Source: a virus
Strand: one strand, 5' to 3'
Virus record (IMG/VR): IMGVR_UViG_3300020582_000006
Coordinates: 21,314 to 85,313 of that record
Length of the DNA: 64,000 nt
Under the pieces are notes generated by a model. That model had not been told where the DNA came from and searched no databases. It saw nothing but the letters and a program-made list of their open reading frames with translations. Shown one piece after another: positions 1 through 64,000 of the stretch (positions within the stretch are counted from its first letter, which is position 1; each line of letters starts with the position of its first letter). Both the position numbers and the translations under genes were made by a program.

Positions 1-369
1 GGCTTCACTTGTGTGATCGTCTCGACGATCAGCCCGATCCTCGACGACAATACTTACCGGCAAGTGCTCCAGTGTCGCGTCTTCCAGAATCACTGGGACG
101 GTCAGATCGGCTCACTCGGTCCCTTCTGGCAGACGGTATTCCCGGGCGGGACGATCACACTGCTCGATCACATGAACATGACCGCGACGGTCACCGTGGG
201 CGGCGATTTCAGCTCGATCCTGATCGACCTGATTCTGAACGGCTATATTGTGCCGCGGCCGCAGGCAGTGCTCTACACTTACGCGCTCGCTACGACCACG
301 CTGCCGGTCTTCGGCTTCGATGAATCGACGCCTTATGTCGCCGGTTTCGATCTTGGCCACTTTCTCTGA
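1..369 (+). CDS. DUF2612-like phage baseplate protein (5' truncated by window)
   Basis: Frame is open from base 1. Motifs LDDNTYR..L...N.WDG, IVPRP and C-terminal FGFD/GFD are typical of DUF2612 baseplate proteins. Confidence 0.75.
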   Translation, partial: GFTCVIVSTISPILDDNTYRQVLQCRVFQNHWDGQIGSLGPFWQTVFPGGTITLLDHMNMTATVTVGGDFSSILIDLILNGYIVPRPQAVLYTYALATTTLPVFGFDESTPYVAGFDLGHFL

Positions 370-383
370 AAGGACTTTGAACC

Positions 384-854
384 ATGGGGCAGTTTTTACA
401 GTGGAACCCTTCTGAAGCGAATCAGGATCCGGACGCTGTCTATCAGACCGATCCGCTGCGCGTCAATGGCATTGCGACCAATGCCACATTTCCTTCACCC
501 ACGGCGAACAAGCTGTTCTATCAGCTTTCGACGTTCGTCACGGCGCTCGCCCAGGTGATGGTGGCCAAAGGTTACACGATCGATGACGCGTCGCTCTCGG
601 CGCTTGAGACGAACCTCGCCGGCATCGTCACCGGCAAAGACAATCCTACTTTCAATCTTCTGACGGCCGCTTCCATTCTTTCGACCACCGGCCTGCAGTC
701 GTATGGCGGCGTCGAATCGGGCGAAGTGGGCGTGCAGGTGGGTCAGTTCGCCTGCGTCGACGTGAGCCTGACCAAACGAAGCGGCTTCACCGGCACGCTG
801 GCGCAGGCCGTCGCAGCGGGCGCAAGCGTAGTCGGCGGCATCATCGTTCCCTGA
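384..854 (+). CDS. Tail fibre base/anchor protein
   Basis: AAGGA RBS. ANKLFYQLSTFVTALAQ resembles the N-terminal anchor of myovirus tail fibres, and the gene follows the baseplate gene. Confidence 0.6.
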   Translation: MGQFLQWNPSEANQDPDAVYQTDPLRVNGIATNATFPSPTANKLFYQLSTFVTALAQVMVAKGYTIDDASLSALETNLAGIVTGKDNPTFNLLTAASILSTTGLQSYGGVESGEVGVQVGQFACVDVSLTKRSGFTGTLAQAVAAGASVVGGIIVP

Positions 855-876
855 ATCCAAAGGAGCTAACTCAAAA

Positions 877-1581
877 ATGACACCTTCGGTTAATGCGCCG
901 ACGACTCCGGTCGTGGGAACCAACGGCGGCAAGATCGGTGCAGCAGCAGTCTGGACCGGCACAAACGTTCTGGGCAATGCAACCGATGCTGGCTTTGTGG
1001 CCAGCGGCTTGAATCTGGTCGGAGCTGTTCCGGCGCTCAATTTTATAAGCGCCACAACCCCTGCAACGTCATGGCTGCAGATCGTGGCAGGGGCCGGCGC
1101 GTCTTACTGGATCACTCCAGGCGCATTGCAGATGCAGGCAGCGGGTGACATTCAGTTCAACCTCAACGGAGTTCTCCGCTGGGATATCAGCAATGGCTAC
1201 GGCGGCGCGCTGATACCTGGAGCTGACAATGCTAATCCGATCGGCGTTACCAATGCAGCGGGAGTCAACACGATTTCACCCTCTTATGTCTCCGCTTACC
1301 AGTTCCGCCCGGTGACCGCCAGATCGACCATCAACGGTTCGACGTCCGGAAGCATTGTTGTCACGAATCCCTTCACGGGATCAGCGAACCGAAAGGTAAT
1401 CATCGTCCTGCAGAATCTGACTGGCACGGCCAGTTTCAGCTTCTCTCAGGTCTGGAGCTTCCTGCCGGGAATCTTCGCGCCGACGACGGCGCTCGCTGCC
1501 GCAGTTACATCGCTTACCACTTCCGGCGCCACCATCACCGGATCCGGCACGTCGGGCGTGATCATCCTCGAGGGCTTCTAA
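877..1581 (+). CDS. Tail fibre-associated protein (G/T/S/A-rich, beta-rich)
   Basis: AAGGAG RBS, composition, and position in the tail module. Confidence 0.55.
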   Translation: MTPSVNAPTTPVVGTNGGKIGAAAVWTGTNVLGNATDAGFVASGLNLVGAVPALNFISATTPATSWLQIVAGAGASYWITPGALQMQAAGDIQFNLNGVLRWDISNGYGGALIPGADNANPIGVTNAAGVNTISPSYVSAYQFRPVTARSTINGSTSGSIVVTNPFTGSANRKVIIVLQNLTGTASFSFSQVWSFLPGIFAPTTALAAAVTSLTTSGATITGSGTSGVIILEGF

Positions 1582-1584
1582 AGC

Positions 1585-3660
1585 ATGACCCAAAAACGGG
1601 TAATATTATTACCGCTTTTCGGCTTACTGCTGACTGCGCAGACGCCTTTGCCGCCTACGACGCCCATTGTGGGCACCAATGGCGGCCGCGCCGGGACGTT
1701 GCCGATCTGGACCGGCCCGAACATCCTCGGCAACGCCTCGCCCTCGCAGCTTTCCGCCGCTGTCGCCAATCCCAACATTCAAATCAACAGCGCCAATTAC
1801 GGTCTGGTCACCGTTCCGAACGGCATCGCTGACGGCTCGCTGGCCTTTGCCTCCATGAATGATGCGTGTGTGCGACAAGGCTCAGGATCGGTCGTAGTGC
1901 AGGCCGGGTCTTTCTCGAATGGCGCTATGGGGCCGATCATCGAGAATCCTTACTGTCCCTGGACGGGAGGCGGTCAGCGCGTCACCATGATCCAGCCGTC
2001 GAACGGCACGTCTTCCACGGTCTTTCAGGGCGCTGTCGCCGGTTATGCGGGAGGCGTGATCGTCAATCGTTCCGCCACGGGCAACACCGGATCCAACTCT
2101 TACATCGTCTCGACCGGCGTCTCGCATATGACCGTTTTCGGGAACGGTATCCATGCGACCGGCACCACGCCGTGCATCGAGGAGTACGGGATCAACCTCA
2201 CGCATGAGGATCTCGAAGTCTTCGGCTGCCGCGCCAACGGCCTCGAATACGACTACAATCCCATGGCGGCCGAACCGCCCTCCGTCGCCCTCGCCGGCTC
2301 GCATGAGAATCACGTTCACCGGCTGAATATTCATCACAACGGCGTGGACGTCACCAATAACGATGCCGTCATCACGCCGTGGGCTGTCGGCCTGTCGATT
2401 GACGCGGACGCGGATCAGGACGTCGGGGACATTCTGGTCTATAACAGCGCCTGCCATAACCTGTTCCTGGGGCACAATGCCGCCGCTGTGATCGGCGGCG
2501 ACTTCCATCTGTTCGCGCCGGGCGTCGGCTGCACCAACCTCGTGGAAGAGTCGGCTTCCAACCAGATCCATACCCTGGCAGCGGAAGGCGGGCAAGGCAC
2601 GGTCGGCGGCGGCTACGCGGTGTGTCAGATGGTCATCATGGGGCTGGATAATCAGCTTACCGACCTCTATCCCTTCGAGCCCCAGGTCGAGAACAATGCC
2701 ACCTGCGGCATCAAAGCCGGTCAGTCGAATGGCGAGATTCCCTATCCCGGCCAGTGGTGGCAAACCCTTGCAGGCGATGTCTCGACGCCGATTGTGACCA
2801 CTGCGACCGGCACGATGGGGACCAATACGCTCACCATCACCGGCTCGACTGCCGGCATCGTCAACGGCCAGTTTGTGCTGATCGGCGGACGCCCGAATAA
2901 CGGCACGGCGGCTTTGACCACCGGCACGATTGCGGGCACCACGGTTACGCTCAGTTCGGCGCTGACTGCGCCGGTCAATGGATCGGTCACCTTCGCCAAT
3001 TCGGTGACGCAGCAGGTCGCTGTGCTGCAGTCGAGGATGAGCTACCTGGCCACCAATACCTTCGCGCCGCAGGGCGGTTTCTGGTTCGACAATATCTTCA
3101 ATTCGGAGGTCCGGGGCCTTACCGATCTTGCCTTTAATCAGTCGGGCGCGGCTTATGTCAGCGGCACTCCCGATCAATCCAACAGCTTCGCCATTCAGGG
3201 CGCGGGTCTGACCTGTCCGGCGGGCTCGGCCTCGCTTGCGCTCTGCGGCGGCGTGCAGTTCTCGGCGGGCGGCACGTCGATCCTCAGTCTGACCGGCACC
3301 AGCGTGGCCCTGCGTAACAACCTTGCATCGGGAATCCTCGGCATTTCGAACACGTTCCGCCTGGTCAGCATCACGGAAACGCTCACCGGGAATGGCCAGA
3401 CCATTCAGGTCTTCGGCACTTCCGCCTATGAAGGCATCATTGACGTAACGCCTCCTGCAGGCGGCGCCACCGGCACGATTCTCGCTCCCGGCGCTGTCGA
3501 TGGCCAGCAGGTCGAGGTCTGCGACGTATCCGCCGCCGATCCCATCACCTTCGCGGTGCAGGCTACCTCACATATCGCGGTTCCGAATACCATCGCGTTC
3601 GGCACCTGTTCTCTCTACCGCTGGCGTGCGACCGGCACGTTGTGGTATCAGGTCCCTTAG
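1585..3660 (+). CDS. Tailspike/beta-helix receptor-binding-like protein with hydrophobic N-terminus
   Basis: 691 aa, G/N/T-rich, with beta-helix-like repeats after an N-terminal YG..DG..A segment. Signal-peptide-like start MTQKRVILLPLFGLLLTAQ. Confidence 0.55.
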   Translation: MTQKRVILLPLFGLLLTAQTPLPPTTPIVGTNGGRAGTLPIWTGPNILGNASPSQLSAAVANPNIQINSANYGLVTVPNGIADGSLAFASMNDACVRQGSGSVVVQAGSFSNGAMGPIIENPYCPWTGGGQRVTMIQPSNGTSSTVFQGAVAGYAGGVIVNRSATGNTGSNSYIVSTGVSHMTVFGNGIHATGTTPCIEEYGINLTHEDLEVFGCRANGLEYDYNPMAAEPPSVALAGSHENHVHRLNIHHNGVDVTNNDAVITPWAVGLSIDADADQDVGDILVYNSACHNLFLGHNAAAVIGGDFHLFAPGVGCTNLVEESASNQIHTLAAEGGQGTVGGGYAVCQMVIMGLDNQLTDLYPFEPQVENNATCGIKAGQSNGEIPYPGQWWQTLAGDVSTPIVTTATGTMGTNTLTITGSTAGIVNGQFVLIGGRPNNGTAALTTGTIAGTTVTLSSALTAPVNGSVTFANSVTQQVAVLQSRMSYLATNTFAPQGGFWFDNIFNSEVRGLTDLAFNQSGAAYVSGTPDQSNSFAIQGAGLTCPAGSASLALCGGVQFSAGGTSILSLTGTSVALRNNLASGILGISNTFRLVSITETLTGNGQTIQVFGTSAYEGIIDVTPPAGGATGTILAPGAVDGQQVEVCDVSAADPITFAVQATSHIAVPNTIAFGTCSLYRWRATGTLWYQVP

Positions 3661-3662
3661 TC

Positions 3663-3818
3663 ATGCGCCAGGACAAGATATTTCGAACCGTCCGGTTCCT
3701 CCGCTATTGGGTCTTGCGCGGCGCGGGTCGCCGCTATCAGGAAGGCGAGACAGCCGAACTGGTCGACTGGCTCGCCCTCAAGATGGTCCTCGATGGCGTG
3801 GCGGAGTTCGTGCGATGA
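3663..3818 (+). CDS. Small hypothetical protein (51 aa)
   Basis: ATG at 3663 directly follows the previous stop, and its stop overlaps the next start as ATGA. Confidence 0.5.
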   Translation: MRQDKIFRTVRFLRYWVLRGAGRRYQEGETAELVDWLALKMVLDGVAEFVR

Positions 3819-4192
3819 AACTGATCGAACAAGCGAAGGCGCTGGGAGTAAGAACCTGGCTCTGGTCGGCCGCGATCGGCCTCATGTTCTCACTATTGGG
3901 CGTTTCCGCGGCCTGGACCGATGGCTATGAGAAAGCGCAGTCGAGCGCCTATAACGAGACGCTGCGCGGGCTGCTCATCCTCGCGCGCACGCCGGGCGAA
4001 GTCGGCTTCATGCAGATGGTCACCACCTGGGGCGGCAACCTCGGGCGGCAAAACGACCGGCTGATGTATGCGCTCCAGCATCCCGGGTCTTACAAGCCTC
4101 CCGTTCCCGAAGCAACCCCGGATGAATACGCGAAGGCGCTTGCCGAACAGCTGCGCAAGCATCCTCTGCCGCCGACCAGGGAAAAACGTTAA
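3815..4192 (+). CDS. Membrane protein, possibly lysis-related
   Basis: Start at ATGA overlap. One N-terminal TM helix (WLWSAAIGLMFSLLGVSAAW). Confidence 0.5.
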   Translation: MKLIEQAKALGVRTWLWSAAIGLMFSLLGVSAAWTDGYEKAQSSAYNETLRGLLILARTPGEVGFMQMVTTWGGNLGRQNDRLMYALQHPGSYKPPVPEATPDEYAKALAEQLRKHPLPPTREKR

Positions 4193-4204
4193 GATGGAAC
4201 GCGA

Positions 4205-4447
4205 ATGGATCCAGTGGTTCCCGATCCCGACGAAGCACTGGGAAGAAACCTGGCCGCAGCCTACCTCGCCTATTTCGAGGGCGTGAGTCTTACCACGGCG
4301 CGAAAGAAGTATATCGGCGAGAAAATCGGCGCATACTGGATCGCCCTCGCGCAGGTCGTAAGAGCGGATATGACCAGAATGACGGAAGAACGTATGCGGG
4401 GCGTGCTCGACCGGGTGGATGAGCTGTTAAACAAACCCGTACAGTAA
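4205..4447 (+). CDS. Hypothetical protein
   Basis: ORF with plausible composition, converging on the leftward operon. Confidence 0.5.
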   Translation: MDPVVPDPDEALGRNLAAAYLAYFEGVSLTTARKKYIGEKIGAYWIALAQVVRADMTRMTEERMRGVLDRVDELLNKPVQ

Positions 4448-4732
4448 TCAGTCCATCTTCTGCTGCTGCTGCCGCCGATTGCGCGGGAACGCGTGGGTTA
4501 TGGCCTGGCCGGCTTCGCAGGCTTCCTGTTCGTAAAGCGCGATCTCCTGTTCGGTCAGCGCCTCATCGGGAGACGGCAAACTGACGATGATCGAGAAATC
4601 CTCACCTTCCTCAATCACCAGCTGGATCGGCTGGGCGGCGAGTTCGTCGTAACTGACGTGGATCGAATCGCGGCCTTCCCGGCGCATGAGTACCCCCAGA
4701 ACGGCGAACGCGAACTCTTCGTGACTAGGCAT
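4448..4732 (-). CDS. Hypothetical protein
   Basis: Part of a tightly packed leftward operon. Confidence 0.55.
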   Translation of the reverse strand: MPSHEEFAFAVLGVLMRREGRDSIHVSYDELAAQPIQLVIEEGEDFSIIVSLPSPDEALTEQEIALYEQEACEAGQAITHAFPRNRRQQQQKMD

Positions 4733-5099
4733 ATAAGGATCCTTGAGCGGCTACAGCTTCGGCTGTAGCCGCTTTTTCTATTTCAAACGTGATTTCTACC
4801 CAGGGGAAGATCTGCACCAGCCAGAAGCCTTTGGCCGCGGCCATGGCATCTTCGGGCGTCTTCGCCGTGGCTACCGCATAAGGCCCATGCCGCCGAGGAT
4901 ACCAGAGGTGCTCGTGATAGACGCCGTAATCGCCCGGTTTCAGCTTCGGGCCCATATCCCAGTCCTGCGGCGCGTCGGGCGGGATCCGGTCGCAGTACAT
5001 GCGCCGTCCTCCCGGCGTCGGACAAATGAACTGGTTGCCGGATGAATTGGAGCCTGTAATCAGGTTCTCGAACGTGGCCACCCAGAGCGTTACCTTCAT
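4725..5099 (-). CDS. Hypothetical protein
   Basis: Overlaps its neighbours in the operon. Confidence 0.55.
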   Translation of the reverse strand: MKVTLWVATFENLITGSNSSGNQFICPTPGGRRMYCDRIPPDAPQDWDMGPKLKPGDYGVYHEHLWYPRRHGPYAVATAKTPEDAMAAAKGFWLVQIFPWVEITFEIEKAATAEAVAAQGSLYA

Positions 5100-5214
5100 G
5101 GCTCACCGGAAGGCCTTCGCGATGTCAGCCGAGAGACTGCAGAGCGCCGCGCCGATCACGATGCCCAACAGCAGCAGATAGCCTGCGATCAGCGGAGGAG
5201 CGTGAACCTTGCGC

Positions 5215-5574
5215 TTAGTGCTGATAGGGCGGCGTCGCCGGCGCGTGCTCTTTGGTACCGGGCGCCGGCTTGTAGCCCGTGATGTCGTATACCGACTGGC
5301 AATCCACATGACTTCTCAATTCGAGAACCGTCGCCATCTTGTCGGCCTCGTTCGCCTTCGCCAGCGCCGTGATCACGCCGTCCGTGTCGCCGCAGACATA
5401 GACCAGTCTCATCGCCGTGCGAAAGTCTTCGCCGGTCATGGTCATGTGATCGGCGGGAGCCGGTATCTGATGCGGAGGCGGCAGATCCGAGTGATTGATG
5501 CCGTTGTCAGTCAGCTGGGCGAACAGCTGTACCGCAGCCAGTGCGATCAGCGGGTATAGGACTTGCCGGTTCAT
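5215..5574 (-). CDS. Secreted/periplasmic hypothetical protein
   Basis: Signal peptide MNRQVLYPLIALAAVQLFAQ and ATGA overlap with the upstream gene. Confidence 0.55.
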   Translation of the reverse strand: MNRQVLYPLIALAAVQLFAQLTDNGINHSDLPPPHQIPAPADHMTMTGEDFRTAMRLVYVCGDTDGVITALAKANEADKMATVLELRSHVDCQSVYDITGYKPAPGTKEHAPATPPYQH

Positions 5575-6329
5575 ACTTCGGGATAGCTGGCCGCCGCGCC
5601 CGCCGGATCGGCAGGCGGAGCCGCCGCGCGAGCTCGCCGCCGCCGCTCGGTCTGTTCTTTCGAACGCTCGACAAACCCGGCGTTCTGATCGACCGGCATA
5701 TTGCGCAGCGCGACCACGCAGGGCTCGCCATTGACATGCGTCTTCTGATCGTTAAGCATGTCGATTCCGGCGTCGCATGACGGGCATCCGGCCGAATCCG
5801 CCGCCAGAGGCAAAGGCAGAGGATTCTGTTTGTCATCGACTTTGGTTCCACTCGCGACGTCGACGCGCTCGCCGCCGGGGAAGAGTGTGTCCTGTTTCGC
5901 CGCCGGCACATAGCCGATGGTCAGGCGGCACTTCTGGGCGCCCATCATGAACTCTTCGAGCTTGCGGCAGCCGATCTCATCGGCGATCTCGGCCTTGAAG
6001 CGCACTTCGAGGCGATGGCCCTGGCCGCGCTTGCCCTCGATCTCGAGCGAGACGATCTTGAACTTGTAAACCTTCGCCGTCTGGACCTCGGTCTGCATCT
6101 TGCGCAGATCCTTCTCGTTGGGACTCATCTCGATGATGGTCGAGGCCAGCTCGCCGTGCTGAATATCCGGCTCCGTAGCCTTGGTCCAGTCGGCGATCTC
6201 ATCCCATCCCATCGCTTCGATGACGTCCTGAGTGAGCGGGGCGGAGAATTTGGCGTAAGCACCGTTTTTGCGGGTGCGGCCGAAGCCTTCGAGGAGGGCG
6301 TTTGTAAAAACGATTTTACTGTTGGGCAA
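5571..6329 (-). CDS. Hypothetical phage protein
   Basis: 252 aa, GGAG RBS, TTG start. Confidence 0.65.
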   Translation of the reverse strand: MPNSKIVFTNALLEGFGRTRKNGAYAKFSAPLTQDVIEAMGWDEIADWTKATEPDIQHGELASTIIEMSPNEKDLRKMQTEVQTAKVYKFKIVSLEIEGKRGQGHRLEVRFKAEIADEIGCRKLEEFMMGAQKCRLTIGYVPAAKQDTLFPGGERVDVASGTKVDDKQNPLPLPLAADSAGCPSCDAGIDMLNDQKTHVNGEPCVVALRNMPVDQNAGFVERSKEQTERRRRARAAAPPADPAGAAASYPEV

Positions 6330-6396
6330 AGAGGTTTCTCCTGTTTGCCTTATCAGTCTACAGGGTTGGCACCGGAATTACGCAGGTTTTTCAGGC

Positions 6397-6900
6397 TTAT
6401 TCACCTAATTCCCGCAATGGTATGCGCATTTCCGGGTGTTCCAGGATGCCGTCCGGCAGTTCATAGCGGCGATCGTCCCGGTAAAGCCAGGCGCTGCGGT
6501 CAGTCGGATCCACCAGCCAGATGCACTCAATCCCCATCGCGCGATAGTCGGCAATACGCCATTCCATTTTCCGCATGGTGTCCGCGGGGGAAAGAATCTC
6601 GATCACGGCCAGCGGCGGTTCAGTGACGATGCTGCCTTCAGGTTGATACCTGCAGATGGTGATATCGGGTACGCGGAACCTTGTCGCGCTCACCTGAACG
6701 CGTTGTTCCGGCAAGCTGTATATCTTCCATTCTTTCTCGCGATCCATGAGGTATTTCAGGATCAAACCAGTCAGCCGCGCGTGATCTCGTTCGCCCAGAT
6801 TTCTCTCCTCGACAGTCCCGTCGACGAAGTCACGGTCCCCGTCCTCATAAGACGTATGCAGGTATTCGTAAAGCGCAGCTTCCATGGTGGTGGTGCTCAT
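6397..6900 (-). CDS. Uma2 family (DUF820) PD-(D/E)XK endonuclease
   Basis: EYLHTSY..DRDFVDG, PEQRVQV, FRVPD, P.AVIEILSP.D and WLVDP motifs. Confidence 0.85.
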   Translation of the reverse strand: MSTTTMEAALYEYLHTSYEDGDRDFVDGTVEERNLGERDHARLTGLILKYLMDREKEWKIYSLPEQRVQVSATRFRVPDITICRYQPEGSIVTEPPLAVIEILSPADTMRKMEWRIADYRAMGIECIWLVDPTDRSAWLYRDDRRYELPDGILEHPEMRIPLRELGE

Positions 6901-7260
6901 TTGTGGCTGACTTCCCATTCGATCCGCAGCGGCCCGAGTTGCAGCCAGAAGAACGGCTGAACCTTCGGATTGGTGGCGCCGTCGTAACGGGACGCGAAGA
7001 CCGATCCTGACTGCACCAGTTGCCAGCTACCCCGGCGGAAGATCTGCAGCTCGATTCCGAACGGCAAGCGGTAACTGCGGGGGCACGGCTTTACCTCGGC
7101 GCATACGGACGAAATCATAGAAGAACCGCCGTCCGCAGTCGAGGCATACGACTGACGTCACCCGGGCAAGCGTCTGCGGGAAAGTGGTTCGCTGGTGTCT
7201 GCAGAACCAGAGCATACAACCGATATACGAAAGGTATCAAACCGCAATTTCCTGTTCGGA

Positions 7261-7830
7261 TCAAGAATGCGCCCTCAATACGGATAATTCGATCTCAGTC
7301 AGATCCCAGGCGGCGAGAACCACCCAGGCGTCCTTGCCGATGCGCTTGAGCAGATAGGGATCGCGCGGGATGGCCTTCCAGTCCGCTTCCCACAGGATGT
7401 GGTACTTGCGCAGATCCGGGCCGGATCCGGCAGGCCGGTATTGCGGGGGAATGCGCGGCAATTTCGCGTGCAGCGTGCCGCGGTACATGACGCGCTCCGT
7501 CTCCGGCCACGGAATCTCGAAGTGCCATTCCGCGGCCTTCGACCGGTGCTCGTTGCTGAAGATCACCCTGTCCGAGTGCCAGGGATCGCAGAGGCACACC
7601 TGCTGGTCGGCTGCCATGATCGCGAGGCGCGGCCGGCCCAGCTGGTCGACGCCGGCCTTGCGGATCGCATCGTTGACGCTGATCACGGTCTTGCCGTTGG
7701 CGATGGCGCGATAGACGCGGGCGATCTCCATGTCGAGCTTGTCCCACTTCGCCCGGTTCGCCTTGTATTCTTTGAGCGCGGCATATGCCGCACTCTGCGT
7801 AACGCTTGTTCCCAATGCGAGGACGTTCAA
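7261..7830 (-). CDS. Conserved phage hypothetical protein
   Basis: TTG start with GAGGAGG RBS. C-terminal ILWEA.W..PRDPYLL...W.VLAAWDLT motif. Confidence 0.65.
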   Translation of the reverse strand: MNVLALGTSVTQSAAYAALKEYKANRAKWDKLDMEIARVYRAIANGKTVISVNDAIRKAGVDQLGRPRLAIMAADQQVCLCDPWHSDRVIFSNEHRSKAAEWHFEIPWPETERVMYRGTLHAKLPRIPPQYRPAGSGPDLRKYHILWEADWKAIPRDPYLLKRIGKDAWVVLAAWDLTEIELSVLRAHS

Positions 7831-8069
7831 ACTGATTCCTCCTCTGATGGTGGCCTGACGGTCACCACGTCGAATTGCGCTTCCGCCGCGTGTTCCATGT
7901 GGTCCGCGACTACGGCATCGTTCGCGATCAGAACATAGACCTCGCCGCCCGTGAAAGTGAACCTCCGCCGGGCGTAGGCATGTTCGGTTGTGGTGACGGC
8001 GCGGATGTCGATAATCATCCGCATCACTTCCCGGCCGAGATTGAGGCAGGCCTCGTCTTCGCGCGTCAT
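7827..8069 (-). CDS. Hypothetical protein
   Basis: 4-bp overlaps with both neighbours. Confidence 0.55.
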   Translation of the reverse strand: MTREDEACLNLGREVMRMIIDIRAVTTTEHAYARRRFTFTGGEVYVLIANDAVVADHMEHAAEAQFDVVTVRPPSEEESV

Positions 8070-8345
8070 CGGAAATCAGCCTCGCACATTCCGAGATTGG
8101 CGAGCGTGTCGCCCTCGCGATCCTCGCGCGCCTGCCGCTCGTAACAGGGCCCACAAAGCTCGTCGCCCTTCAGGCACGGCAGTCCGCAGTGATTACAGGG
8201 CCAGGTCTCAGGCGGCGGAATAGAAGCAGTGCTCACAGCGGTCCTGTCTCCCGTTCCACGATTTCGAGAATGCGCCTGAAATTGCTGCGATTGATCCAGC
8301 GGCCGCGCTGCGACCATCGCCAGAACAGGCCGATCAGATTCCAGC

Positions 8346-8567
8346 TCACAGCGGGTTCCCTTCGCCGTCCACTTCGTTCACCCGGACGCCGTACTGTTCT
8401 TCGAACATCTGCCGGGCGACGGAGGCCATAAGCTCACAATTCGCCTTCGTCGGCGGCACACCGGCCCCCAGACACATACCCTCCAGATCGAGGTGCATGT
8501 GCTCATTGGCGTCGACGTAGACGCCGTCCGAGATTCTTTTCATCCCGGCAGCCCAGTCCGGCGTCAT
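8346..8567 (-). CDS. Hypothetical protein
   Basis: ATGA-coupled to the upstream ORF. Confidence 0.55.
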   Translation of the reverse strand: MTPDWAAGMKRISDGVYVDANEHMHLDLEGMCLGAGVPPTKANCELMASVARQMFEEQYGVRVNEVDGEGNPL

Positions 8568-8824
8568 AGCGGTTCTCCCGCGATGGTTTCTCTCATCACC
8601 CCGGCGAAGGTAAACCGGCAAAGATAGATTTTCTTGCCGAACCGCTCGGCCTGCAGAGCCATCTGACTCTGGATGTCTTCGCGGGCTACCTTCGGCCCTG
8701 CGGAGACCAGGGCGATGAAACCGGCCGGGACCAGGCCCTGTTTGAGCCCGATCTCGCCCGATCCCAGTTCGTCTTCGCCTACCCAGGCGTAGAGTTCCAC
8801 GCTTTTCAGGCGTTCCGGCGTCAT
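8564..8824 (-). CDS. Hypothetical protein
   Basis: ATGA-coupled ORF. LYAWVGEDELGSGEIGLKQ motif. Confidence 0.55.
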   Translation of the reverse strand: MTPERLKSVELYAWVGEDELGSGEIGLKQGLVPAGFIALVSAGPKVAREDIQSQMALQAERFGKKIYLCRFTFAGVMRETIAGEPL

Positions 8825-8998
8825 GTGGTCCTTGCCACCTTATCGAGAATCCCTGGTACAAGCGCATCGGCGCGCATGAGAAGGTCGACGGCTTTTATAA
8901 CCCTCTCGCGGCCTTCCGCGCACAAAGGCGCGAGTGCGTGCAGGATTTCGAGCTGCGCCTCAGTCTCGCGAATGGCGGCTTCGGCCTGGTCTGCCATT

Positions 8999-10204
8999 TT
9001 ATGCCCCCAGTTCGCGCTGCAGGTCAATGAGAACGCTGTCGTAGCGTGCCGCCGGAACGAGGTCAACCGCTTCCCATCCGATCCCGGCCAGGACCATATC
9101 GAAGCGCATCGGAAAGCGATCCCTGAGACTCTCGCACATGGCGACAAAGGTTTGCTTCGCCGGATCGGTCTTCGGCGGATCGGTCTTCGGCGGGTCCTGT
9201 TTCGGCTCGGTTTTCGGCGGATCCGCTGGCTTCGCTTCTTCCTTCGGCGGATCGGGCTGCGTTTCCGACTTGCGCTGAGGCATGAGGATCATGGAGCGGT
9301 GGCGATCATCGCCGTTCTCGTCCTCATCGTCGGCTGTCGCTTCCATAGCGCCCGGATTCAATTCCATGGGCAGTTCGACCGAGAAGGCCTGCCGCTTGCC
9401 ACTCTCGGACATCTCATCGAGGTGCTGCGCGATCGCCATCTCATAAGAGGCCGGCGCGAGCTTCAGGACGCTTTTGAGCGGCGTCTTGCGGCACATCCAG
9501 TCGGGACTGTCCTTCCACGGGCCGGTGAGGATCTTGTTGCCGGCGCCGTCGAGCACAAACTCCTTCGCGCGTTTGTCTTTGTTGTAGCGGGTCTGGAAGG
9601 CCGACTGCGAATACTGATCGCGATGCGCATGGACCTGTTCGACGGTCCAGTATTCGAAGTTTCTGCCGCCGTCTTTGAGCAGATAACCGGCCCAGTAGCC
9701 CTGTACCGGGCCGCGGTCGCCGGTGCGCGGCCACTCATGCTCGAGCAGGACTTCGAAGCCTTTCTTCGCCTTGAAGTGATCTTTCTCATGAACCGGCTGC
9801 GCGTCGATCATGGCGTATTCGCCGGTGTTCAGAGCCAGCTTCACCAGGCCCTTGTAACCGACCTGCAGCTGGCATTCATAGCCGCCCTTTCTGACTGCGC
9901 CACTCGGGAGTTTGATCTCCAGCTTCGAGTTCCAGAAGGGGATGAGATAACACTGGCCTGAGAGCCCGTCCGGTTCGAGACCCATGATGGACGCCTGCAC
10001 CAGCGCCCCGGCAATCGAGTTGATGGTGCACTCTTTGAGCAGCGCAGAGCGCGAGACCGCGGTCATTCCCACGCGGATCATACGCTCGGGCGTGATGTGC
10101 TTTGGAAGCGCGGCCGCGATCTGGCCCTTGTACTTGAACAGCAGCGATTGCAGGCTGTCCACCTGCGGCGACTGAGGCGGAGGCGTCGGCTGTTGTGTTG
10201 CCAT
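8999..10204 (-). CDS. recT: RecT family single-strand annealing protein
   Basis: ALPKHITPERMIRV, GLEPD..GQCYLIPF, QVGYKGLVKLA, PW.D...M..KT and LKLAP.S.E motifs. Pro/Lys-rich DPPKT repeat linker. Confidence 0.9.
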   Translation of the reverse strand: MATQQPTPPPQSPQVDSLQSLLFKYKGQIAAALPKHITPERMIRVGMTAVSRSALLKECTINSIAGALVQASIMGLEPDGLSGQCYLIPFWNSKLEIKLPSGAVRKGGYECQLQVGYKGLVKLALNTGEYAMIDAQPVHEKDHFKAKKGFEVLLEHEWPRTGDRGPVQGYWAGYLLKDGGRNFEYWTVEQVHAHRDQYSQSAFQTRYNKDKRAKEFVLDGAGNKILTGPWKDSPDWMCRKTPLKSVLKLAPASYEMAIAQHLDEMSESGKRQAFSVELPMELNPGAMEATADDEDENGDDRHRSMILMPQRKSETQPDPPKEEAKPADPPKTEPKQDPPKTDPPKTDPAKQTFVAMCESLRDRFPMRFDMVLAGIGWEAVDLVPAARYDSVLIDLQRELGA

Positions 10205-10210
10205 GTGTTG

Positions 10211-11110
10211 TTATCCTTTCTTGCGCTGGCTTACCGTAAAGTCGACGACGCAGCGCATACCCGGGACGTTGAATCCGATAGGTTTGACCGAGTTCGCGTA
10301 CTTCGCGATGGCTGAATAATCTATTGTCACCCATTGCGGCGACACCTTACCGTCGATAATCCCCTGCAGGAACACTTTCAACGCGGCCAGTTCGCCTTTC
10401 GGGTCGTACAACTCGCCGGTGTATTTCGGCGCGGCTGACATGCCTCTCGGCAGCACAATCGGCGGCGGCGCGGGTATCGGCGCGGGCATCACAACCGGCT
10501 CCTGCGGGATGACGATCCGCTCCGGTTCGGGAATCGAAGCAAGGATGTGCTGTTCGGAGACGGACTCCGACTGGTCAATCAGCCGCTCAATGCGTTCGGC
10601 GTGATCGCTGAACATCTCTTCATTCACGCGATGCTCGAGGACCTGATGTTCCGCCCGCTGCTCGATCTGGCGTGAGCGTTCTTCCTGTTCGCGCCTCAGC
10701 CGGATATCGCGCTGGCGCTGTTCCTCTTTGAACTTCTCCGCTTTCAGGAAGGAATTGACCTTCTGACTCAGAATCCGGTTCTCCAGTTCGAGCGGATCCA
10801 TGACATCGTGTTCCTGCTTCAGGATGAGGTTTTTGGTCTTGTTGATATTGGCCTTGATCTCCTCCCAGTTGAACAGGCGGCGCGATTCGGATTGCAGGAT
10901 GCGGTTCGCGTGCAGGCGCTGGCCTGCGAGATTCAGGCTCTGTTGATCGGTGACTTCGAGCGCGATCGCCGCCATGACGCGCGGCGTCGTGTTCGGAGCC
11001 TTGCCGGGTTCGGGCGCCACGGTCGTAAGAATGACCTCTGTTGTCAGCTTATCGACGTCTATGGCCACCAGTGAATCAGGTTCAGTGTCTTGTGTCGTTT
11101 GTGTTGTCAC
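10211..11110 (-). CDS. Coiled-coil phage protein of the recombination module
   Basis: Charged helical centre and C-terminal .VPG. motif. Adjacent to recT. Confidence 0.6.
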   Translation of the reverse strand: MTTQTTQDTEPDSLVAIDVDKLTTEVILTTVAPEPGKAPNTTPRVMAAIALEVTDQQSLNLAGQRLHANRILQSESRRLFNWEEIKANINKTKNLILKQEHDVMDPLELENRILSQKVNSFLKAEKFKEEQRQRDIRLRREQEERSRQIEQRAEHQVLEHRVNEEMFSDHAERIERLIDQSESVSEQHILASIPEPERIVIPQEPVVMPAPIPAPPPIVLPRGMSAAPKYTGELYDPKGELAALKVFLQGIIDGKVSPQWVTIDYSAIAKYANSVKPIGFNVPGMRCVVDFTVSQRKKG

Positions 11111-11760
11111 TTCGTCTCCTCGGGAAAAACTGTCTTGCGAAACCGTGCGATGGCGCGTTCGAGCGCCGCGAGGCCGCCCTCTTCTTTCGAGGCCACCAGT
11201 TCGAGCGAGGGCAGGCCGGTGTCAATCGAATGCTCGACCTCTTCCCGCGTGGCCTTGCGGCCGTTCGCGTACCATTCCACCGATTCCGGCTCACCCATCT
11301 GAATCAGATAGCCATGATTGAAGGGCTTGAATATCTCGTAATGGCGCGTGTTCCAGAGCATAGCCACGCCTGGATTGCGCGCCAGCACGAAGCCCGGCGA
11401 CTTATGCGCCAGCTTCGCGTTATTGACCAGCTCATCTTCCCGGCGCACCTGCCGGGGATTACTGAGAAACGGGCAGTTCAGGGCCGACCACAGGGCGCAG
11501 TCATAATGCGACGGCGGCTCGGAGCTGGTGCGGTTGATCCCGCACATCGGGCCGGCGACAAAGGACTTGTGGATGCCCAGTTGCCCGCCGCAGACCCAAC
11601 ACAGCTTCTGTCTGAGCGCCATGACGAGCTTGTCCGGATTCATCAGCCGGAACTCAGGCTTGCCGTCCAGCCATTCGACAAACCACGGCACCGGACCGTG
11701 GACCGGATCAAACGGCAGGGCTTTCATTCGTTCGGGAAGCGTTTCCAGATTGATTGTCAT
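11107..11760 (-). CDS. Conserved Zn-binding hypothetical phage protein
   Basis: PVPWFV, LCWVCG and EPPSH..CA.WS...CPFL motifs. Confidence 0.7.
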   Translation of the reverse strand: MTINLETLPERMKALPFDPVHGPVPWFVEWLDGKPEFRLMNPDKLVMALRQKLCWVCGGQLGIHKSFVAGPMCGINRTSSEPPSHYDCALWSALNCPFLSNPRQVRREDELVNNAKLAHKSPGFVLARNPGVAMLWNTRHYEIFKPFNHGYLIQMGEPESVEWYANGRKATREEVEHSIDTGLPSLELVASKEEGGLAALERAIARFRKTVFPEETK

Positions 11761-11975
11761 ATCGTGATCCTGCAGAGCGGGCAGTGTTCGCCCGGTGGCG
11801 GCGGTTCTCGTCGCGGCTTCGACATTTGCTCACCATTCAGCCAGGATTTGATCCAGCCTTCAAGCACCGGCCCCATCTTGCGGCCCTCCCGCGCCAGCCG
11901 TGACTGGAATTCATTCAGCAAAACTCTTTCGATCCGGAATCCGGTTTGCTTCGAGTCGTCTCTTAGTCTGGCCAT
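11757..11975 (-). CDS. Small ribbon-helix-helix-like DNA-binding protein
   Basis: Beta strand (QTGFRI) followed by two helices, with a C-terminal CxxC. Confidence 0.45.
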   Translation of the reverse strand: MARLRDDSKQTGFRIERVLLNEFQSRLAREGRKMGPVLEGWIKSWLNGEQMSKPRREPPPPGEHCPLCRITI

Positions 11976-11987
11976 TTTAATTGTCCT

Positions 11988-12629
11988 TTAAACCATAGCC
12001 TGTTGTGCCCATATAGCCTGTTTTTTTCGGCTTTCGGTGAGCGCCCAGAGGAACGTATCGAAGTGCTTGCGGAAGGTTGAGAACGGATACCAGTGCAGCT
12101 TGAACGTACCGTCCTTTTTCAGCTGCACAACCAGACGGCGATAGCCGTAACAGGCATAAGGGCCGACGCAGGCCTGCGCGTAACTGGCCAGCTGCGGCCC
12201 CCAGGACTCGGTTTCTTCGCCTGTCTTCCAGTCGAGGATCGTCCTGTCGGCGCCCCGGTACAAACCCTTCACGTCGAGCATGCCGATATAGCGGAAGCGC
12301 GGACAATAGACAATGTGCTCGATCAGTTCGGGAACAAAGCCCGACTCGATCATGAACTTGCGCCGCGCGACCAGATAAGGCTCGATCTCAGGCGCTACCG
12401 TCGCCGGATCGAGGTCATCCTCCATCTCATAGTGGATGGCGCGATGCACCGCCGTGCCGCGCTCCTGCGCATACTGCAGGACGTCTCGCGGCACGCGTGA
12501 GAAGTCCGAGATCCCGGCGTCTTCGAGCACCTGCGTGGTCGAGCGCGTTACGCTCCCGTCGACCGTGTAGATATGGCCAGCGGGCCGGAATGCGATTACC
12601 GGATTGTCGATGCGGGGATCGACCAGCAT
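11988..12629 (-). CDS. PD-(D/E)XK exonuclease (RecB/Cas4-like), probable RecT partner
   Basis: S.TQVL, RGTAVH, E...Y.G.LD, ILDWKTG and QLASY motifs. Confidence 0.85.
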   Translation of the reverse strand: MLVDPRIDNPVIAFRPAGHIYTVDGSVTRSTTQVLEDAGISDFSRVPRDVLQYAQERGTAVHRAIHYEMEDDLDPATVAPEIEPYLVARRKFMIESGFVPELIEHIVYCPRFRYIGMLDVKGLYRGADRTILDWKTGEETESWGPQLASYAQACVGPYACYGYRRLVVQLKKDGTFKLHWYPFSTFRKHFDTFLWALTESRKKQAIWAQQAMV

Positions 12630-12806
12630 TTATGCGGTCTTCTTCTGTTTTCGTCTGTCGAGGAACTCGCGCAGCGCCTGGCTGACCACGTACTCGCGGT
12701 CCATATTCCCGTTGGCCTTGCAGTAGTCTCGCAACTCATCCACCAGATCCGAAGGCAATCGGGGATGGATCCGCTCCAGAGTAAGCTCCTCTTTGTTCTT
12801 TGCCAT
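12630..12806 (-). CDS. RHH (CopG/Arc-like) regulator, 58 aa
   Basis: Manual translation MAKNKEELTLERIHPRLPSDLVDELRDYCK...VVSQALREFLDR. First gene of the leftward arm of a divergent region. Confidence 0.65.
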   Translation of the reverse strand: MAKNKEELTLERIHPRLPSDLVDELRDYCKANGNMDREYVVSQALREFLDRRKQKKTA

Positions 12807-12954
12807 GCAGCCTCTATCCTATTACGCACCTGGACATCAAGGCAACACAGAAGTAAACACTATGTTATAGTTACCAACGATGTTTTTAAAGGGAGAGAAA
12901 AGCTTGAAAAATAGCCACGGACAAGGAACCGAAACTGAATGGAGTTAACGTTAA

Positions 12955-13407
12955 ATGAACAATAACGCATCCCGATTTGAGGCAATGGCCATGCAATCAC
13001 TTCTGCCCGGTTTAACATTCGCGGTCGAAAGCGCGCTCGAACTGCTGAATACGACTCGCGCTGTTCTCGGGCTCGAACCTGTACTGATCCGGAATGGCGA
13101 CATTCGGGAATCCCGGCCAAGGCGCGGGCGCCCTCGCAGAGCAGCCGACGAACCCGAAGTGCAGGAGGAGTCAGAGACGGCCGAGACTCTCGCAGTCGTC
13201 GCAGCGCCGCGCAAAGCCAGAGCAAAACGGAAACAATGGACGGCGAAGCAGCGCAGGGATATCGGTGAACGCACCCGGCAACGCTGGGCGGCGATGCGCG
13301 AAGCAGGCATCACGCCGCGCAATAACTCGCCTTCAACCGCCGAGGTCGAACGCGCCCTCAAGATCATCGAGCGAAGAAACAGGAAGTCCACAGCCAAGGC
13401 CGCTTAG
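12955..13407 (+). CDS. Basic putative DNA-binding protein
   Basis: AT-hook-like RRGRPRR and a basic C-terminal helix. First gene of the rightward arm. Confidence 0.55.
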   Translation: MNNNASRFEAMAMQSLLPGLTFAVESALELLNTTRAVLGLEPVLIRNGDIRESRPRRGRPRRAADEPEVQEESETAETLAVVAAPRKARAKRKQWTAKQRRDIGERTRQRWAAMREAGITPRNNSPSTAEVERALKIIERRNRKSTAKAA

Positions 13408-13418
13408 AAAGGAACTCT

Positions 13419-13811
13419 ATGAACCGTGTGAACATCGAACCCAAGCGACAACACGCCGTGCGTATTTCCAATCGTCAGTACGGTCAGCTTCGCGCGATCC
13501 TGAATTCACCGAACGCGACCGCGGGCATCGAGGATATTTCCGCCTTCAACCAGCTCACTCTCGGCGCGAACAAGCGCCGGGGATTCATCGCCGAGACACG
13601 TCGCAAAAACGGCATTACTCTGACCTTTGAAGGCCGTCAGGTACTGAAAGCGTTCGATCAGGCCGACTTCATGCGCAAAGTGGCGAGCCTGAATTTTTCC
13701 TCTTATCTGAGGCTGGAGCCGCGCATGATTCACTTCGCGCCGCTTGAGCGTAAAACAGCTCAGACCGCGAGAGAGTATCAAGAGGCCCGGCGCGCGACTA
13801 CTGCGGCATAG
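13419..13811 (+). CDS. Hypothetical protein
   Basis: AAAGGA RBS. Confidence 0.6.
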   Translation: MNRVNIEPKRQHAVRISNRQYGQLRAILNSPNATAGIEDISAFNQLTLGANKRRGFIAETRRKNGITLTFEGRQVLKAFDQADFMRKVASLNFSSYLRLEPRMIHFAPLERKTAQTAREYQEARRATTAA

Positions 13812-13817
13812 AAGCGA

Positions 13818-14195
13818 GTGAAGACCATCTTTTGTTGCGGCTGTCAGCGCGAGATCGAGGCGCGGCTGACATACGGGGCCGAGATCTATCCCCACCGGCG
13901 CGATCTGTGGCTGCTGCCGTTCTGGAAGTGCGACGGCTGCCAGAACTATGTCGGCTGTCATCACAACTCACGCCAGCCGCACAGTCCACTGGGTAATATT
14001 CCGACCGCGATCATGCGGGCGCTGCGCGTCGAGATCCACTCGGTGCTCGATGGCTTATGGAAGCACAAAGGGTTCCGCCGCGGCGACGTTTACCGGCGTC
14101 TTTCGCAGCATATCGGCCGGCCCTACCATACTGGTGAGATAAGAACAGTCGAGGAAGCCCTTGCCATAAAGGGTTTCCTCGCGGACTTCAGATGA
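13818..14195 (+). CDS. DUF3268-like zinc-finger protein
   Basis: GAEIYPHRRDL, FWKC..C..YVGCH, PLG and H..LD.LW motifs. Confidence 0.8.
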   Translation: MKTIFCCGCQREIEARLTYGAEIYPHRRDLWLLPFWKCDGCQNYVGCHHNSRQPHSPLGNIPTAIMRALRVEIHSVLDGLWKHKGFRRGDVYRRLSQHIGRPYHTGEIRTVEEALAIKGFLADFR

Positions 14196-16578
14196 TCCTC
14201 CGTGCGCGGGATGTCGTGTTCGTCCTGGTCGCCGTGACACTCAGTCTCGCGATATGGGGGATCATCTGGCTCGCGAAACATCCCTGCACCCGCTCGGTGA
14301 CGCATCGCGTCTGGGTCGATCAAATCACGACTTACGTGGATACCGGCGGCGGGATGAGGAATGCGGACGGAGAGTTTATTCCCGGGACGGGAATCAAGGT
14401 ACCCTTCACGACACCGGCCCACTTCGAGGATCAAACTATCTGTATGGAGCGCCGCCCATGAGGAGTTACACCTACAGGCGCAAAGGAAACCGGCTCATCG
14501 ACGGCGATACGCCGCCGATGCCGCCGCCCACGCTTTCTCCCGCGCAGGAGAAGGCCGAACTGCTGCGCCTCGCGCGGCTTTGTGAAGAGGGCTGGTCGAC
14601 GATGACGGCGATCCCGCTCAAAGCCCCGCCGATGCCAAAGCGCAATTACCCGATCCCCGAACGCTGGCGGAGAGCTGTGTGATGCCACCTGTAACATCGC
14701 ATGTTACGCCTTTTCAGGCGATCCAGGTCCTGTTGTCATTACTCAGCCTGTTCTTTATTGTGATGGCGGCCTGTATCTCAGTCCGGGCCCTGCGCACGCT
14801 GAAAAAATTCATCAGGCTGCAGGGCCGCATCAACGATCTGACGGATGAGCGGCTGCAGATGCTCGAACGGGAGGAGTACCGGTGATAGCGGTCCGTGTGT
14901 TCCTGTCGATGACGCTGACCGTGCTCGCCGCGCTCGAGTGGTACACGGTCCTCGAGCGCGTCTCGCTCGACTGGTATGCGGACCAGCTGGTCGCTCAGGT
15001 GGAGATGGAGACGGGCCGCAAGTACCCGGCTGCCGCCAAAGCGCAGCTCTACGCCATCGTGAACAAAGCGCCGTCCTACTCGAAAGTGCTGCCGCCGGCG
15101 CTGGTCAACACCGTGACGGCCGCGGGCGCGTGGGCGCTGACATTCTGGGCGATTCGGCGCAGAGATCGCGAGGAACAGGAACAATCAAAACAAGATGACC
15201 TGCAGTTATTGCGACGAAGAGATTCTCAAACATGAGCCGGTCGGCTTCAACGGCTCGATGCATCAGGAGTGCGCCTGCCGGGCCATTATGGGATCTGCGG
15301 CTCACCAGATGCACATATGCCACTGCTTCGGCGGCCGGGGGGAAGACCCGCCTGAATTCACGGCACGCCAGGGCGCGAAACTGGCATGGGAGACGTTCCA
15401 GGCACTTAAGAAAAAGAGAGAACAGGCCAGCCTGAACTGAGATGAAGATCATTCACATACTCGGCACCGCATCAGGCCAGCCTCATCCCTATGACGACAT
15501 GTACCTGCTGCAATACGATCCCACCGTGCGCCCGGATGGTATGATCCTGCTCGAAGTCGTCTCGGATCCGGCCTGCGCCAAACGCTTCGCCGACGCCGGC
15601 GAGGCGCTCGAAGAGTGGCGGCGTTCCAACGGCAGGCTGCGGCCGGACGGGAAGCCGGATCGCCCGCTGACTGCCTTCACCGTCGATATTATTGACGCGC
15701 CATGACACGCAAACGAGTGGTCCAGATCCAGCGGCTGTCTATCTGTGAATGCGGCTTTCCGCTGCTCAAAGTGGAAATCGGGATCGGCGCTGAGTACACG
15801 ATCGATCTCGACAGCGTGAGCACGAACGGCTGGCACCTGAAGTGCGGCGGCTGCGGTACGGTGATCCGCGATATCACGACGGTGATGGCGTCGTCGACGC
15901 TCGATCCGAATCGTCCGCCCGCGCGCCTGCCTTACGCGATCTTTCTCGGCAGCCGCGTGGCGCCGGTCCTTACAACTCCCACCCGACAGGACAAAACCCA
16001 ATGACCGAACACGAAGTCATGATTTGCGCCCCGGCAGACGGGCTATGGACCATACCCGGCTCAGTTTTCGATAAGATCTGTGTGCGCTGCGCCGCGCCCG
16101 TCATGATGGCCCCGTCCGGCGTTCGTTACATGGAAACTCACACGGTCGAAGTGATCTGCATGATCTGCTTCGATCCGCAGGGCCGCGACCGCAACGTCGC
16201 GAAAAAGATCCGCCTGACCGCGCCGGTCAGCGTCATCAATGGAGAACTTATGAACGTCACCCGGAACTACCGCGCGAGGACCACGAATTGACGCCGCCGA
16301 TGGGTTACTCGCGGGCATCTGAAGCCGAAGATGCCGACGTGATCCTGCGCATGTCCGAAAACGACTACATCATGCTGCTGACGTCTCTGGGTATGGCTTA
16401 TGCTTCAGGCCTTCAGGAATCCCTGCCGATGATCAACCGCATCAACGCAGGCAATCCGGACTTTTCGCCGTATGAATCCTCGGAAGACCTCGAAGCGAGA
16501 GCGGCGCAGACGGTCGCGATGCTCCGGAAACTAATGGAAGGGACGGACTCATTTCATGTGGGAATGCGCTCAGTGTAG
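14192..16578 (+). other. Run of small, translationally coupled hypothetical genes (14192-14461, 14458-14682, 14679-14885, 14882-15235, 15195-15440, 15442-15705, 15702-16004, 16001-16291, 16288-16578)
   Basis: Mostly 4-bp start/stop overlaps. Several have TM helices or CxxC motifs. Confidence 0.6.
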
Positions 16579-17752
16579 TCTGACGCGAGAGAAGCCGGTA
16601 AGCCGGCCGCCGATGGGCTGGAAACGGCGCGGCAAAGCCATCTATTGCAGGGACTGCTGGCGCAAGCTCTACGTGCTGCGGGCTGTCACGATCCCGGTCG
16701 TGAGCCCGCTGACGCTCAAGTACAAAGCTGATGAAACGCTTCACCCCTGCGACTGGGATGAGTTCGGGAAACGCCTGCGCGAGCAATGGGCGCTGATCAC
16801 CCAGGCTTCCAACTGGATGATGACCGAGATGTACATGCGGGATGACCGGTCCCGCGACAAAGGCAAGCTGCAGCCGATGCCCGGCGTCTATCTCTATCCC
16901 GAGACGCGCAAACAGTTTCCCGGCATGGCCTCGCAGACCACCGCGGCCCTCGAGAACCAGATCGGCAAGAAATACCGGGCGAAGCGTTTCGATGTGATCT
17001 GGACCTGCCGCGCCAGCCTGCCTACCTTCCGCTACCCCACGCCTTTGCCGGTACCTCATCAGGCATGGTCAATAAGACTTGACGATAACTGCCCGCTCGT
17101 CTCCGCGCCTATTGGAGATGCGCGTGTCGAATTTCGCCTGCGCAACGGCCATCAGTTCCGCCGGCAGCTGCTCGCCGTGAAGCAGATCATCGCGGACGAA
17201 GCCGAACCCGGCCAGATGGATCTCTACCGCCAGGGCAAATCGGTGATGTGCAAGCTGGTCGCCTGGCTGCCGCGCCGTCCGGTCGAGACGAAGATCGAAG
17301 GCACGCTGTTCGTACGCGCGGATGCGCAGGCGCTGCTGGTGGCTCTGAACGTCAAGGATGACCGTCTGTGGACCTACCATGGCGATCAGGCGCGTCGATG
17401 GTCAGCAGCGCACCGCCGGTTGCTCCAGCGCCTTGCAGACGACAGCAAGGCCGAACACAGGCCCACTGTGCCTTTCCACGCGCGGCGCGAGGCCGCGGCC
17501 CTCAAATATCGGGATCGCATGTCGAGCCTGACTCACCAGATCGCCGCTATGACTGTGAACTACGCCTTACGGCGGAAGTTCGCCGCCGTGCGCTATGACG
17601 ACACCGCCCGGGACCTGTTCTGCCCCCACTTTCCCTGGCACATCCTGCGGCTGAAGCTCGCTGAGAAATGCGATGCGGCCGGCATCGAGTTCCATGCGGT
17701 GACACCCGGGGAACCGGAAGAAGTCTTGCACGAACCGGTAATGGAGGAGTAA
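16556..17752 (+). CDS. Nuclease-dead TnpB/Cas12f-like RNA-guided DNA-binding protein
   Basis: N-terminal Zn ribbon (CAQC...CRDC), S.PTFR.P.P and a bridge-helix-like region. THQIAAMTVNYA...AVRYDD and FPWHILRLKLAEKCDAAGIEF align by eye with the TnpB RuvC-II region. RuvC-I reads LFVRADA rather than GxDxG. The C-terminal Zn finger and RuvC-III are absent. Confidence 0.7.
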   Translation: MWECAQCSLTREKPVSRPPMGWKRRGKAIYCRDCWRKLYVLRAVTIPVVSPLTLKYKADETLHPCDWDEFGKRLREQWALITQASNWMMTEMYMRDDRSRDKGKLQPMPGVYLYPETRKQFPGMASQTTAALENQIGKKYRAKRFDVIWTCRASLPTFRYPTPLPVPHQAWSIRLDDNCPLVSAPIGDARVEFRLRNGHQFRRQLLAVKQIIADEAEPGQMDLYRQGKSVMCKLVAWLPRRPVETKIEGTLFVRADAQALLVALNVKDDRLWTYHGDQARRWSAAHRRLLQRLADDSKAEHRPTVPFHARREAAALKYRDRMSSLTHQIAAMTVNYALRRKFAAVRYDDTARDLFCPHFPWHILRLKLAEKCDAAGIEFHAVTPGEPEEVLHEPVMEE

Positions 17753-17915
17753 ACTTTTGGTTTCCGCGCCACCGACAGGCGCAGGCCGCTTATTCGCTGG
17801 AAACGCTTGCCGATCCAGTCGACGCGGCAAAGCTGCTGTTAAGGGTTCCTGATATGGGCGCAAGCCGCAGCCGGGAAAACGATCATTGAAAGCAGAATCG
17901 ACCGATTCGGTACAA
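17753..17915 (+). ncRNA. Putative omegaRNA/sgRNA-like scaffold plus guide
   Basis: Stems GTTTCC/GGAAAC, GCGCC/GGCGC, TTGCCG/CGGCAA and GCTGC/GCAGC, plus a GGC-GCAA-GCC tetraloop. The scaffold ends in ATTGAAAG (17885-17892), like type V repeat 3' ends. Confidence 0.45.
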
Positions 17916-17929
17916 GACACCGGGTAGCG

Positions 17930-19343
17930 GTCGTCTCGGCATCAACTCCGACTGCTGATCGGATCGGGCTTGTTGTGGGCCTCCTACCTGATCGTTCGGT
18001 ATGGCTGCTCGCGCGACGTTCGGGTGGGATTCGTTCGGTTCATATCTGGATTCGTTCGGGGGGCTCGCAACTCGTCGGATCGGCACAAGAGACGGCAGAT
18101 CGGTCGGTTGGAACAGCCAGATAGGTCGGGGCAACGCCGGATGAGGCTTTCGGGTGCTTAATCCAGATTCCCGTCGGGAAAGATGAGTCAACCGGTTCGG
18201 GGCCTGCTACCTGATCGGTCGGAAACCCGTCGCCGAACTGATCGGGAGATGATCGGGCGTTCGGGGGGATAGGTCGGGGTACTCGCAGTCCTCGGGTCGG
18301 GAATAGTTCGGGAAACGATCGGGAACTGATCGTGTCGGGTCTTGCATCTGTCCACCGTCTCGGGTTGCGAGTCATTCGTTCGGGTGGTCTCGATGGCTGG
18401 TCGTCTCAGGCCCTGAAAGACCAGATCGTTCGGGTTTCGCGGATGTGGTTCGTTCGGGTGTTGCATCTGCAACCATCGTTCGGGTTTTCAACTTCGTTTC
18501 GGCGGGGACTGTCGGACCACCGAAGGCTGGTCGTTCGGTCGCCACTGCCGCTCAGATCGTTCGGGACACAACTGGGAACTGATCGTGTCGGGTCTTGCAT
18601 CTGTCGATTCGGGATTTTCGGGTCACGACCATTCGAGATCGGTCGGGTGGGGCAAGAACAAGATCGGTCGGGGTAAGTAGCGAGATCGGTCGGTATCCGA
18701 TTTGTTCGGGTCTTTAACTCGTCCTCTGGCCTGTTCGTTCGGGGGATGTTAGCGGAGATCGGTCGGGCATCCTGGCCTGTTCGTTCGGGAAATAGCCTAA
18801 GCGGAGATCGGTCGGGCAACTTGAAAGAGGCCTCTGTATTTCGGGCACCCCGTCAAGGAGTTCGTTCGGGGATATATCGGCCGGGAAATGGACAAGCCGG
18901 CGTCGAGATCGGTCGGGCTGTAGCAAGGAGTGCCGGTCGGGTCGGTGGAATCAGCAGCCGAAGCTATCAGGCGTCGAGATCGGTCGGTCAAGGAATGGTT
19001 TTTGATCTTTCGGGGCCTGGGCGAAATATCTGCAATCGGTCGGGGAAAGATTTGGATCGTTCGGTTCGCCGCGACCGTACCGGGCGTCGTGATCGGTCGG
19101 GCCAAGCTCATGATCGGTCGGGCTGTGGAGTGATTTCATCGGGATTACCGGCGTTTGCGTGATCGGTCGGGATTTGTTCGTCAGTGAGGATCGGTCGGGG
19201 CTCGCGCTGTTCCCAGGCTCTCGTCAGCGGTCATCGGGATTACCGGCGATCCGGGTCGGTCGGTCAGAAAAAGCTCGAGTGCCTTTTTCCGGCGGGGTGT
19301 TTCAGCGGAGCTTTGTTTCGGTTCAATGAATTGATCGTTCGGT
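17930..19343 (+). repeat. Strand-biased array of ~55 degenerate (GA)TCG(G/T)TCGG(G) motifs with variable spacers, period mostly ~21-27 bp
   Basis: TCGG cores at 18035, 18056, 18080, 18104, 18126, 18150, 18174, 18197, 18219, 18242 and onward to 19339, on the + strand. No credible ORF. Confidence 0.85.
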
Positions 19344-19420
19344 ATCTGTCACTTTTCCACAGGTCGGCGCGCCGACTACTGGTTCTTTCTACAGGAGTTA
19401 ATACAGGTCAATAAGGAAGG

Positions 19421-19516
19421 GCGCCCCTAAATCTACGTATGCGCGCCCCTAAATCTACGTGCCCGGGTTCGCATCGCATTGATTCGACTGAAACCAAAGC
19501 GCCCCTAAATCTACGT
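19421..19516 (+). repeat. RepA iterons (3 x GCGCCCCTAAATCTACGT), probable oriV
   Basis: Identical 18-mers at 19421, 19443 and 19499, just past the repA stop. DnaA-box-like TTTTCCACA at 19353. Confidence 0.8.
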
Positions 19517-19534
19517 GCAAAAATGCAGAGATTC

Positions 19535-20521
19535 TCAGGGTTTTCCTCGTTTCCCCGCTGCCGGGCGAATCGCCTGGCCTGGTCGGACGACGAGGAAATC
19601 GGCCGTCAGCTCTGCCGGACACGCAGGCCAAAGTCCGCGAACGGTATCCATCCATTTCGATATCTGTTCCCGGAATCGACGTGGTCGCGCGTAGTCTATT
19701 ACCCCTAATTGAAATTCCAGTCCCGCTTCTCCGAATATGGGGATGAGTTGCTCCTGCGTTGCCGTGAAGCAGCGCCAGATGAGCCAACACGTGAAATCCA
19801 GTGCGCCCGGAGCATGCGCCAGCTGCCGGACTATGTTCATATCAATCGGGATCGGGTGGTTTTTTACTTCGTTCCAGAACTGCTCTGACAGCACGATGAC
19901 GTTCTGAAAGTCTTCACCCGGCAATCCGGGGTGGTCGCCGTTTGAATACCAAAGCCGCATCTGATCGAAGAAATTGAACCGTGACCGATCGATGTATCTG
20001 GCCTGTCCTCTTGTGCCGTCGGTACTGAAGTAGATCGTGGCATCAAAAAGGCGCTCGAAGCCCTCGACGATGCGTTTGTAGTGGAACCCGCTGGTACTGA
20101 GTCCGAACTCGCGGAGCATCTCAGCTGCGCTGTCGAAGGTAACGCGTCGGTTCTGTTTGATCACAGCAAGAGTACTGATCCATAAGGGAATAAGCCGGTC
20201 CTGACCGAAGGGAAGCCCCAGTTTGGAAGTGGTCGCTATGCGTAATGAGAACCGCCCGTTGACTCGCGTATACTCCTTGACCCCTGCAGCTGGCCGCCGG
20301 ATAGGAAGCCCGCACAGAACGAATGGACGCGTGTTATAGCCTATCGATTGTCGGCCTTCCTCTCTCGCCGCCCGGACCAGTTCGATACCTTCGACGCGCT
20401 TCTGAAATTGCTTTGATACGCCACGAAGTTCGCGTCGGACCGGCTCGGCTGGAAGATCCAACCCGTTGACGAAGTCCGTATCCCCTGCTCTCACCAATGC
20501 CGGTTTTATGTTGTCTTTCAT
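19535..20521 (-). CDS. repA: Plasmid replication initiator protein A (RepA_C-like family)
   Basis: FVLCGLP.RRP, R.NG, GLPFGQDRL, V.LSE.F..E...HPIPID and ALD...WL..R motifs. ATG at 20521 overlaps the upstream stop. Adjacent iterons. Confidence 0.85.
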   Translation of the reverse strand: MKDNIKPALVRAGDTDFVNGLDLPAEPVRRELRGVSKQFQKRVEGIELVRAAREEGRQSIGYNTRPFVLCGLPIRRPAAGVKEYTRVNGRFSLRIATTSKLGLPFGQDRLIPLWISTLAVIKQNRRVTFDSAAEMLREFGLSTSGFHYKRIVEGFERLFDATIYFSTDGTRGQARYIDRSRFNFFDQMRLWYSNGDHPGLPGEDFQNVIVLSEQFWNEVKNHPIPIDMNIVRQLAHAPGALDFTCWLIWRCFTATQEQLIPIFGEAGLEFQLGVIDYARPRRFREQISKWMDTVRGLWPACPAELTADFLVVRPGQAIRPAAGKRGKP

Positions 20522-20883
20522 AGCTCGTGGCACTCGAACAGACTCCCCTGGCTGTAGATGGAACGTAACGCCTCGCGCGGGATCTCCCATGCTGGCACAC
20601 TCGCGTACTCGATCTCGGGCAGCAGCCACAGCTGGCCGGACTCGCGCGCCCGCCGGCGGCGCATGACGGCGATCTTATGCCGCGCGTCGGCCCGGGAGTG
20701 GCAGGGAGCGCAGCGGATCCGCACGCTCGATGTCCGGGGATCGTGCGTCTCATGCGTGAGCTGCACGTACCGCGGAATCGGGCACAGACAGTCGCGGCAG
20801 ACGGCGCCGCGCGAGGCGATCAGGGCCAGCCGGTACCGCTGCCACTCCGGACCATAGAACTGCCTGTAAGACGCCCGGATCAT
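20518..20883 (-). CDS. HNH-like endonuclease
   Basis: Y..EW, CRDC, LTHETHDP and C..CH...D motifs. Confidence 0.6.
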   Translation of the reverse strand: MIRASYRQFYGPEWQRYRLALIASRGAVCRDCLCPIPRYVQLTHETHDPRTSSVRIRCAPCHSRADARHKIAVMRRRRARESGQLWLLPEIEYASVPAWEIPREALRSIYSQGSLFECHEL

Positions 20884-21149
20884 CGCTTTACGTGGGCTCT
20901 CTTCTTCCCAAGCGGCACTGTCGGCACAATCAGGCCGGACAGTATGTCGGCTTCTCTCGCCAGCGCGATCGGATTGGGCCGCACCGCTCCCGTGAACCAG
21001 CTGGAAAGCCCGGCTGCAGCTTCGGCGCAGCCTGAGCACAGTGTTTCGTCATGCCACGAGCACGGCGGATCGCAGGCGTTCTCTTCCGTGCAGGCGCAGA
21101 CTCTGCAGGCACGTTGTTTCGGCTTCGCCGGGAGGCGCGGTTTTCTCAT
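20880..21149 (-). CDS. Small Cys-rich phage protein
   Basis: CRVCACTE.NAC...CSW....LCS.C motif. Confidence 0.6.
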   Translation of the reverse strand: MRKPRLPAKPKQRACRVCACTEENACDPPCSWHDETLCSGCAEAAAGLSSWFTGAVRPNPIALAREADILSGLIVPTVPLGKKRAHVKR

Positions 21150-21673
21150 CGGGCAGCCTCGGCTTTCTTCGGGAACAGCCCCATGAGGATGCCTTGATAG
21201 CCGCTGTGTTCGTCGGCAACCGTGACTAACGGATCGCCGACCAGTTCGATCCGGCCGTCGACGATCTTGTATTCCTGAATGGCAGTCTGCTGGTAATCGG
21301 CTGTCTCGAGCGAACAGGCGACAGCCTCTCGTCTGGGGATTATCCCCAGGTTCATGCAATCCTCGATCGTCAGCTGGAATACCTCGCGGAAGGCTTGCAG
21401 TTCCGGCCGCGTACTGAATGAGATCAGCGTATCGCTCAACATGATCACGGCCTGGATCCCGCCCGACTGGACGCGCCGCCGCAGGTCTTCGCCCAGTTCA
21501 ATCTTGCACTCCCGATTGTTGGTCACCTCGTCGTCAACCAGGACGACGTCATAGGAGCCGTCCTGGCGGATCAGATGGAACATCTGCGTCAAATCGCCCT
21601 TGTTCAGGACGATCTGGTCGATGCCGTAGTTCAGCGTTCTCGCTGCCATAGCGATCAGTTCCTCTGTCGTCAT
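21146..21673 (-). CDS. Hypothetical protein
   Basis: Coupled ORF in the leftward operon. Confidence 0.6.
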   Translation of the reverse strand: MTTEELIAMAARTLNYGIDQIVLNKGDLTQMFHLIRQDGSYDVVLVDDEVTNNRECKIELGEDLRRRVQSGGIQAVIMLSDTLISFSTRPELQAFREVFQLTIEDCMNLGIIPRREAVACSLETADYQQTAIQEYKIVDGRIELVGDPLVTVADEHSGYQGILMGLFPKKAEAAR

Positions 21674-21678
21674 GGGCC

Positions 21679-21903
21679 TTAATCCATGTGCTCCAGCTTC
21701 TCGGCCGCCGACTGCACGATAAACGCGCTGCGGCTGATGCCCAGGCGTCTGGCCCCCTTGTCGATGCGGCCAAGCAGAACCGGATCGATCCGTATCATCG
21801 TGGGTTTCTTGTTGGCCTGTTCGTCGGGCAACCTGCCCGACTTCGAGATGAAGGCTTTGGCCTTGCGTTCTTTGACTGCGGTGGGATTTCTAGCGATTGC
21901 CAT
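21679..21903 (-). CDS. RHH partition adaptor (ParG/CopG-like)
   Basis: TMIRID..LL.RID..A...GISRSAFI is a clear RHH pattern. Overlaps the parA 3' end. Confidence 0.8.
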   Translation of the reverse strand: MAIARNPTAVKERKAKAFISKSGRLPDEQANKKPTMIRIDPVLLGRIDKGARRLGISRSAFIVQSAAEKLEHMD

Positions 21904-22552
21904 TCGATACCTCTTGTATATCGTTTGTATAGAGGAATTTTACAAGCTGATTCATCTCGTCCGCGGCCTTCTGGTCCTCGCGGTATTCGGCCACGGACAG
22001 GCCCAGCGCGGCCGCGTTCGGGAAGGCCTTGCGCCGTCCGATCATGCAGGGGGCGATCTCGATGCCGGCGATCTCGCGCAAAGCGGCCAGCGCCGCCTCG
22101 TTGTCTTTGCCCTGCGGATCGGCCTCATTGATGACGGCGACGGCGCGCAGCGACTCATTGATCTCGCGGGCTTCCGCTACCAGCTCGCATGTCTCTTCGC
22201 TGCGCCACAGATCAAAGCTGCGCGGCTTGAGCGGGATCAGGACGGTATCGGCGACCGTGAGCGCCGCCCGCAGGCTGCCGGTCGCGTCCTCGCCGCCGAT
22301 GTCGATCACGATGTCGGCGAACTTCGAGGTCAGCTGCCGGACCTGAGTCCGGATATTCGCGCCGCGCAAAGCGACGGCGGTGTAACCCGACTTGCCCTTC
22401 GCTGTCGTGCGCAGATCGGTGAACGCGAGCGCCGCGCCCTCGGCGTCGATCAGCAGAACGTCCCGGCCGTTCGCGGCTAACGTGATTGCCAGATTCACTG
22501 CCAGGGTCGTTTTGCCAACGCCGCCTTTCAGGTTGCCGACCGTAAAAATCAT
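21890..22552 (-). CDS. parA: ParA family (type Ib, ParF-like) ATPase
   Basis: Deviant Walker A KGGVGKTT, IVID, AD.VLIP and G.SV.EY motifs. Confidence 0.9.
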   Translation of the reverse strand: MIFTVGNLKGGVGKTTLAVNLAITLAANGRDVLLIDAEGAALAFTDLRTTAKGKSGYTAVALRGANIRTQVRQLTSKFADIVIDIGGEDATGSLRAALTVADTVLIPLKPRSFDLWRSEETCELVAEAREINESLRAVAVINEADPQGKDNEAALAALREIAGIEIAPCMIGRRKAFPNAAALGLSVAEYREDQKAADEMNQLVKFLYTNDIQEVSNGNR

Positions 22553-22731
22553 GCAGGCTCCTCTTCAATCGGGATTTCATCAGAAGCCCCGGTGACCCAT
22601 TCGATGCCCTGTTTCACGCCCTGTTCGTAGGACATCCCCGGCACGGAACTGCCGCCGTGTTCCTCCCACGCGTTGGCGGAGTTGAGAACATTGTCGATTT
22701 CAGAATCGGTTCGTTTGATCTTGTATGCCAT
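22549..22731 (-). CDS. Small hypothetical protein
   Basis: AAGGAAG RBS, ATGA overlap with parA, and a PGMSYEQGV...W motif. Confidence 0.6.
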   Translation of the reverse strand: MAYKIKRTDSEIDNVLNSANAWEEHGGSSVPGMSYEQGVKQGIEWVTGASDEIPIEEEPA

Positions 22732-22795
22732 TGCTTCCTTTCCACATGGACCGATTATCAAACGAGTGACAACAGATATACAAGCGCAATCGGTT

Positions 22796-23275
22796 ATGAT
22801 ACGACAAATGATGAAACCGTTCACCGAAGGCACGCCGCCGCCCGCCCGCTTCAATGCAGGCGAACGGGCGTTCTATAACGGCAAGTATCAGGCGATCCTG
22901 AAAGACGCCGGTGGCATGGTAATCCTTACCATCCGGCGCGAAGACCGGCGGCCGGTCACCGACTGGCGAGACGTGCAGTGGATCAAGAACCAGTTACTCG
23001 GTCCGGAGGTGGAGGCTGTGCAGCTCTTCCCGGCCGAGTCGCGGCTGGTCGATACTTCGAACCAGTTCTATCTCTATGCCTCCAAGCAGGAAGGCTATCG
23101 CTTCCCCTTCGGCTTCACTGAGCGGCGGGTAGCTGAGGGCATCAGCGTCAAGCTCGAAAACTGTGCGCCGTCACAGCAGCGGCCGTTCGCCGATCACGTC
23201 CGGCCCGCGGATCTGAAAGAGAGCGAGGAACTGCTGGCGCAGGAACTCCGCGAGGTCGGGATCGAACCGCTGTGA
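22796..23275 (+). CDS. Conserved phage protein (DW..Q.IKN..GPE.EA...PAESRLVD family)
   Basis: Motif shared with the paralog at 51299-51874. Confidence 0.7.
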   Translation: MIRQMMKPFTEGTPPPARFNAGERAFYNGKYQAILKDAGGMVILTIRREDRRPVTDWRDVQWIKNQLLGPEVEAVQLFPAESRLVDTSNQFYLYASKQEGYRFPFGFTERRVAEGISVKLENCAPSQQRPFADHVRPADLKESEELLAQELREVGIEPL

Positions 23276-23568
23276 TCTGTGACATCTGCCTTGCGCCGCA
23301 CGAAGAACTGTGGGGATTCTCAGTCGCCGGCTTCTATGAACCGTTTACCGATGTCGTGAACGTTGCCGGCGAGTGGGGAGTCTGCGACGAATGCAAGCTG
23401 CTGATCGACGCGCGGGACGCCGCCGGGATTGTAGCTCGCGTCAAGACTGACAGCGCCCGGGTGACGCGGCTTATCGCGCCGTTCTATGTGATGCTGATCG
23501 CCAACATCACGGGGCCGCTGGTCCGGATTCGCGACCAGACGACCCCGCTCTATGGCATTATCGAGTGA
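23272..23568 (+). CDS. Zn-binding hypothetical protein
   Basis: CDIC...W.VC.EC..LI, similar to the ORF at 36543-37058. Confidence 0.55.
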   Translation: MICDICLAPHEELWGFSVAGFYEPFTDVVNVAGEWGVCDECKLLIDARDAAGIVARVKTDSARVTRLIAPFYVMLIANITGPLVRIRDQTTPLYGIIE

Positions 23569-23919
23569 GCTTCCAGTTCCTCTGAAATCAGGTGCGGTTT
23601 TCTGCAATCGGGATACGCGAGTCCCGAAACAGAAAAGCCAGCGGTTCACGGCCGCTGGCTGGTTTCAATCCGGGGACTGAAAGGCGGTGGTTCTATGTAC
23701 ACCGTTAGACTGATGGTCACGATCCATATGATCGTGATCGTGATAACGCTGTCGTTCCGTAAGGGCCGATAAGCTGAATCAGGGGAAGCTGGGCAGCAAC
23801 CCGGCTTTCCCTCAGTCTTGAAAATACCACAGACGGGATAAAATCTGGTCTCAGGCTGCCTAGTCCGGCCAGACGACAAGCGGGAAACCTCACCCGCTGG
23901 CAGCCTGCCTCGAAGAACA

Positions 23920-24513
23920 TCATTTCCATAACTTCTCGAACCGGGCCGCATTCGTAGCGGTATACTTCACCGTGTGCTCGATCTTGCGATGGCCGAGGTA
24001 GTCCTGAATGAGCCGGGTGTCGGCGCCCTGATCGGCAAGGGCGAAGCCGCAAGCGTGCCGCAGCATGTGCGGGTGGGCCGTGAAGGGCAGGTCAGCCGCT
24101 GCGCTCGCGGTCTTGAGCAGATAGTTCACGCTCGACCGGTGCAGAGGCTTGCGCTGTTCCGAGACAAAGAAGGCTTTGACGGTCGCCGGCACGTTCATGG
24201 CTGTCCGGACTTTGAGCCAGGTCCTGATCGCCCGCACTTCCTCGACGCGCAGCGGGTGAGTGGTCGAGAGCCCGCGCTTGAGGCGTTTGACATGCAGGAT
24301 GCGGCTTTCGGTGTCCACATGGTCGAGCGGCAGGCTGCAGATCTCCGACACGCGATAGCCGTGGCGGAAGCTGAGAAGCAGCAGGCAGCGATCGCGCTCC
24401 CGGTTGCGGCTGATCTCGGAGGCGGCGTCGATGAGTTTCTCGACCTCGCGTGCGGTAAGGTGCAGGCGGTCTGATTTGTCGGGTTTTTCGTCTTGTTTTG
24501 CGTTGTTTCCCAT
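23920..24513 (-). CDS. FimB/FimE-like tyrosine recombinase (catalytic domain only)
   Basis: RHG.RVSE, RLK.GLSTTHPL and HPHMLRHACGFALADQGADTRLIQDYLGH..I.HTV.Y. The catalytic R-K-H-R-H-Y set is intact. Confidence 0.9.
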   Translation of the reverse strand: MGNNAKQDEKPDKSDRLHLTAREVEKLIDAASEISRNRERDRCLLLLSFRHGYRVSEICSLPLDHVDTESRILHVKRLKRGLSTTHPLRVEEVRAIRTWLKVRTAMNVPATVKAFFVSEQRKPLHRSSVNYLLKTASAAADLPFTAHPHMLRHACGFALADQGADTRLIQDYLGHRKIEHTVKYTATNAARFEKLWK

Positions 24514-24935
24514 TTTGTTGAAAGTAAGCCTTTCTGGAATCGGCTCAAGTCCGCGCCAAACGCGGGTGAGTCCTTCTTACTTTCCACAAAATAGCCCTAT
24601 TTGTCGAGAGTAACCGTACTCAGGGTCCTATAACCCCACTTCCACCGGCCAGATCGCGTACAACCTGGCATAGTAAGGGTCCGCCGTTCTTCTTCGAGAA
24701 CCAGGCGCTCTCACTCTCCGCAGATCTTCCGCCTCAGCTCGCGCTCACTTAGAGCGTCATTCACAAAATTTTATACATCCTTTTCGAACCTTCATGCATT
24801 GATAAAAGCCCGAAAATTCGCAAGTCCGTACAAACAGGACTTATCTTACATTTCAGTTGACGAATAAATGAACAATCATGTAGCATTTGGCAGGTTCCGG
24901 TGAGCGTAATTACGCGTCTTACCTTGTAAGTCTGG

Positions 24936-25619
24936 ATGGTTTGTATGCTGGAACACGTGAATGGATCGGAATTACGATCCACGTTCCCTGCCGCCGATCA
25001 GAGATTAGTCGCCCGATCCAGCATCATCACTGACAGGCTGATACCGCCGATGGCGCGCCTGCTCTATCTGTTTCTCGACGACAAAGCCAATGGGGAAGAT
25101 CACGTCGCCATAGATCAGGCGGAAGCCGGACGGATGCTCGGAGTCTGCCGGCGGCAGGTCAATAAACTGGCCAGTTTACTGCAGAATGCGGGCTATATTA
25201 TGGCCCGCCGCTCGCGCCGGGGATCGGCTGAGTATCGCTTCGTCTGGCGCAAACCGGCCGCTCTGGCAGCCTCACTTTCCCGGGAAAGTCCGGCCGTACC
25301 GTTGCCGGACAACGCGATCTATGCGGATATTATTTCGCAAATCAGCGGGGAAACTCCCAGTCCGCGGCTGCTCGACAGAATCCGTGACGTCGAGACCCGG
25401 CTCGATGTGCCGGAACAAGTGATATGCCGCTGGCTCGACGATAAATGCCGCGAACTCAGAGGCAGGGCCGGCGGGCGCCCGTTCGTCGGGATCCTGGGCA
25501 AAGCAGTCGTCGAAGACCTCCCGGGCTGGCTGAGAGTCAATGCGGACCGCGTGCGCGAAGACTTCCGCCGGCGCGATCTGCGCCGCCAGATGCAACTCGG
25601 CTTCGCCCGCTCGTCCTGA
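24936..25619 (+). CDS. Winged-HTH protein, phage replication-initiator-like
   Basis: ARLLYLFL followed by Q.E.G..LGVCRRQV.K....L..AGYI. Followed by origin-like DNA. Confidence 0.6.
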   Translation: MVCMLEHVNGSELRSTFPAADQRLVARSSIITDRLIPPMARLLYLFLDDKANGEDHVAIDQAEAGRMLGVCRRQVNKLASLLQNAGYIMARRSRRGSAEYRFVWRKPAALAASLSRESPAVPLPDNAIYADIISQISGETPSPRLLDRIRDVETRLDVPEQVICRWLDDKCRELRGRAGGRPFVGILGKAVVEDLPGWLRVNADRVREDFRRRDLRRQMQLGFARSS

Positions 25620-25668
25620 CTCGAAACCTTATGCGAAATTTTCCACAGCAGGGTTTTCCACAACCCGA

Positions 25669-25730
25669 TCAAGAAGAGAACTATAGTTCTCTTCTTGAAT
25701 TCAAGAAGAGAACTATAGTTCTCTTCTTGA
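25669..25730. repeat. 62-bp perfect palindrome made of two 30-bp palindromes (TCAAGAAGAGAACTATAGTTCTCTTCTTGA) joined by AT
   Basis: Read directly. Flanked by TTTTCCACA (25639, 25654) and TGTGGAAAA (25738). Perfect DnaA box TTATCCACA at 26050. Confidence 0.9.
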
Positions 25731-26164
25731 ATAAACCTGTGGAAAACTGCCTGCTCGCCTTCTGTTTTCAGTGGCATAGCTCTTGTGCGCTTCCCTGTGG
25801 GGCGCACTTCGGACGCTTTCCGCCTCCCGGCCGCGCTCAGGCCGCGCCGGGCGCTTTCGGGCGGGCGGATGGCCGCCGGCGGCGGATCGGCGCGTCTGAG
25901 TGCACGGAAAACGCAAAGGGCGGCGCAATTCGCGTGACATGTCACACACAAATCGCGCTGCCGCCGAAATTTCCGCTTCGCGCGCGCGAAGGCTTTTCCG
26001 TTATACGGAGTATTTACTTAAAAGTCAGACAGTCTAATACCGCGCTCAATTATCCACAGCTGCCTGTGGGAAAACCCCCGACTGACGGACTGACTGACCT
26101 TCAAAAACAACCGGAAAACCCCGACCGCGCGGGGCTTTCCCATTTTTTGTGTAGATTAGGACCA

Positions 26165-26473
26165 ATGCCGCGAATAACAGCCGAAGACCTGCAATTACGG
26201 GATGCAATGGAAATTCAGCGGGCGCACGACATCCTGAAAGTTATTGCCCTTGAAGAAATTCCGGTGGGTTTCGACGGGCCGGAGGCGGAATTGCAGCGGC
26301 GAATGATGTTCTCCGCGCTCGACGTTCTTTGCTGGGTCCTGCGCCACGATCACAACACACACTTCGAACAGAATCTCGCGGCGATCGAACGCGCCGCGGC
26401 CGCCGCAGGCTTTCATCTGAGCCGCGCCGATGACGAAGAAACCAGCGTGAAGGACGTGCCTGAAACGAAGTGA
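26165..26473 (+). CDS. Hypothetical protein (EI.RAHD...LCWVL.H family)
   Basis: AGGA RBS. Paralog at 63489-63788. Confidence 0.6.
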   Translation: MPRITAEDLQLRDAMEIQRAHDILKVIALEEIPVGFDGPEAELQRRMMFSALDVLCWVLRHDHNTHFEQNLAAIERAAAAAGFHLSRADDEETSVKDVPETK

Positions 26474-27451
26474 TTCAATTCGCCTGTATGTGCGCGTGGA
26501 TGGGAGGCTTGCAGGTATCTCTCTGTCCCCGGCATCCCCAGGCTCACGATTTCAAAGGAGACAAACCCTTGACGGAACCGAAATTCCTGCCCCGGAAACA
26601 CCCCAAAGATCCGCGTGACATATGGACTCACTCCATCGTGTCGCACCGCACCGGACGCGGCTTCGTCGTCGTCGAGTGGAACAACGAAGTCGGCCAGTTC
26701 GATCCGGAGGATGCCCGCCACTTCGCCCATACCCTGATGCGGGAAGCGGACAATGCCGAGACGGACGCCTGGGTCTACTCCCTGCTGAAGGACAAATTGA
26801 AACTGGATGACCACATGATGGCCGCGATCATCACGGACTTCCGCACGGACCGCGCCAGACTCGAGCAGCTCGCCGGGTTGCGCACTACCAAAGACGACTT
26901 ACCAGAGGAGGACCGGCGATGAGCGACGTGGCTGAAGGCTTCCTTGAAGTCGGGAGTAACGGTAAAGGCGAAGTGGTCATCAACCATCCCTCTATGAAGC
27001 TGGATGAGAACGGCGTGGGACATTTCGTGTTCTCCATTAAGCAGGCGCGCGATCTGGCGCGGCTGCTGCTGAAGAAAGCGGATGAGGCGGCGGCCGAGCT
27101 GCGATGACCGATCAGGAGTTTAAGGAATTTGTGTCGGACTGCGTCGAGCGGCCGGAATTCGAGGAAGCCTGGGCGCTTATGAGCAGATCACCCGGCATCG
27201 CCCGGGTCGAGACACTGACGTGGGCATTCGACCATATCAAAATGTCCCGGTGGCATACCGACAGGCTTGATCTCGACGTGAACGACATCATCGTTGAAGC
27301 GACGAAATGGGCGGCAAACCCCGCAGCGAAGTCGGACTTCACTTCGTTCCTGATGATCAGACTTCTCACACTGGCCAGTGTGTTCTTCAATATCGGCGCG
27401 ATTGTGGGGATTACTTCCATGACCGATGAAGAAGAAGACGAAACGGTGTAA
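26470..27451 (+). other. Three coupled hypothetical genes (26470-26922, 26919-27107, 27104-27451)
   Basis: GTGA/ATGA overlaps. Confidence 0.55.
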
Positions 27452-27834
27452 TGAATGAAGATCGTCGCGGCCCCCGGCATTTTCACTCCGTACCGGCCTC
27501 GCCGGACAAAGAGGAAAGGCTCGAGCGCGGTCGAGATCCGCCAGCGGCCCTCGAATCGCCGCAAGCTGGCCGCCTGGCTGAAACGGAAAAAGCTTACTGT
27601 AACTACATGACCCGTCTCCAGATCGCGGCGAATATTGTCGCCCGTTGCCGGCGCGAAGGGCTCGACGCCCGCAAAGCCGGTAAGCCTTATCAGGATTGCC
27701 CTTACCGGGAACACCAGCAGGAACTGGAATACGCCGCCTGGATGGACGGCTGGACGCGAGCCGAAGAGATCGAAGAGGAACTGAAAGGCGGTGACGGCGA
27801 TGATGACGATTGCGGCACTCTCACTGACGCGTAA
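27451..27834 (+). CDS. Protein with Rmf/CrpP-like C-terminal motif
   Basis: EGLDARKAGKPYQDCPY...AAWMDGW resembles Rmf G..A...G.....CPY......W..GW. Confidence 0.55.
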   Translation: MNEDRRGPRHFHSVPASPDKEERLERGRDPPAALESPQAGRLAETEKAYCNYMTRLQIAANIVARCRREGLDARKAGKPYQDCPYREHQQELEYAAWMDGWTRAEEIEEELKGGDGDDDDCGTLTDA

Positions 27835-27837
27835 ACC

Positions 27838-28464
27838 ATGGCCACGGTAATCGGGATCGACCTGTCTCTCTCGGGGACCGGCATCGCGCGGTATTCGAGG
27901 AATCTGCCGGGCAGTCACTTCACGGTGAACTGGAACGTCAAAGGCACTGAGCCTCATGCGCCCGCCAATATGAAGATGCCGGATCATCTCTGGCAATGCG
28001 AACGCCAGGGTCAGCTGCTCACCTTTATCAAAGACTTCATCGGCGATGAGATGCCTGATCTGGTCGTGGTCGAGGATGTATACCGGGGTAAGTCGGGATC
28101 CGCCACGCTCGATCTGGCGCAGCTCGCCGGCCTCGTGCGTTACTGGCTGCACACGGTGAAGAAAGCGCCGTTCGCGCTGGTGGTCGGGCAGGCGTCAAAG
28201 AAGTTCGCCGGTCTGCCCGGTTCAAAGGAAGGCCAGTCGCGGCCGAAGGGTCTGATCTGCAAGTACGTGCAAAGCTCATTCGGCCAGGACATCGACGACG
28301 ATAACTGCGCCGATGCGGTAACCATGGCTTACATGGGCGCGGCGATTCTCAGTCTGTGGCCGGTGCGAACGAAGTATCAGCAGGACGTGATCTCCGGCCT
28401 TATTCAGAAATCGCCCTGGCTGAGACAGTTGAGTAATCTGTCCGCTGCTGCGGCAAAGGCATAA
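27838..28464 (+). CDS. ruvC: RuvC-like Holliday junction resolvase
   Basis: IGIDLSLSGTG, VVVED, KKFA and DDN.ADA motifs. Confidence 0.8.
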   Translation: MATVIGIDLSLSGTGIARYSRNLPGSHFTVNWNVKGTEPHAPANMKMPDHLWQCERQGQLLTFIKDFIGDEMPDLVVVEDVYRGKSGSATLDLAQLAGLVRYWLHTVKKAPFALVVGQASKKFAGLPGSKEGQSRPKGLICKYVQSSFGQDIDDDNCADAVTMAYMGAAILSLWPVRTKYQQDVISGLIQKSPWLRQLSNLSAAAAKA

Positions 28465-28468
28465 CCAT

Positions 28469-29194
28469 ATGGCACGAAGACCACCGGAAGTTACTGCGCC
28501 GCCTCCCGCGCCGCCGCTGACCGTGACCGGCCTGACGATCGAGATGTGGTCGATCGACCGGCTGATCCCCTACGAAGGGAAAGACGGCGGCGGAAACGCG
28601 CGCAGGATTACGACTGCGGCGATCGACAAAGTGGCGCAGTCGATCTCGCGCTTCGGCTGGCAGCAGCCTGTCGTAGTCGAACCGGCGCCTAACGAGGGTG
28701 TCATTATCATCGGCCACGTGCGCCGCCTGGCCGCACTCAAACTGGGCCTGCGCGAAGCGCCGGTGCATGTGGTCCGCGGCCTCTCGCCGCAGCAGATTCG
28801 CGAGCTGCGCATCGCTGACAACCGGACTCACGATGAAGCGACCTTCGACGTGAGCGTACTGCTGAGTGAGATCAAGGACCTCGAACTGGAAGCGACCGGC
28901 TTCGACCGCTGGCAGCTGGATGAGTTCTCAAGCGTGGCCGCGTTCGAGGATGAGATCGTGCCCCTCGGTATCGAGGGCGAAGAGGAGGAGGCGAACGGCG
29001 TCGGCGCGCGCAACCGTAATTACGACCGCGCCCGCATGGTCGATGCGATCCTCTATGTCGAGGACGTGGCCGTATTCGAGAACGCGCTGCGGGCGACGAA
29101 CCTCGCTAACAGGGGAAAGGCTCTGGCCGCCATATGTCAGGCATACTTGGAAACAAACAGCAGAAGCAGAAAGACAACTCAACCGGAAGCCTGA
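28469..29194 (+). CDS. ParB/Srx N-terminal domain protein (type associated with modification modules)
   Basis: LIPY..NAR, SI.RFGWQQP, IIGH.R..AA..LG and RIADNR motifs. Confidence 0.8.
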   Translation: MARRPPEVTAPPPAPPLTVTGLTIEMWSIDRLIPYEGKDGGGNARRITTAAIDKVAQSISRFGWQQPVVVEPAPNEGVIIIGHVRRLAALKLGLREAPVHVVRGLSPQQIRELRIADNRTHDEATFDVSVLLSEIKDLELEATGFDRWQLDEFSSVAAFEDEIVPLGIEGEEEEANGVGARNRNYDRARMVDAILYVEDVAVFENALRATNLANRGKALAAICQAYLETNSRSRKTTQPEA

Positions 29195-29796
29195 AGGAAG
29201 GCCTCCGTTCTACGGCCATCAAGGAACTGGGTTCCACGCCTCCCGTCATCATGGAGACGAACGGCGGCTACGGGCATATCTACCAGCATTGCTACAAAGA
29301 CGTCGTCGACGGCATCGTATTCGAGAAAATGAGGCCAAAAGCCCTGGTCCTCGCGCAGCAGCGCCCGAGCTGGTCGGTCTACTGCTGCGATAACGAGATG
29401 GCAATCAGGGCCGGTGTCGGCCGCCATCTCGAGGTGAACTTTCTCGATGTGGATCCCTATGGGGAATGCTGGAAGATTCTCGACGCGTTCTTCGCGAGCG
29501 ACCGTCCGCGCCCGCCGCGTCTGGTGGTCGTGGTCAATTGCGGCCTGCGCCAGTCGCTCAAGCTGAACGCCGGCTGGCATATCGAGTCCCTGAAGGAAAT
29601 CGTCAGCACCTACGGGAACCAGATGATCTGGAAGCACTACCTCTCCATAGCCAAAGAACTGGTCCAAAAAAAAGCGGCTAAGCCCGGATACAGGCTTAGC
29701 CGCTGGAATGGTTATTACTGCGGTCACGGTCAGAACATGACTCACTTCGCCGCCGTGCTTGACAGATCCTCGTCTTCCTCCTCGTCTTCGACATAG
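29134..29796 (+). CDS. SAM-binding methyltransferase-like protein (TcmP-like)
   Basis: ETNGG.G glycine loop and FLDVDPYG motif. Confidence 0.5.
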   Translation: MSGILGNKQQKQKDNSTGSLKEGLRSTAIKELGSTPPVIMETNGGYGHIYQHCYKDVVDGIVFEKMRPKALVLAQQRPSWSVYCCDNEMAIRAGVGRHLEVNFLDVDPYGECWKILDAFFASDRPRPPRLVVVVNCGLRQSLKLNAGWHIESLKEIVSTYGNQMIWKHYLSIAKELVQKKAAKPGYRLSRWNGYYCGHGQNMTHFAAVLDRSSSSSSSST

Positions 29797-30176
29797 AGCG
29801 GGTTGTCATCCGCCAGCAGGTGATCACGGCAGACCGGCGCGATGCCGATATGGATTCGTCCGGAATCAATCGGGACGATCGTCGCCATCGTGAGCGCCCG
29901 AAATGGAGCCCTGCTGGTCCAGTGAGTCTTGCGCCGCTTGCCGCACTCGCAGCAGGGCACAGCCTTCTCGAAGCGCAGGAAGCGGACCCGCTCCCGCTGT
30001 TCCTCCGAGAACATCTTGTTCGGCGCGGCTTCGGCGATGTAAGTGATGGGGACAGGCTCCCTGAGCCTCGGGTGCAGTGAGACGTCATAGCCCTGGCGCA
30101 GAAGCACCGGAAGATACGTTTCCAGGGATTCCGGATTCCAGGGCCAGTAGCACGCCCATATTTCGATCTTCTTCAT
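29742..30176 (-). CDS. Zn-binding hypothetical protein
   Basis: CCEC and C..H motifs. Last gene of the long leftward operon. Confidence 0.5.
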   Translation of the reverse strand: MKKIEIWACYWPWNPESLETYLPVLLRQGYDVSLHPRLREPVPITYIAEAAPNKMFSEEQRERVRFLRFEKAVPCCECGKRRKTHWTSRAPFRALTMATIVPIDSGRIHIGIAPVCRDHLLADDNPLYVEDEEEDEDLSSTAAK

Positions 30177-30817
30177 TGGTTCCCTTTCTGACCCGGCAGT
30201 CTGATGCGCCGGATTCCCCGGATTGACGTGAGGATCTCGTTCGCGGTCTGGTCGACCACTGGCGCGGGTTTTGGCGCTGCCGCCATTCTCTCTGCCATCT
30301 TGCGTTCCGCCTCCCAGATGCGGCACTGGGCGCGGGTGTGGTTCTGCGCGTACTGATCATGCTGGCAGAGCGGGCAGGGCCTGACAGGCCTCTGTGGCGG
30401 CCTCTGTGGCGGTGGCGCTGGCGGCCTTGGGCGCGGCGCTGGCGGGCCCTGGACGTGAACCGGCTCGCCCAGGCGCGGTACTCCTGGCGGTCGCTCCCGC
30501 AGGCGCTCGACCGGCGAAAGAGGCGGGATCCCTCCTGTTGTGGATACTGCCCGGTAGCGGCTGTCTCCCGTTTCCTTTTCGCGCTGCAGGTTATTGAAGA
30601 TATTCCTGGCCGTGTTGAGCGTCACCGGGTGTGTGGTCTTCGTGCCGGTGCGCGGCACAGCATTGAGCGCACCGTATTCGAAATCGACGGTATACAACTG
30701 CTCAGGATTTAACAGGCTGCGCGGCGCGGGAGTGATGTAGATCGTATAGAACTTCCCTCCGGATCTGCTGTCGGCCACAAGGCGAACGGATAGCAATGGC
30801 GGTGCGAGCGGTGGCAT
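30173..30817 (-). CDS. WGR-domain protein
   Basis: KFYTI...YTVDFEYG.....TGTKT..PV....A..IF......K. Pro-rich linker and C-terminal Zn knuckle. Confidence 0.7.
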   Translation of the reverse strand: MPPLAPPLLSVRLVADSRSGGKFYTIYITPAPRSLLNPEQLYTVDFEYGALNAVPRTGTKTTHPVTLNTARNIFNNLQREKETGDSRYRAVSTTGGIPPLSPVERLRERPPGVPRLGEPVHVQGPPAPRPRPPAPPPQRPPQRPVRPCPLCQHDQYAQNHTRAQCRIWEAERKMAERMAAAPKPAPVVDQTANEILTSIRGIRRIRLPGQKGNQ

Positions 30818-30821
30818 TCTT

Positions 30822-31622
30822 CTACGCTCCTTTCTTCAACCGGCCTGTCTCGGCCATGTTCCTGCGCATAGTGACCCAGGCGCGCCGGGCAGAGCACTTC
30901 CGGTTCTTGCAGGGACATCCCCGGGGATGGTCGCCGTTCTCGTCGACCTCGATGACAGGCTCGCCGCCGGATCGCACGAGTGCGATCGACTGCACGGGCG
31001 GAGGCACAAAGGAGCCCGGTACCAGCAATTCCGTCTCGAGGATCATCAGAGCGTTGCGGATGTTGCCTCCGGACGCCCTGACAATCTCGGCGAAGTCGGG
31101 CCGGCGCCCGCCTTTCTCTTTCTTCCAGACCCGCGCAAGGAACGCTGTCTGTTCCTCGACGGTCGGCGGCTTGAAGTCGAGCCGCCGCAGACGGCTGAGG
31201 AAGCGGGGATGCAGCAACCGGGTATCGTTGCTGGTCATCAGGAAGATCGTATCCCTCGGCATTGCCGCGGTATCGAGGATCGACAGGAAAGACTTCTGCG
31301 CCTGGGCGCTCATCGAGTCGCATTCATCCACAATGGCGACGTGCCAGCGCCCGCCTCCCATCGGGGCATACTGGCAGTCGCAGACCAGCTGCTCGACCAC
31401 TTCCACGGTGCATTTGGCCGCGCTGATATGGTGCAGTTTCCCGCCGATGGCTTTGGCTACCACCATAGCCATGGTGGTTTTGCCGAGACCTGACGGGCCC
31501 AGGAGAAGAAACCCGCTCTCATACGGATCGGCGATGAGCTTCGAGAGTACGGCTTTCGGAACCTCGATCCCGACAAAGTCCGATATCTTCTGTGGCTCGT
31601 ATTTGACCACCAGGGCTTTCAA
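30822..31622 (-). CDS. Clamp-loader-like AAA+ ATPase (RFC/DnaX/RarA family)
   Basis: KYEP....FVG, GPSGLGKTT, IVDECD, SR and GNIRNAL motifs. Confidence 0.8.
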   Translation of the reverse strand: MKALVVKYEPQKISDFVGIEVPKAVLSKLIADPYESGFLLLGPSGLGKTTMAMVVAKAIGGKLHHISAAKCTVEVVEQLVCDCQYAPMGGGRWHVAIVDECDSMSAQAQKSFLSILDTAAMPRDTIFLMTSNDTRLLHPRFLSRLRRLDFKPPTVEEQTAFLARVWKKEKGGRRPDFAEIVRASGGNIRNALMILETELLVPGSFVPPPVQSIALVRSGGEPVIEVDENGDHPRGCPCKNRKCSARRAWVTMRRNMAETGRLKKGA

Positions 31623-31921
31623 CGCTCACCCCCTGGCAGAGGCACGCCGAGTTCGCGGTAGAGAGCGCGTTTCCAGTCGGCGATGTAAGCTTCAACCGAC
31701 TCGTGGATCGCGCGTCTGACTTTGGCCGGAATGCGCACCGGCCGTGGTTTTGTCTTGTGTTGTTTCACGGTCTTGTCCTTTCGTAGAGATTCTCTTCCAG
31801 CGTTTCTTGCCGCCCGACAGAACCTCGCCGGTGTCGTCCATTTTCACGTCGTAACACATGCCGATACCGCGAACGATTACGCCGGTCCTGCCATTCTCGC
31901 CCCGGACTGGTGTCCCGTTTG

Positions 31922-32149
31922 TCACAGGTGTTTCGTCCTTTCTTCGAGCGTCGCTATTTTCCCTTCGTGCAGGATCATGTAATCGATAAACCTCTCGACG
32001 TTCCGCGCCAGAGAATCGACCTTACCGGTCAGAGGATCGATCTTACCGTCAATCTTGGCGTCGATGTAGTACTTGAAGAACGCGATCGCCAGGCCGAACA
32101 GCGTGACCATCAGGGTTGCCATAGCGAAGAATGCCTGAGCGATGGTCAT
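31922..32149 (-). CDS. Small TM/coiled-coil protein
   Basis: N-terminal TM helix followed by heptad repeats. Confidence 0.55.
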   Translation of the reverse strand: MTIAQAFFAMATLMVTLFGLAIAFFKYYIDAKIDGKIDPLTGKVDSLARNVERFIDYMILHEGKIATLEERTKHL

Positions 32150-32694
32150 CGGCCCGGCTCCTGAAAGAAGCGGAACCGTCCGATGAAGGATTCGTTCTTG
32201 CTCAGATCCCGTTCGGTGATCTCGTCGAATCCGGTCACTGTGGCGTCTTCCGGGTTGCGCTGGTAAGTCAGGGTCAGCTCATGGCACGACACCATGGTCT
32301 GCACCGTGAGCTTGGCGCATTCCTTGCAGGTGCCGAAGCCGGCCACGGCCAGTTCTTTGAGCGACAGGCCCAGTTCGAGCTTGAGCGCCATACCCTCTCT
32401 CAGCTTGCCCGGATGGAACTTCATTTCATACGTGTCGAAGAGAGTGACCACGGTCGTAAAGCCGTGTTTCTGAATGAGCCGGTTGACCTCCTGCGAGAGG
32501 ATTTGCTTGCTGGCGTTGTCGCCCATTTTCTCCGGATCGAAGTGCAGGATATTAGTGGGCGAACCGTCCATGGCATCTATCAGGAAAATGCAGGGCTGCA
32601 CCGTGCGCGTTGCGAGCAGCTGCTGACGGGCCGACTGAAGCAGGACGCGGCCCAGGTTGATGAGGTGTTCCGTGGTCGGAGTCTCGCGGTTCAT
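32146..32694 (-). CDS. Hypothetical protein
   Basis: GGAGGAG RBS and ATGA overlaps. Confidence 0.6.
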   Translation of the reverse strand: MNRETPTTEHLINLGRVLLQSARQQLLATRTVQPCIFLIDAMDGSPTNILHFDPEKMGDNASKQILSQEVNRLIQKHGFTTVVTLFDTYEMKFHPGKLREGMALKLELGLSLKELAVAGFGTCKECAKLTVQTMVSCHELTLTYQRNPEDATVTGFDEITERDLSKNESFIGRFRFFQEPGR

Positions 32695-32933
32695 ATGGAC
32701 ACTCCTCCGAATCCTACCTGATCGGCGGTGAACAGGCTTTCCTGTTTGCCCTCGGTCGGGTTTTCGATGTGCGCTCGATGAGCCTCGTAAGCGCGGACGG
32801 TGAAAGCGCCCTGAGTCTCGCCGGACTCTCTCGCCGGCCCGTTCCACCGGCAGGAGCAACCTGAGTGGTTCTCCAGTATTAATGGCGTGTGTTGTTCTGT
32901 CATTTTGTGTGTCCTGTCCTTGTTCGGTTTTTT

Positions 32934-33791
32934 CTACGCTCCTTTGAGAATCGGGAAGTGCTCCCGGTGATACCTGTCGCTGTCCGGCTGGACGATGATG
33001 GGCGCCGCCAGTTCGCCGGGGAACTGACGGTACTGTTTACAGGTCCCGTCTGTTTCGACCAGATAGCAGCGTTTCTCCGTCATGAAATGTTCGTCCTGTT
33101 TGTGGAAGTAAGCGACGCCCTGTTCGACGCAGGCATCGCGGATCTCCCGCGCCCACTCCATCTTCATCGGGCGATGATTGGAGCCCGACTCGCCGCCGAC
33201 GATAACCATGTCGATGCCGGTCAGGTCGAGCGGCATCAGGGAAGTCAGCAGCGGTTCGGCTGACACGAAGCGCACCGTGGCCTTCGACTTACGAAGGTGG
33301 TCGATGCGGAACTTAGTATCCTTGTGGCCGCAGCTGGTCCCGAGCCAGATATGTTTCGCCCAGGGGCCCTGCCACTGCGAAGCGCGTTCGGCTCGTTTGG
33401 TCAGCAGCATGTAAATGTGCTGATACGGGATGAGCCAGTCATCGAACAGGGTATGGAGAAACTCATCCGGCACCAGCCGGTGAAAGATGTCCCCCATCGA
33501 GCAGATGAAGATACGCTCTCGTTCGGAGGGTGGCAGGCGCGGGTTGATGACCGGCAGCCTCCCGATCTCGCGGAATCGTTCCGGCCGCAGTCTGACGTTC
33601 GCCGCCTCGTTCGGCTCAGTCCATGGTTTGGCGGTCCATGTGCGTTTGATTGATAGCGTCTCCGCATAACAGTTGACGCATTCGGGACTGATGAAGCGTT
33701 TCCCTGTTACCGTATTTGTCTCGATTGGTTTCGAGCAACCACTTACAAGATTGAGCGTTTTGGTCGCCCAGGCGATGATAGTGTCATTCAC
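32934..33791 (-). CDS. DUF5131 (Gp37/Gp68) radical-SAM-like protein
   Basis: I.W...T.N.VSGC...SP.C.NCYAE, FICSMGDIFH, LTKR, FVSAEPLL, IVGGESG and F.KQ motifs. Confidence 0.9.
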   Translation of the reverse strand: MNDTIIAWATKTLNLVSGCSKPIETNTVTGKRFISPECVNCYAETLSIKRTWTAKPWTEPNEAANVRLRPERFREIGRLPVINPRLPPSERERIFICSMGDIFHRLVPDEFLHTLFDDWLIPYQHIYMLLTKRAERASQWQGPWAKHIWLGTSCGHKDTKFRIDHLRKSKATVRFVSAEPLLTSLMPLDLTGIDMVIVGGESGSNHRPMKMEWAREIRDACVEQGVAYFHKQDEHFMTEKRCYLVETDGTCKQYRQFPGELAAPIIVQPDSDRYHREHFPILKGA

Positions 33792-34021
33792 GTTTTTTGA
33801 TGCCTTTCCGGTAAGTCATGTGGTATGGTGTTTTAGTTTGTAAGTTATATTATATCAATAACTTGGCGGTGGCTGTGAGGGCGGATTTGGCGGGGATTTC
33901 GGGCCTTTTGTCTTTCGCCGCGGATCGCGCCGGGCCTTCTTTCTGTTGTGTCCCGCTTTGCCCTCAGTTGCCTGCAGCTGTTTATTCAGTTCGTTCTGTC
34001 TGGCGAGTATTTCATTCAGGT

Positions 34022-34336
34022 TCACCGGGCGCCTCTCCTGATCGGTGGTTCGACCGGCGCATGCACGCTTCCAAGCCATTCGGTATACAGGCGTTTGATC
34101 TCAGCGAGTACTTTGACGTCGCTGATCGGATGGGGAAGCGTGACCTCCTTGCCGCCGGCCTCGTCGCCGAAAGGGAAGATGAGCCGCTTTGTGCGCGGGT
34201 CGTAGTTCGATGCAATGGCGGCTCGCATGGTGTCGGGAAACGCCTTGATCGGGATGTCCACGATTGCGGTGGATGTGGGCGCTTCGTACCCTGCGGCAAG
34301 CGAAGCGCGTTGGTCTATGTTGATGAGCAGTTTCAT
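34022..34336 (-). CDS. Hypothetical protein
   Basis: GGAG RBS. Confidence 0.5.
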   Translation of the reverse strand: MKLLINIDQRASLAAGYEAPTSTAIVDIPIKAFPDTMRAAIASNYDPRTKRLIFPFGDEAGGKEVTLPHPISDVKVLAEIKRLYTEWLGSVHAPVEPPIRRGAR

Positions 34337-34393
34337 TTTCTCTCCAATGGGGAAATCAGGCCGGGTCCTGGTGAACCCGGCCTTTCTACGGCC

Positions 34394-36187
34394 TTAGCGG
34401 GATGCTTTCTTCTTTGCGGTGGCCACTTTCCTGACTGTGGCCTTAGCCTTCTTTGCGGGTTTTGCTTTGTGCTTCGCCGCAGTCTTCACTGCGGGTGTTT
34501 TCGGCGCGGGCTCTGCCGGGGACTTACCGGCTTTCTTCGCCTGGGACTTCAGCCGCGCCGCCTTGAACACCTCGCGCATGCGCATGCCGATCTCGTTCTC
34601 GATGTTCTTATGATCGATCCCGAAGACGTTCGCCGCCATGTCGAACCGCTTCCTCTCGTCGCCCGCGCTATAGAGTTGCTCGCGCGCGCAGTCCTGCAGG
34701 GCGAGCCCGAAGATGATCTTCGGCAGCCAGTCCGATGCCGGTGACCCTTTCTCGGCCAGAATCATCCGGCGCAGTTCGGCGGTGACATCGCTCGACGAAC
34801 GCTTGCCGGCCTCGAGGCCGGGGAACTTGAACACGTCGAGCAGCTCTGGCGGTGTCATGTGCTTGAGCAGCGCGAGCGCGATGATCTGCTGCTGACTATG
34901 AGGAACAGCCCAGATGTAGTTCTTGCCGTTCACCGGCTCATTGCAGATATCTTCGAGGACCTGACGCCGCGCCGCCGTCTCGATCTTCTCGCCCAGTTTC
35001 TTTTCTTTCTGCGCCCAGAAGTCCACCTTGCCTTCGGGAGTTCGCGACGTGTGCGAAGCAGGCCGGTAGTTGTGATGGAGTGAGCACTGCTGATTGCGGC
35101 AGACCTGAATGATGGTTCCCTTGCCGGGATTGTCCACATAGATCGCCTGTTCGGTATCGGGACAGTTCTTGACCTTGCCCTTCTTGTTGGCAACGACCTC
35201 GGCGTAGGTGTCGCGGCCTATGGCGTTTTCGCCCTTCGCCGGATTGTAGTTATGGCTGATGCGGACCAGCTCGACGCCTTCGTCTTTCTTCACCTGAACG
35301 ATCTGAATGAAGTGGGCCTCGGCCTTCGCCGCGTAGCAGTCCCGGTCGAGGCAATGATCGCCGGCCCGCACATCGTCGAACAACTGAGCGTTGGCCGCGC
35401 TGCGCTTGGGGCATGTGATGCAGGCGCCCGCGGCCGGGATCAGTTCGGCGTCGTCCTTGGCCCAGGGCGCAGCCGCCAGATCGAGCAGGATCTCCGCGTC
35501 GATCAGATCGTCGAGATGAGCCACGGTGACCGCGTGTACGGTCCGGTCGTACTTGTAGCCCTGACCGGGCACGAACTTGCTGCCGCCCTCTTCATAGAGC
35601 AAGTGCTCGAGGACATGCCGCTGGCTGGCTTCGGGAAGCCGCGCGAGGCGCTGCGCGTGCCCGACGTGGATCTTCTCGGCGATGAAGTCTTCGCGCAATT
35701 CGGGGATCAGATTGACCAGCGCCATGCGTTTGTAGACATAGGCGACGTTCTTGCCCACGCGATCGGCGATGGTCTGCGCCGTGTAATTCGGCTGGCTCAT
35801 CAGATGCCGGAAGCCGTCCGCCTCTTCGAGCGGGTGAACGTCTTCGCGGATGAGGTTCTCGACGATCTGGATCTCGAGCACCTGCTGGTCGTCGAGATCG
35901 CGCACGATGGCCGGGATCTGGCCCAGTTCCGCTTCCAGGGCCGCGCGGTAGCGTCTGCTGCCCACCACGATCTCGAAGGCCTGCGGCCCCCTGTTTCTTA
36001 CCAGGATGGGCTGCACGATGCCGACAGAGCGAACGCTCTGCACCAGTTCATCCATCGCTGTCTTGCGCCAGGTCTTGCGCGGGTTGGTTGTCGATTCCGT
36101 GAGCCATGCGAGAGGAATACTCTCGTATGCCGGTGTGAGAGCTGCAGCCGTGGCTTCAGCAGTATTTGCTCTGGTCGTTTTGGCCAT
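34394..36187 (-). CDS. parB: ParB/RepB/Spo0J family protein (long, with Zn-binding region and Lys/Ala-rich tail)
   Basis: NPRK, GIVQPILVR, IVVGSRRYRAA and ENL.REDVHPLEEA motifs, plus an HTH. Confidence 0.85.
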   Translation of the reverse strand: MAKTTRANTAEATAAALTPAYESIPLAWLTESTTNPRKTWRKTAMDELVQSVRSVGIVQPILVRNRGPQAFEIVVGSRRYRAALEAELGQIPAIVRDLDDQQVLEIQIVENLIREDVHPLEEADGFRHLMSQPNYTAQTIADRVGKNVAYVYKRMALVNLIPELREDFIAEKIHVGHAQRLARLPEASQRHVLEHLLYEEGGSKFVPGQGYKYDRTVHAVTVAHLDDLIDAEILLDLAAAPWAKDDAELIPAAGACITCPKRSAANAQLFDDVRAGDHCLDRDCYAAKAEAHFIQIVQVKKDEGVELVRISHNYNPAKGENAIGRDTYAEVVANKKGKVKNCPDTEQAIYVDNPGKGTIIQVCRNQQCSLHHNYRPASHTSRTPEGKVDFWAQKEKKLGEKIETAARRQVLEDICNEPVNGKNYIWAVPHSQQQIIALALLKHMTPPELLDVFKFPGLEAGKRSSSDVTAELRRMILAEKGSPASDWLPKIIFGLALQDCAREQLYSAGDERKRFDMAANVFGIDHKNIENEIGMRMREVFKAARLKSQAKKAGKSPAEPAPKTPAVKTAAKHKAKPAKKAKATVRKVATAKKKASR

Positions 36188-36247
36188 GTTGTGTATTGTC
36201 CTTTTTTTCGTTTAGTGTTGTTTTTGTTTTGTCGAACACTGATTTTA

Positions 36248-38013
36248 TCAGTCTCGCGACTGAGTCAGGTCGACCGGGATAGCGCCGATGAATTCGAAAC
36301 CCATCGTTGCGACGCGGTGGCATTCTACGCCCGCCGGATTCTCGATCATGAAGTAATCGCCCACGCTGGCGGACGGCCCTTCGAAGTCGATCTCTTCGCC
36401 TGAGCCGCGATTGAACCGGGCATAGGCCATGTTGAGCGAATCCTCGACCCGGTAGGGCGGCGGAGGCGTTACGGTGGTGGCCACATAGCCTTTGGGATCA
36501 AAGGCATTGCGTAAGAAGTGCACTTTCGGCATTTTCTGTCTCCTATTTGAAAATCCGGTTCCAGCAGTCCGGGCAGAGCCCGGTCAGGAACATCTCCCGC
36601 TCCTCTTCGGGAACATCGGACATGACATCCTGAATGGTCCCGCCCAGTCGCCATGCCGCGATTTGCCTCGCGGTGGCTGTTACAGGCCGATCCTTCCTGC
36701 AATCGACGCAGGTTAGAGTGATGCCTTTCGGCTCTTCCGGACCGCGTTGCCAGGGCACCGGGTCGCCGATGCGGTTCTCACGAAATGAGCGGTGCATGAT
36801 GAGCGCACTCCGGTATACACCCTCTTTCGTGAAGGCCGGATGGTTGTAATTGAAGGTGTCGGCGGTGCGCCGCGCGAGCCCTTCATAGTCGCCGGCCAGC
36901 AAGAGCGCGTGGCATTGAGCGCACGCGGCCCAGTCTTCCCGGCTCGCGGCCCCGGGCGCCACCAGGAAGGTCTTCGCAGGCCAGTTAAAACTGACCTGCG
37001 GGGATGAGCAGAAATCGCAAATGAAGTCAGCCATTGTCTCCTCCTTCGGTGTCGGCAATAGTTCTCACAAATCCTTCCACCATCGGTTGCCAGTTGAAGG
37101 GTGGCCACTCGGCGGGAAAGTTGCTGTCCGGAAAATGCGCGCCGATGATTCTCCAGAATTCGCCGCTCGCGGTCCGGACCGCGAGTTCGACCCGGTCTTC
37201 CATCGTGGCCACCTTCACTTCGGCGGCGCGGAGTAGGATGGGAGGCGAATCGTCGTATCCGTCGAACTCGAACGGTTCGACCTCGATCATTGCCGGTTCC
37301 TCGGCGGGCGTCTGGTTGTGATCCCAGACCGTCGCGATCACTTTACCGGCGAAGCGTTCTTTCTCGCCGGGCCAGATCACGATGTCTCCGATTGCCAGGC
37401 GATCTCGCTTCGCATAGGGACTGAAGCCGCCCTTGCGCTGCCACTCATCGAGCGCGAGGGCCAGTTCGGACAGCCGCGCGGCCTTCGCCGCCAGGTCCGC
37501 ATAGTCGATGTCTTCTCCCCGGTCGTTGATCGCCTGAATTTCCCGGGCGAGCTCGATCTGTTCTTTCAAGTTAGCGATAGGGTCCACAGGCTTATTCCTT
37601 TGCTCGCGGAAGCGGCGCGATCGAGGCTTCCAGACCGTGGATCGGCAAGGCGTGCGCGGCCAGCAGCCGGAAGGTCGATTGTTTGTATTTGCGAGCCAGA
37701 ATTTCCGCCTGTTTCTCGCTCAGCGGCTGGCCCTTGTCGGAGCCCACCGCGATGAGCTTGTTGTCTGCCGTCTGCAGTATTACGATGTGCGTTTTCATTT
37801 TTGTGCTGTGTTGTCTCCTTTTAAAAATCGTTCCGCCTCTTCGCGGGATGAGAATGCTTTGCCGGTCGAGCCCGCGGTATAGAGCGTGCCGAATCGGGTA
37901 TGTACCGGGCGGATCGGGTTCCCCTCCAGGTATTCGACCAGCGCCTTGTTATAGGCGTCAGCGCCGATCTGTTCGATCAGCGCAAAGCGTTCTTCGGGAC
38001 TGTCCCAGTTCAT
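36248..38013 (-). other. Cluster of small hypothetical genes (36248-36532, 36543-37058, 37027-37587, 37592-37798, 37795-38013)
   Basis: Compact ORFs with RBSs in the leftward operon. Confidence 0.55.
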
Positions 38014-39152
38014 TTCTTCTTTCCTTTCAGCGGGTCGATACCGTCTTTGAAGCGGAGTTGCTTGCGCGTGCATTCCTCCGGGCTGACATCTTCGCGCACC
38101 CCTTTCAGACGGGCCTGCACCAGCGAGCCCTGGCAGTACAGATACTCGACTTCGATGATCTGGCCGACCTCGGGCACTTTCTTGCCGATGATCGAGCAGG
38201 AGCCGATCTCCGTGCCGTCGAACAGGCTGAAGGTAATCGACTCCTTGCCGTTCGCCGTGTTGTTCGCGGTCACGATGACGGAGGCTGACGCGGTGAACTT
38301 CCAGCGCAGATTGTCGCCGCCGCGCGAAGGCCTCCCCGCTTTGTACGGCGCTGACTTCTTCACGAAGACCACGCCTTCGGCGTGCTGGTCTCTGGCATCC
38401 TGAATCAGCCGCGCTTTGTCCGTACAGGTCTGAGCGCCCTGAACCACTTTGATCTCAGGCGTCAGAACGATTTTCCTGAGCATCTTATGGCGGGATTCGT
38501 AGGGTTCCTCGCGCAGGTCCTTGCCATCCACGAACAGAAGATCGAAGGCGTGGATGGTTTCGCCTACCAGTTCGCCGTCGATCACGAACTGCGTCGGCCT
38601 CAATTCCTCGAGGGATTTTTTGAGGGCTGCGGGGACCGGCCTCACTCGCGCTGACCGTCCGGAGAACAGATGGATCGAAGGATAGTCGTTCTTGCCCGCC
38701 GAGCGGAAGTGCAGCTGCACCCGGTCGCCGTCGTGTTTGATCTGGACCCACCAGTCGCTGTCGTGGATCAGTCTGGCTTTGTCGGCCTCGTCGATATCGT
38801 TCAGGAGGCGCACCGGATAACAGACCGGCGCTTCACCCACCTGTCTGGTCACCGGCTTTTTCACCGGCTCGAGCGCCGGTTTCATTTCGGCAGTCGAGAT
38901 GACCTTGTAGTGGCTGTCTCCGTGGATCTTGTCCGATTGCAGCTGCTCGAAGATCGCCTGCGCCCTTGCGAGCGGTACGGGTTGTTTCGTTTTAGTCGCC
39001 GTGCGGACTACGTCGCCGATTGCGCCATATTCCACATTGACCAGATAAGCGTCCTGTCCCGCCGGGACCAGGAAGATCGTATAAAATTTACCACCGGATT
39101 TGCTGTCCGCTTCGAGGCGAACCGCTTGTGCCGTTCCTGCCTGTGCTGTCAT
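38010..39152 (-). CDS. WGR domain fused to ATP-dependent DNA ligase-like domain
   Basis: N-terminal WGR domain. Ligase motifs K.DG.R (QIKHDGDR), IDGEL, AFDLL, EGVVF and WKF, then a C-terminal OB-like region. Confidence 0.85.
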   Translation of the reverse strand: MTAQAGTAQAVRLEADSKSGGKFYTIFLVPAGQDAYLVNVEYGAIGDVVRTATKTKQPVPLARAQAIFEQLQSDKIHGDSHYKVISTAEMKPALEPVKKPVTRQVGEAPVCYPVRLLNDIDEADKARLIHDSDWWVQIKHDGDRVQLHFRSAGKNDYPSIHLFSGRSARVRPVPAALKKSLEELRPTQFVIDGELVGETIHAFDLLFVDGKDLREEPYESRHKMLRKIVLTPEIKVVQGAQTCTDKARLIQDARDQHAEGVVFVKKSAPYKAGRPSRGGDNLRWKFTASASVIVTANNTANGKESITFSLFDGTEIGSCSIIGKKVPEVGQIIEVEYLYCQGSLVQARLKGVREDVSPEECTRKQLRFKDGIDPLKGKKK

Positions 39153-39202
39153 GTCTGATGCTCCTGTATTGTTTGTGTGTTGTATTGCTAAATACAATTA
39201 TA

Positions 39203-40551
39203 TCATGTATTTAGCGAATCGTTGAGGGCGTCGGAAAGGGCTGTTTTCATGGATTCGATAATCATGGCTTCGACCAGGCGCAGGTCGGGATCGGTCCATG
39301 CCTCACTCCCGTTCCAGGTGTCGTCCTCCGTCGTGATGTAGGTGATCGTGACCCTCTCACCGGCATCCGTTACCGCGCCGAACTCGATCAATTTGCAGCT
39401 GTCGCGGGGATCGCCTGTGACCGGGAAGATGGCGACCCGGTCTTCCGGCTTGCGATTGAGCGCGACTATGGCCTGTTCAAAGGACGGATCGATCAGGAAC
39501 TCGCCGGTCATCGCGATCAGATGGCCGTTCCATGGCGCTTCCGTGTCGGCCCATGCGTACGGGATGGTTTCCCGGGCGCTCGACCTTTCCTCCGGCGTGA
39601 GGCCGGTCGTATAGGCCAGTTTCGAATCGGGAAATTCTACGACCCATTTGGCCGCGCGGGGAATCGCCTCAATGCCGAAGTGACGCAGGCATTCTATGGT
39701 GACGCGAGTCGCAGCGACGCAACTGTTGACCGGCAGGAACCGGCGCAGGACCGGCCTGGCCGCCGCAGCATAGGCTGCCATGATGATGACCGGCGTCACT
39801 TCGCCGCTCCTGTCGGAGCGAGATCGGCGAACATGCCTTCGTCGTTGCAGGGGCACGAAAGCAACTGGCGGCAGCACCGCGGGCATTCCTCGACATCGCA
39901 GCCGGGATGGTGGAATTGCCCGACTGACACCCCGCAGTCATGGCAGCGGCGCCCCGGGTCGGGCGGCGGATAGCGTGTTTCCTTGCCATAGCGAATGCGG
40001 TCGTGAACCGTCGCTTTCTTTCCGTCCGGCGTGAACTGGATGCGATCAGCGGTGCATCCGTCAGCGGTCGTCATTTCCTGTTTGCAGTTTTCGCAGATAG
40101 CCATTAGAGCGTGTCCCCTCTCTCGATCTCGAGCAGTTCCGTGCGGGCGATCAGTAACTCGCCGGTGCCCGGAGGCGGCGTGCCTTTCTCGCCGTGCGCC
40201 CGCCAGAGCAGATTGGCGATCTTGCGGAACTTGGCGCGATTGCGGGCTCCCGTCTTTCCGTTCTCAGACGCCTGGAGTGCAATGCCCAATGCCTGCCTCA
40301 GCAGGTCTTTGTCTACTGCGGTGAAGGATGCCATTTCAGCAGCACCCCTTGCACTCTTCGGTGGCCGCCGGCGCGGGCGCACAGAAGCTGGCAAGCGCAC
40401 GCTTCACCACTTCCGCGGGCTCGATCTTCAGATCGAAGCCGGTATTGAAGATGCGCTGCGCCTCGCTGCCGGTCAGTTGGACCTCGATGATCGGGTCCCT
40501 GAGCTTGCTCATCGTCAGGTTCACTGAACGTGTTTTCGCTTTGGTTGCCAT
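39203..40551 (-). other. Small hypothetical genes (39203-~39782, 39796-40104 Cys-rich, 40104-40334, 40336-40551)
   Basis: ORF track. 39796-40104 has a CHDC...HHPGCD.E.CP.C motif. Confidence 0.55.
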
Positions 40552-40572
40552 GTTGTGTTTTGTCCTTTCGTC

Positions 40573-41544
40573 TTACTTCGCAAACAGCAGGCCCTGGCCG
40601 CGCTTCGTATAGAGCGGTTCGGGTTCCTGGGTAGTGTAAACCGGTTCGGTGCCGGCCACGAGTGAATTCCCCTCGTCGACGGAACCGGTTACGATTCGCT
40701 CGCCGGTGATCTCAGCCGGGAACGGAAATGTCAGCCATGGCGCATAGAGCACGCCGTTGATCTTCGTCATAAGAACGCAGAGACGGTCGATGTCCATGCC
40801 ATAGAGACAGAGCGAGTAGTTGCTCGCGTGGAGTAACATGCGTCCGGATCCGACGCACGGATCGCAGATGGTAGCGGTGCGCGGATCGCGCCCGTCGGGA
40901 AGGCCGCCCTCCATCAGATCGTGGCATTGCATTCGGGCCATCATCTCTACGACATTGTGGGGCGTGGGATAAAACCCGGTGTAGTTATATTTTCCCTTGC
41001 CCTCGGCATAGAGCGTGCCCAGGTAGTCGTAAGGCTGGAGTAACAGCGGGCCCAGATTGAAATGGCGGTAGAGCGCCTCGTTGGTCTTGTCCGCGAGGCG
41101 CGGCTCATCGATACCGTGGAGACCCATCGCCCAGGCCAGCCATTCGATCAGCGCCGGGAATGCGGACCACGAACCGGTGTCGTGGAACATGATGTCGAGC
41201 GCCTTTTCGATCATCTTCATGCCTTCGCCGATGCGCGGATTGCCTTCGCCAAACTGCATCTGCGGGATCGGCTCGTCGAGCAGCTTGCCACCCATCCACG
41301 TTCTCAGGTAGTAATCCCACCGGTTCACCACTTGCGGATGATAGTGGCACTGCTGAACCATGGGAAGCATCCACGCGCGGTACTTCCATGGCGCGATGGG
41401 ATCTTTGCCTAACAGCGGCGGACGACCGTTCTGCAGAATGAAACAGTTTACGTCGAGCACCGCGGACTCGGCCGGCTCCGGTTCGGGAACCGGTTCGGGA
41501 ATGACCTTCGCCTTCGTCGGCTTTACTCTCTTGAGGACGGGCAT
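40573..41544 (-). CDS. N6 DNA methylase-like protein (HsdM-type SAM-binding region)
   Basis: DYLG..Y, GFYPTP..V..MM, DPCVGSGRMLL, YG.DID and GNSL motifs. No NPPY motif seen. Confidence 0.75.
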   Translation of the reverse strand: MPVLKRVKPTKAKVIPEPVPEPEPAESAVLDVNCFILQNGRPPLLGKDPIAPWKYRAWMLPMVQQCHYHPQVVNRWDYYLRTWMGGKLLDEPIPQMQFGEGNPRIGEGMKMIEKALDIMFHDTGSWSAFPALIEWLAWAMGLHGIDEPRLADKTNEALYRHFNLGPLLLQPYDYLGTLYAEGKGKYNYTGFYPTPHNVVEMMARMQCHDLMEGGLPDGRDPRTATICDPCVGSGRMLLHASNYSLCLYGMDIDRLCVLMTKINGVLYAPWLTFPFPAEITGERIVTGSVDEGNSLVAGTEPVYTTQEPEPLYTKRGQGLLFAK

Positions 41545-41753
41545 GGCACCTTTCCTTTCAGGGCTTCGTCGTACAGCTCCGAGAGCTGCTCGACGGTATC
41601 CGCGCCCGGCATCTCATCGTCCGTGCCCAGTTGGGGAAACACTCGTTTTAAAGTGCGCGCCAGTCTGCGATTGAAGCCTTCCTGGTCGGCCAGCGAGATC
41701 GCCTGCAGGATGTCTTTGTTTTGTCTTGTTCCCAATTTTTCCAGCTCCTTTTT

Positions 41754-42095
41754 TTAGTAACCCTGACGGATCAGCCGCGCTTCGCTCGCGGTCCGATCGT
41801 AGGCTGATTGCAACAGCTCCGGCGGATCGGTCGGCATATCGTCCGGCCACCGGATCCAGTCGAAGGCTTCGGAATGAAACAGCATGTATTCATAGGCGAC
41901 CTCGACCGTCGGCGCTCCTCCTTCGAAGATGTCTTCGGCGGCATAGCGCAGCTGACGCCCCAGCCTCGCCCAGTCGGGCGGCTCAGGCGCCGGGTCCCTG
42001 ACTAACGCGCCCTTCGCCAGTTCGATCATGGCCTCGCGAGTCATGTCTCCGGTGGCGATGGCCTGGACGGCCTCGCGCAATTTTCGTTCTGTCAT
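41754..42095 (-). CDS. Hypothetical protein
   Basis: AAAGGA RBS. Confidence 0.55.
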   Translation of the reverse strand: MTERKLREAVQAIATGDMTREAMIELAKGALVRDPAPEPPDWARLGRQLRYAAEDIFEGGAPTVEVAYEYMLFHSEAFDWIRWPDDMPTDPPELLQSAYDRTASEARLIRQGY

Positions 42096-42113
42096 TTTTG
42101 GGATTCCTTTCTT

Positions 42114-42650
42114 CTATGAAGCGGGGACCACGGCTCCGCAGCTGGTGCATTGCAGCATACGCTTGCGCTGCGCCAGCGTACCGCCGAGCAGTAAGAAGAC
42201 CAGTGCTCCGACCGCGACCAGGGGCGCAAGCACCAGAGCAAAAGGGGCGAGGAACAGCAGGAAGATCGCGGCGGGGATCATGACCAGAAGCCCGAGGCAT
42301 CCGCCGGATCCGCCGAGTTTAAAGCGACTCTTGCTGACCAGTCTGCCGCGATGACAAATCTGACAGACCGGTCTGGAAGACGGTCCTCGAGGTATCGGCC
42401 GACCGTTGATGAGCGGCACATTGATGCCGCCGCACGTGGGGCAATAGTTGAAGCCGGTGGAGCATGTTCCGCAGTTCGTGCACTGATTCTGGTGCTGGAA
42501 CTGATCGGCCGGGCGCGGCGCGGTTACCTCCGCGGTTACTTCCGGCAGCGGCGGCGTCAAATCAAACCGGGTCGTGCATTTCGGACATGACTGACCTGAG
42601 CGCCACTCAATCCAGTGGTGTTTGCAGCGAGTACATCTTACAAGTTTCAT
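42114..42650 (-). CDS. Multi-zinc-ribbon membrane protein
   Basis: Several CxxC pairs and a hydrophobic TM hairpin. Confidence 0.65.
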   Translation of the reverse strand: MKLVRCTRCKHHWIEWRSGQSCPKCTTRFDLTPPLPEVTAEVTAPRPADQFQHQNQCTNCGTCSTGFNYCPTCGGINVPLINGRPIPRGPSSRPVCQICHRGRLVSKSRFKLGGSGGCLGLLVMIPAAIFLLFLAPFALVLAPLVAVGALVFLLLGGTLAQRKRMLQCTSCGAVVPAS

Positions 42651-42713
42651 GGTGTTGTTTCCTTTGTGTGTTGTGTTGTGGAAGGGGACCGGCTTGACCG
42701 GTCCCCGGTCTGA

Positions 42714-43331
42714 CTACTGCTGGCGGATGTGCGCTTCCTCGATGAAGTACTCCTCCGTGTTGACGCGATCGTAGGCGGTGCCGATCGCGTTCTCGATGGC
42801 GGCTGAGACGTCGCACCCGGTGCCGACGAAGCCGCTCGTTTCTACGCTCCCGTTGGCCTTCACGGTCATGGTGCCGCCCGCCGGGTAATAGATGAGAAGG
42901 TCGCCGTTCGCCTGGAGCTCGTTCATCCACCCCAGTTCATTGGCCTTGAGCCGCCCGACCTCGACGGCGTAGTGGCCTTCGAGAGTTTTGATATCCTCGA
43001 CCTTGCCCCATCGCCCGTTGTAGTCGTCGAACGCGAGATTGTTATCCGCGAGCAGGCAGAGCGGATACTGCCAGTTCGGTAAGCGGAAGCCGAAGCCGTT
43101 CTGCATACCTCCGATGTAGAACTGGCCTTCGCCCAGGACCTCGCCTTTCATATTGAGAATCGCTCCGGTGAGCGCCTCGCGGTTGCGCAGTTCGACGGTT
43201 ACCTTCACCGTGTGGGACACGACTCGGGTCGGGCCCAGTGCGCGGAAGATGGGGCCGAAGCCACACTCCTTACCGGGAGTGCAGGTTCGGCCGCAAGCAA
43301 ATGTGTGAGCGTTCAGAATGTTGAGAGTCAT
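42714..43331 (-). CDS. DUF1257-DUF2997-like fusion protein
   Basis: SH......LRN..AL..AI N-domain and a C-terminal G.VE..GFVG.GC.....IE.AIG......T.EY motif. Confidence 0.55.
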   Translation of the reverse strand: MTLNILNAHTFACGRTCTPGKECGFGPIFRALGPTRVVSHTVKVTVELRNREALTGAILNMKGEVLGEGQFYIGGMQNGFGFRLPNWQYPLCLLADNNLAFDDYNGRWGKVEDIKTLEGHYAVEVGRLKANELGWMNELQANGDLLIYYPAGGTMTVKANGSVETSGFVGTGCDVSAAIENAIGTAYDRVNTEEYFIEEAHIRQQ

Positions 43332-43381
43332 GGTGTTTTGTGGTTTCCTTTTCCTTTGTCTGTCGATAGTCTGGCTGATGC

Positions 43382-44266
43382 TTACGCGGCTTTAGGCACC
43401 GCTACCTTGATCCGCCGCGCACCGCGGATCGAAGTGAGGATCTGATCGGCTGACTGGGCCATGAGCGCCCGGGTATGCTTATCGGCTTTGATGGCCTCGA
43501 CCGAATAAGCCGCCAGCTTTTTGAGAGTGTCCTGACGGAGTTTCTCGAACCGGCTGTCGCCGGTGATATTGAGCCGCGCCAGCAGATCGCACTGTTCCTG
43601 CAGATTGTCGATGAGCACGTCGCGGATGATCGCCCCGGGTGCGAGACGTTCCGACATATGCCGGACGACATCGTAGAGCCGCTGCCATGTGTCGTCCATC
43701 GCCACTTTGGTCGCGGCCTGCACCCGCGAGTGTTCCTGGCTCCTGAGAACTGCGAGCACTTCATTGGAAAGCCCGACGCGGAAGTCGCCCGCCGGCACGC
43801 TGGTGATGACGAACGAGATCTGGAACTTGTTGCCGATGTCGGCGACCGAAGGGTAGTCTTCCTCGTTGTACATGGTGTTGAGGAACTTGCGGGCGTTCTC
43901 CTTGAGCGTGGGATACTCGCTCAGGAAAGCCCTCTTCAATCGGGGAATCTCGCGATCCGCCTCTTTCTGCAGTTCCTGATATTTCTCGTGATTGGCGATG
44001 GGCAGGAGCCGGGTCCACTCCTCGCCCCAGGGAAGCGTCAGTTCATAGTGGCGCGTCCGGACCGATGCGATGAAGCTGGTCAGCTCCTTATAGGACGGGC
44101 GTTCGGCAGGCAGCAGGCTCTTGTTGAACCGGCCCGCCTCTTCGCCGGTGCCGTGCTGTTCGATGACCTCTTTCGTCACCTTTTTGTCGTACTTGCGGGC
44201 GGACCAGCTGTTCAGCCTCAGCGATACCAGCAGGGCGCGGGAACTGATGTCTACGTTATTGCTCAT
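43382..44266 (-). CDS. DUF3150-like protein
   Basis: LVSL....WSARK.D, K.LL, TLPW and YN..DYPS......F motifs. Confidence 0.75.
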   Translation of the reverse strand: MSNNVDISSRALLVSLRLNSWSARKYDKKVTKEVIEQHGTGEEAGRFNKSLLPAERPSYKELTSFIASVRTRHYELTLPWGEEWTRLLPIANHEKYQELQKEADREIPRLKRAFLSEYPTLKENARKFLNTMYNEEDYPSVADIGNKFQISFVITSVPAGDFRVGLSNEVLAVLRSQEHSRVQAATKVAMDDTWQRLYDVVRHMSERLAPGAIIRDVLIDNLQEQCDLLARLNITGDSRFEKLRQDTLKKLAAYSVEAIKADKHTRALMAQSADQILTSIRGARRIKVAVPKAA

Positions 44267-44323
44267 GGTGTATTGTTTCCTTTCCGTTTGTATGTCTGTT
44301 GTCTTTCGGTTGTATATCGGTCC

Positions 44324-45862
44324 TTAGTTGAGTTTCGGGTTGATGACCGACTTGATGGGAGTCGGGGACTGGGCCTTCACCTTGCGCCCCGTTGGTACTT
44401 CTACGGGACCGTCCGGCGTGTTGGCCGCGCGAAGTTCCTCGCGACCGTACTTGCGCAGCGCGTCGATTTCATCGGCGCGGGTGCGGGCGATGGGCCGGAT
44501 GTTCTTTGCCGAGTCGCGCAGCGATTGCGCCGTGATCTGCTTGCGGGTCTGACGCGCCGCAGAGAGCACGCAATTCTCGATCTCCGCGCCGGTCCAGGTG
44601 TCGCTGAGGTCGGCTACCAGCTGGCACAGTTCGGGAGTCGCCGCCTCCCATCGCCGCAGGTGAACCTCGGCGATCTCGCGGCGCTCGATCTTCGAAGGCA
44701 GATCGACAAAGAACATCTGATCGAAGCGGCCCGCCCGGGTCAATTCGGCAGGCAGCTTGAACGGATCGTTCACCGTCGCCAGCGAGAAAATCTCCGACGT
44801 GTGATCCTGCAGCCAGGTGGCGAGCTGGCCCACCATGCCGATGGTCACGCCGGAGTCGGTCTGACCGCTCGACTTGTATCCCGCGACGCCTTTCTCGAAC
44901 TCGTCGAAGTAGAGAATGCAGGGCGCGATCGCTTCGGCCAGCGCCAGCGTCTCTTTCATCTGGCGTTCCGACTGACCCACGGTGCCGCCCTTCAGTTCGC
45001 CGATATTGCAGCGGACGACAGGGATGCCAAGGATCGCGCCGATGATGCGGACCGACAGCGATTTGCCGGTGCCGGGGATGCCTACCAGAATGCCGCCGCG
45101 CGGTCTCAAGTCGGGATCGCGGAAGACCGGCAGCAGTTCGGTTCTGACGTACTCGCGCAAAAGCCCGAGCCCGCCCAGTTTGTCCGGATCCACCGGAGGC
45201 ATGACCGTGAGAAAGCCTGACGCCTTGATCATCTTCAGCTTTTCATCGGTCACCACGTTGACGCGGAACTGAGTGCCGTCGAAGGCCATGGCCATAGCGC
45301 CTTCGGCTTCGCCCAGGGTCAGCCCTCGCGCGGCGTCGAGGATCTGGTTCCTGACCTCGGTCGAAATCTGGCCGTCCCAATCGCTGGCTTCTACGGCGCC
45401 TCTCACCGTAATGTCGAGCGCGGCTGACAACTCCTCGCGAGTCGGGAGCGTATCGAAGATGACCGGGATATCGTGTGACAGTTCGGCGGGGAACTGCCAT
45501 TGCGGGGCGATCAGTACGATGAGCGTCCCGAGCGGCTTGGTCTTCACCAGAGTGTCGCGCAGCTCGCGATAGGCCGCTGCGTTTTTGATGACGTGCTGAT
45601 AATCGAGAACCACGAGCACCGGAGGCGCTGCCGCGTCGGCCTCGGTTTTCGCGAGCGTGGCGAAAGCACTGCTGTAGCCGCCCTGTAAATCAATCACCTT
45701 GTTGTTCTCGCGGACATTGGTCAGACCGCCTTTGGCGGCGATGCGCCAGATCTCGCGGCCGCGGAATTCAGCGACCAGATTCGAGATCGACCTGTCCTCG
45801 TCCGTCGTCGCGATGGCTACCGCCGGATAACCGGCATTGGCATATGAGCTGAGTGTTGACAT
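44324..45862 (-). CDS. Ycf46-like AAA+ ATPase
   Basis: GLTL.EAE, GGL..L, G.PGTGKSL, VGQSE, APCIL.FDE.EK, T.N....LP.EL.RAGRFD..FFVDLP and GAEIE motifs. Confidence 0.85.
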   Translation of the reverse strand: MSTLSSYANAGYPAVAIATTDEDRSISNLVAEFRGREIWRIAAKGGLTNVRENNKVIDLQGGYSSAFATLAKTEADAAAPPVLVVLDYQHVIKNAAAYRELRDTLVKTKPLGTLIVLIAPQWQFPAELSHDIPVIFDTLPTREELSAALDITVRGAVEASDWDGQISTEVRNQILDAARGLTLGEAEGAMAMAFDGTQFRVNVVTDEKLKMIKASGFLTVMPPVDPDKLGGLGLLREYVRTELLPVFRDPDLRPRGGILVGIPGTGKSLSVRIIGAILGIPVVRCNIGELKGGTVGQSERQMKETLALAEAIAPCILYFDEFEKGVAGYKSSGQTDSGVTIGMVGQLATWLQDHTSEIFSLATVNDPFKLPAELTRAGRFDQMFFVDLPSKIERREIAEVHLRRWEAATPELCQLVADLSDTWTGAEIENCVLSAARQTRKQITAQSLRDSAKNIRPIARTRADEIDALRKYGREELRAANTPDGPVEVPTGRKVKAQSPTPIKSVINPKLN

Positions 45863-45909
45863 GATTGTTCTGTATTGTCCTTTCCCTTTTTTGTGTTGGT
45901 CTGGTTCGG

Positions 45910-46975
45910 TTATTCCTGCACCCTTTGAGGGTCCGGGATATCGAGCGCCCGGTTCACCTGACGCAAAGCCATGGGATCGGTGCGCTCGAGGTGCTCGCGG
46001 ATCGCCGGAGTCAGTGCGATCACCTTGAGCGCCCTTTCCAGCTGTTCTGTTCTCTCAGGCTTGAGCTGACCGATTGTCAGCGCGGCGGCCAGGTTCCTGC
46101 ACCCCTGAACTTCATCGGTGGGGATTGCCGGGTTGGTTTCCAGCTGAACAAAGGTCAGCGCGAGAAGCCCGCTGACCAGTCCCATGCGGTCTGACTTGCC
46201 CGTCTCGAACAGAGACTCGATCTGCTCGTGCATGATCTCCTTGAATTCTGCCTTAGTTAACTTGCCGTCGTTGTTTGGGATTTCGATAACGTTGCTCATT
46301 GTGCTGTAGTCTCCTTCTGTCGGCGTGTCGCCCACGCCTTACGCGCCGCGTTCGAGCGGCGGATGTCAAGATTGTGCTGGCGGATGCGGGCCAGCGTTTC
46401 TACGCTGAGCCCGCGCCCGATGAAATCGACCGGCGCGGTCGAGGGCGGGTCAAAGGTATAGATGACCTGTTGAGTCGCGAGGTCGAACACCGGATAGTGC
46501 TGACCGTCGCTGGCCACCGGGAAGCGAACGCTCACCGGGTCGTCGAAGTTACACCGGACGAAGTCGGGGATCTGGACCCTTTCTCCGTTCAGTTCTGTCT
46601 CCCACATGTGTTGTGTGTTGTGTTGTCTCCTTAGTCGTAGCGTTTGTCTTTCTCAACCTGGTCCCAGTCCATGAGCGGGTAGTCCGGTTCCTCCGGTTCT
46701 TCGTCCTCCTCCGGCCAGGTCGCCCAACACTGGGCGCAGGTGTCGCTGTGGCCGACCACTGTAGTGACCGGCTGACGGGCGCAGTGGAGATCGCGCGGCC
46801 CCGCCCCGCAACTGGGACAGGGCCCATCGCAAAGAGCGCAGGGACCGGTGACGCCGTGCTCGCACGGCTCATGGTATTTGGTCAGCATTTCTTCCTCGGC
46901 CAGTATCCTTTCTTCGATATGGTCTTGCAGAAGAAAGTCGGGCGGAAGGTCTGACAAGTTGGGGATAGCTTTCAT
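45910..46975 (-). other. Three hypothetical genes (45910-46299, 46296-46607, 46631-46975)
   Basis: Coupled ORFs with ACA-rich leaders. Confidence 0.55.
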
Positions 46976-47322
46976 TGTTTTGTCCTGTTCTGTCGTTTCA
47001 ATTTGAGATACTCCGTCTCCGGAGTGCGGCTGACAAAGCGCCCGCCGGCCCGTGGATGGTGCCGCGCATGGTGCGCCTTGTGACAGCTGGAATGAGCGAG
47101 AGTTTCATTGACCCTCGCCTTATCGTCGTGGTCACCGTTTTTGTGATGGATGGTGATGTCGAGCGCGGAGAACGGTTCGGCTCGACCGTCGCCGTCGCGG
47201 ATCGTTTTCTCCGCCGGGGAAAGCGGTCGCTTGCAGAAGTAGCAACGCTTTCCCCGGACAAAGAACCAAAGCAGTTCGCGCAGCTTGTTCAGCTCGCGCC
47301 GGGAAGACTTGCGCATCGCCAT
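46972..47322 (-). CDS. HNH endonuclease
   Basis: CYFC, IHHKNGDH.D....N...AH..CH...H. Confidence 0.75.
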   Translation of the reverse strand: MAMRKSSRRELNKLRELLWFFVRGKRCYFCKRPLSPAEKTIRDGDGRAEPFSALDITIHHKNGDHDDKARVNETLAHSSCHKAHHARHHPRAGGRFVSRTPETEYLKLKRQNRTKQ

Positions 47323-47327
47323 GGCTT

Positions 47328-47978
47328 CTACGCCGCCCTCTTCGCGGCCTCTTTCCATTGCGATTCGAGACCGTAGTGTTTGGCGCAGACCGGACCGTAA
47401 CCGGCTGCGGTCGAACGCTCGTCCTTCAGGGGCAGGTTGCAGAAGCAGCACTGGCCGGTAAGTCTGCCATGCTCGCGGGCAACCCTCGCGGGATCGGCTG
47501 CCAGTGCGGAAAGCAGGGTTTCGAGCGCCGCTAACATCGCTGGCGTAGTCGAGCGGGAAGGTTCCCATGCGCCGCTGGCATCGACTCGGCCGAACCATTG
47601 CCGGTTCGGGAACTGACCCTCGCCCGTTATATTGATCGACCCTGGCGTCTTCGACCGGTCACCGGCGACTGAGAGGATCACTTTCTGACCCTCGCAGACC
47701 AGAACGATCTTGGGGAATTTCAGGTGCGCCTTAGCCTGATTGAAGAGTTCGACGACGCCGGTGAACGCTCCCACGTTCACCTGACGGGCTGGCGGTTTGG
47801 CGGTCGGGTTCTCGACCCGCGCGATCAGGACCGCAACCCACGGCTCCTGCTTCGGGCTGAGGCGGTTGTGCTTCGCGTAAGAAGCGAGCAGGTCGGAGGC
47901 GAAGTTGCTGTCCCTCTGGCTCAGCCTGCCTTTGATCGATCGAAGTGTGCTGATTTGTTCGGCTAACGTTGTGCTCAT
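47328..47978 (-). CDS. Phage protein with C-terminal DUF6011-like Zn finger
   Basis: LS.KQ..W and CCFC..PL.DERS...GYGPVCA motifs. Confidence 0.7.
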   Translation of the reverse strand: MSTTLAEQISTLRSIKGRLSQRDSNFASDLLASYAKHNRLSPKQEPWVAVLIARVENPTAKPPARQVNVGAFTGVVELFNQAKAHLKFPKIVLVCEGQKVILSVAGDRSKTPGSINITGEGQFPNRQWFGRVDASGAWEPSRSTTPAMLAALETLLSALAADPARVAREHGRLTGQCCFCNLPLKDERSTAAGYGPVCAKHYGLESQWKEAAKRAA

Positions 47979-48019
47979 TGTTTTGTCCTGTCCTGTTTTC
48001 GGCTGCATTCTACGGCCAT

Positions 48020-48463
48020 TTATTTACTGCGGTTCCTCCGGGTTTCCCAGGCCTTTCGCGCGGCGGCACCGCGGTCTGAGTTACCGGATGGCGAAGAGGG
48101 CTGACCGGTCGGCCTGACCCTCGCTGACTTTTTGCGGGCTTTCTTTTCCTCGCGGCGTTTTTCCCTGAGATACTCGAACCGGTCGTGGTCCTCGCGATTC
48201 AGGAATCGTTTCCGGCTGGTATTACCCATTCGGGGACCTTGCTTGTAATCGGGGTCTTTCACTGGCCAGCAAACCTCATCGGTCGCTGAGCAGTCCCAAC
48301 ACTTGTACGCCCACCCCATACCGATCGGGGCAAAGGCGCGGTAGACAGACTGACTGGAGCAATGGGCGCAACCCTTGAAGATCGAACCCACTTTGTAATA
48401 GAGCTTGCGTTCTCGCCAGGCCTTCGCTGCCTGGTCTTTCATGCGAGCCTGCAGTTTGGTCAT
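48020..48463 (-). CDS. Basic Zn-ribbon protein
   Basis: CAHC/CWDC and an AAAGGG-ACA leader. Confidence 0.55.
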   Translation of the reverse strand: MTKLQARMKDQAAKAWRERKLYYKVGSIFKGCAHCSSQSVYRAFAPIGMGWAYKCWDCSATDEVCWPVKDPDYKQGPRMGNTSRKRFLNREDHDRFEYLREKRREEKKARKKSARVRPTGQPSSPSGNSDRGAAARKAWETRRNRSK

Positions 48464-48519
48464 GTGTTGTGTTGTGGCCCTTTCTACTGTCACCTTCGTT
48501 TGTTTTGTTCATCTGTTAG

Positions 48520-49000
48520 CGTTACCCGGTCCGGACCACGGGGAGGTAGATGATATTCACGGACCACTTTCGCGGCTGAGTTGTCACGTCACCAGGGAGG
48601 AAACGACTCACCTGAGTCGCAGGATTTCTACGATCTGCAAACTCAATGCTGGCTCTCAGCCTCGTCCTTACTCACCGGGAAATGGTTCTAACTCAGGCAG
48701 ATTTGGGATTTTCTTCCTCTCAGTTACGGTAGGTCTGCTCATCTCGCGCTCGGCCCATGACAGGCATTTTGGCTACAGAGTCGATATGGCCAGGGTGTGA
48801 GGTAACCTCAGTGCTGGCCTTACCATTTGGTTTTCAGGAACCTTGTATTCAGTTTTCAAAGATCAGCCCGGTAAGGATGAGAGCCAGGATTTTTCGAACT
48901 CGCCGTTCAACCTGCCTCAGTCAACCCCAGGGTTTGACTTCATCGGATCGCCTTCGACCCGCGTTTCACGTTAACCCCTTTCGTTTCAGGTGGTTAGGTG
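48520..49000 (-). ncRNA. Long structured leader/ncRNA with an rrn-type boxA
   Basis: Long-range stems (CTGGCTCTC/GAGAGCCAG, TCCTTA/TAAGGA, ACCGGG/CCCGGT) and several hairpins. GATCTTTGAAAACTGAATA on the minus strand at 48846-48864. Confidence 0.45.
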
Positions 49001-49008
49001 GTATTTAA

Positions 49009-49017
49009 AGTATATCA
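49009..49017 (-). promoter_or_regulatory. Extended -10 promoter TGaTATACT for the leftward operon
   Basis: Similar TGaTATAAT elements lie on the minus strand near 33847-33855 and 39198-39206. Confidence 0.45.
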
Positions 49018-49273
49018 CGGCGGGAGATAGAAAAAAGGGTTTTTTTGGAAGTGGGGCGAGGTTTTTTCTGTTTAGAATCAGTAGTTTACGGGGAATCGGC
49101 GGCTCCCTGCGACACCCGGCGGCGAAAAAAGCCTCCATTACGGCGAAGTGGCGCGGTCTGTATGGTGTTGAAATCAGGGGCTTTACGGGGACACCATCAG
49201 GCGGCCATCGGACCGCACCATAGACCGTGCGGCGGCGGCTTACAACCGATATTCAATGTATATCGGTTCGATA

Positions 49274-49358
49274 TCCTGACTCCTGACTCCTGACCTCCCA
49301 TCGCTCTCACCCGCGACCTATGGCTACCGACTGACTCCTGACTCCTGACTCCTGACTC
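49274..49358. repeat. Heptamer tandem repeats (TCCTGAC)x3 and (CTGACTC)x4
   Basis: Read directly at 49274-49294 and 49331-49358. Confidence 0.85.
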
Positions 49359-49459
49359 CATCGCGCGTAAGGTGCGCCCATCGCGCTGGCCGCGTGGCCA
49401 ATCGGGATCGCCGGCCCGGGATCGGGATCGGCCGCAGGCCAGCCACCATTCCGGCGTAG

Positions 49460-49490
49460 AAAAAAAAAGGGCGAGCTTTTCAGCTCGCCC
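49460..49490 (-). terminator. Rho-independent terminator
   Basis: GGGCGAGC/GCTCGCCC stem with a T-tract on the minus strand, just after the stop at 49506. Confidence 0.8.
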
Positions 49491-49505
49491 CGGGTGTGGG
49501 AGGTG

Positions 49506-49937
49506 TTACGCGGCTTTCGCCTTTTTCGCTACCTTCGCTTTGGGATTCGTCCCATTGGCGAAGTGCTCGGCCGCCTCAGCATAGGTGATGCCGTGCTTTT
49601 GGGCCAGGGCGCGAATCGCGGCGATTTTGACCCATGCCTTTTTACCGGCGGCTGAGTGGTCGAAGTTCGCAACCTGGCGAGGCGCGTCGATGGCGGTCAC
49701 CTCACCCTTCGCCTTACCCTCAGTCGGCTCGGTGGTCGTGTAACCCTCGGCCAGCTTTTCGGCAACCTTGTCGGAGTACAACTTTTCGGCGTCAGACTTT
49801 GAATCCTCGGTGTACTCAAAACCCTGAAGGTCGGAACCCCGGCGGCCAAAAAAGAAGGTCGCTACGTTTCCCTTGAGAGTGGCGATATAAACCTTGTCGG
49901 ATTTCGCCGATTTGAAGTAAAGAGTGGTGGTTTTCAT
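49506..49937 (-). CDS. WGR-domain protein
   Basis: LYF....SDKVY, FFGRRGS.L and K..EGY motifs. Confidence 0.75.
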   Translation of the reverse strand: MKTTTLYFKSAKSDKVYIATLKGNVATFFFGRRGSDLQGFEYTEDSKSDAEKLYSDKVAEKLAEGYTTTEPTEGKAKGEVTAIDAPRQVANFDHSAAGKKAWVKIAAIRALAQKHGITYAEAAEHFANGTNPKAKVAKKAKAA

Positions 49938-50467
49938 TGTGTTGTGTTGTCCTTTTTTTTTCGTTTTCGCCGGGTGTTTATCTCGCCCGGTAGTTATTAG
50001 ATGCAAGAGTGGAGCCAGGAGTCGCCGGGATGCGAAAAAAAACAGAGTTTTTTTCAAAGTATTTTCCGTTTAGAATCAGTGCTTTACGGGCCGATTTCGG
50101 CTCCATGGCGGCGCAATGCCACCCGGTAAACCCTTGAAAGCAGGGCGGTTACCGGTTCCCGGCGCAACCCGGAAGTGATTGAAAATGCGTGCTTTACGCG
50201 GTCCGGCGTAGAATCGCCGGTTCCCTGGGGAAACCGGCGGGATTCGGGCCGGATTTCGGGCCGGAAGTGGACAGGGATCGCGCGGCTCCATCGGCAGACG
50301 GCGGGCCGGGACCGGCTCGCGAAACTGTTCCGAAACGGAAGAGTTTCCGGCTGCGGCGGCAGGCACCCGGGCCGGTTTTCCGCTGCGCTCCGCTATCCCT
50401 TGTATATCGCTTGTACGTCGAAACCGGCGAACAGACATCGAAATCCACTGGCGGATAATGAAACCCT

Positions 50468-51238
50468 ATGGCTTACGCTTCGATTCTCGATATTCCGACG
50501 CCCGCTGCGCTCGAGTACCTTGGCGGCTACAAGCTCAAGTTCATGGAGAATTTCTATAACATCGACGTGGACATGAAGCCGTACTCGCAGCAGTACCATA
50601 CCTGGCTCAATGGCATCTGGTTCAACAATCCCCCGGTTCTCAACGACAAGGCCTCGATTGTCGCGGCCAATGGCGTAGGTACGCTCACCTGGCTGAAATC
50701 TTCCATCCCGTCTTACAACACCACCATCCGCTCGATGCAGGACTTCCGTTTCGGTTACTTCGAGTCCCATTTCCGGTTCGACAATATCGACGGCTCATGG
50801 CCGGCTTTCTGGCTGCTGTCGTCGGAGACTCTGAACAACCGCCATATCAACTCAGGCGAATTCGACATCATGGAGTGGGTATCGTCGACGCCCGACAAGT
50901 GCTTCTTCAACTTCCACAAGTGGGCGCCGGGTGGCGAGCAGATGCTCGGCGGCGGACAGTATTCGATCACCTTCGAGCGTCCCCAGGACTTCAGTTTCTC
51001 GGACTACCACACGTACGGGATGCTCTGGACGCCCGGCAATGCGGACTGGTACGTGGATAACAAATGGATCGGCTCCTGCTCGATCGACCACGAGATCGAA
51101 GACCAGCATTACTACCTGATGCTGGGCTCGCAGGCCGGTCTGAACTGGAAGGACGATCCGGCGACGCTCGAGAAGATCACGTCGGAACAGATTCAGGTCC
51201 AGTCCAAATGGATCCGCGTCTGGCAGGTTTCGCCGTAG
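50468..51238 (+). CDS. Glycoside hydrolase family 16 (beta-glucanase-like)
   Basis: FGYFE, WPAFWLL, catalytic GEFDIME, YHTYG..WTP and WYVD motifs. Confidence 0.9.
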   Translation: MAYASILDIPTPAALEYLGGYKLKFMENFYNIDVDMKPYSQQYHTWLNGIWFNNPPVLNDKASIVAANGVGTLTWLKSSIPSYNTTIRSMQDFRFGYFESHFRFDNIDGSWPAFWLLSSETLNNRHINSGEFDIMEWVSSTPDKCFFNFHKWAPGGEQMLGGGQYSITFERPQDFSFSDYHTYGMLWTPGNADWYVDNKWIGSCSIDHEIEDQHYYLMLGSQAGLNWKDDPATLEKITSEQIQVQSKWIRVWQVSP

Positions 51239-51298
51239 TTCGTTCCGCTGCCTGTCGTACATACAAGCGATATACACTGACGGGTTAAACTGGTCGGG

Positions 51299-51874
51299 AT
51301 GAACGTCACCAGACGGAACCCGCGCATGGGCGAAGCAGGCCATCGGGAGATGCTCAAGGAGCGCCTGCTCGATTACGATCTCGAGGATACGCTCAAGCTC
51401 CGTGAGCGGTTGATCGAGCGTTGGCGGGCCGCGCATCCGGCCGCGGCCTGCCAGCAAAGTTCTTATCTGCGCCCGCTGATCAAAGATGAGCAATGGGAAA
51501 GGCAGACTCCCGAAGATCCGGACGAAGGCTGGTATAACGACATCTACTACGTCACTCTCCGCCGGCGTCCGGACAAAGTCTTCGAGACGAAGCAGGGCAT
51601 GATCCAGCTGGGGATCGCGTCCCACGATGGCAGCGCCCGCCATGACTGGCGCGACTATCAGGCGATCAAGAATCAGCTGGCCGGCCCGGAGTGCGAAGGC
51701 TTCGAACTCTTCCCGGCTGAGTCACGGCTGCTCGATCCATCCAATTACTACACGCTCTGGTGTTTCCCCGGCGTCAAACGCATCCATGTGGGACGCTACG
51801 ATACGCGCTATGTGCTCGACGCGCACGAGGCTTTCGCGCCGCAAAGAGCCATGGCGGTCAAACCGGAAGAATAA
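51299..51874 (+). CDS. Conserved phage protein (paralog of 22796-23275)
   Basis: DWRDYQAIKNQLAGPECEGFELFPAESRLLD. Confidence 0.7.
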   Translation: MNVTRRNPRMGEAGHREMLKERLLDYDLEDTLKLRERLIERWRAAHPAAACQQSSYLRPLIKDEQWERQTPEDPDEGWYNDIYYVTLRRRPDKVFETKQGMIQLGIASHDGSARHDWRDYQAIKNQLAGPECEGFELFPAESRLLDPSNYYTLWCFPGVKRIHVGRYDTRYVLDAHEAFAPQRAMAVKPEE

Positions 51875-51876
51875 AC

Positions 51877-51923
51877 AAAAAGGCCCCACGGCTGGTGTTC
51901 CATGCCAGCCGTGGGCTCTTTTT
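51877..51923. terminator. Bidirectional intrinsic terminator
   Basis: CCCACGGCTGG/CCAGCCGTGGG stem with an A-tract and a T-tract, between convergent genes. Confidence 0.8.
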
Positions 51924-51964
51924 GTGGAACGCAAACCCAAGGTCTAAACACCGCTCATCATACA

Positions 51965-53750
51965 TCAAGTCGGCGCATCACTCACGGCAATCTCAATCTC
52001 GTATTCGTCGTCCGTCAGCACGCCGCGGGCGATCCCGTTCTCGATCAGCAGCGGCAGCACACCGGCGACGAAACCGCTGCGTTTATTCGCCCGCACCAGG
52101 CCGTCGAGGCCCAGCGCGACCGAGACGCCGTTGGGCGAGATCATCAGGACTCTCGCCTCACACCATTCGTCGCTCGACGCCGCGAGGCGCACGCGCACGA
52201 GCTGGTCCTGAACGAGCTGCGGTTCGCTCATAGCGGATCGAAGCCCTGACCGGTCGCTACCTCGAGCCAGATGCTCAGTTCCTGCGGCGTGTGAATCAGC
52301 CGCGCGTTGGTACGCAGCGTGTGCAGCGCGAGGCGGCCGCGTTCGTTCGCGTGCGGATTCGCGTCCCATGCGGTCGCCTCGATCCACTGAATGACATAGG
52401 CTCTGAGCAGCCCCAGCTCGCGCACGGTGACTTTCATCGGATCCGCGAGCCAGCTGGCGACGGCGAGGGCCAGCTCGCCGCCTGTCTCATGCATCCAGTA
52501 ATTCGGTACTGTGGCCATCTCAATTGCGCTGACCCTGCAGCACGCGCCGCGCAATGGCGTTTTCATGGTGTACCCGGTCCAGTTCGGGTTGCGCCTCGGC
52601 GACGGTGCTGAATCTTGTCACGCCATCTTCGTAATGCCACTCGCGCGAGTGACAGATGCCGCACCAGGGATTGAGCCGGCCTTCTTTAACGGCTTCGTCG
52701 ACCAGAGCCTTCATCGCATCCTTGCTGATTTCCACGAAGTTGTAGTCCGCATCGGTCGGGGCCTCATAGGCAAGGGCTATGATGCAATGGCGCTGCGGGC
52801 AAAGGCATTGAACGATATGAACCATGGCCCTATCTCTGGCTTCCGCATCGTTCACAGAAGTGAGAACTGTCCGTTCCCCGGTTCATCTGACCGCACCAGC
52901 GGCATATCCATTCCCATCCGGTCATGTTGTGTAGTGTATAGCGATTGTATGTCTATTTGCTATCGGATTTGACCTTCGCGCGAACCTGGGCAAGCTGGGT
53001 CTGCCAGTCCTGATTGATGTCGCGGATCTTGCGCTCCTGCGCCTGATGCACGATGAAGCCGGTCAGCAGAGCTGTGACCAGCGCCGTCGCCAGACACGCC
53101 ACCAGTGTGATCATTGCTTCGTATCGCCCTCTTTGGCCTGCGCATCGAGATAGGGCCCATCGTAGTCGCCCTGGTCCGGCTTGAAGGCAAAACCCCGGCT
53201 GAGAAACTGCAGAGCTTTGCGCGGATCGTCGGCCCCCTGCAGCATTTCGGTAATCCGGGCTACATCGATATTGGTTGCATAGCCTACCAGGATCGTATTC
53301 AGCCTGAGATTTGTCCACAAGGGCGGCAGCTTCCCCATCTCCACCTGGGCCGGGTCATAGGCCTTGATGCGCTCGACGCTCTGGTCGTCGAGCGCGATGA
53401 AAAGCGAGTACTCCCGGGCATTGATCTGGAACGGAATGACGATCAGACGCGGCCTCTTCCCTGGCATTCCGGACAGCCGATTACACAACCGGGCGTGGTC
53501 GAGGCCAGAAAGCCTTCGCCTTCGCAGAATGAGCACGTCACGAGCGCAGTTTCCTGCCGCGCCTGCGCTTCCATGTAGCGCCGTTCGACCGGGCAGCCGG
53601 CCAGATGCAGCGGCACGGCCGCGTGACAGTCGGGGCAATGCCGGAAATGGCGTCCGTGGCTGACATACTCGGCGTGTTCGATGGTGAGTACCGCCAGCCT
53701 GGGCTTGACCTCAGCCTCGGCGCTGGGAAACTCGATCACTGATGCGGACA
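51965..53750 (-). other. Leftward cluster of small hypothetical genes
   Basis: ORFs 51965-52231, 52228-~52518, 52520-52855, 52953-53114, 53111-~53467 and 53443-~53751. Confidence 0.5.
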
Positions 53751-53914
53751 TTGGATTTCTCTCCTGTGGAAATCTCCTCTTTATATGAGTTAGTGTCTCA
53801 TGGCTCGCGGTGGCCTGTTTCTGTACGATGATATACTGTCCCAATGCCAAAAGACACGCTAAAGTGCTTTCTTTGTACGTATAGGATCGATCATGGTACC
53901 TCTGGTACGAACTG

Positions 53915-54127
53915 ATGCGTGGTGATGCAGAACTTGTTGAGAAACCTGTGAAAAATGTTTCACGTGAAACACACAGCTATCTCTCAACCAACGAAGTAAG
54001 TCTGGTCCTCGGCCTGAGTCTGGGCACGGTAAAGCGCCGGATCAAAGACGGAACCCTGCCTGCCGTGAAGATCGGTCACTTGTGGAAAGTGCGCCGCGAA
54101 GACCTGCCGAAGCCTGGAGCGAAGTAA
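53915..54127 (+). CDS. Excisionase-like HTH_17 DNA-binding protein
   Basis: LST.EV...LGLS..TV.R.IK.G.LPA.KIG..W.V. Confidence 0.8.
   Translation: MRGDAELVEKPVKNVSRETHSYLSTNEVSLVLGLSLGTVKRRIKDGTLPAVKIGHLWKVRREDLPKPGAK
53956..53971. promoter_or_regulatory. parS: Canonical parS palindrome TGTTTCACGTGAAACA
   Basis: Matches the bacterial parS consensus TGTTNCACGTGAAACA. Confidence 0.8.
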
Positions 54128-54131
54128 ACAC

Positions 54132-56997
54132 ATGTCGGCGGCAATGATCTCTTGTTCGTGGATGGAGGGCACCTTCGCAATGATCGAATGGGGACCGGAA
54201 GACGTGGTCGAAGCTCTGGAGATGTACGTCGTCTACAGCAACCCGCTCGACTATCCCGGCAAGTTCGTCGTGCGCCAGTGGAGCGTGGCCACTGTCCTCA
54301 AGAACGGCGAACGCTTTCAGGACTATAAGGCTCATGTGATCCCGCTGACCGTGGTCGATACGCTCGACGAAGCGCGGGAAGCCGTCCCCGGCGAGTGCGT
54401 GAACATTGGCCGGTATGATCAGGACGACCTGGCCATTTACGAGGTGTGGGTGTGAAGTGTCTCTTTTACGCGCATGTGCTGCACCAGCTGATGAGCGGCG
54501 AGTGGATTATTCTGCAGAATCCCGGCAGCAACCAATGCGCCCTGATTACGGACGCGCACTCACCCTGTTCGATGGAAGTGACGTTAAACAAGGCTCCCGA
54601 GTGGACTGAGTGCCCGCGCAATCCGACAGTGAACGGCACAGGACCGGCCAGATGAGCAAGCGACCGTCTGCGTCTGGACCTGGACGTTACAAGCTGATCG
54701 GACAAACGCCGGTGCCCTGTCCCGATCTGATGGAATGGGCCGAATTCATGGAAATGGGCGGGCGGCAGGTGGCTGAGACTTTCATCGACAGATACCGCGT
54801 TTCCACCATCTTTCTCGGCCTCGATCATCGGTTTCCGCCAGACCGCGGCGAACCCATCCTGTTCGAAACGATGGTCTTTCTCAATTCGGCTGAATCGCAG
54901 CGCCGGCCCGAAGAGTCGGTCGACGAATGGCTTTTTCGCCGGAAAGCCCTGAGTGATGCCGAACCGCTGCCGATGGAGTGCGAGTCACGCTGCTCGACAT
55001 GGCTCGAAGCCGAAGCCGATCACGAAGCAGTGTGTCTGATGGTCGAGATGGCGACCGGCAGCCCACGGCGCGGCATCAATCCGTTTGGCGCAGTGGTTCT
55101 TACAGATCAGGAGCCTTCACCGGAGCTGAAACGGGATATCCTCACTGTGATTCGCGGCGTGCGCCGGATGAAAGTGCCAAAAAATGGCAAAAAATGAGCA
55201 AACCTGAAGCCCTTCTGGTGGCGGGACGGCGGCTGCGGAATTACCGCGACAAAGGCTTGACGCCCCCGGCTGACGCCCGCATCACGCCTTGCATCAAATG
55301 CGGGGCGCTGCTCGCGCTCTCCCGGGAAGCTGCGGCGCAGATGGATCGGACACTCGCGGACTCGCGACTCGCCGCGGCCATTTGTACGCTCTGCCTGCTC
55401 GATCATGTGCCGAAGATCGATGCTGTCGAAGTGTCGCCGCAAGGCGCGGCCTTACTCGACAGGAATCCCGAACTGCTGCAAGGATCCGGATTCCGCGCTC
55501 GCGATGTGCTGGACGAACTGATCCGCCGGACGAAGAAATGAAAGTCCTCTGGCATCTGCTGCGCGAAGGTCTGGCGATCTATCTCTTCGTCTGGCTGATC
55601 GACGGTCCGATCCAGTTCATCTGCGACGTGATCGGAACCATTATCGGCACGGTTGCCGGCTGGCTGTTCAATCGCATGATGGAGGCGCTCCGAAGCTATG
55701 AGAGATGACAACGACACCTTGAGGTTTCCGCCGACGAACTGCCTGAATTGCAACCTGGAGCTTGATTCGCTCAGTACGCTCGATAACACGGTGCCTCATC
55801 CGAAGCGCGGCGACCCGGTCGTATGCCTGCATTGCGGCGCGGTGGCCACCTTCGATAACGGCCGCGTCCGTCCGCTTACAAAACAGGAGATTGAAGACCT
55901 GATGTGCTCGACCCGCACGATGGAGAAACTGCTGATGATCCGCGCCGGTATTTTCTTCGTTCATCACCAGCAAGCCCAGCGCAACTAAAAAGGCTTTGAA
56001 AAAACCGCTGATATTATCAGATGGATTTACAAGAGCCCTGATGTGGCCTTGTTATGCCTGCGGTTCGCACGAGCCTGACTGCGGGCATCGCGAGATCGAG
56101 CTGGTCGCATGGTGGCATTCGCTCGCGGTCGATTGCTGGCATCGCGAGATCGAACTGCTTGCATGGTCGCCGAGGAAAACCGATGACGAACACCAGATTG
56201 TTGCTGCTGACAGCCTTGCTGCTGCTGGCTCTGGGAATTCTCCTGGTTTATGTGACTGCCCAGCGGAAGTTCGAGTCCACCAGGAGCTCGATGATCAACC
56301 GAGGCGCCGAGGTAAACGGAACGTCGCTCGCGAATCTCGAACTCATCTGGCCGGTCGATTCGAAAGAGTTCCTTGCGAAGCAGGCCCCGGCCGATGCGAG
56401 CGAGGCTTTCCGAAAAACGTTCGCCGCCTGCGCTGAGAACGGCGGACGCGTATTCATCCCGCCCGGCTACTGGTGGGTGCCGAAACTCAAGACCATGCCT
56501 GTCAGGCGCTGTCCCTCCTACGGACTGGGATCGAAAAGTCACATAGACACCGTAGTGGACTTCTCGCCTCTGGCTCCGGCCGTCGATCCGCGGACGCTGC
56601 TCAAACCATCCGGCGGCTGTATCATGCGCGATGCGGATCAGTACAACATGCCTTTCCCGATGAGCTGCCCATGAGGAAAAGAAACAAAGCGACTCCTGTC
56701 CCTGCTGCGGACATACGGGCCCAGGCGATCCGGCGCTCGCCGGAATGGGGCGAGCGGCTGCTGGCGCTCGAGGCTGCCGGCCTGCTGCGCACCGGCGATC
56801 ATCCGGACTTCATCGTGGGCGGCCAATGGCCGACTACCGTGAAAGGGGCGATCCGGCGATCGTGCGCCGACTGCCGCGAATTCGTGGCGCTCTCGCCTGA
56901 CTCCGGTCTGCCGAAAAGCCTCGAATTCCCGAATGCGCCGATCATCTGCTGGCCGTGCTGCGAACGCCGCGCGCTCGAATCGAAGCTGAAGACATAG
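54132..56997 (+). other. Run of small coupled hypothetical genes (e.g. 54132-54455, 54652-55197, 55194-55541, 55698-55988, 56183-56674, 56671-56997)
   Basis: ATGA/GTGA overlaps. 54652-55197 has a VSTIFLGLDH...P.LFETMVF phage motif. Confidence 0.6.
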
Positions 56998-57085
56998 GTG
57001 CAGGCGTGACAAATGGTGGCTCCACGGCCACATGATGAAATACCTTTGCTTTCCTATTTCTTCCTGCGTTATCCTGACAGTTTGC

Positions 57086-57248
57086 GGGAGCGGCGAAGTT
57101 GGCCGGATACTTCATATGCTAATGAAACTGGCCCCGCTGGATCTGTTGACGTCACTTTGAAAAGGGTGAGCGCCGAAAGGTGGGGTTGGAAGACCATCGA
57201 CAGGTCCTGCGGGGCCAGTACATTTCCGGTTGGCGCTTATTCCCTCCC
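57086..57248 (+). ncRNA. Y-RNA-like gene 1 (large non-tRNA cargo domain)
   Basis: 5' GGGAGCGGCGAAG..GGATACTTC and 3' TTCCCTCCC. Internal long stem ACTGGCCCCGC/GCGGGGCCAGT. Confidence 0.6.
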
Positions 57249-57257
57249 ATAAGCCTT

Positions 57258-57476
57258 ATGGATAACGAGCTGAAAGAGTACCTTGACGCAATGGAAGCCC
57301 GTATCAACGCGAATATCGAGCGCGTCGAAACCAAACTGCTGACCGCCTTTCACGGCTGGTCGCGGCCTTATGAGATCCGGGCGCGCGGCGTATCAACGGC
57401 AGTCAACAGTTTCGATGAGCGGCTCGGTCTGGTGGAGGAACGCCTCAGCGCCATCGAGCGCAAACAGGCACATTGA
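57258..57476 (+). CDS. Small coiled-coil hypothetical protein
   Basis: MDNELKEYLDAMEAR..ERVETKLLTAFH.W. Confidence 0.65.
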   Translation: MDNELKEYLDAMEARINANIERVETKLLTAFHGWSRPYEIRARGVSTAVNSFDERLGLVEERLSAIERKQAH

Positions 57477-57483
57477 TTTTCAG

Positions 57484-57619
57484 GTGACGCGGCGAAGGAT
57501 CGGGATACTTCTTACTTAATCTGTGGGTCGTGGGTTCGAGTCCCATCACCGGCGCAAGTCGGTGTAGCTCAGCTGGGTAGAGCAACAGCAAAAAGCCCCG
57601 GGCCGACAATTCCCGTCAC
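57484..57619 (+). ncRNA. YrlA-like Y RNA 2 (permuted tRNA-like domain)
   Basis: GTGACGCGGCGAAG...TTCCCGTCAC terminal stem. The T-arm GGGTTCGAGTCCC precedes the closed acceptor-like stem and the D-arm TAGCTCAGCTGGGTAGAGCA. Upstream of Ro60. Confidence 0.8.
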
Positions 57620-57630
57620 TGTTTTTGGAT

Positions 57631-57729
57631 CTGGCGCGGCGAAGATTGGAGATACTTCTTTGGTTGAAGATCGGGGCAACCTGATCTGCGGTTCAATTCC
57701 GCGAGCCTCCAGTTGACCATTCCCGCCAG
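57631..57729 (+). ncRNA. Y-RNA-like gene 3
   Basis: CTGGCGCGGCGAAG..GATACTTC...TTCCCGCCAG, with T-loop GCGGTTCAATTCCGC. Confidence 0.7.
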
Positions 57730-57741
57730 TTTGAGTTTTTT

Positions 57742-57877
57742 CATGGCGCGGCGCAGTTGAGACGGTTACTTCATAAGTACAGGTTCGACTCCTGTCGGGC
57801 TGGCTTGAAAACCGGCTCGATATTGCTCTATGTTTTATGGCCAGAGCAAAACCGTTCTGACGATCTTTCCCGCCATG
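57742..57877 (+). ncRNA. YrlA-like Y RNA 4
   Basis: CATGGCGCGGCGCAG..TTACTTC...TTCCCGCCATG, with T-arm ACAGGTTCGACTCCTGT and a D-like GCTCT..AGAGC arm. Confidence 0.7.
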
Positions 57878-57889
57878 TTTTAAAGGAGG

Positions 57890-57960
57890 CTGGCGCGGCG
57901 AAATTCTGGGCTACTTCATTCTTCAAAAATGCCAACGCCCAGGGTGCTCTTTCCCGCCAG
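57890..57960 (+). ncRNA. Minimal Y-RNA-like gene 5
   Basis: CTGGCGCGGCGAAA..CTACTTC...TTCCCGCCAG with only a short loop. Confidence 0.65.
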
Positions 57961-58073
57961 TGATCTCTTATGCTGAAGTACTTCCTGATCGGCGAAGCCT
58001 GCGGAATCGCGACGGTGTTCCTTGGCGCTTATCTGCTGTACCTCTACTTTGACCGCCGCTGGTGAAACGAATT

Positions 58074-59468
58074 ATGAAGACGAACACTGCCCCCGCTTAC
58101 TCGCCACCGCCTCGAACCCATGAGGGCGCGGTCGCGGATCGCATCACGCCGCTCCAGCAGCTGCGGCGCAGCGTACTCACGTGCCTCCTCTGGGAAGACA
58201 ACTTCTATGAGTCCGGCGCTGCAGTCGCCGCACGCATCGCGGATCTTTGCACGAAAGTGAAGCCGGAAGACATTGCCACGCTCGCCATCGAAGCGCGTGA
58301 GGCGATGAAGCTGCGGCACGTTCCGCTCTATCTGGCGGTCCAGCTTTCGAAGCGCAAAGGTTATGGCTCGCTGGTCACCGACGTTCTCGACAAGATCGTT
58401 CAGCGCGCCGACGAACCGGCCGAACTGCTGGCGATGTACTGGCAGGACCGCGCGGCGAAGTTCAAAGACATCGACGGGCGGCGGCAGGGTGGCGCGATCT
58501 CGCACCGCGGCATCAAGACCGGCCTCGCGAATGCCCTGCATCGCTTCAACGAGTACCAGCTGGCGAAGTGGCGCGGCGACGACAAAGCCGTCAAGCTCAG
58601 GGACGTGATTCGCCTCGTTCACCCAAAGGCGTCCAGCCCCGCGCAGGCCGATCTCTGGAAGCGCGTCATGAAAGGCGAACTCGCTACTCCCGATACCTGG
58701 GAGGTCGAGCTGTCCGCCGGCAAGGACAAGCGCGAGACTTTCACGCGCCTGCTGACCGATAACAAACTGGGCGGCCTCGCCTTGCTGCGCAACTTGCGCA
58801 ACATGGAACAGGCGGGCGTCGACCGCTCGCTCGTCTCGACCCGGCTCGAGCAGGGCGTCGAGCGGGCGCTGCCGTTCCGCTTCATCACGGCGGCTCGCTA
58901 TGCGCCGAACTACGAGCCCTCGCTCGAAATTGCCATGTTCAAGGCGATCGAAGGCATGCCGAAGCTTCCCGGCAAAACCGGGCTGATGGTCGATGTCTCC
59001 GGTTCGATGGACGGCCGGATCAGCGCCAAGTCCGAAACGACTCGCATCGACGTGGCTGCGGGCCTCTCGATCCTCGTGCGCGAGCTGTGCGAGACGGCGG
59101 TTCTTGCGACTTTCTCGGATCGGGTGGTCGCGATCCCGCCGCGCCGTGGCTTCGCGCTGCGGGATGCGGTTCTCAATTCGCAGCCGCATCATGGTACCTA
59201 TCTCGCGCAGGCGCTGGCAACGATGACCATTCAGCCCGCGTGGAAGGATATGGACCGGCTGATCGTGCTGACCGACGAACAGTCGGCGGACGGGATCTCA
59301 CTCGGCAGCGTGACCGGTCTCGCTTACTGCGTCAACGTGGCCTCGAATGCCAACGGCGTCAGCTACAAGAACGGCTGGCAGCACATTGACGGCTGGTCGG
59401 AAGCGGTTCTGGACTACATTCGCGAGATTGAAATTGAAAGCGCCAACGAAACCAGATCCCAAAGCTGA
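58074..59468 (+). CDS. Ro60/TROVE-domain RNA-binding protein with vWA domain
   Basis: THEG, LLWED.FYE, DEYQ-like NEYQLAK, TPDTWEV.LS, ALLRNLRN, LPFRF, MIDAS DVSGSM and TDEQ motifs. Confidence 0.9.
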   Translation: MKTNTAPAYSPPPRTHEGAVADRITPLQQLRRSVLTCLLWEDNFYESGAAVAARIADLCTKVKPEDIATLAIEAREAMKLRHVPLYLAVQLSKRKGYGSLVTDVLDKIVQRADEPAELLAMYWQDRAAKFKDIDGRRQGGAISHRGIKTGLANALHRFNEYQLAKWRGDDKAVKLRDVIRLVHPKASSPAQADLWKRVMKGELATPDTWEVELSAGKDKRETFTRLLTDNKLGGLALLRNLRNMEQAGVDRSLVSTRLEQGVERALPFRFITAARYAPNYEPSLEIAMFKAIEGMPKLPGKTGLMVDVSGSMDGRISAKSETTRIDVAAGLSILVRELCETAVLATFSDRVVAIPPRRGFALRDAVLNSQPHHGTYLAQALATMTIQPAWKDMDRLIVLTDEQSADGISLGSVTGLAYCVNVASNANGVSYKNGWQHIDGWSEAVLDYIREIEIESANETRSQS

Positions 59469-59619
59469 CTTACTGACGCCGGACGAAGCTGCCCGGCGTC
59501 TTCGCGTCACACGCCGCACGCTTTACACCTGGCTCCGGGCTGGCACGTTTCCCGGGGCCAGAGTGGGCGGCGTCTGGCGCATCAAAGCCTCAGACATCGA
59601 ACACAAACTGAAAGCCTGA
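59434..59619 (+). CDS. Excisionase-like HTH_17 protein
   Basis: LLTPDEAA..LRV..RTLY.W...G......VG..WRI. Confidence 0.75.
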   Translation: MKAPTKPDPKADLLTPDEAARRLRVTRRTLYTWLRAGTFPGARVGGVWRIKASDIEHKLKA

Positions 59620-59666
59620 CTCAGGGGAAATATTCTACCCCGCCGAATCCTGATTTTCCCTTTTAA

Positions 59667-59695
59667 TTGACACGTTAAAAATTGCAGAGTAGTGT
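59667..59695 (+). promoter_or_regulatory. Sigma70-type promoter TTGACA-N17-TAGTGT
   Basis: Perfect -35 with a 17-bp spacer in an AT-rich intergenic region. Confidence 0.55.
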
Positions 59696-59845
59696 AATCT
59701 TCAGACCACCACAGCGGGAAAATCGTTTTTTTTGACTGTGAGCGGCCTGACGGACGAGGCCAGTTATCCTCCGCAAGGGGCCAAATAAACCCTCCCCACG
59801 CTATTTGCGGACTCGCGCCTCGGCTTTAATTCTTCTTTCCTACTC

Positions 59846-60990
59846 AATGACAATTCAAGCGTGTAATCTGCGCGGACGTGTGCCCTGTCCGATCCCTGTT
59901 CGCTGGCCAGATGGAACTTCCTACTCTGAGGGCAATCCTGAAGAAATCGAGCGGATGATCGCAGCCGCCATCGTCGAGGGCAAGGCCAACAAACATGGCT
60001 CGGTGCGCGTGCTGAGAATGCTGTGCAACGAAGAGACGGCGCTCGCTGAACTGGCTCGCATCCGCGCGCTCGAAGCGGCGCAGTCGATCGAGCGATCGGG
60101 CTCGATCATCACCGCGGCCAGCTGCACGGTCTATCGCGCGAACCTTCCCTCGGGCCACAAGGTCTGGCAACATCTGCCTCACTGCGGCTTGCGCATTATC
60201 CTGATACCAGCATGGCTGCGCGGCAGAGCGAGGATCGTGGATCCCATCTTCGGCTGTTTCTCTGACATCGGCCAGCTCGCTGCATGACGAAGCATCGTTC
60301 CGCGTTCCTGCTCGGCCGCATGACCGCTTACCAGCGGGGCGCTTACATCGGACGCGAAGCTTTGCCGGCCTTTGCCCGCGCTGTCGATCAGTCCGAAAAG
60401 CGTCTGCCGCTGCGTCCTCCCATTCGCAAAGGCGCGTGTTCAATCTGCGGCCAGGAGACTTCCTTCGCCTGTTCGGACTGCAAGATGGACCGCCACGAAA
60501 CGATCTATGTCTGCGAGTCGGCCGACTGCCGCGATCAGCACGAAGCCGCTTGCAGTAACCCTTCGCTTTGAACCTGCACCTGTAATTGGTACAAATGCCA
60601 TGGCTCGAAGTTCTCCGCGCTGCACGAGAGCGTAATCGCATGGTGCGCAGACCCGCCGACCGCGGGCAAACCGTAGTCGCTATCGAAGGTACCGATTTCG
60701 CTTACGAAGAAGTGAAAGCCGCCATCGACGTGGCGCGCATGAAACAGAGAGTCGAATGCCGGCACGCGGTCCTGCGGCTGATCTTCGGCACCGTTCAAAT
60801 GATCGCTGTGATCTGGGCCGCCGCGATGATTCTGCTGCCCCGATACAATCGCGACCTGACTTTCCTCGCGGGCTGCATCGTCTTCCTCAAAGCGTGGCTG
60901 GTGATCCTCGCCGCCGGTGGTACCTCGGTACTGATCGCGGTGGCGCTGACCGCTCTCGACATCCTGCGCGAACGCCGCGCGGCTCGCTGA
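59846..60990 (+). other. Hypothetical genes (~59846-60287, 60284-60571, ~60595-60990 membrane protein)
   Basis: ORF track and overlaps. Confidence 0.5.
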
Positions 60991-61096
60991 CTGCAAAAGT
61001 CCAGGGAATTCCCGAAGTTTCCCGAGTTTCCCGGGACCTTTCCGCGCTTTCCGCGCAGCTTCTAACTCGAAAAATCGTCAATTTTCAGCTTCTGAC

Positions 61097-61636
61097 ATGC
61101 CTCGTGGAGCACTTGCAGGGAACCGAAACGCGGTCGGAAACCGCGGCCGGCCCGTAACTCTCAAGTACGATCCCAAATACGCGGCTATTGCGCGAGGCGC
61201 TACCATGCTCGGCGCTACCGATGTCGAACTTGCTGCAATGATTGGGATTGGCCTCAAAACTCTCTCACGCTGGAAGAACTCTTATCCGGAATTTGAGCAG
61301 GCCATAAAAAGCGGGAAGGATGTCGCAGACTCGAATGTGGCTGTCTCGCTTTACCGGCGCGCGATCGGTTACACGCATCGCGCGGTGAAAATTTTCGCGC
61401 ACAACGGCACAACCTTCGAGCACGAATACACGGAGCGTTACCCGCCTGAGACGACAGCCTGTATCTTCTGGCTGAAGAACCGAAGGCCGAAGATCTGGCG
61501 CGACCGGCCGGCATTCCAGGAGGGCGAAGAGGACGACGCGGTGAAGGAGTTACTGCGGGCGATCAGGGATTCGCCAGGCCCGGCGGTCGACGGCGCGTAT
61601 CATCCCGACGACATACCTGTCCCGGCGCCGTCCTGA
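61097..61636 (+). CDS. Terminase small subunit (HTH type)
   Basis: GN.NA.GN.GRP..Y, LGATD.ELA...GI...T..RW...PEF..A...GK..AD..V..SLY.RA.G and TAC.FWLKNR.P..WRD motifs. Confidence 0.8.
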   Translation: MPRGALAGNRNAVGNRGRPVTLKYDPKYAAIARGATMLGATDVELAAMIGIGLKTLSRWKNSYPEFEQAIKSGKDVADSNVAVSLYRRAIGYTHRAVKIFAHNGTTFEHEYTERYPPETTACIFWLKNRRPKIWRDRPAFQEGEEDDAVKELLRAIRDSPGPAVDGAYHPDDIPVPAPS

Positions 61637-62244
61637 GTTGTTCGCTGTTATCGAACCACTGGATTTTCCGAGAGCGCAGTCCTTGCGTGATGGCGGCGAG
61701 GCAAAGACTAAATAGTAGTAAAGCTTCGGGGCTGGACGCGCGTTACGCCTGATTTTAGCGGCGGATCACGCTCTTGTCAAATAACGTTTCTTTTCAGCGG
61801 CTTACAATTGTTGCAGTAGTTACTCTCCAGGACTACTCGCGACGAACCGGCTGCGGCAAAGCCAGGTATAACGCCCCAGGGATGCACGCTGGCCGGATGC
61901 GCTTCGGGGGCCGAATGCCGGTGACTCGCGTTGAACCAACGATCTCTGTTCGCCACCTGAAGACGATGCCTCGATATACAGGCTCGCTTCGAACGTTTTC
62001 ACGCGGACCATCCCGAGGTTTACGCGCTCCTCGTTCGGTTCACGCGCGAAGCCAAAGACATGGGCCGGCGCGCTCACTACGGAGTGGCGGCAGTTTTCGA
62101 GCGTGCACGCTGGCACGCCGAGATCGAGAAGACCGAAGAGTTCAAGCTCAATAACAACTACCGGTCGCGGTACGCTCGCCTGATCATGGAACAGGAACCG
62201 GACCTCGACGGTTTCTTCTCGCTGCGCGAACTGACGGCCGACTA

Positions 62245-62277
62245 ACTTTCCACAAAAGGCCGCATTTTGTTGAAAGT
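62245..62277. other. Putative tyrosine-recombinase crossover site (13-7-13)
   Basis: ACTTTCCACAAAA-GGCCGCA-TTTTGTTGAAAGT. Both arms recur at the 5' end of the recombinase gene. Confidence 0.55.
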
Positions 62278-62478
62278 ACTACATCCGTGATGCGGTTTGG
62301 CGCGGGTTTCGCGGCCTTTCCCGGCAGCTGACTTTCGACAAATTGGTACAATTGGGATTCCCTTTCATGTTCAGGCGAATCCCGGCGGTCACGGTCGGCG
62401 ACGTGGCTCTCTTTGTCATTGTCGTTTTCCTCATCCACGCTACGCTCGCGCGTTAATTTGTACATATAATTTGTACAA

Positions 62479-63982
62479 ATGCCTGATGATTTACCGGGTT
62501 TACCTGAAGAACTCGAGCGGGCGCTTGCTGGCGTATGCCTTTTGCGGCATCCGTCGATCTCGATTATCCTGCGCAATAACGCCTTCGACTACGAAGCGCA
62601 AGCGGTCGAACGGCTGGTCGCGGCATGGGAAGCGGGCGGCGGGCAGGCGCGCATCGCCCACCTTGTCGCCAGGGCTGAGTCTGAATGAACGAGCTGGTTG
62701 CGCGGCTGAAGAAAGCCGAAGAGACTCTGAGCCTTGATCTGGTCCTGACTCTTCAGTCCGATGGCTCCGGATCGATTTCTGACTGGACCGGAGAGCAGGA
62801 CAAATACATCTTCGAGTTCGATACGATCCGGCAACTGGACGACTGGCTGAGCGAACCGCGCGTGACTGACACCTTACCGGCTGGCGTGGAGAAATCCTGA
62901 TGGCTGATCCCCGGAGGCGTGGCCGTCCCAAGAAACTGCAACTGTGCAAAGGTTGCGGGCAAGACTTCGGCAGGCGTGAGATGCAGGTGCACGCGCCTGG
63001 CGGAAAGTGCTCGACGCCGCGCTCTCTCGAAAGCCGACAGCATCGGCTGAAGCCGCTCACTACCCGGGAGGCGATGACAGTCTCGGACATGATCGAGGCG
63101 CAGCGGAAGCACGGCGACCAGTGCGGGCCTGACTGTCCGCCCGATTGCATGTTCGCTCCCGGCAGACCGGATCCGGTCGTCGACCGGCCGCCATGGGATG
63201 ACTGATGCCTTGCCGCGTAGTGAAGATCGGCGATACGTTCGCCATCGTAAAGTTCGCTCCGGAGAAACGCCGGCGCTGCTCGGTTTGCGGCGACCTGACC
63301 ACAGTGGTCTTGTGCGACTTCGTGCTCGAGGGCCAGGCCTTGCTGTTCGGTGAACCGGGCGCCAAGTCCAGGACTTGCGACGCGCCTCTCTGCAAACGAT
63401 GTGCGATACATATCCCGCCGGACACTGACTTCTGTCCAGACCATCGACCGCGGCCGTGTCAGCATGAAGATCGAGGAGCTTCATCTGAATGACTACCGAT
63501 AAGCCTCTCTCCTGGCACCAGCGGCACCGGCATGATTTTCGCCCGAACGTGGTCAAGCCGGTGTCGCCGCCAGTCAGGAAAGGGCGTCTGAGACCGATCG
63601 CAGAGATCGAGCGAGCGCATGACACCATAAGCCGTATCATTGCGGCTCATCGCAGGGAGGAAGGCTTCGATCCGATGAACCCTGACTTCGCGCATAACGC
63701 GGGCATCATGCGAACGCTGTGCTGGGTGCTCGATCACAAGAGTAAAGCTGCGGATGAACTGACGCGCCATTTCGACAGGTATGCATGACGCCGGTGATTG
63801 ATATCGGCGCGGCGCGCACTCGTTTGAGTGGACCTCCATCCGATCCACTCATCCAGAGGTTTCTGGGGCGGTTTGTCAAGGGATCGCCCCGGAGTTTCTG
63901 GTGCGGCTTTGTCCTGGGCTTCTTTTCCGGAGTGCTCTGGGGTATGGTGGGGCTGGTCCTGTGGGACATCTACCACCAATGA
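62479..63982 (+). other. Run of small coupled hypothetical genes (62479-62688, 62685-62900, 62900-63205, 63205-63492, 63489-63788, 63785-63982)
   Basis: ATGA/TGATG overlaps. Confidence 0.6.
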
Positions 63983-64000
63983 GCCGCGCTGGTCTGGTCA

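Follow-up and report, generated by a model that had tools for sequence, protein, structure and literature searches.

The window, a 64,000-nt stretch of viral DNA analysed here, encodes a nuclease-dead, C-terminally truncated Cas12f-like protein that is followed on the same strand by a conserved, covarying guide-RNA scaffold and by a long tract of mini-repeats (Table 1). Protein and scaffold together very probably form an RNA-guided DNA binder that does not cut its target. The explanation as a whole, an RNA-guided repressor of the dead Cas12f type, is favoured with moderate confidence; its further element, in which the scaffold also serves as a tracrRNA for guides carried by the mini-repeats, is tentative. 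The carrier is a soil phage-plasmid of the myovirus type.

Table 1. Features of the dCas12f-like locus and its neighbours, in window positions
Feature	Position	Strand	Basis
Gene for 398-aa nuclease-dead, C-terminally truncated Cas12f-like (dCas12f-like) protein	16556-17752	+	Structure and profile matches
N-terminal CxxC...CxxC zinc-ribbon extension, residues 1-39	16556-16672	+	Cys conservation
Guide-RNA scaffold, ~146 nt, six helices	17766-17911	+	nhmmer profile, covariation, RNA contigs
Terminal hairpin of scaffold, tail TTCGGT	17869-17911	+	Family alignment
Predicted first guide, 16 nt directly past scaffold tail	17912-17927	+	Position only
Mini-repeat array, ~60 units	~17936-19343 (1.4 kb)	+	Motif counts, same architecture elsewhere
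Relic of full hairpin repeat (CGGGAAACGATC, loop, GATCGTGTCGGG)	18309-18339	+	Read from sequence
Three iterons (GCGCCCCTAAATCTACGT), 18-20 nt, plasmid origin; neighbour, not part of the system	19421-19518	+	Direct repeat family D10
RepA_C-type replication initiator; neighbour, not part of the system	19535-20629	-	PF04796, E 2.8e-10

A Cas12f fold with an inactive RuvC site

The sequence-only reading had proposed a TnpB/Cas12-like ORF with a dead RuvC domain and had suggested a structural comparison. This ORF is real, and its nearest fold is that of Cas12f. Foldseek and VIA-align, applied to the AF2 model (pLDDT 92.1), both reveal the bilobed WED-REC-RuvC architecture of miniature Cas12f, with the RuvC domain dead and truncated. 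Foldseek matches AsCas12f (8j12_B, E 2.5e-17), which VIA-align superposes over 321 residues with Z 23.3 and rmsd 5.1, while dCas12f 9n9c aligns over 322 residues with Z 19.0. Scores across Cas12f chains range from Z 16 to 23, and those across TnpB chains from 12 to a best value of 13.6. Profile searches agree, matching Cas12f 9nzq (E 3.3e-8) and, in the PDB, Cas12f-type chains exclusively; PADLOC calls the protein Cas12u3 (5.9e-11).

The intact D-E-D triad of RuvC is lacking, as there is neither a RuvC-I acid nor a RuvC-III motif. The RuvC-I site reads V253-R254-A255-D256, as first noted from the sequence, and 38 of 45 relatives have R at position 254, whereas none has D or E there. The segment earlier read as YDD corresponds to Y347-D348-D349, with D349 invariant in the 45-sequence comparison, and the W..L and GI motifs close to the C-terminus are conserved. 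The protein ends about 25 residues past the RuvC-II strand, before RuvC-III and the zinc finger; it has no C-terminal Cys cluster or TNB zinc finger, and the C-terminal 42-52 residues of the 10 sequences compared contain 0-2 Cys each and no CxxC pair. At the other end, the zinc ribbon proposed earlier is borne out by its cysteines, C4 and C7 being kept in 43 of 45 relatives and C31 and C34 in all 45. This extension lies outside the Cas12f-aligned part, since the VIA alignments begin at about model residue 39-41.

The search gave 327 homologues; of the 120 listed, not one carries a Pfam domain. Counted as cluster representatives at 50% identity, the family numbers 1243 at E<=1e-3, 995 at 1e-10 and 674 at 1e-30, the last figure describing a large, unnamed clade. 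The window protein combines a Cas12f fold with an inactivated, truncated RuvC, and a conserved guide RNA is encoded next to its gene; in the broad sense it is a dCas12f.

The scaffold RNA and the guides of relatives

The scaffold begins just past the stop codon of the gene, and the structured element reported there from the sequence is a conserved RNA that matched no family in an Rfam search. The nhmmer scaffold profile yielded 110 matches, every one on the plus strand, and homologues do carry this downstream RNA: 83 of 92 loci have it within 500 nt downstream of the gene, in each case on the strand of the gene. Compensatory changes support 25 of the 29 predicted pairs. Paired cells make up 93.7% of the alignment, compared with 30-45% in slid controls, and compensatory cells number 374 against 51-68; none of 500 shuffles reached the observed pairing.

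Of 65 scaffolds, 18 lead into a CRISPR-like array of 36-nt repeats, the first of which is the scaffold's own terminal hairpin; 80 of the 100 spacers extracted from these arrays measure 34-37 nt. The repeats of relatives stop at the TTCGGK tail, and guide-target matches start after it, the guides being 16 nt long, or about 35 nt in the CRISPR-like arrays. Family members range from single guides through tandem copies of the whole scaffold to repeat-spacer arrays, and a search of three records, each incomplete, revealed no Cas1.

Chromosomal relatives carry, directly past the scaffold, 16 nt that match outer-membrane-protein genes nearby. Six matches with at most two mismatches in 16 nt were obtained, whereas 20 shuffles gave 0.5 on average and 4 at most. 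These fall into four independent groups, all with the 5' flank TT[TG] (5'-TTK). The targets are an OMP_b-brl_4/CarboxypepD_reg gene, matched at its start codon (L039 and L043), a BBP2 porin gene (L007) and a DcaP-like porin gene (L074), in each case on the coding strand. Because 16-nt guides match TTK-flanked sites in nearby outer-membrane-protein genes, the family looks like RNA-guided repressors of the dCas12f/TldR kind, and these pairs in relatives support the RNA-guided binder proposed earlier as the best reading of the sequences. With targets on the coding strand, inside genes or where they begin, repression fits better than activation, and by analogy the window protein is likely to act as a repressor.

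According to this model, the Cas12f-type protein would bind DNA under RNA guidance without cutting it. Its guide RNA would consist of the scaffold, with a last hairpin ending in UUCGG(G/U), followed by the guide. Transcription would most likely be repressed by the protein sitting on the template strand, as judged from TldR and dCas12f; CRISPRi with dCas12a offers an analogy for repression from that strand.

The mini-repeat array and its possible roles

The 1.75 kb downstream of the gene contains the scaffold, the array and the iterons that the sequence-only reading had placed there; the only ORFs between 17753 and 19534 are low-complexity and repeat-derived. The array had been described as non-CRISPR, a description that does not hold: its unit, GATCGKTCGG(G/T), is the 3' half plus tail of the family's CRISPR-type 36-nt repeat, reduced to the last 9-11 nt. 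The motif TCGKTCGG occurs 36 times in the window (9.5 expected), always on the plus strand and 29 times within 17992-19342, and TCGG is found 80 times on the plus strand and 7 times on the minus strand of 17900-19420. The approximately 65 TCGG cores are most often separated by gaps of 19 nt (10 gaps) or 16 nt (8 gaps). The motifs persist, whereas most of the intervening sequence is unique, and some units are recent duplicates, including a 46-nt period repeated twice and the direct repeat D6, a 50-nt pair (18303-18352 and 18556-18605) with 90% identity. A second, more decayed relic of the hairpin repeat lies inside the duplicated block 18556-18605.

Mini-arrays occur in five loci only, namely the window, L012, L106, L018 and L002. 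In the latter four, the motif is the 3' end of each locus's own repeat and the mini-repeats sit distal to full repeats; plus-to-minus counts of 15:1, 9:2 and 8:1 were recorded among them. Most of the five loci are phage-like, with the window, L012 and L018 coming from virus records and a capsid gene next to L002; at least three of the four besides the window are phage-borne.

In soil metatranscriptomes, contigs over 17770-18829 (scaffold and array) appear in all four RNA runs, which were picked with this stretch; these contigs, which carry no information on processing, RNA ends, strand or level, start at 17770-17773 in three runs, and one spans 17770-18309 without a break. The gene has only three short contigs, and repA has none.

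The preferred explanation would place the scaffold and about 60 mini-repeats in one transcript. Each mini-repeat with the following 16-21 nt would form a minimal crRNA and pair in trans with the scaffold, at the 5' half of its terminal hairpin; the scaffold would thereby serve as a tracrRNA for dozens of short guides of the phage. The window mini-repeat pairs with that 5' half at -8.7 kcal/mol, compared with -7.1 for the cis 3' half and -6.2 for shuffled sequence; the duplex is short (6+4 bp), and for the G variant of the motif the pairing is not clearly above chance, 67 of 500 shuffles being as low. Across the mini-array loci, pairing in trans equals or exceeds that of the cis 3' half in four of five and is marginally worse in L018; four of the five results reflect common descent and do not count as independent.

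No target emerged for the guides of the window: the rest of the 85-kb genome contains no match of at least 14 nt to them, and anchored matches of 9-12 nt are not in excess with or without TTK. A comparison with the other 110 loci returned nothing, and guide 1 has three one-mismatch matches in 301 genomes against about 24 for a reversed control. With targets absent from the phage genome, host genes such as those for receptors or outer-membrane proteins, or else rival elements, would be the place to expect them. The earlier proposal of many short guides stays the leading reading, and that the mini-array supplies working guides is put forward tentatively. A further extension is rather unlikely in its full form: that soil Acidobacteria-type phages carry an ultra-compact multiplex array, in which one scaffold serves dozens of tags with guides of about 16 nt, silencing many host genes or allelic variants of receptor and outer-membrane-protein genes for superinfection exclusion or host takeover, and that this array is a living intermediate of the tracrRNA/crRNA split.

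The lack of targets is also what would be expected if the scaffold and the first guide alone worked and the mini-repeat tract were a functionless remnant of a CRISPR-like array, decaying or expanded by slippage. Trailer ends of arrays decay, which agrees with the distal position of the mini-repeats in the other four loci, and the tandem duplicates in the window fit slippage. This alternative is nevertheless judged unlikely, since the tract is transcribed, about 60 motifs keep a single orientation around mostly unique sequence, and the repeat is truncated at the same point in five divergent loci. The window motif, moreover, differs from the cis copy yet complements the 5' half of the scaffold hairpin.

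An improbable alternative treats the array as a DNA-level cis element (iteron-like copy control, a centromere or handcuffing), with RepA, ParB/RHH or even the dead Cas12f as the binding protein. The array adjoins the iterons and repA, its repeats are uniformly oriented about 20-25 bp apart, and the same replicon carries ParA with RHH and ParB-like genes. Against this, the other four mini-arrays stand beside unrelated genes (resolvase, radical-SAM/methylase/integrase and unknowns) and no RepA; their motifs track each locus's CRISPR-type repeat, not a replication protein, and in the window the tract and the scaffold share a transcript. The near-identical element L033 retains the array but has another replication module: its RepA, also of the RepA_C type, is only 30% identical, and different iterons occupy the same place. 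Compared with the window, the array of L033 shows insertions or deletions the size of a unit as well as exchanged blocks, the first-guide position included. A motif tied to Rep or Par, as in plasmid iterons and centromeres, is therefore not what these loci display. The link to RepA is not supported because it is confined to the window lineage and the RepA module is swapped in L033, and the closeness of the array to the origin is incidental. The suggested role in replication or segregation is likewise unsupported. Of the three elements whose conservation was to be checked, the scaffold is widespread and the mini-array recurs, while the repA neighbourhood does not.

It is very improbable that the array RNA acts as a decoy or sponge whose repeat-tail mimics titrate a family protein of the host or of the phage itself. 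RNA anti-CRISPRs built of repeat mimics are known, mini-arrays lie mostly on phage-like DNA, and Bryobacterales and other Acidobacteriota MAGs carry chromosomal members targeting outer-membrane-protein genes; the phage, however, has a protein and a scaffold of its own, encoded ahead of the array within a single transcript, and the motif follows the phage's own repeat. Targeting of the array itself by the guide RNA, suggested by AATCGACCGAT at 17896-17906 being the reverse complement of ATCGGTCGGTT (inverted repeat I4), so that CGACCGAT as part of the guide would be the reverse complement of the array core, is hardly credible, as the family alignment puts CGACCGAT in the 3' strand of the terminal hairpin, guide-target matches in relatives begin past the tail, and the array motifs have no TTK flank.

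Significance and relation to known systems

Natural RNA-guided transcription factors of the dead Cas12f/TnpB type have been a topic for two to three years, with few characterised clades. The family described here adds a large clade with a defined scaffold, guide length and flank motif and a coherent outer-membrane-protein target class. Its members extend from single guides to true arrays (Cas1 in 0 of 3 incomplete records), and a phage-borne form has the repeat trimmed to its last nucleotides. If the mini-array units are used, they would be the most compact natural multiplex guide format known and would directly model how tracrRNA and crRNA separated. For CRISPRi, a 398-aa binder whose guide is 16 nt long and whose flank is a simple TTK is of practical interest as well.

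The claim of a new RNA-guided system was overtaken by precedent, nuclease-dead Cas12f with CRISPR-type guides having been in print since 2025-26 (PMC13472631). As presented there, rpoE-unlinked dead Cas12f lies beside CRISPR arrays (Hoffmann et al., Nature 2026, PMC13472631, Extended Data Fig. 1a,b) and shares with the present family the Cas12f fold, a C-terminal truncation removing part of RuvC, a covarying putative gRNA upstream of the CRISPR array, predicted transport or envelope targets (RND efflux there, outer-membrane proteins here) and a proposed repressor role. By description, the published example comes from a Chitinophagaceae MAG, whereas the present family is of Acidobacteriota/Planctomycetota type and phage-borne; the text passages of PMC13472631 make no mention of mini-repeat arrays, an N-terminal zinc ribbon or phage-plasmids. 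The dCas12f-sigmaE system of the same source (9n9c, 9n9m) is likewise described with a Cas12f that is dead and truncated, and with one guide RNA encoded just downstream whose guide lies at the 3' end. It shares only about 12% identity with the window protein despite the structural match, has an operonic rpoE (ECF sigma with a C-terminal extension) and recognises a 5'-G TAM instead of TTK (PMC13472631). At the window locus, neither the ten upstream ORFs nor the downstream window genes yielded a sigma or HTH partner, and none appeared among the neighbours of 8 other loci scanned; the reported absence of tnpA, cas1/2 and Tn7 genes also holds for the ten upstream ORFs and the downstream genes scanned, which contain no sigma-factor gene either.

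TldR, as described in 10.1101/2023.11.30.569447 and PMC13622181, resembles the present family in its dead RuvC, the loss of the C-terminal ZnF/RuvC part, a gRNA beside the gene, short guides (9-16 nt), prophage carriage and surface or transport gene targets; its guides of 9-11 nt are a precedent for short guides. TldR loci are described with one gRNA, in contrast to the repeat-spacer arrays of many members here. The window protein is nearer Cas12f (Z 23) than TnpB (Z 13.6), which argues against the TnpB descent that marks TldR, and guide-target pairs were found as four independent TTK-flanked groups in relatives and not for the window.

Cas12f proper (type V-F / V-U3) gives the best structural and profile matches and shares the T-rich 5' flank and 36-nt repeats; the present protein differs from it in lacking the RuvC-I acid, RuvC-III and the TNB zinc finger, and its scaffold is fused to the first repeat, whereas Cas12f uses a separate tracrRNA. 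CreA/CreR and the natural single guide tracr-L are likewise repeat-derived RNAs with short or partial guides, through which a Cas effector represses instead of cutting. Each of them consists of one unit, either with two degenerate repeats or in a long tracr form, whereas the window array strings together about 60 tandem units that retain only the 3' half of the repeat.

The Cas12f-type protein and the genome that carries it

No family of Pfam, PHROGs or NCBIfam was assigned to the 398-aa protein, and none of the 120 listed among its 327 homologues (about 380-410 aa) carries a Pfam domain. A profile of 45 homologues recovers 1243, 995 and 674 cluster representatives (50% identity) at E<=1e-3, 1e-10 and 1e-30, respectively, and matches solved chains of Cas12f (9nzq, E 3.3e-8) and of its nuclease-deactivated form (9n9c, E 8.2e-4); PADLOC gives Cas12u3 at 5.9e-11 and Cas12f at 7.3e-10. 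The AlphaFold2 model is confident (pLDDT 92.1), and the Foldseek comparison that the sequence-only reading had proposed places AsCas12f chains at the top (E 2.5e-17, TM 0.60-0.62). VIA-align superposes 321 residues on AsCas12f (Z 23.3, rmsd 5.1), with lower Z-scores for dCas12f (19.0), TnpB (13.6) and Cas12k (about 13). In the HMM alignment, R254 of the segment 'VRAD' stands at the aspartate of the Cas12f RuvC-I motif 'GVDMG', and D348-D349 at the RuvC-II 'ED', which we take to be the catalytic motifs of Cas12f. Position 254 is arginine in 38 of 45 relatives and acidic in none; D349 is invariant, and 37 of the 45 have D or E at 348. The chain ends 42-52 residues past the RuvC-II position, and the Cys cluster is absent. 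Because the RuvC-I position is never acidic, the chain ends early and the cluster is missing, the protein is, as judged from these motifs, a dead, truncated Cas12f-type protein, in agreement with the earlier proposal of a nuclease-dead Cas12f/TnpB-like product. Residues 1-39 form a conserved CxxC...CxxC ribbon beyond the Cas12f-alignable part. Four acidic residues (D96, D296, E300 and D349) are invariant in all 45 relatives despite the destroyed canonical RuvC site; D296 and E300 belong to a DDSKAE motif that forms the tip of a helical hairpin, and RNA processing or partner contact are possibilities for their role.

The gene lies in a single virus record of 85,313 bp, whose final 64 kb make up the window. 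This record has genes for a major head protein, a tail sheath, a baseplate hub and wedge, and a lytic tail protein. RecT, a small integrase-family protein, a ligase and a ParB-like protein are encoded as well, as is a ParA and RHH pair, and three iterons accompany an initiator of the RepA_C type. By this gene content, it is a myovirus-type phage-plasmid. No credible gene lies in the 1.78 kb after the protein gene; next come the iterons and then repA on the minus strand. A DNA similarity search of 16556-19540 against plasmids and phages gave no matches, a tRNA search of the window and eight loci found none, and a promoter scan found none; two terminator-like sites are present, fewer than in shuffled sequences.

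The downstream scaffold and guide targets among relatives

Alignment of ten loci revealed a conserved block 3' of the stop codon, and its nhmmer profile gave 110 matches in 111 loci and the window, every one on the strand of the gene. Among the 92 loci with at least 250 nt of downstream sequence, this scaffold lies within 500 nt in 83 and farther off in two more. RNAalifold on 65 scaffolds yields 29 pairs in six helices, 25 of them with compensatory changes. This alignment holds 65 of 73 distinct stretches for compactness and leaves out those of L033, L001, L005 (two stretches), L027, L042, L037 and L038:5050 (L-numbers denote loci carrying relatives of the protein). Paired cells amount to 93.7% vs 30-45% with slid partners, and compensatory cells to 374 vs 51-68 in the slid controls, values that none of 500 shuffles reaches. 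Support for the structure comes from this covariation, the single-sequence fold being non-significant (z -1.64). The structured downstream RNA, for which the sequence-only reading had proposed a test of conservation among homologues, is thus upheld by its recurrence and strong covariation. No Rfam family matches the scaffold; the sole match, M23, is sub-threshold, on the minus strand and inside the gene.

The terminal hairpin of 18 scaffolds among the 65 is found again downstream, as a 36-nt repeat; of 100 spacers that were extracted, 80 measure 34-37 nt. Therefore, the scaffold represents a tracr-like part fused to the first CRISPR-like repeat. Elsewhere, loci have a single scaffold and guide, or between two and four complete scaffolds, and Cas1 was found in none of three records searched, all of them incomplete. 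The complete copies, in tandem or nearby (L005/L080, L060, L038-L040, L015 and L066), constitute several whole single-guide RNA genes per protein gene. Some guides are common to several loci, such as GATCGCAATCAGG in L006, L078 and L073.

With the guide defined as the 16 nt past the hairpin tail, each locus was searched allowing up to two mismatches. Six guide-target matches were obtained vs a shuffled mean of 0.5 and maximum of 4 in 20 runs, and they represent four independent groups (L081, L007, L074 and L038/L039/L043). Their immediate 5' flanks are TTTG, ATTT, CTTT or ATTG, and the match ends at 16 nt in three of the four groups. In the chromosomal relatives L039, L043, L007 and L074, the matched sites are TTK-flanked and lie in the outer-membrane protein and porin genes of the table. 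Coding-strand matches of this kind are what an RNA-guided roadblock repressor would be expected to show, suggesting repression of these genes.

Other resemblances were also recorded. The first spacer of L081 resembles the reverse complement of a tRNA 3' end, as is also seen in L084, and matches with two mismatches a tRNA-like remnant 0.8 kb downstream with a TTTG flank; ARAGORN called no tRNA there, and the remnant could be that of an att site or a real target. The L001 guide has three two-mismatch matches in its own genome, one with an ATTG flank, and the control also has three. Spacer 5 of the viral L031 array contains a 22-nt palindrome that recurs 4.5 kb upstream on the same contig; this match is internal and does not run from the 5' end of the spacer, so it was not counted as a target and probably reflects an operator or terminator motif common to the two sites.

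Features of the window and of loci carrying relatives of its Cas12f-type protein
Feature	Locus	Position	Strand	Detail
Cas12f-type protein gene	window	16556-17752	+
Scaffold, window copy	window	17766-17911	+	nhmmer profile
Full-hairpin repeat relics (two)	window	18309-18339; within 18556-18605
Iterons	window	19421-19518
ParB-like protein	window	34394-36187		597 aa
ATP-dependent DNA ligase-like protein	window	38010-39197
phrog_850 'RNA-binding protein'	window	58062-59468		468 aa
CarboxypepD_reg + OMP_b-brl_4 outer-membrane protein (TonB-type), 1136-1142 aa	L039; L043	8188; 1029	coding strand	guide match at start codon
BBP2 porin	L007	5124	coding strand	16-nt guide match
DcaP-like porin	L074	2804	coding strand	16-nt guide match
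First spacer	L081	7321-7356		resembles reverse-complemented tRNA 3' end
tRNA-like remnant	L081	8101-8134
Spacer 5	L031	4945-4980		viral array
Upstream palindrome site	L031	421-444
Mini-array	L012			about 29-35 copies, GCGCTCCGG-like units; closest viral relative, 61% identity
Mini-array	L106			about 15 mini copies of CGGTGCGAC, after 4 full repeats
Mini-array	L018			about 8 mini copies, after about 13 full repeats
Mini-array	L002			about 9 mini copies, after 3 full repeats

The mini-repeat array of the window

Downstream of its scaffold, the window carries a dense array of short repeats. TCGKTCGG occurs 36 times in the window vs 9.5 expected, always on the plus strand and 29 times within 17992-19342, and TCGG in 17900-19420 occurs 80 times on the plus strand vs 7 on the minus. 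About 65 cores were parsed; the most frequent gaps between them are 19 nt (10 cases) and 16 nt (8 cases), and the gap sequences are mostly unique. In its extended form, GATCGKTCGG(G/T), the motif corresponds to the 3' strand and tail of the repeat of the family, and two full-hairpin repeat relics remain in the array. An alternative in which the guide would be complementary to the array is contradicted by the alignment of the family. Four further loci share this architecture of the array, the motif in each being the 3' end of its own repeat; L012 and L018 come, like the window, from virus records, and L002 adjoins a capsid gene.

The near-identical L033, a metagenome contig on which the C-terminal part of the protein is identical, shows how the array varies. 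The scaffold is the same and the first-guide segment is replaced; the arrays differ by unit-sized indels bounded by the motif, with blocks either identical or wholly replaced. The L033 RepA, likewise RepA_C, is only 30% identical, and the iterons differ (GCGCCCCTAAATCTACGT in the window region 19421-20629 vs GCGCCCCAAAGTGCCCGT at L033 2560-3680), with flanks on both sides 94-99% identical. This difference constitutes a replicon-module swap, probably with a change of incompatibility. Since the array is kept while RepA and iterons differ, it travels with the dead Cas12f gene and not with the replicon. Apart from the L033 RepA, neither RepA, ParA nor other window proteins were found beside the gene in other loci, and the genes downstream of the four other mini-arrays are mutually unrelated, none being RepA. 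A link with replication or segregation, as had been proposed, is accordingly not supported, the array following the Cas12f gene and the other mini-arrays having no RepA beside them.

The terminal hairpin resembles a natural single-guide fusion, in which the anti-repeat (5' half), loop, repeat (3' half), tail and guide follow one another. The mini-repeat is the repeat half alone and could pair in trans with the 5' half of the scaffold. In the window, the predicted duplex of the T variant reaches -12.1 kcal/mol (17 of 500 shuffles as low) and that of the G variant -9.4 kcal/mol (67 of 500), compared with -8.4 for the cis 3' half. By unit means, mini-repeats equal or beat the cis half in four of five loci, are marginally worse in L018, and outperform shuffles by 2-5 kcal/mol at every one of the five, a comparison that is independent of simple descent in the window's case only. 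These predicted duplexes weakly back trans pairing, and the modal gaps of 16 and 19 nt fit the 16-nt guide length of relatives.

Transcription was assessed by comparing 15500-21000 with four soil metatranscriptome runs from four studies. All four runs, which were chosen with this stretch, contain contigs that overlap the scaffold and the proximal array; together these extend over 17770-18829. One unbroken contig covers 17770-18309, so the RNA libraries contain scaffold and array as one piece; three contigs begin at 17770-17773, assembled contigs carrying no information on RNA ends, strand, processing or level. The protein gene has only three short contigs from one run and repA none, gaps that are uninformative alone. 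A loose end at 18354 in one of these runs (X12) reads like the L033-type array variant; therefore, both array variants seem present in RNA libraries from these soils.

Searches for targets of the window's own units gave no signal. Exact matches to its own genome include none of at least 14 nt and seven 13-mers, about the chance number, and anchored 9-12-mers show no excess with or without TTK. Comparison of the array tracts from six loci with the full set of loci gave 15-nt matches only (E about 0.5-1), and 68 putative 16-nt guides from the window and L033 gave 22 matches in other loci vs 26-42 when shuffled, none with TTK. The predicted first guide (17912-17927) has no matches in 5 genomes, and in 301 genomes of one order it has three one-mismatch matches vs about 24 for the reversed control. 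That no target was found for any window unit counts against reading the mini-array as working guides.

Relation to known nuclease-dead regulators

The sequence-only observation as a whole was confirmed. The fold, the scaffold and the guide-target matches of relatives support the core of its proposal, a protein that binds under RNA guidance without cutting and is accompanied by a conserved RNA. The suggestion of a new RNA-guided system is not supported: the system belongs to the recently described nuclease-dead Cas12f/TnpB regulators and is therefore not categorically new. In the parts of the literature that the search covered, supplements aside, the family size, the fused scaffold-array organisation, the outer-membrane-protein targets and, above all, transcribed phage-borne mini-repeat arrays were not found. 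A CRISPR-associated dCas12f has been briefly reported, with guides that match efflux-gene promoters (PMC13472631), a parallel to the guide-target pattern of the present family. TldR has short guides, prophage carriage and surface or transport gene targets (10.1101/2023.11.30.569447), and it parallels the present family in all three respects.

What the first reader, a model, noticed from the sequence alone, without database searches (positions are those of the whole stretch)
17753..17915. Single-guide-like RNA ending in ATTGAAAG directly after the dead TnpB
Seen in sequence: about 140 nt with multiple stems and a GCAA tetraloop, ending in GATCATTGAAAG and followed by CAGAATCGACCGATTCGG. TTGAAAG/ATTGAAAC are common 3' ends of CRISPR repeats, including those of Cas12k. 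The putative guide contains CGACCGAT, the reverse complement of the array core ATCGGTCG, so it might pair with the array DNA or RNA. That last point is speculative because only 8-9 nt match. No long match to the guide was spotted elsewhere in the window.
Basis: partly seen in the sequence, partly recalled or inferred. Interest (0 to 1): 0.7.

Follow-up and report, generated by a model that had tools for sequence, protein, structure and literature searches.

The report
Guide-RNA scaffold of phage dead Cas12f
A structured RNA gene of about 147 bases lies right after a non-cutting mini-Cas12f gene in a soil phage-plasmid and is most likely that protein's built-in guide-RNA scaffold, part of a widespread but undescribed family of RNA-guided DNA binders.

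Summary
The sequence features are there, and the core idea, a single-guide-like RNA behind a dead TnpB/Cas12f-like gene, holds. The proposed 3' end and guide do not.

ORF 16556-17752 folds like Cas12f (Foldseek E 6e-17) and has no working RuvC site.

A covariance model finds the same ~150-nt RNA in 48 of 53 sources, always downstream of the gene on its strand. Covariation is strong: 93.6% of cells paired against 68.7% shuffled, 0 of 500 shuffles as high. The fold includes a pseudoknot.

The scaffold runs 17764-17910. TTGAAAG (17886-17892) lies in the loop of the last hairpin. A near-identical sister phage differs at 17892-17893, is identical on to 17910, then diverges completely. The guide therefore starts at 17911.

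In relatives this last hairpin is the repeat of CRISPR-like arrays. Three spacers match their own genome or contig perfectly.

Contigs from four soil RNA libraries cover 17770-18829 and bridge both proposed ends.

No target was found for the window's guide. How the downstream TCGG array is used is unresolved.

Other notes of this scan flagged this locus on the same genome, none on other DNA.

The parts
16556..17752 (+). Gene for a 398-aa nuclease-dead Cas12f-like protein, with an N-terminal CxxC...CxxC zinc ribbon and a truncated RuvC.
   Evidence: AF2 model with pLDDT 92.8. Foldseek best match AsCas12f 8j12_B at E 6.3e-17; a natural dCas12f (9n9c_A) at 1.4e-14. The family profile hits Cas12f 9nzq at E 7.3e-8, and that alignment puts the RuvC-I Asp on R254 and the RuvC-II Glu on the variable position 348; the protein ends before the zinc finger and RuvC-III.
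17764..17910 (+). Guide-RNA scaffold, comparable to a natural fusion of tracrRNA and repeat.
   Evidence: Match to model R1: 90.7 bits, E 8e-20. Covariation. Identical in sister phage L046 except for one inserted hairpin, one small hairpin and two loop bases. Covered by RNA-library contigs from 17770.
17766..17782 (+). Stem 1: GCGCC / GGCGC around the loop ACCGACA.
   Evidence: Helix 1 has 5 of 5 pairs with changes on both sides and 97.8% of cells paired.
17785..17828 (+). Stem 2: outer GCCGC/GCGGC, inner CTGGA/TCCAG, around the conserved loop ACGCTTGCCG (17803-17812).
   Evidence: Helix 3 has 7 of 7 pairs with changes on both sides. The outer stem forms >=4 bp within its own sequence in 36 of 45 rows, against 51% of cross-pairings between different sequences.
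17832..17877 (+). Pseudoknot core. Stem 3 is 17832-17836 with 17867-17871. It crosses the PK stem, 17846-17851 (TTCCTG) with 17872-17877 (CGGGAA), and encloses the small GCAA hairpin 17857-17866.
   Evidence: Stem 3 forms >=4 Watson-Crick bp within its own sequence in 44 of 45 rows, against 31% of cross-pairings. The PK stem forms >=5 bp in 31 of 45, against 9%. PK helix 4 has 5 of 6 pairs with changes on both sides.
17872..17910 (+). Terminal, repeat-equivalent hairpin. It comprises the PK 3' strand, a 5' arm (CGAT 17880-17883), a loop that holds TTGAAAG (17886-17892), a 3' arm (ATCG 17897-17900, then ACCGA) and the tail TTCGG (17906-17910).
   Evidence: It aligns with the 36-38-nt repeats that recur in the arrays of relatives. 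The base of the hairpin covaries: helix 5 has 4 of 4 pairs with changes on both sides. Fold.
17911..17939 (+). First guide or spacer segment. This is inferred; its length is unknown.
   Evidence: The sister phage has unrelated sequence here, between identical flanks. In relatives the spacers with perfect targets start at the equivalent position.
17911..19343 (+). One-strand array of about 50 units ending in ...TCG(G/T)TCGG(G). The motif resembles the 3' half of the terminal hairpin.
   Evidence: 29 of the 36 exact TCGKTCGG sites in the window lie at 17992-19342, all on the + strand; 9.5 are expected by chance. Unit list. The two phages differ by insertions and deletions of whole units. RNA-library contigs run from the scaffold into the array, to 18829.

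Best explanation
17764-17910 encodes the scaffold of a natural single-guide RNA for the nuclease-dead Cas12f-like protein encoded just upstream.

Structure. The RNA folds into stem 1, a two-tier stem 2 with the conserved ACGCTTGCCG loop, a pseudoknot (stem 3 crossing the TTCCTG/CGGGAA stem) and a terminal hairpin. The terminal hairpin is the counterpart of a type V CRISPR repeat.

Guide. The guide begins at 17911, directly after the tail TTCGG.

Action (inferred). The protein-RNA complex binds DNA that matches the guide and does not cut it. It would act as a roadblock or silencer of genes in other mobile elements or in the host.

Shown here: the protein fold and the loss of the catalytic site; the conservation, covariation and position of the RNA; the 17910/17911 boundary; presence in RNA libraries; and, in relatives only, CRISPR-like arrays with perfect targets in the same genome.

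Inferred: binding of this RNA by this protein, the length of the guide, the target and the outcome of binding, and the use of the downstream TCGG array as a source of further guides.
For: Protein:
- pLDDT 92.8.
- Cas12f chains fill Foldseek ranks 1-21. The best is E 6.3e-17, and a natural dCas12f scores 1.4e-14.
- The family profile hits Cas12f at E 7.3e-8 and 'nuclease-deactivated Cas12f' at 4.5e-4.
- RuvC-I Asp aligns to Arg, RuvC-II Glu to a variable position, and the C-terminal zinc finger and RuvC-III are absent.

RNA:
- Model R1, built from 23 flanks, gives 51 strong matches in 48 of 53 sources. All are on the gene's strand and downstream of the gene, and 28 of them were not seeds.
- 93.6% of cells are paired against 68.7% after shuffling (0 of 500 as high) and 29-44% when the partners are slid. 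265 cells changed on both sides.
- The crossing stem 3 was not part of the model. It still pairs within its own sequence in 44 of 45 rows, against 31% of cross-pairings.

Boundary:
- L046 has 100% protein identity over residues 167-398.
- In the terminal hairpin L046 differs only at 17892-17893. It is identical through 17910 and unrelated from 17911 until identity resumes. The arrays differ by whole units.

Family function:
- 11 loci carry 2-13 full repeats with 33-40-nt spacers.
- In L020, 2 of 6 spacers match the same genome perfectly (34 and 35 nt), inside integrase/excisionase and HTH-regulator regions.
- In L021, 1 of 3 spacers matches perfectly (37 nt), 7.6 kb away on its own contig.
- No Cas1 in 0 of 5 virus records, 3 of which are 100% complete.

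RNA libraries:
- Contigs from 4 soil metatranscriptome runs lie on 17770-18829 with no differences in the scaffold.
- Four contigs bridge 17892 and 17910: 17770-18309, 17773-18152, 17770-18026 and 17861-18350.
Against: - No target was found for the window's guide or its array spacers. In the phage's own 85-kb genome, prefix matches are at chance, and 16-mers with <=2 mismatches give 5 hits against 1.7 for shuffles. There are 0 exact hits in IMG/VR. The host genome is unknown.
- The window's terminal hairpin is weaker than in relatives: it has a 4x5 internal loop and an energy of -7.6 kcal/mol.
- The whole-RNA fold energy is no better than shuffles.
- Contigs cannot show strand, ends or processing, and RNA libraries can carry DNA.
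- No promoter-like site was found.
- The 5' flanks of the three known protospacers (TTTA, TTCA, GTGC) give no common PAM.
- Binding of the RNA by the protein was not tested.
Confidence: 0.8

Rival explanations
1. tracrRNA-type use. The scaffold has no working guide in cis. Its terminal hairpin opens and one arm pairs in trans with the 10-11-nt 'half repeats' of the TCGG array. The array would then supply many short guides to one scaffold.
For: - The array motif is the 3' half of the repeat hairpin.
- In L004, L005 and L014 the locus's own array motif is the best partner of its own hairpin's 5' half: -15.6, -14.2 and -14.9 kcal/mol. Foreign motifs give -3.8 to -14.0.
- L007 and L001 mix full repeats with truncated repeats that keep the 3' end.
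- Whole units are gained and lost between the window and L046.
- RNA-library contigs join the scaffold and the array.
- A 9-nt guide is reported to work for one TldR (PMC13622181, passages read).
Against: - In the window itself the array motifs do not pair clearly better with the 5' half than controls do: -7.35 against -6.3 and -6.5. They pair instead with the loop and 3' arm.
- L001 does not fit.
- Some units are only 11 nt long, which leaves no spacer.
- No targets were found.
- No mature RNA ends are known.
Confidence: 0.3
2. The RNA ends at TTGAAAG (17892), and the next 18 nt (17893-17910) are a guide that pairs with the neighbouring array.
For: 17899-17906 is the exact reverse complement of the array core. 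The array motifs pair with 17893-17910 far better than controls do: mean -10.3 against -5.1 and -6.0 kcal/mol.
Against: - 17893-17910 is conserved in position and pairing across the family, as the loop and 3' arm of the repeat hairpin.
- The sister phage changes 17892-17893, keeps 17894-17910, and diverges only from 17911.
- Spacers with real targets start after the hairpin in relatives.
- The complementarity is 8 nt and internal to the segment. It is not at the scaffold-proximal end, where type V guides have their seed (established knowledge, recalled).
Confidence: 0.05
3. The element is a decaying relic. The protein, its RNA and a degenerate array are still transcribed but no longer function in this phage.
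For: - The terminal hairpin is degenerate.
- The array has irregular units and no regular spacers.
- No targets were found.
Against: - The ORF is intact with all family-invariant residues.
- The gene's 3' part and the scaffold are near-identical in two phages whose arrays and neighbouring rep module differ.
- Similar short-motif arrays recur in independent loci: L001, L004, L005 and L014.
- The region is present in four RNA libraries.
Confidence: 0.1
4. The flank and the array belong to the plasmid replication origin, as RepA iterons. The apparent RNA is only a 3' UTR or terminator.
For: A RepA_C/RPA initiator gene lies at 19535-20629(-), 190 nt beyond the array.
Against: - Separate 20-nt direct repeats of iteron type lie next to repA, at 19421-19518.
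- L046 keeps the scaffold and array but has an unrelated sequence in place of the rep side.
- 0 of 14 neighbouring proteins, RepA included, have a homologue in the 32 related loci, whereas the dCas12f-like gene is in 32 of 32.
- The scaffold covaries as an RNA.
Confidence: 0.03

Closest known systems
Natural nuclease-dead Cas12f (dCas12f) with single guide RNAs, Bacteroidota (Hoffmann et al., Nature 2026, PMC13472631; passages and figure legends read)
   Same: - A small Cas12f-fold protein with a C-terminal truncation that removes part of RuvC.
- A stem-loop scaffold RNA with the guide at its 3' end.
- A scaffold related to CRISPR repeats.
- The paper also mentions a separate cluster of dCas12f genes next to CRISPR arrays, with covarying gRNAs upstream of the arrays.
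- 9n9c is a top structural match.
   Different: - Sequence similarity is weak: E 4.5e-4, over the N-terminal half only.
- No sigma-E or HTH partner appears among the 10 neighbouring ORFs scanned.
- The hosts are Acidobacteriota and their phages, not Bacteroidota.
- The scaffold is fused to the first repeat of an array.
- Short-motif arrays are present.
- I could not see the paper's figures or supplements, so some overlap with its 'distinct cluster' cannot be excluded.
CRISPR-Cas12f (type V-F) tracrRNA:crRNA and engineered sgRNA
   Same: - The best structural and profile matches.
- A multi-stem scaffold with a pseudoknot. The repeat contributes one strand of the pseudoknot and then a second duplex just before the guide. 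That this is also the Cas12f architecture is recalled, not tested.
- The guide lies 3' of the repeat.
   Different: - The nuclease is dead.
- There is no cas1: 0 of 5 virus records.
- The tracr part and the first repeat form one continuous natural RNA gene, starting 12 nt after the stop codon.
- Spacers match the element's own genome or contig.
TldR (TnpB-like nuclease-dead repressors) and their gRNAs (bioRxiv 10.1101/2023.11.30.569447, listing only; PMC13622181, passages read)
   Same: - A dead RuvC protein with an adjacent scaffold-guide RNA.
- Some are encoded by phages.
- Repression by steric blocking.
- Very short guides can work: 9 nt is reported.
   Different: - The fold and profile are closer to Cas12f than to TnpB: TnpB chains score 1e-10 or worse.
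- Relatives carry CRISPR-like arrays, which the passages I read of the TldR papers do not mention. 'CRISPR array' occurs 0 times in PMC13622181.
Cas12m (type V-M) binding-only interference (PMC11013384, abstract read)
   Same: RNA-guided DNA binding without target cleavage, acting as a roadblock against mobile elements.
   Different: Cas12m is larger (chains of about 590 residues) and a distant structural match (E 1e-6 to 2e-5). It keeps RuvC for crRNA processing (recalled).

Membership tests
Cas12f (type V-F effector) | Cas12f/TnpB-type fold | tested here: met
   Foldseek best match 8j12_B at E 6.3e-17, and ranks 1-21 are all Cas12f chains. The family profile hits Cas12f 9nzq at E 7.3e-8.
Cas12f (type V-F effector) | Intact RuvC Asp-Glu-Asp site with a C-terminal zinc finger | tested here: not met
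   The HMM alignment puts the GVDMG Asp on R254 (V253 and T255 are nearly invariant) and the Glu on position 348, which varies. The protein ends about 15 residues after the RuvC-II strand.
Cas12f (type V-F effector) | Adjacent CRISPR array of full repeats and spacers | tested here: inconclusive
   The window has only one full repeat-like hairpin plus an array of short motifs. Eleven relatives have 2-13 full repeats.
Cas12f (type V-F effector) | Adaptation genes (cas1) | tested here: not met
   PF01867 is found in 0 of 5 virus records, the window's genome included. The control search found it in 7 of 14 reference genomes.
Natural dCas12f-sigmaE systems | Operon with an ECF sigma factor (rpoE) or an HTH partner | tested here: not met
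   Pfam scan of 10 ORFs between 12955 and 20629 found only DUF3268, a weak zinc ribbon and RepA_C/RPA. ORFs further away were not scanned for this.
Natural dCas12f-sigmaE systems | Truncated RuvC plus a single gRNA with a 3' guide | tested here: met
   That the guide is 3' of the scaffold is inferred from the conservation boundary and from the spacers of relatives.
TldR / TnpB omega-RNA | Closest relatives are TnpB; the scaffold overlaps the 3' end of the gene; IS200/IS605 context | tested here: inconclusive
   TnpB chains rank below Cas12f, at 1e-10 to 7e-7. No OrfB Pfam hit even at E <= 10. The scaffold starts 12 nt after the stop codon in the window but overlaps the stop in L018, L019 and L025. 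tnpA and transposon ends were not searched for.
Any Rfam RNA family | Match to a curated covariance model | tested here: not met
   cmscan of 15000-21000 at E <= 1 returns only an unrelated 22.5-bit hit on the minus strand at 17471-17524.

The most novel reading that the evidence does not exclude
The scaffold and the TCGG array form an ultra-compact 'half-repeat' CRISPR-like system. A single tracr-like scaffold would be loaded in trans with dozens of short guides. Each guide is preceded only by a 10-11-nt 3' half of the repeat. Units are gained and lost without Cas1, and a phage-plasmid uses the system to silence rival mobile elements or host genes. The family would then show, in living elements, an intermediate between a one-piece omega-type RNA and a tracrRNA-plus-array system.
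Probability: 0.3. Interest if true: 0.85.

Novelty: new variant of a known kind. Interest (0 to 1): 0.65.

Why it matters
The finding defines the RNA partner, with its exact ends and fold, of a large family of 400-aa dead Cas12f-like proteins that no paper found in my searches describes. The family has 1239 clusters at 50% identity at E <= 1e-3. It is found in Acidobacteriota and their phages.

If the mechanism holds, it is one of the smallest natural RNA-guided DNA binders: 398 aa plus a 147-nt scaffold, with arrays kept up without Cas1. Spacers aimed at the element's own genome or at co-resident mobile elements point to gene silencing between mobile elements rather than immunity by cutting.

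The corrected boundary (guide from 17911) is what anyone would need in order to reprogram or test the system.

Tried and rejected
**Searches that gave nothing**
- Rfam scan: nothing relevant.
- Pfam and PHROGs on the protein: nothing significant. phmmer against PDB sequences: nothing.
- Sigma-70 promoter and terminator scan of 17500-19600: 0 promoter-like sites, and 2 terminator-like sites against 3.1 expected.
- Conserved neighbours: 0 of 14 window proteins found in 32 loci.

**Target searches without result**
- The window's array against its own genome.
- The first guide against IMG/VR: 0 hits.
- Two spacers of relatives against IMG/VR: only their own arrays.
- The L016 array against its own complete phage genome and 4 other records: only itself and weak 17-19-nt hits.
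- The L028 array against its genome: nothing better than E 0.27.
- The single guides of L026, L023 and L031 against their genomes: nothing convincing. L023's best hit is 91% over 32 nt and starts 16 nt into the guide.

**Tests that were ambiguous**
- I counted the cis 3'-arm 8-9-mer downstream of the scaffold in 38 loci. The median is 2.3 per kb for a locus's own motif and 0.8 for foreign motifs, and 16 of 38 loci reach >=3 per kb. In short-motif loci the array motif differs from the cis arm, so this test is confounded.
- Duplex energies for the half-repeat model fit 3 of 5 loci and not the window.

**RNA libraries**
- Most of 12000-17600 and 18830-24000 had no cover or only a few 151-nt contigs.
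- Three contigs start at 17770, 17773 and 17770 with no loose end. No DNA run was laid beside them, so this is at most a weak hint of a 5' end.

**Considered and rejected**
- A conserved PAM could not be derived from three protospacers.

**Not seen**
- Supplements and figures of the papers were not seen. They may show whether the 'distinct cluster' of PMC13472631 overlaps this family.

**Literature searches behind 'not described'**
-, plus passages of PMC13472631 and PMC13622181.
- 'Acidobacter' occurs 0 times in both papers and in every listed hit.

Full report
**The observation.** The stop codon is at 17750-17752. A GGC-GCAA-GCC hairpin lies at 17857-17866. TTGAAAG is at 17886-17892 and is followed by CAGAATCGACCGATTCGG (17893-17910). 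CGACCGAT (17899-17906) is the reverse complement of the array core. On energy alone the stretch is unremarkable: -53.4 kcal/mol, z = -0.29, and 78 of 200 shuffles fold at least as well. No Rfam family matches it.

**The protein.** ORF 16556-17752 (398 aa) has no Pfam or PHROG hit of note. It belongs to a large family. There are 327 hits at E <= 1e-3 in the word-indexed search. In the exhaustive search there are 1239 clusters at 50% identity at E <= 1e-3, of which 995 reach <= 1e-10.
- An AlphaFold model built from 40 homologues is confident, with pLDDT 92.8.
- Foldseek ranks Cas12f chains first: AsCas12f 8j12_B at E 6.3e-17. A natural dCas12f (9n9c) scores 1.4e-14. TnpB scores 1e-10 or worse, and Cas12k, Cas12m and others are weaker still.
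- The family profile also reaches Cas12f by sequence. It hits 9nzq at E 7.3e-8 and 'nuclease-deactivated Cas12f' 9n9c at 4.5e-4.
- In that alignment the RuvC-I Asp of GVDMG falls on R254. The RuvC-II Glu falls on position 348, which varies in the family. The protein ends before the zinc finger and RuvC-III.

'Dead' is therefore supported, and the protein is nearer to Cas12f than to TnpB.

**The setting.** The window is part of an 85-kb virus record that is 82% complete. It carries RecT, exonuclease, ParB and RepA genes.

**The RNA.** I collected 32 related loci from viral contigs and Acidobacteriota-type MAGs and 21 more from metagenomes. The 3' flank of the gene is visibly conserved.
- A covariance model was built from 23 flanks.
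- It gives 51 strong matches in 48 of 53 sources, all on the gene's strand and downstream of the gene. 28 of them were not seeds.
- The five sources without a match are two that end inside the gene (L013, L064), one array fragment (L035), one with only about 170-220 nt of flank (L045), and L003, whose 327-nt flank is different.
- A 52nd match, at window 21986-22074 (19.8 bits, E 0.0096), I take as noise.
- On the resulting alignment 93.6% of cells are standard pairs. Shuffled partners give 68.7% (0 of 500 as high) and slid partners 29-44%. 22 of 24 pairs, and 265 cells, changed on both sides.
- A further stem (17832-17836 with 17867-17871) was not in the model. It still forms >=4 Watson-Crick pairs within its own sequence in 44 of 45 distinct rows, against 31% of cross-pairings between different sequences.
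- That stem crosses the TTCCTG/CGGGAA stem, which forms >=5 bp in 31 of 45 rows against 9% of cross-pairings. The core is therefore a pseudoknot.

**The 3' end.** It does drop sharply, but 18 nt later.
- Contig L046 is a sister of this phage, with 100% protein identity over residues 167-398.
- Aligned to the window, the end of the gene and the scaffold as far as 17835 match, apart from a one-base gap at 17756.
- L046 then has an extra small hairpin inserted near 17836-17840, and a changed small hairpin in place of the GCAA one.
- From 17867 to 17910 L046 is identical, except for 17892 G>T and 17893 C>A. The G of TTGAAAG is therefore itself variable.
- From 17911 the two sequences are unrelated until identity resumes in the next unit.
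- Family-wide, the columns up to ...YTNCGG(G) align and the base of the hairpin covaries. The following columns do not align.
- TTGAAAG thus sits in the loop of the terminal hairpin. The proposed guide is that hairpin's loop and 3' arm.

**What the terminal hairpin is.** In 11 relatives the last 36-38 nt of the scaffold recur downstream. This stretch comprises the 3' strand of the pseudoknot and the hairpin.
- It occurs as 2-13 direct repeats separated by unique 33-40-nt spacers. That is a CRISPR-like array whose first repeat is fused to the scaffold.
- None of 5 virus records has Cas1, and 3 of them are 100% complete.
- L020: 2 of 6 spacers match the same 8.1-Mb MAG perfectly (35 and 34 nt). 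One target lies beside integrase and excisionase genes, the other inside an HTH_3-type regulator gene. A third spacer matches 21 of 23 nt, about 800 nt from the first target.
- L021: 1 of 3 spacers matches perfectly (37 nt), 7.6 kb away on its own contig, between two divergent ORFs.
- Perfect targets in the same genome are what a non-cutting effector can tolerate.
- The spacers begin directly after the hairpin tail. This fixes the guide position in the window at 17911.
- Other arrays and single guides gave no target.
- The three 5' flanks (TTTA, TTCA, GTGC) give no common PAM.

**Expression.** Fourteen soil metatranscriptome runs hold part of 16556-19400. I laid four of them. They are coded as four studies but may belong to one campaign.
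- All four give contigs on 17770-18829 with no differences in the scaffold.
- Four contigs bridge both 17892 and 17910: 17770-18309, 17773-18152, 17770-18026 and 17861-18350.
- One loose end in X3 reads like the L046 variant.
- Contigs show presence in RNA libraries and continuity from the scaffold into the array. They do not show strand, ends or level.

**The downstream array.**
- 29 of the window's 36 TCGKTCGG sites lie at 17992-19342, all on the + strand. They form about 50 units of 11-83 nt.
- The motif resembles the 3' half of the hairpin. Similar locus-specific short-motif arrays occur in L001, L004, L005 and L014.
- L007 and L001 contain truncated repeats that keep the 3' end.
- Between the window and L046 whole units are inserted or deleted.
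- The array is not the RepA iteron set. Separate 20-nt repeats lie by repA. L046 keeps the array but has a different rep side. No neighbouring gene is conserved across loci.
- Whether the units are trans-pairing half repeats is open. The duplex test fits L004, L005 and L014. It does not fit L001, and it does not fit the window, where the motifs pair with 17893-17910 instead.
I treat that as a lead, not as support.

**Comparison and novelty.** The closest described systems are:
- the natural dCas12f guide RNAs of Bacteroidota, including a briefly mentioned cluster next to CRISPR arrays (PMC13472631, passages read);
- Cas12f tracrRNA:crRNA;
- TldR guide RNAs (PMC13622181, passages read);
- Cas12m (abstract only).

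The family fails Cas12f membership on the catalytic site and on cas1. It fails dCas12f-sigmaE membership on the partner gene. It works like those systems.

Three full-text searches found no paper on such a family in Acidobacteriota or their phages. I rate the finding a new variant of a known kind.

Other notes of this scan had flagged the same locus on this genome. None was on other DNA.

Noticed in passing
L030:1333-1345, L031 (about 5416-5428), L032:5506-5518: Three divergent chromosomal loci share the same 13 nt directly after the scaffold and then diverge, which suggests a conserved short guide. In the L031 genome (G009) the 13-mer has 3 further exact copies. All lie in the sense strand of long ORFs; Pfam on two of the three gives OMP_b-brl_4/TonB-dependent-like, and the third was not scanned. 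No further copy occurs in G012 (an unpublished genome) or in G013.
   Followed up: partly
L027:2101-2120 and L052:2631-2650: Two related scaffolds from different contigs are followed by similar first ~17 nt (14 of 17 identical) and then diverge. This is another hint of short conserved guides.
   Followed up: no
L008:1082-1257, 1336-1485, 1649-1835; L004:5194-5347 and 7289-7438: Some loci carry two or three tandem scaffold copies. In L004 the second copy has an intact hairpin and regular 72-74-nt units, while the first has a degenerate hairpin and is followed by about 40 short-motif units.
   Followed up: partly
L005:5171-5575: Here the short-motif array lies between the gene's stop codon and the scaffold (5575-5724), so the order of the parts is not fixed.
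   Followed up: no
window 19421-19518: Three copies of a 20-nt direct repeat lie just beyond the 3' end of the RepA_C/RPA gene (19535-20629, minus strand). They are the likelier iterons of the plasmid origin. The sister contig L046 has a different repeat there.
   Followed up: partly
window 17836-17840 versus L046: The sister phage has a 12-nt net insertion forming an extra GAAGC-GAAA-GCTTC hairpin. It sits at the same scaffold position where L014 and one L008 copy carry larger insertions, so this is a tolerated expansion site in the RNA.
   Followed up: no
window 8999-12629 and 34394-36187: RecT-like annealing protein, exonuclease and ParB-like genes. Together with RepA they fit a phage-plasmid lifestyle.
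   Followed up: partly
window 18303-18352 and 18556-18605: A 50-nt segment of the array is duplicated at 90% identity. One RNA-library contig joins across the two copies (table 5).
   Followed up: no
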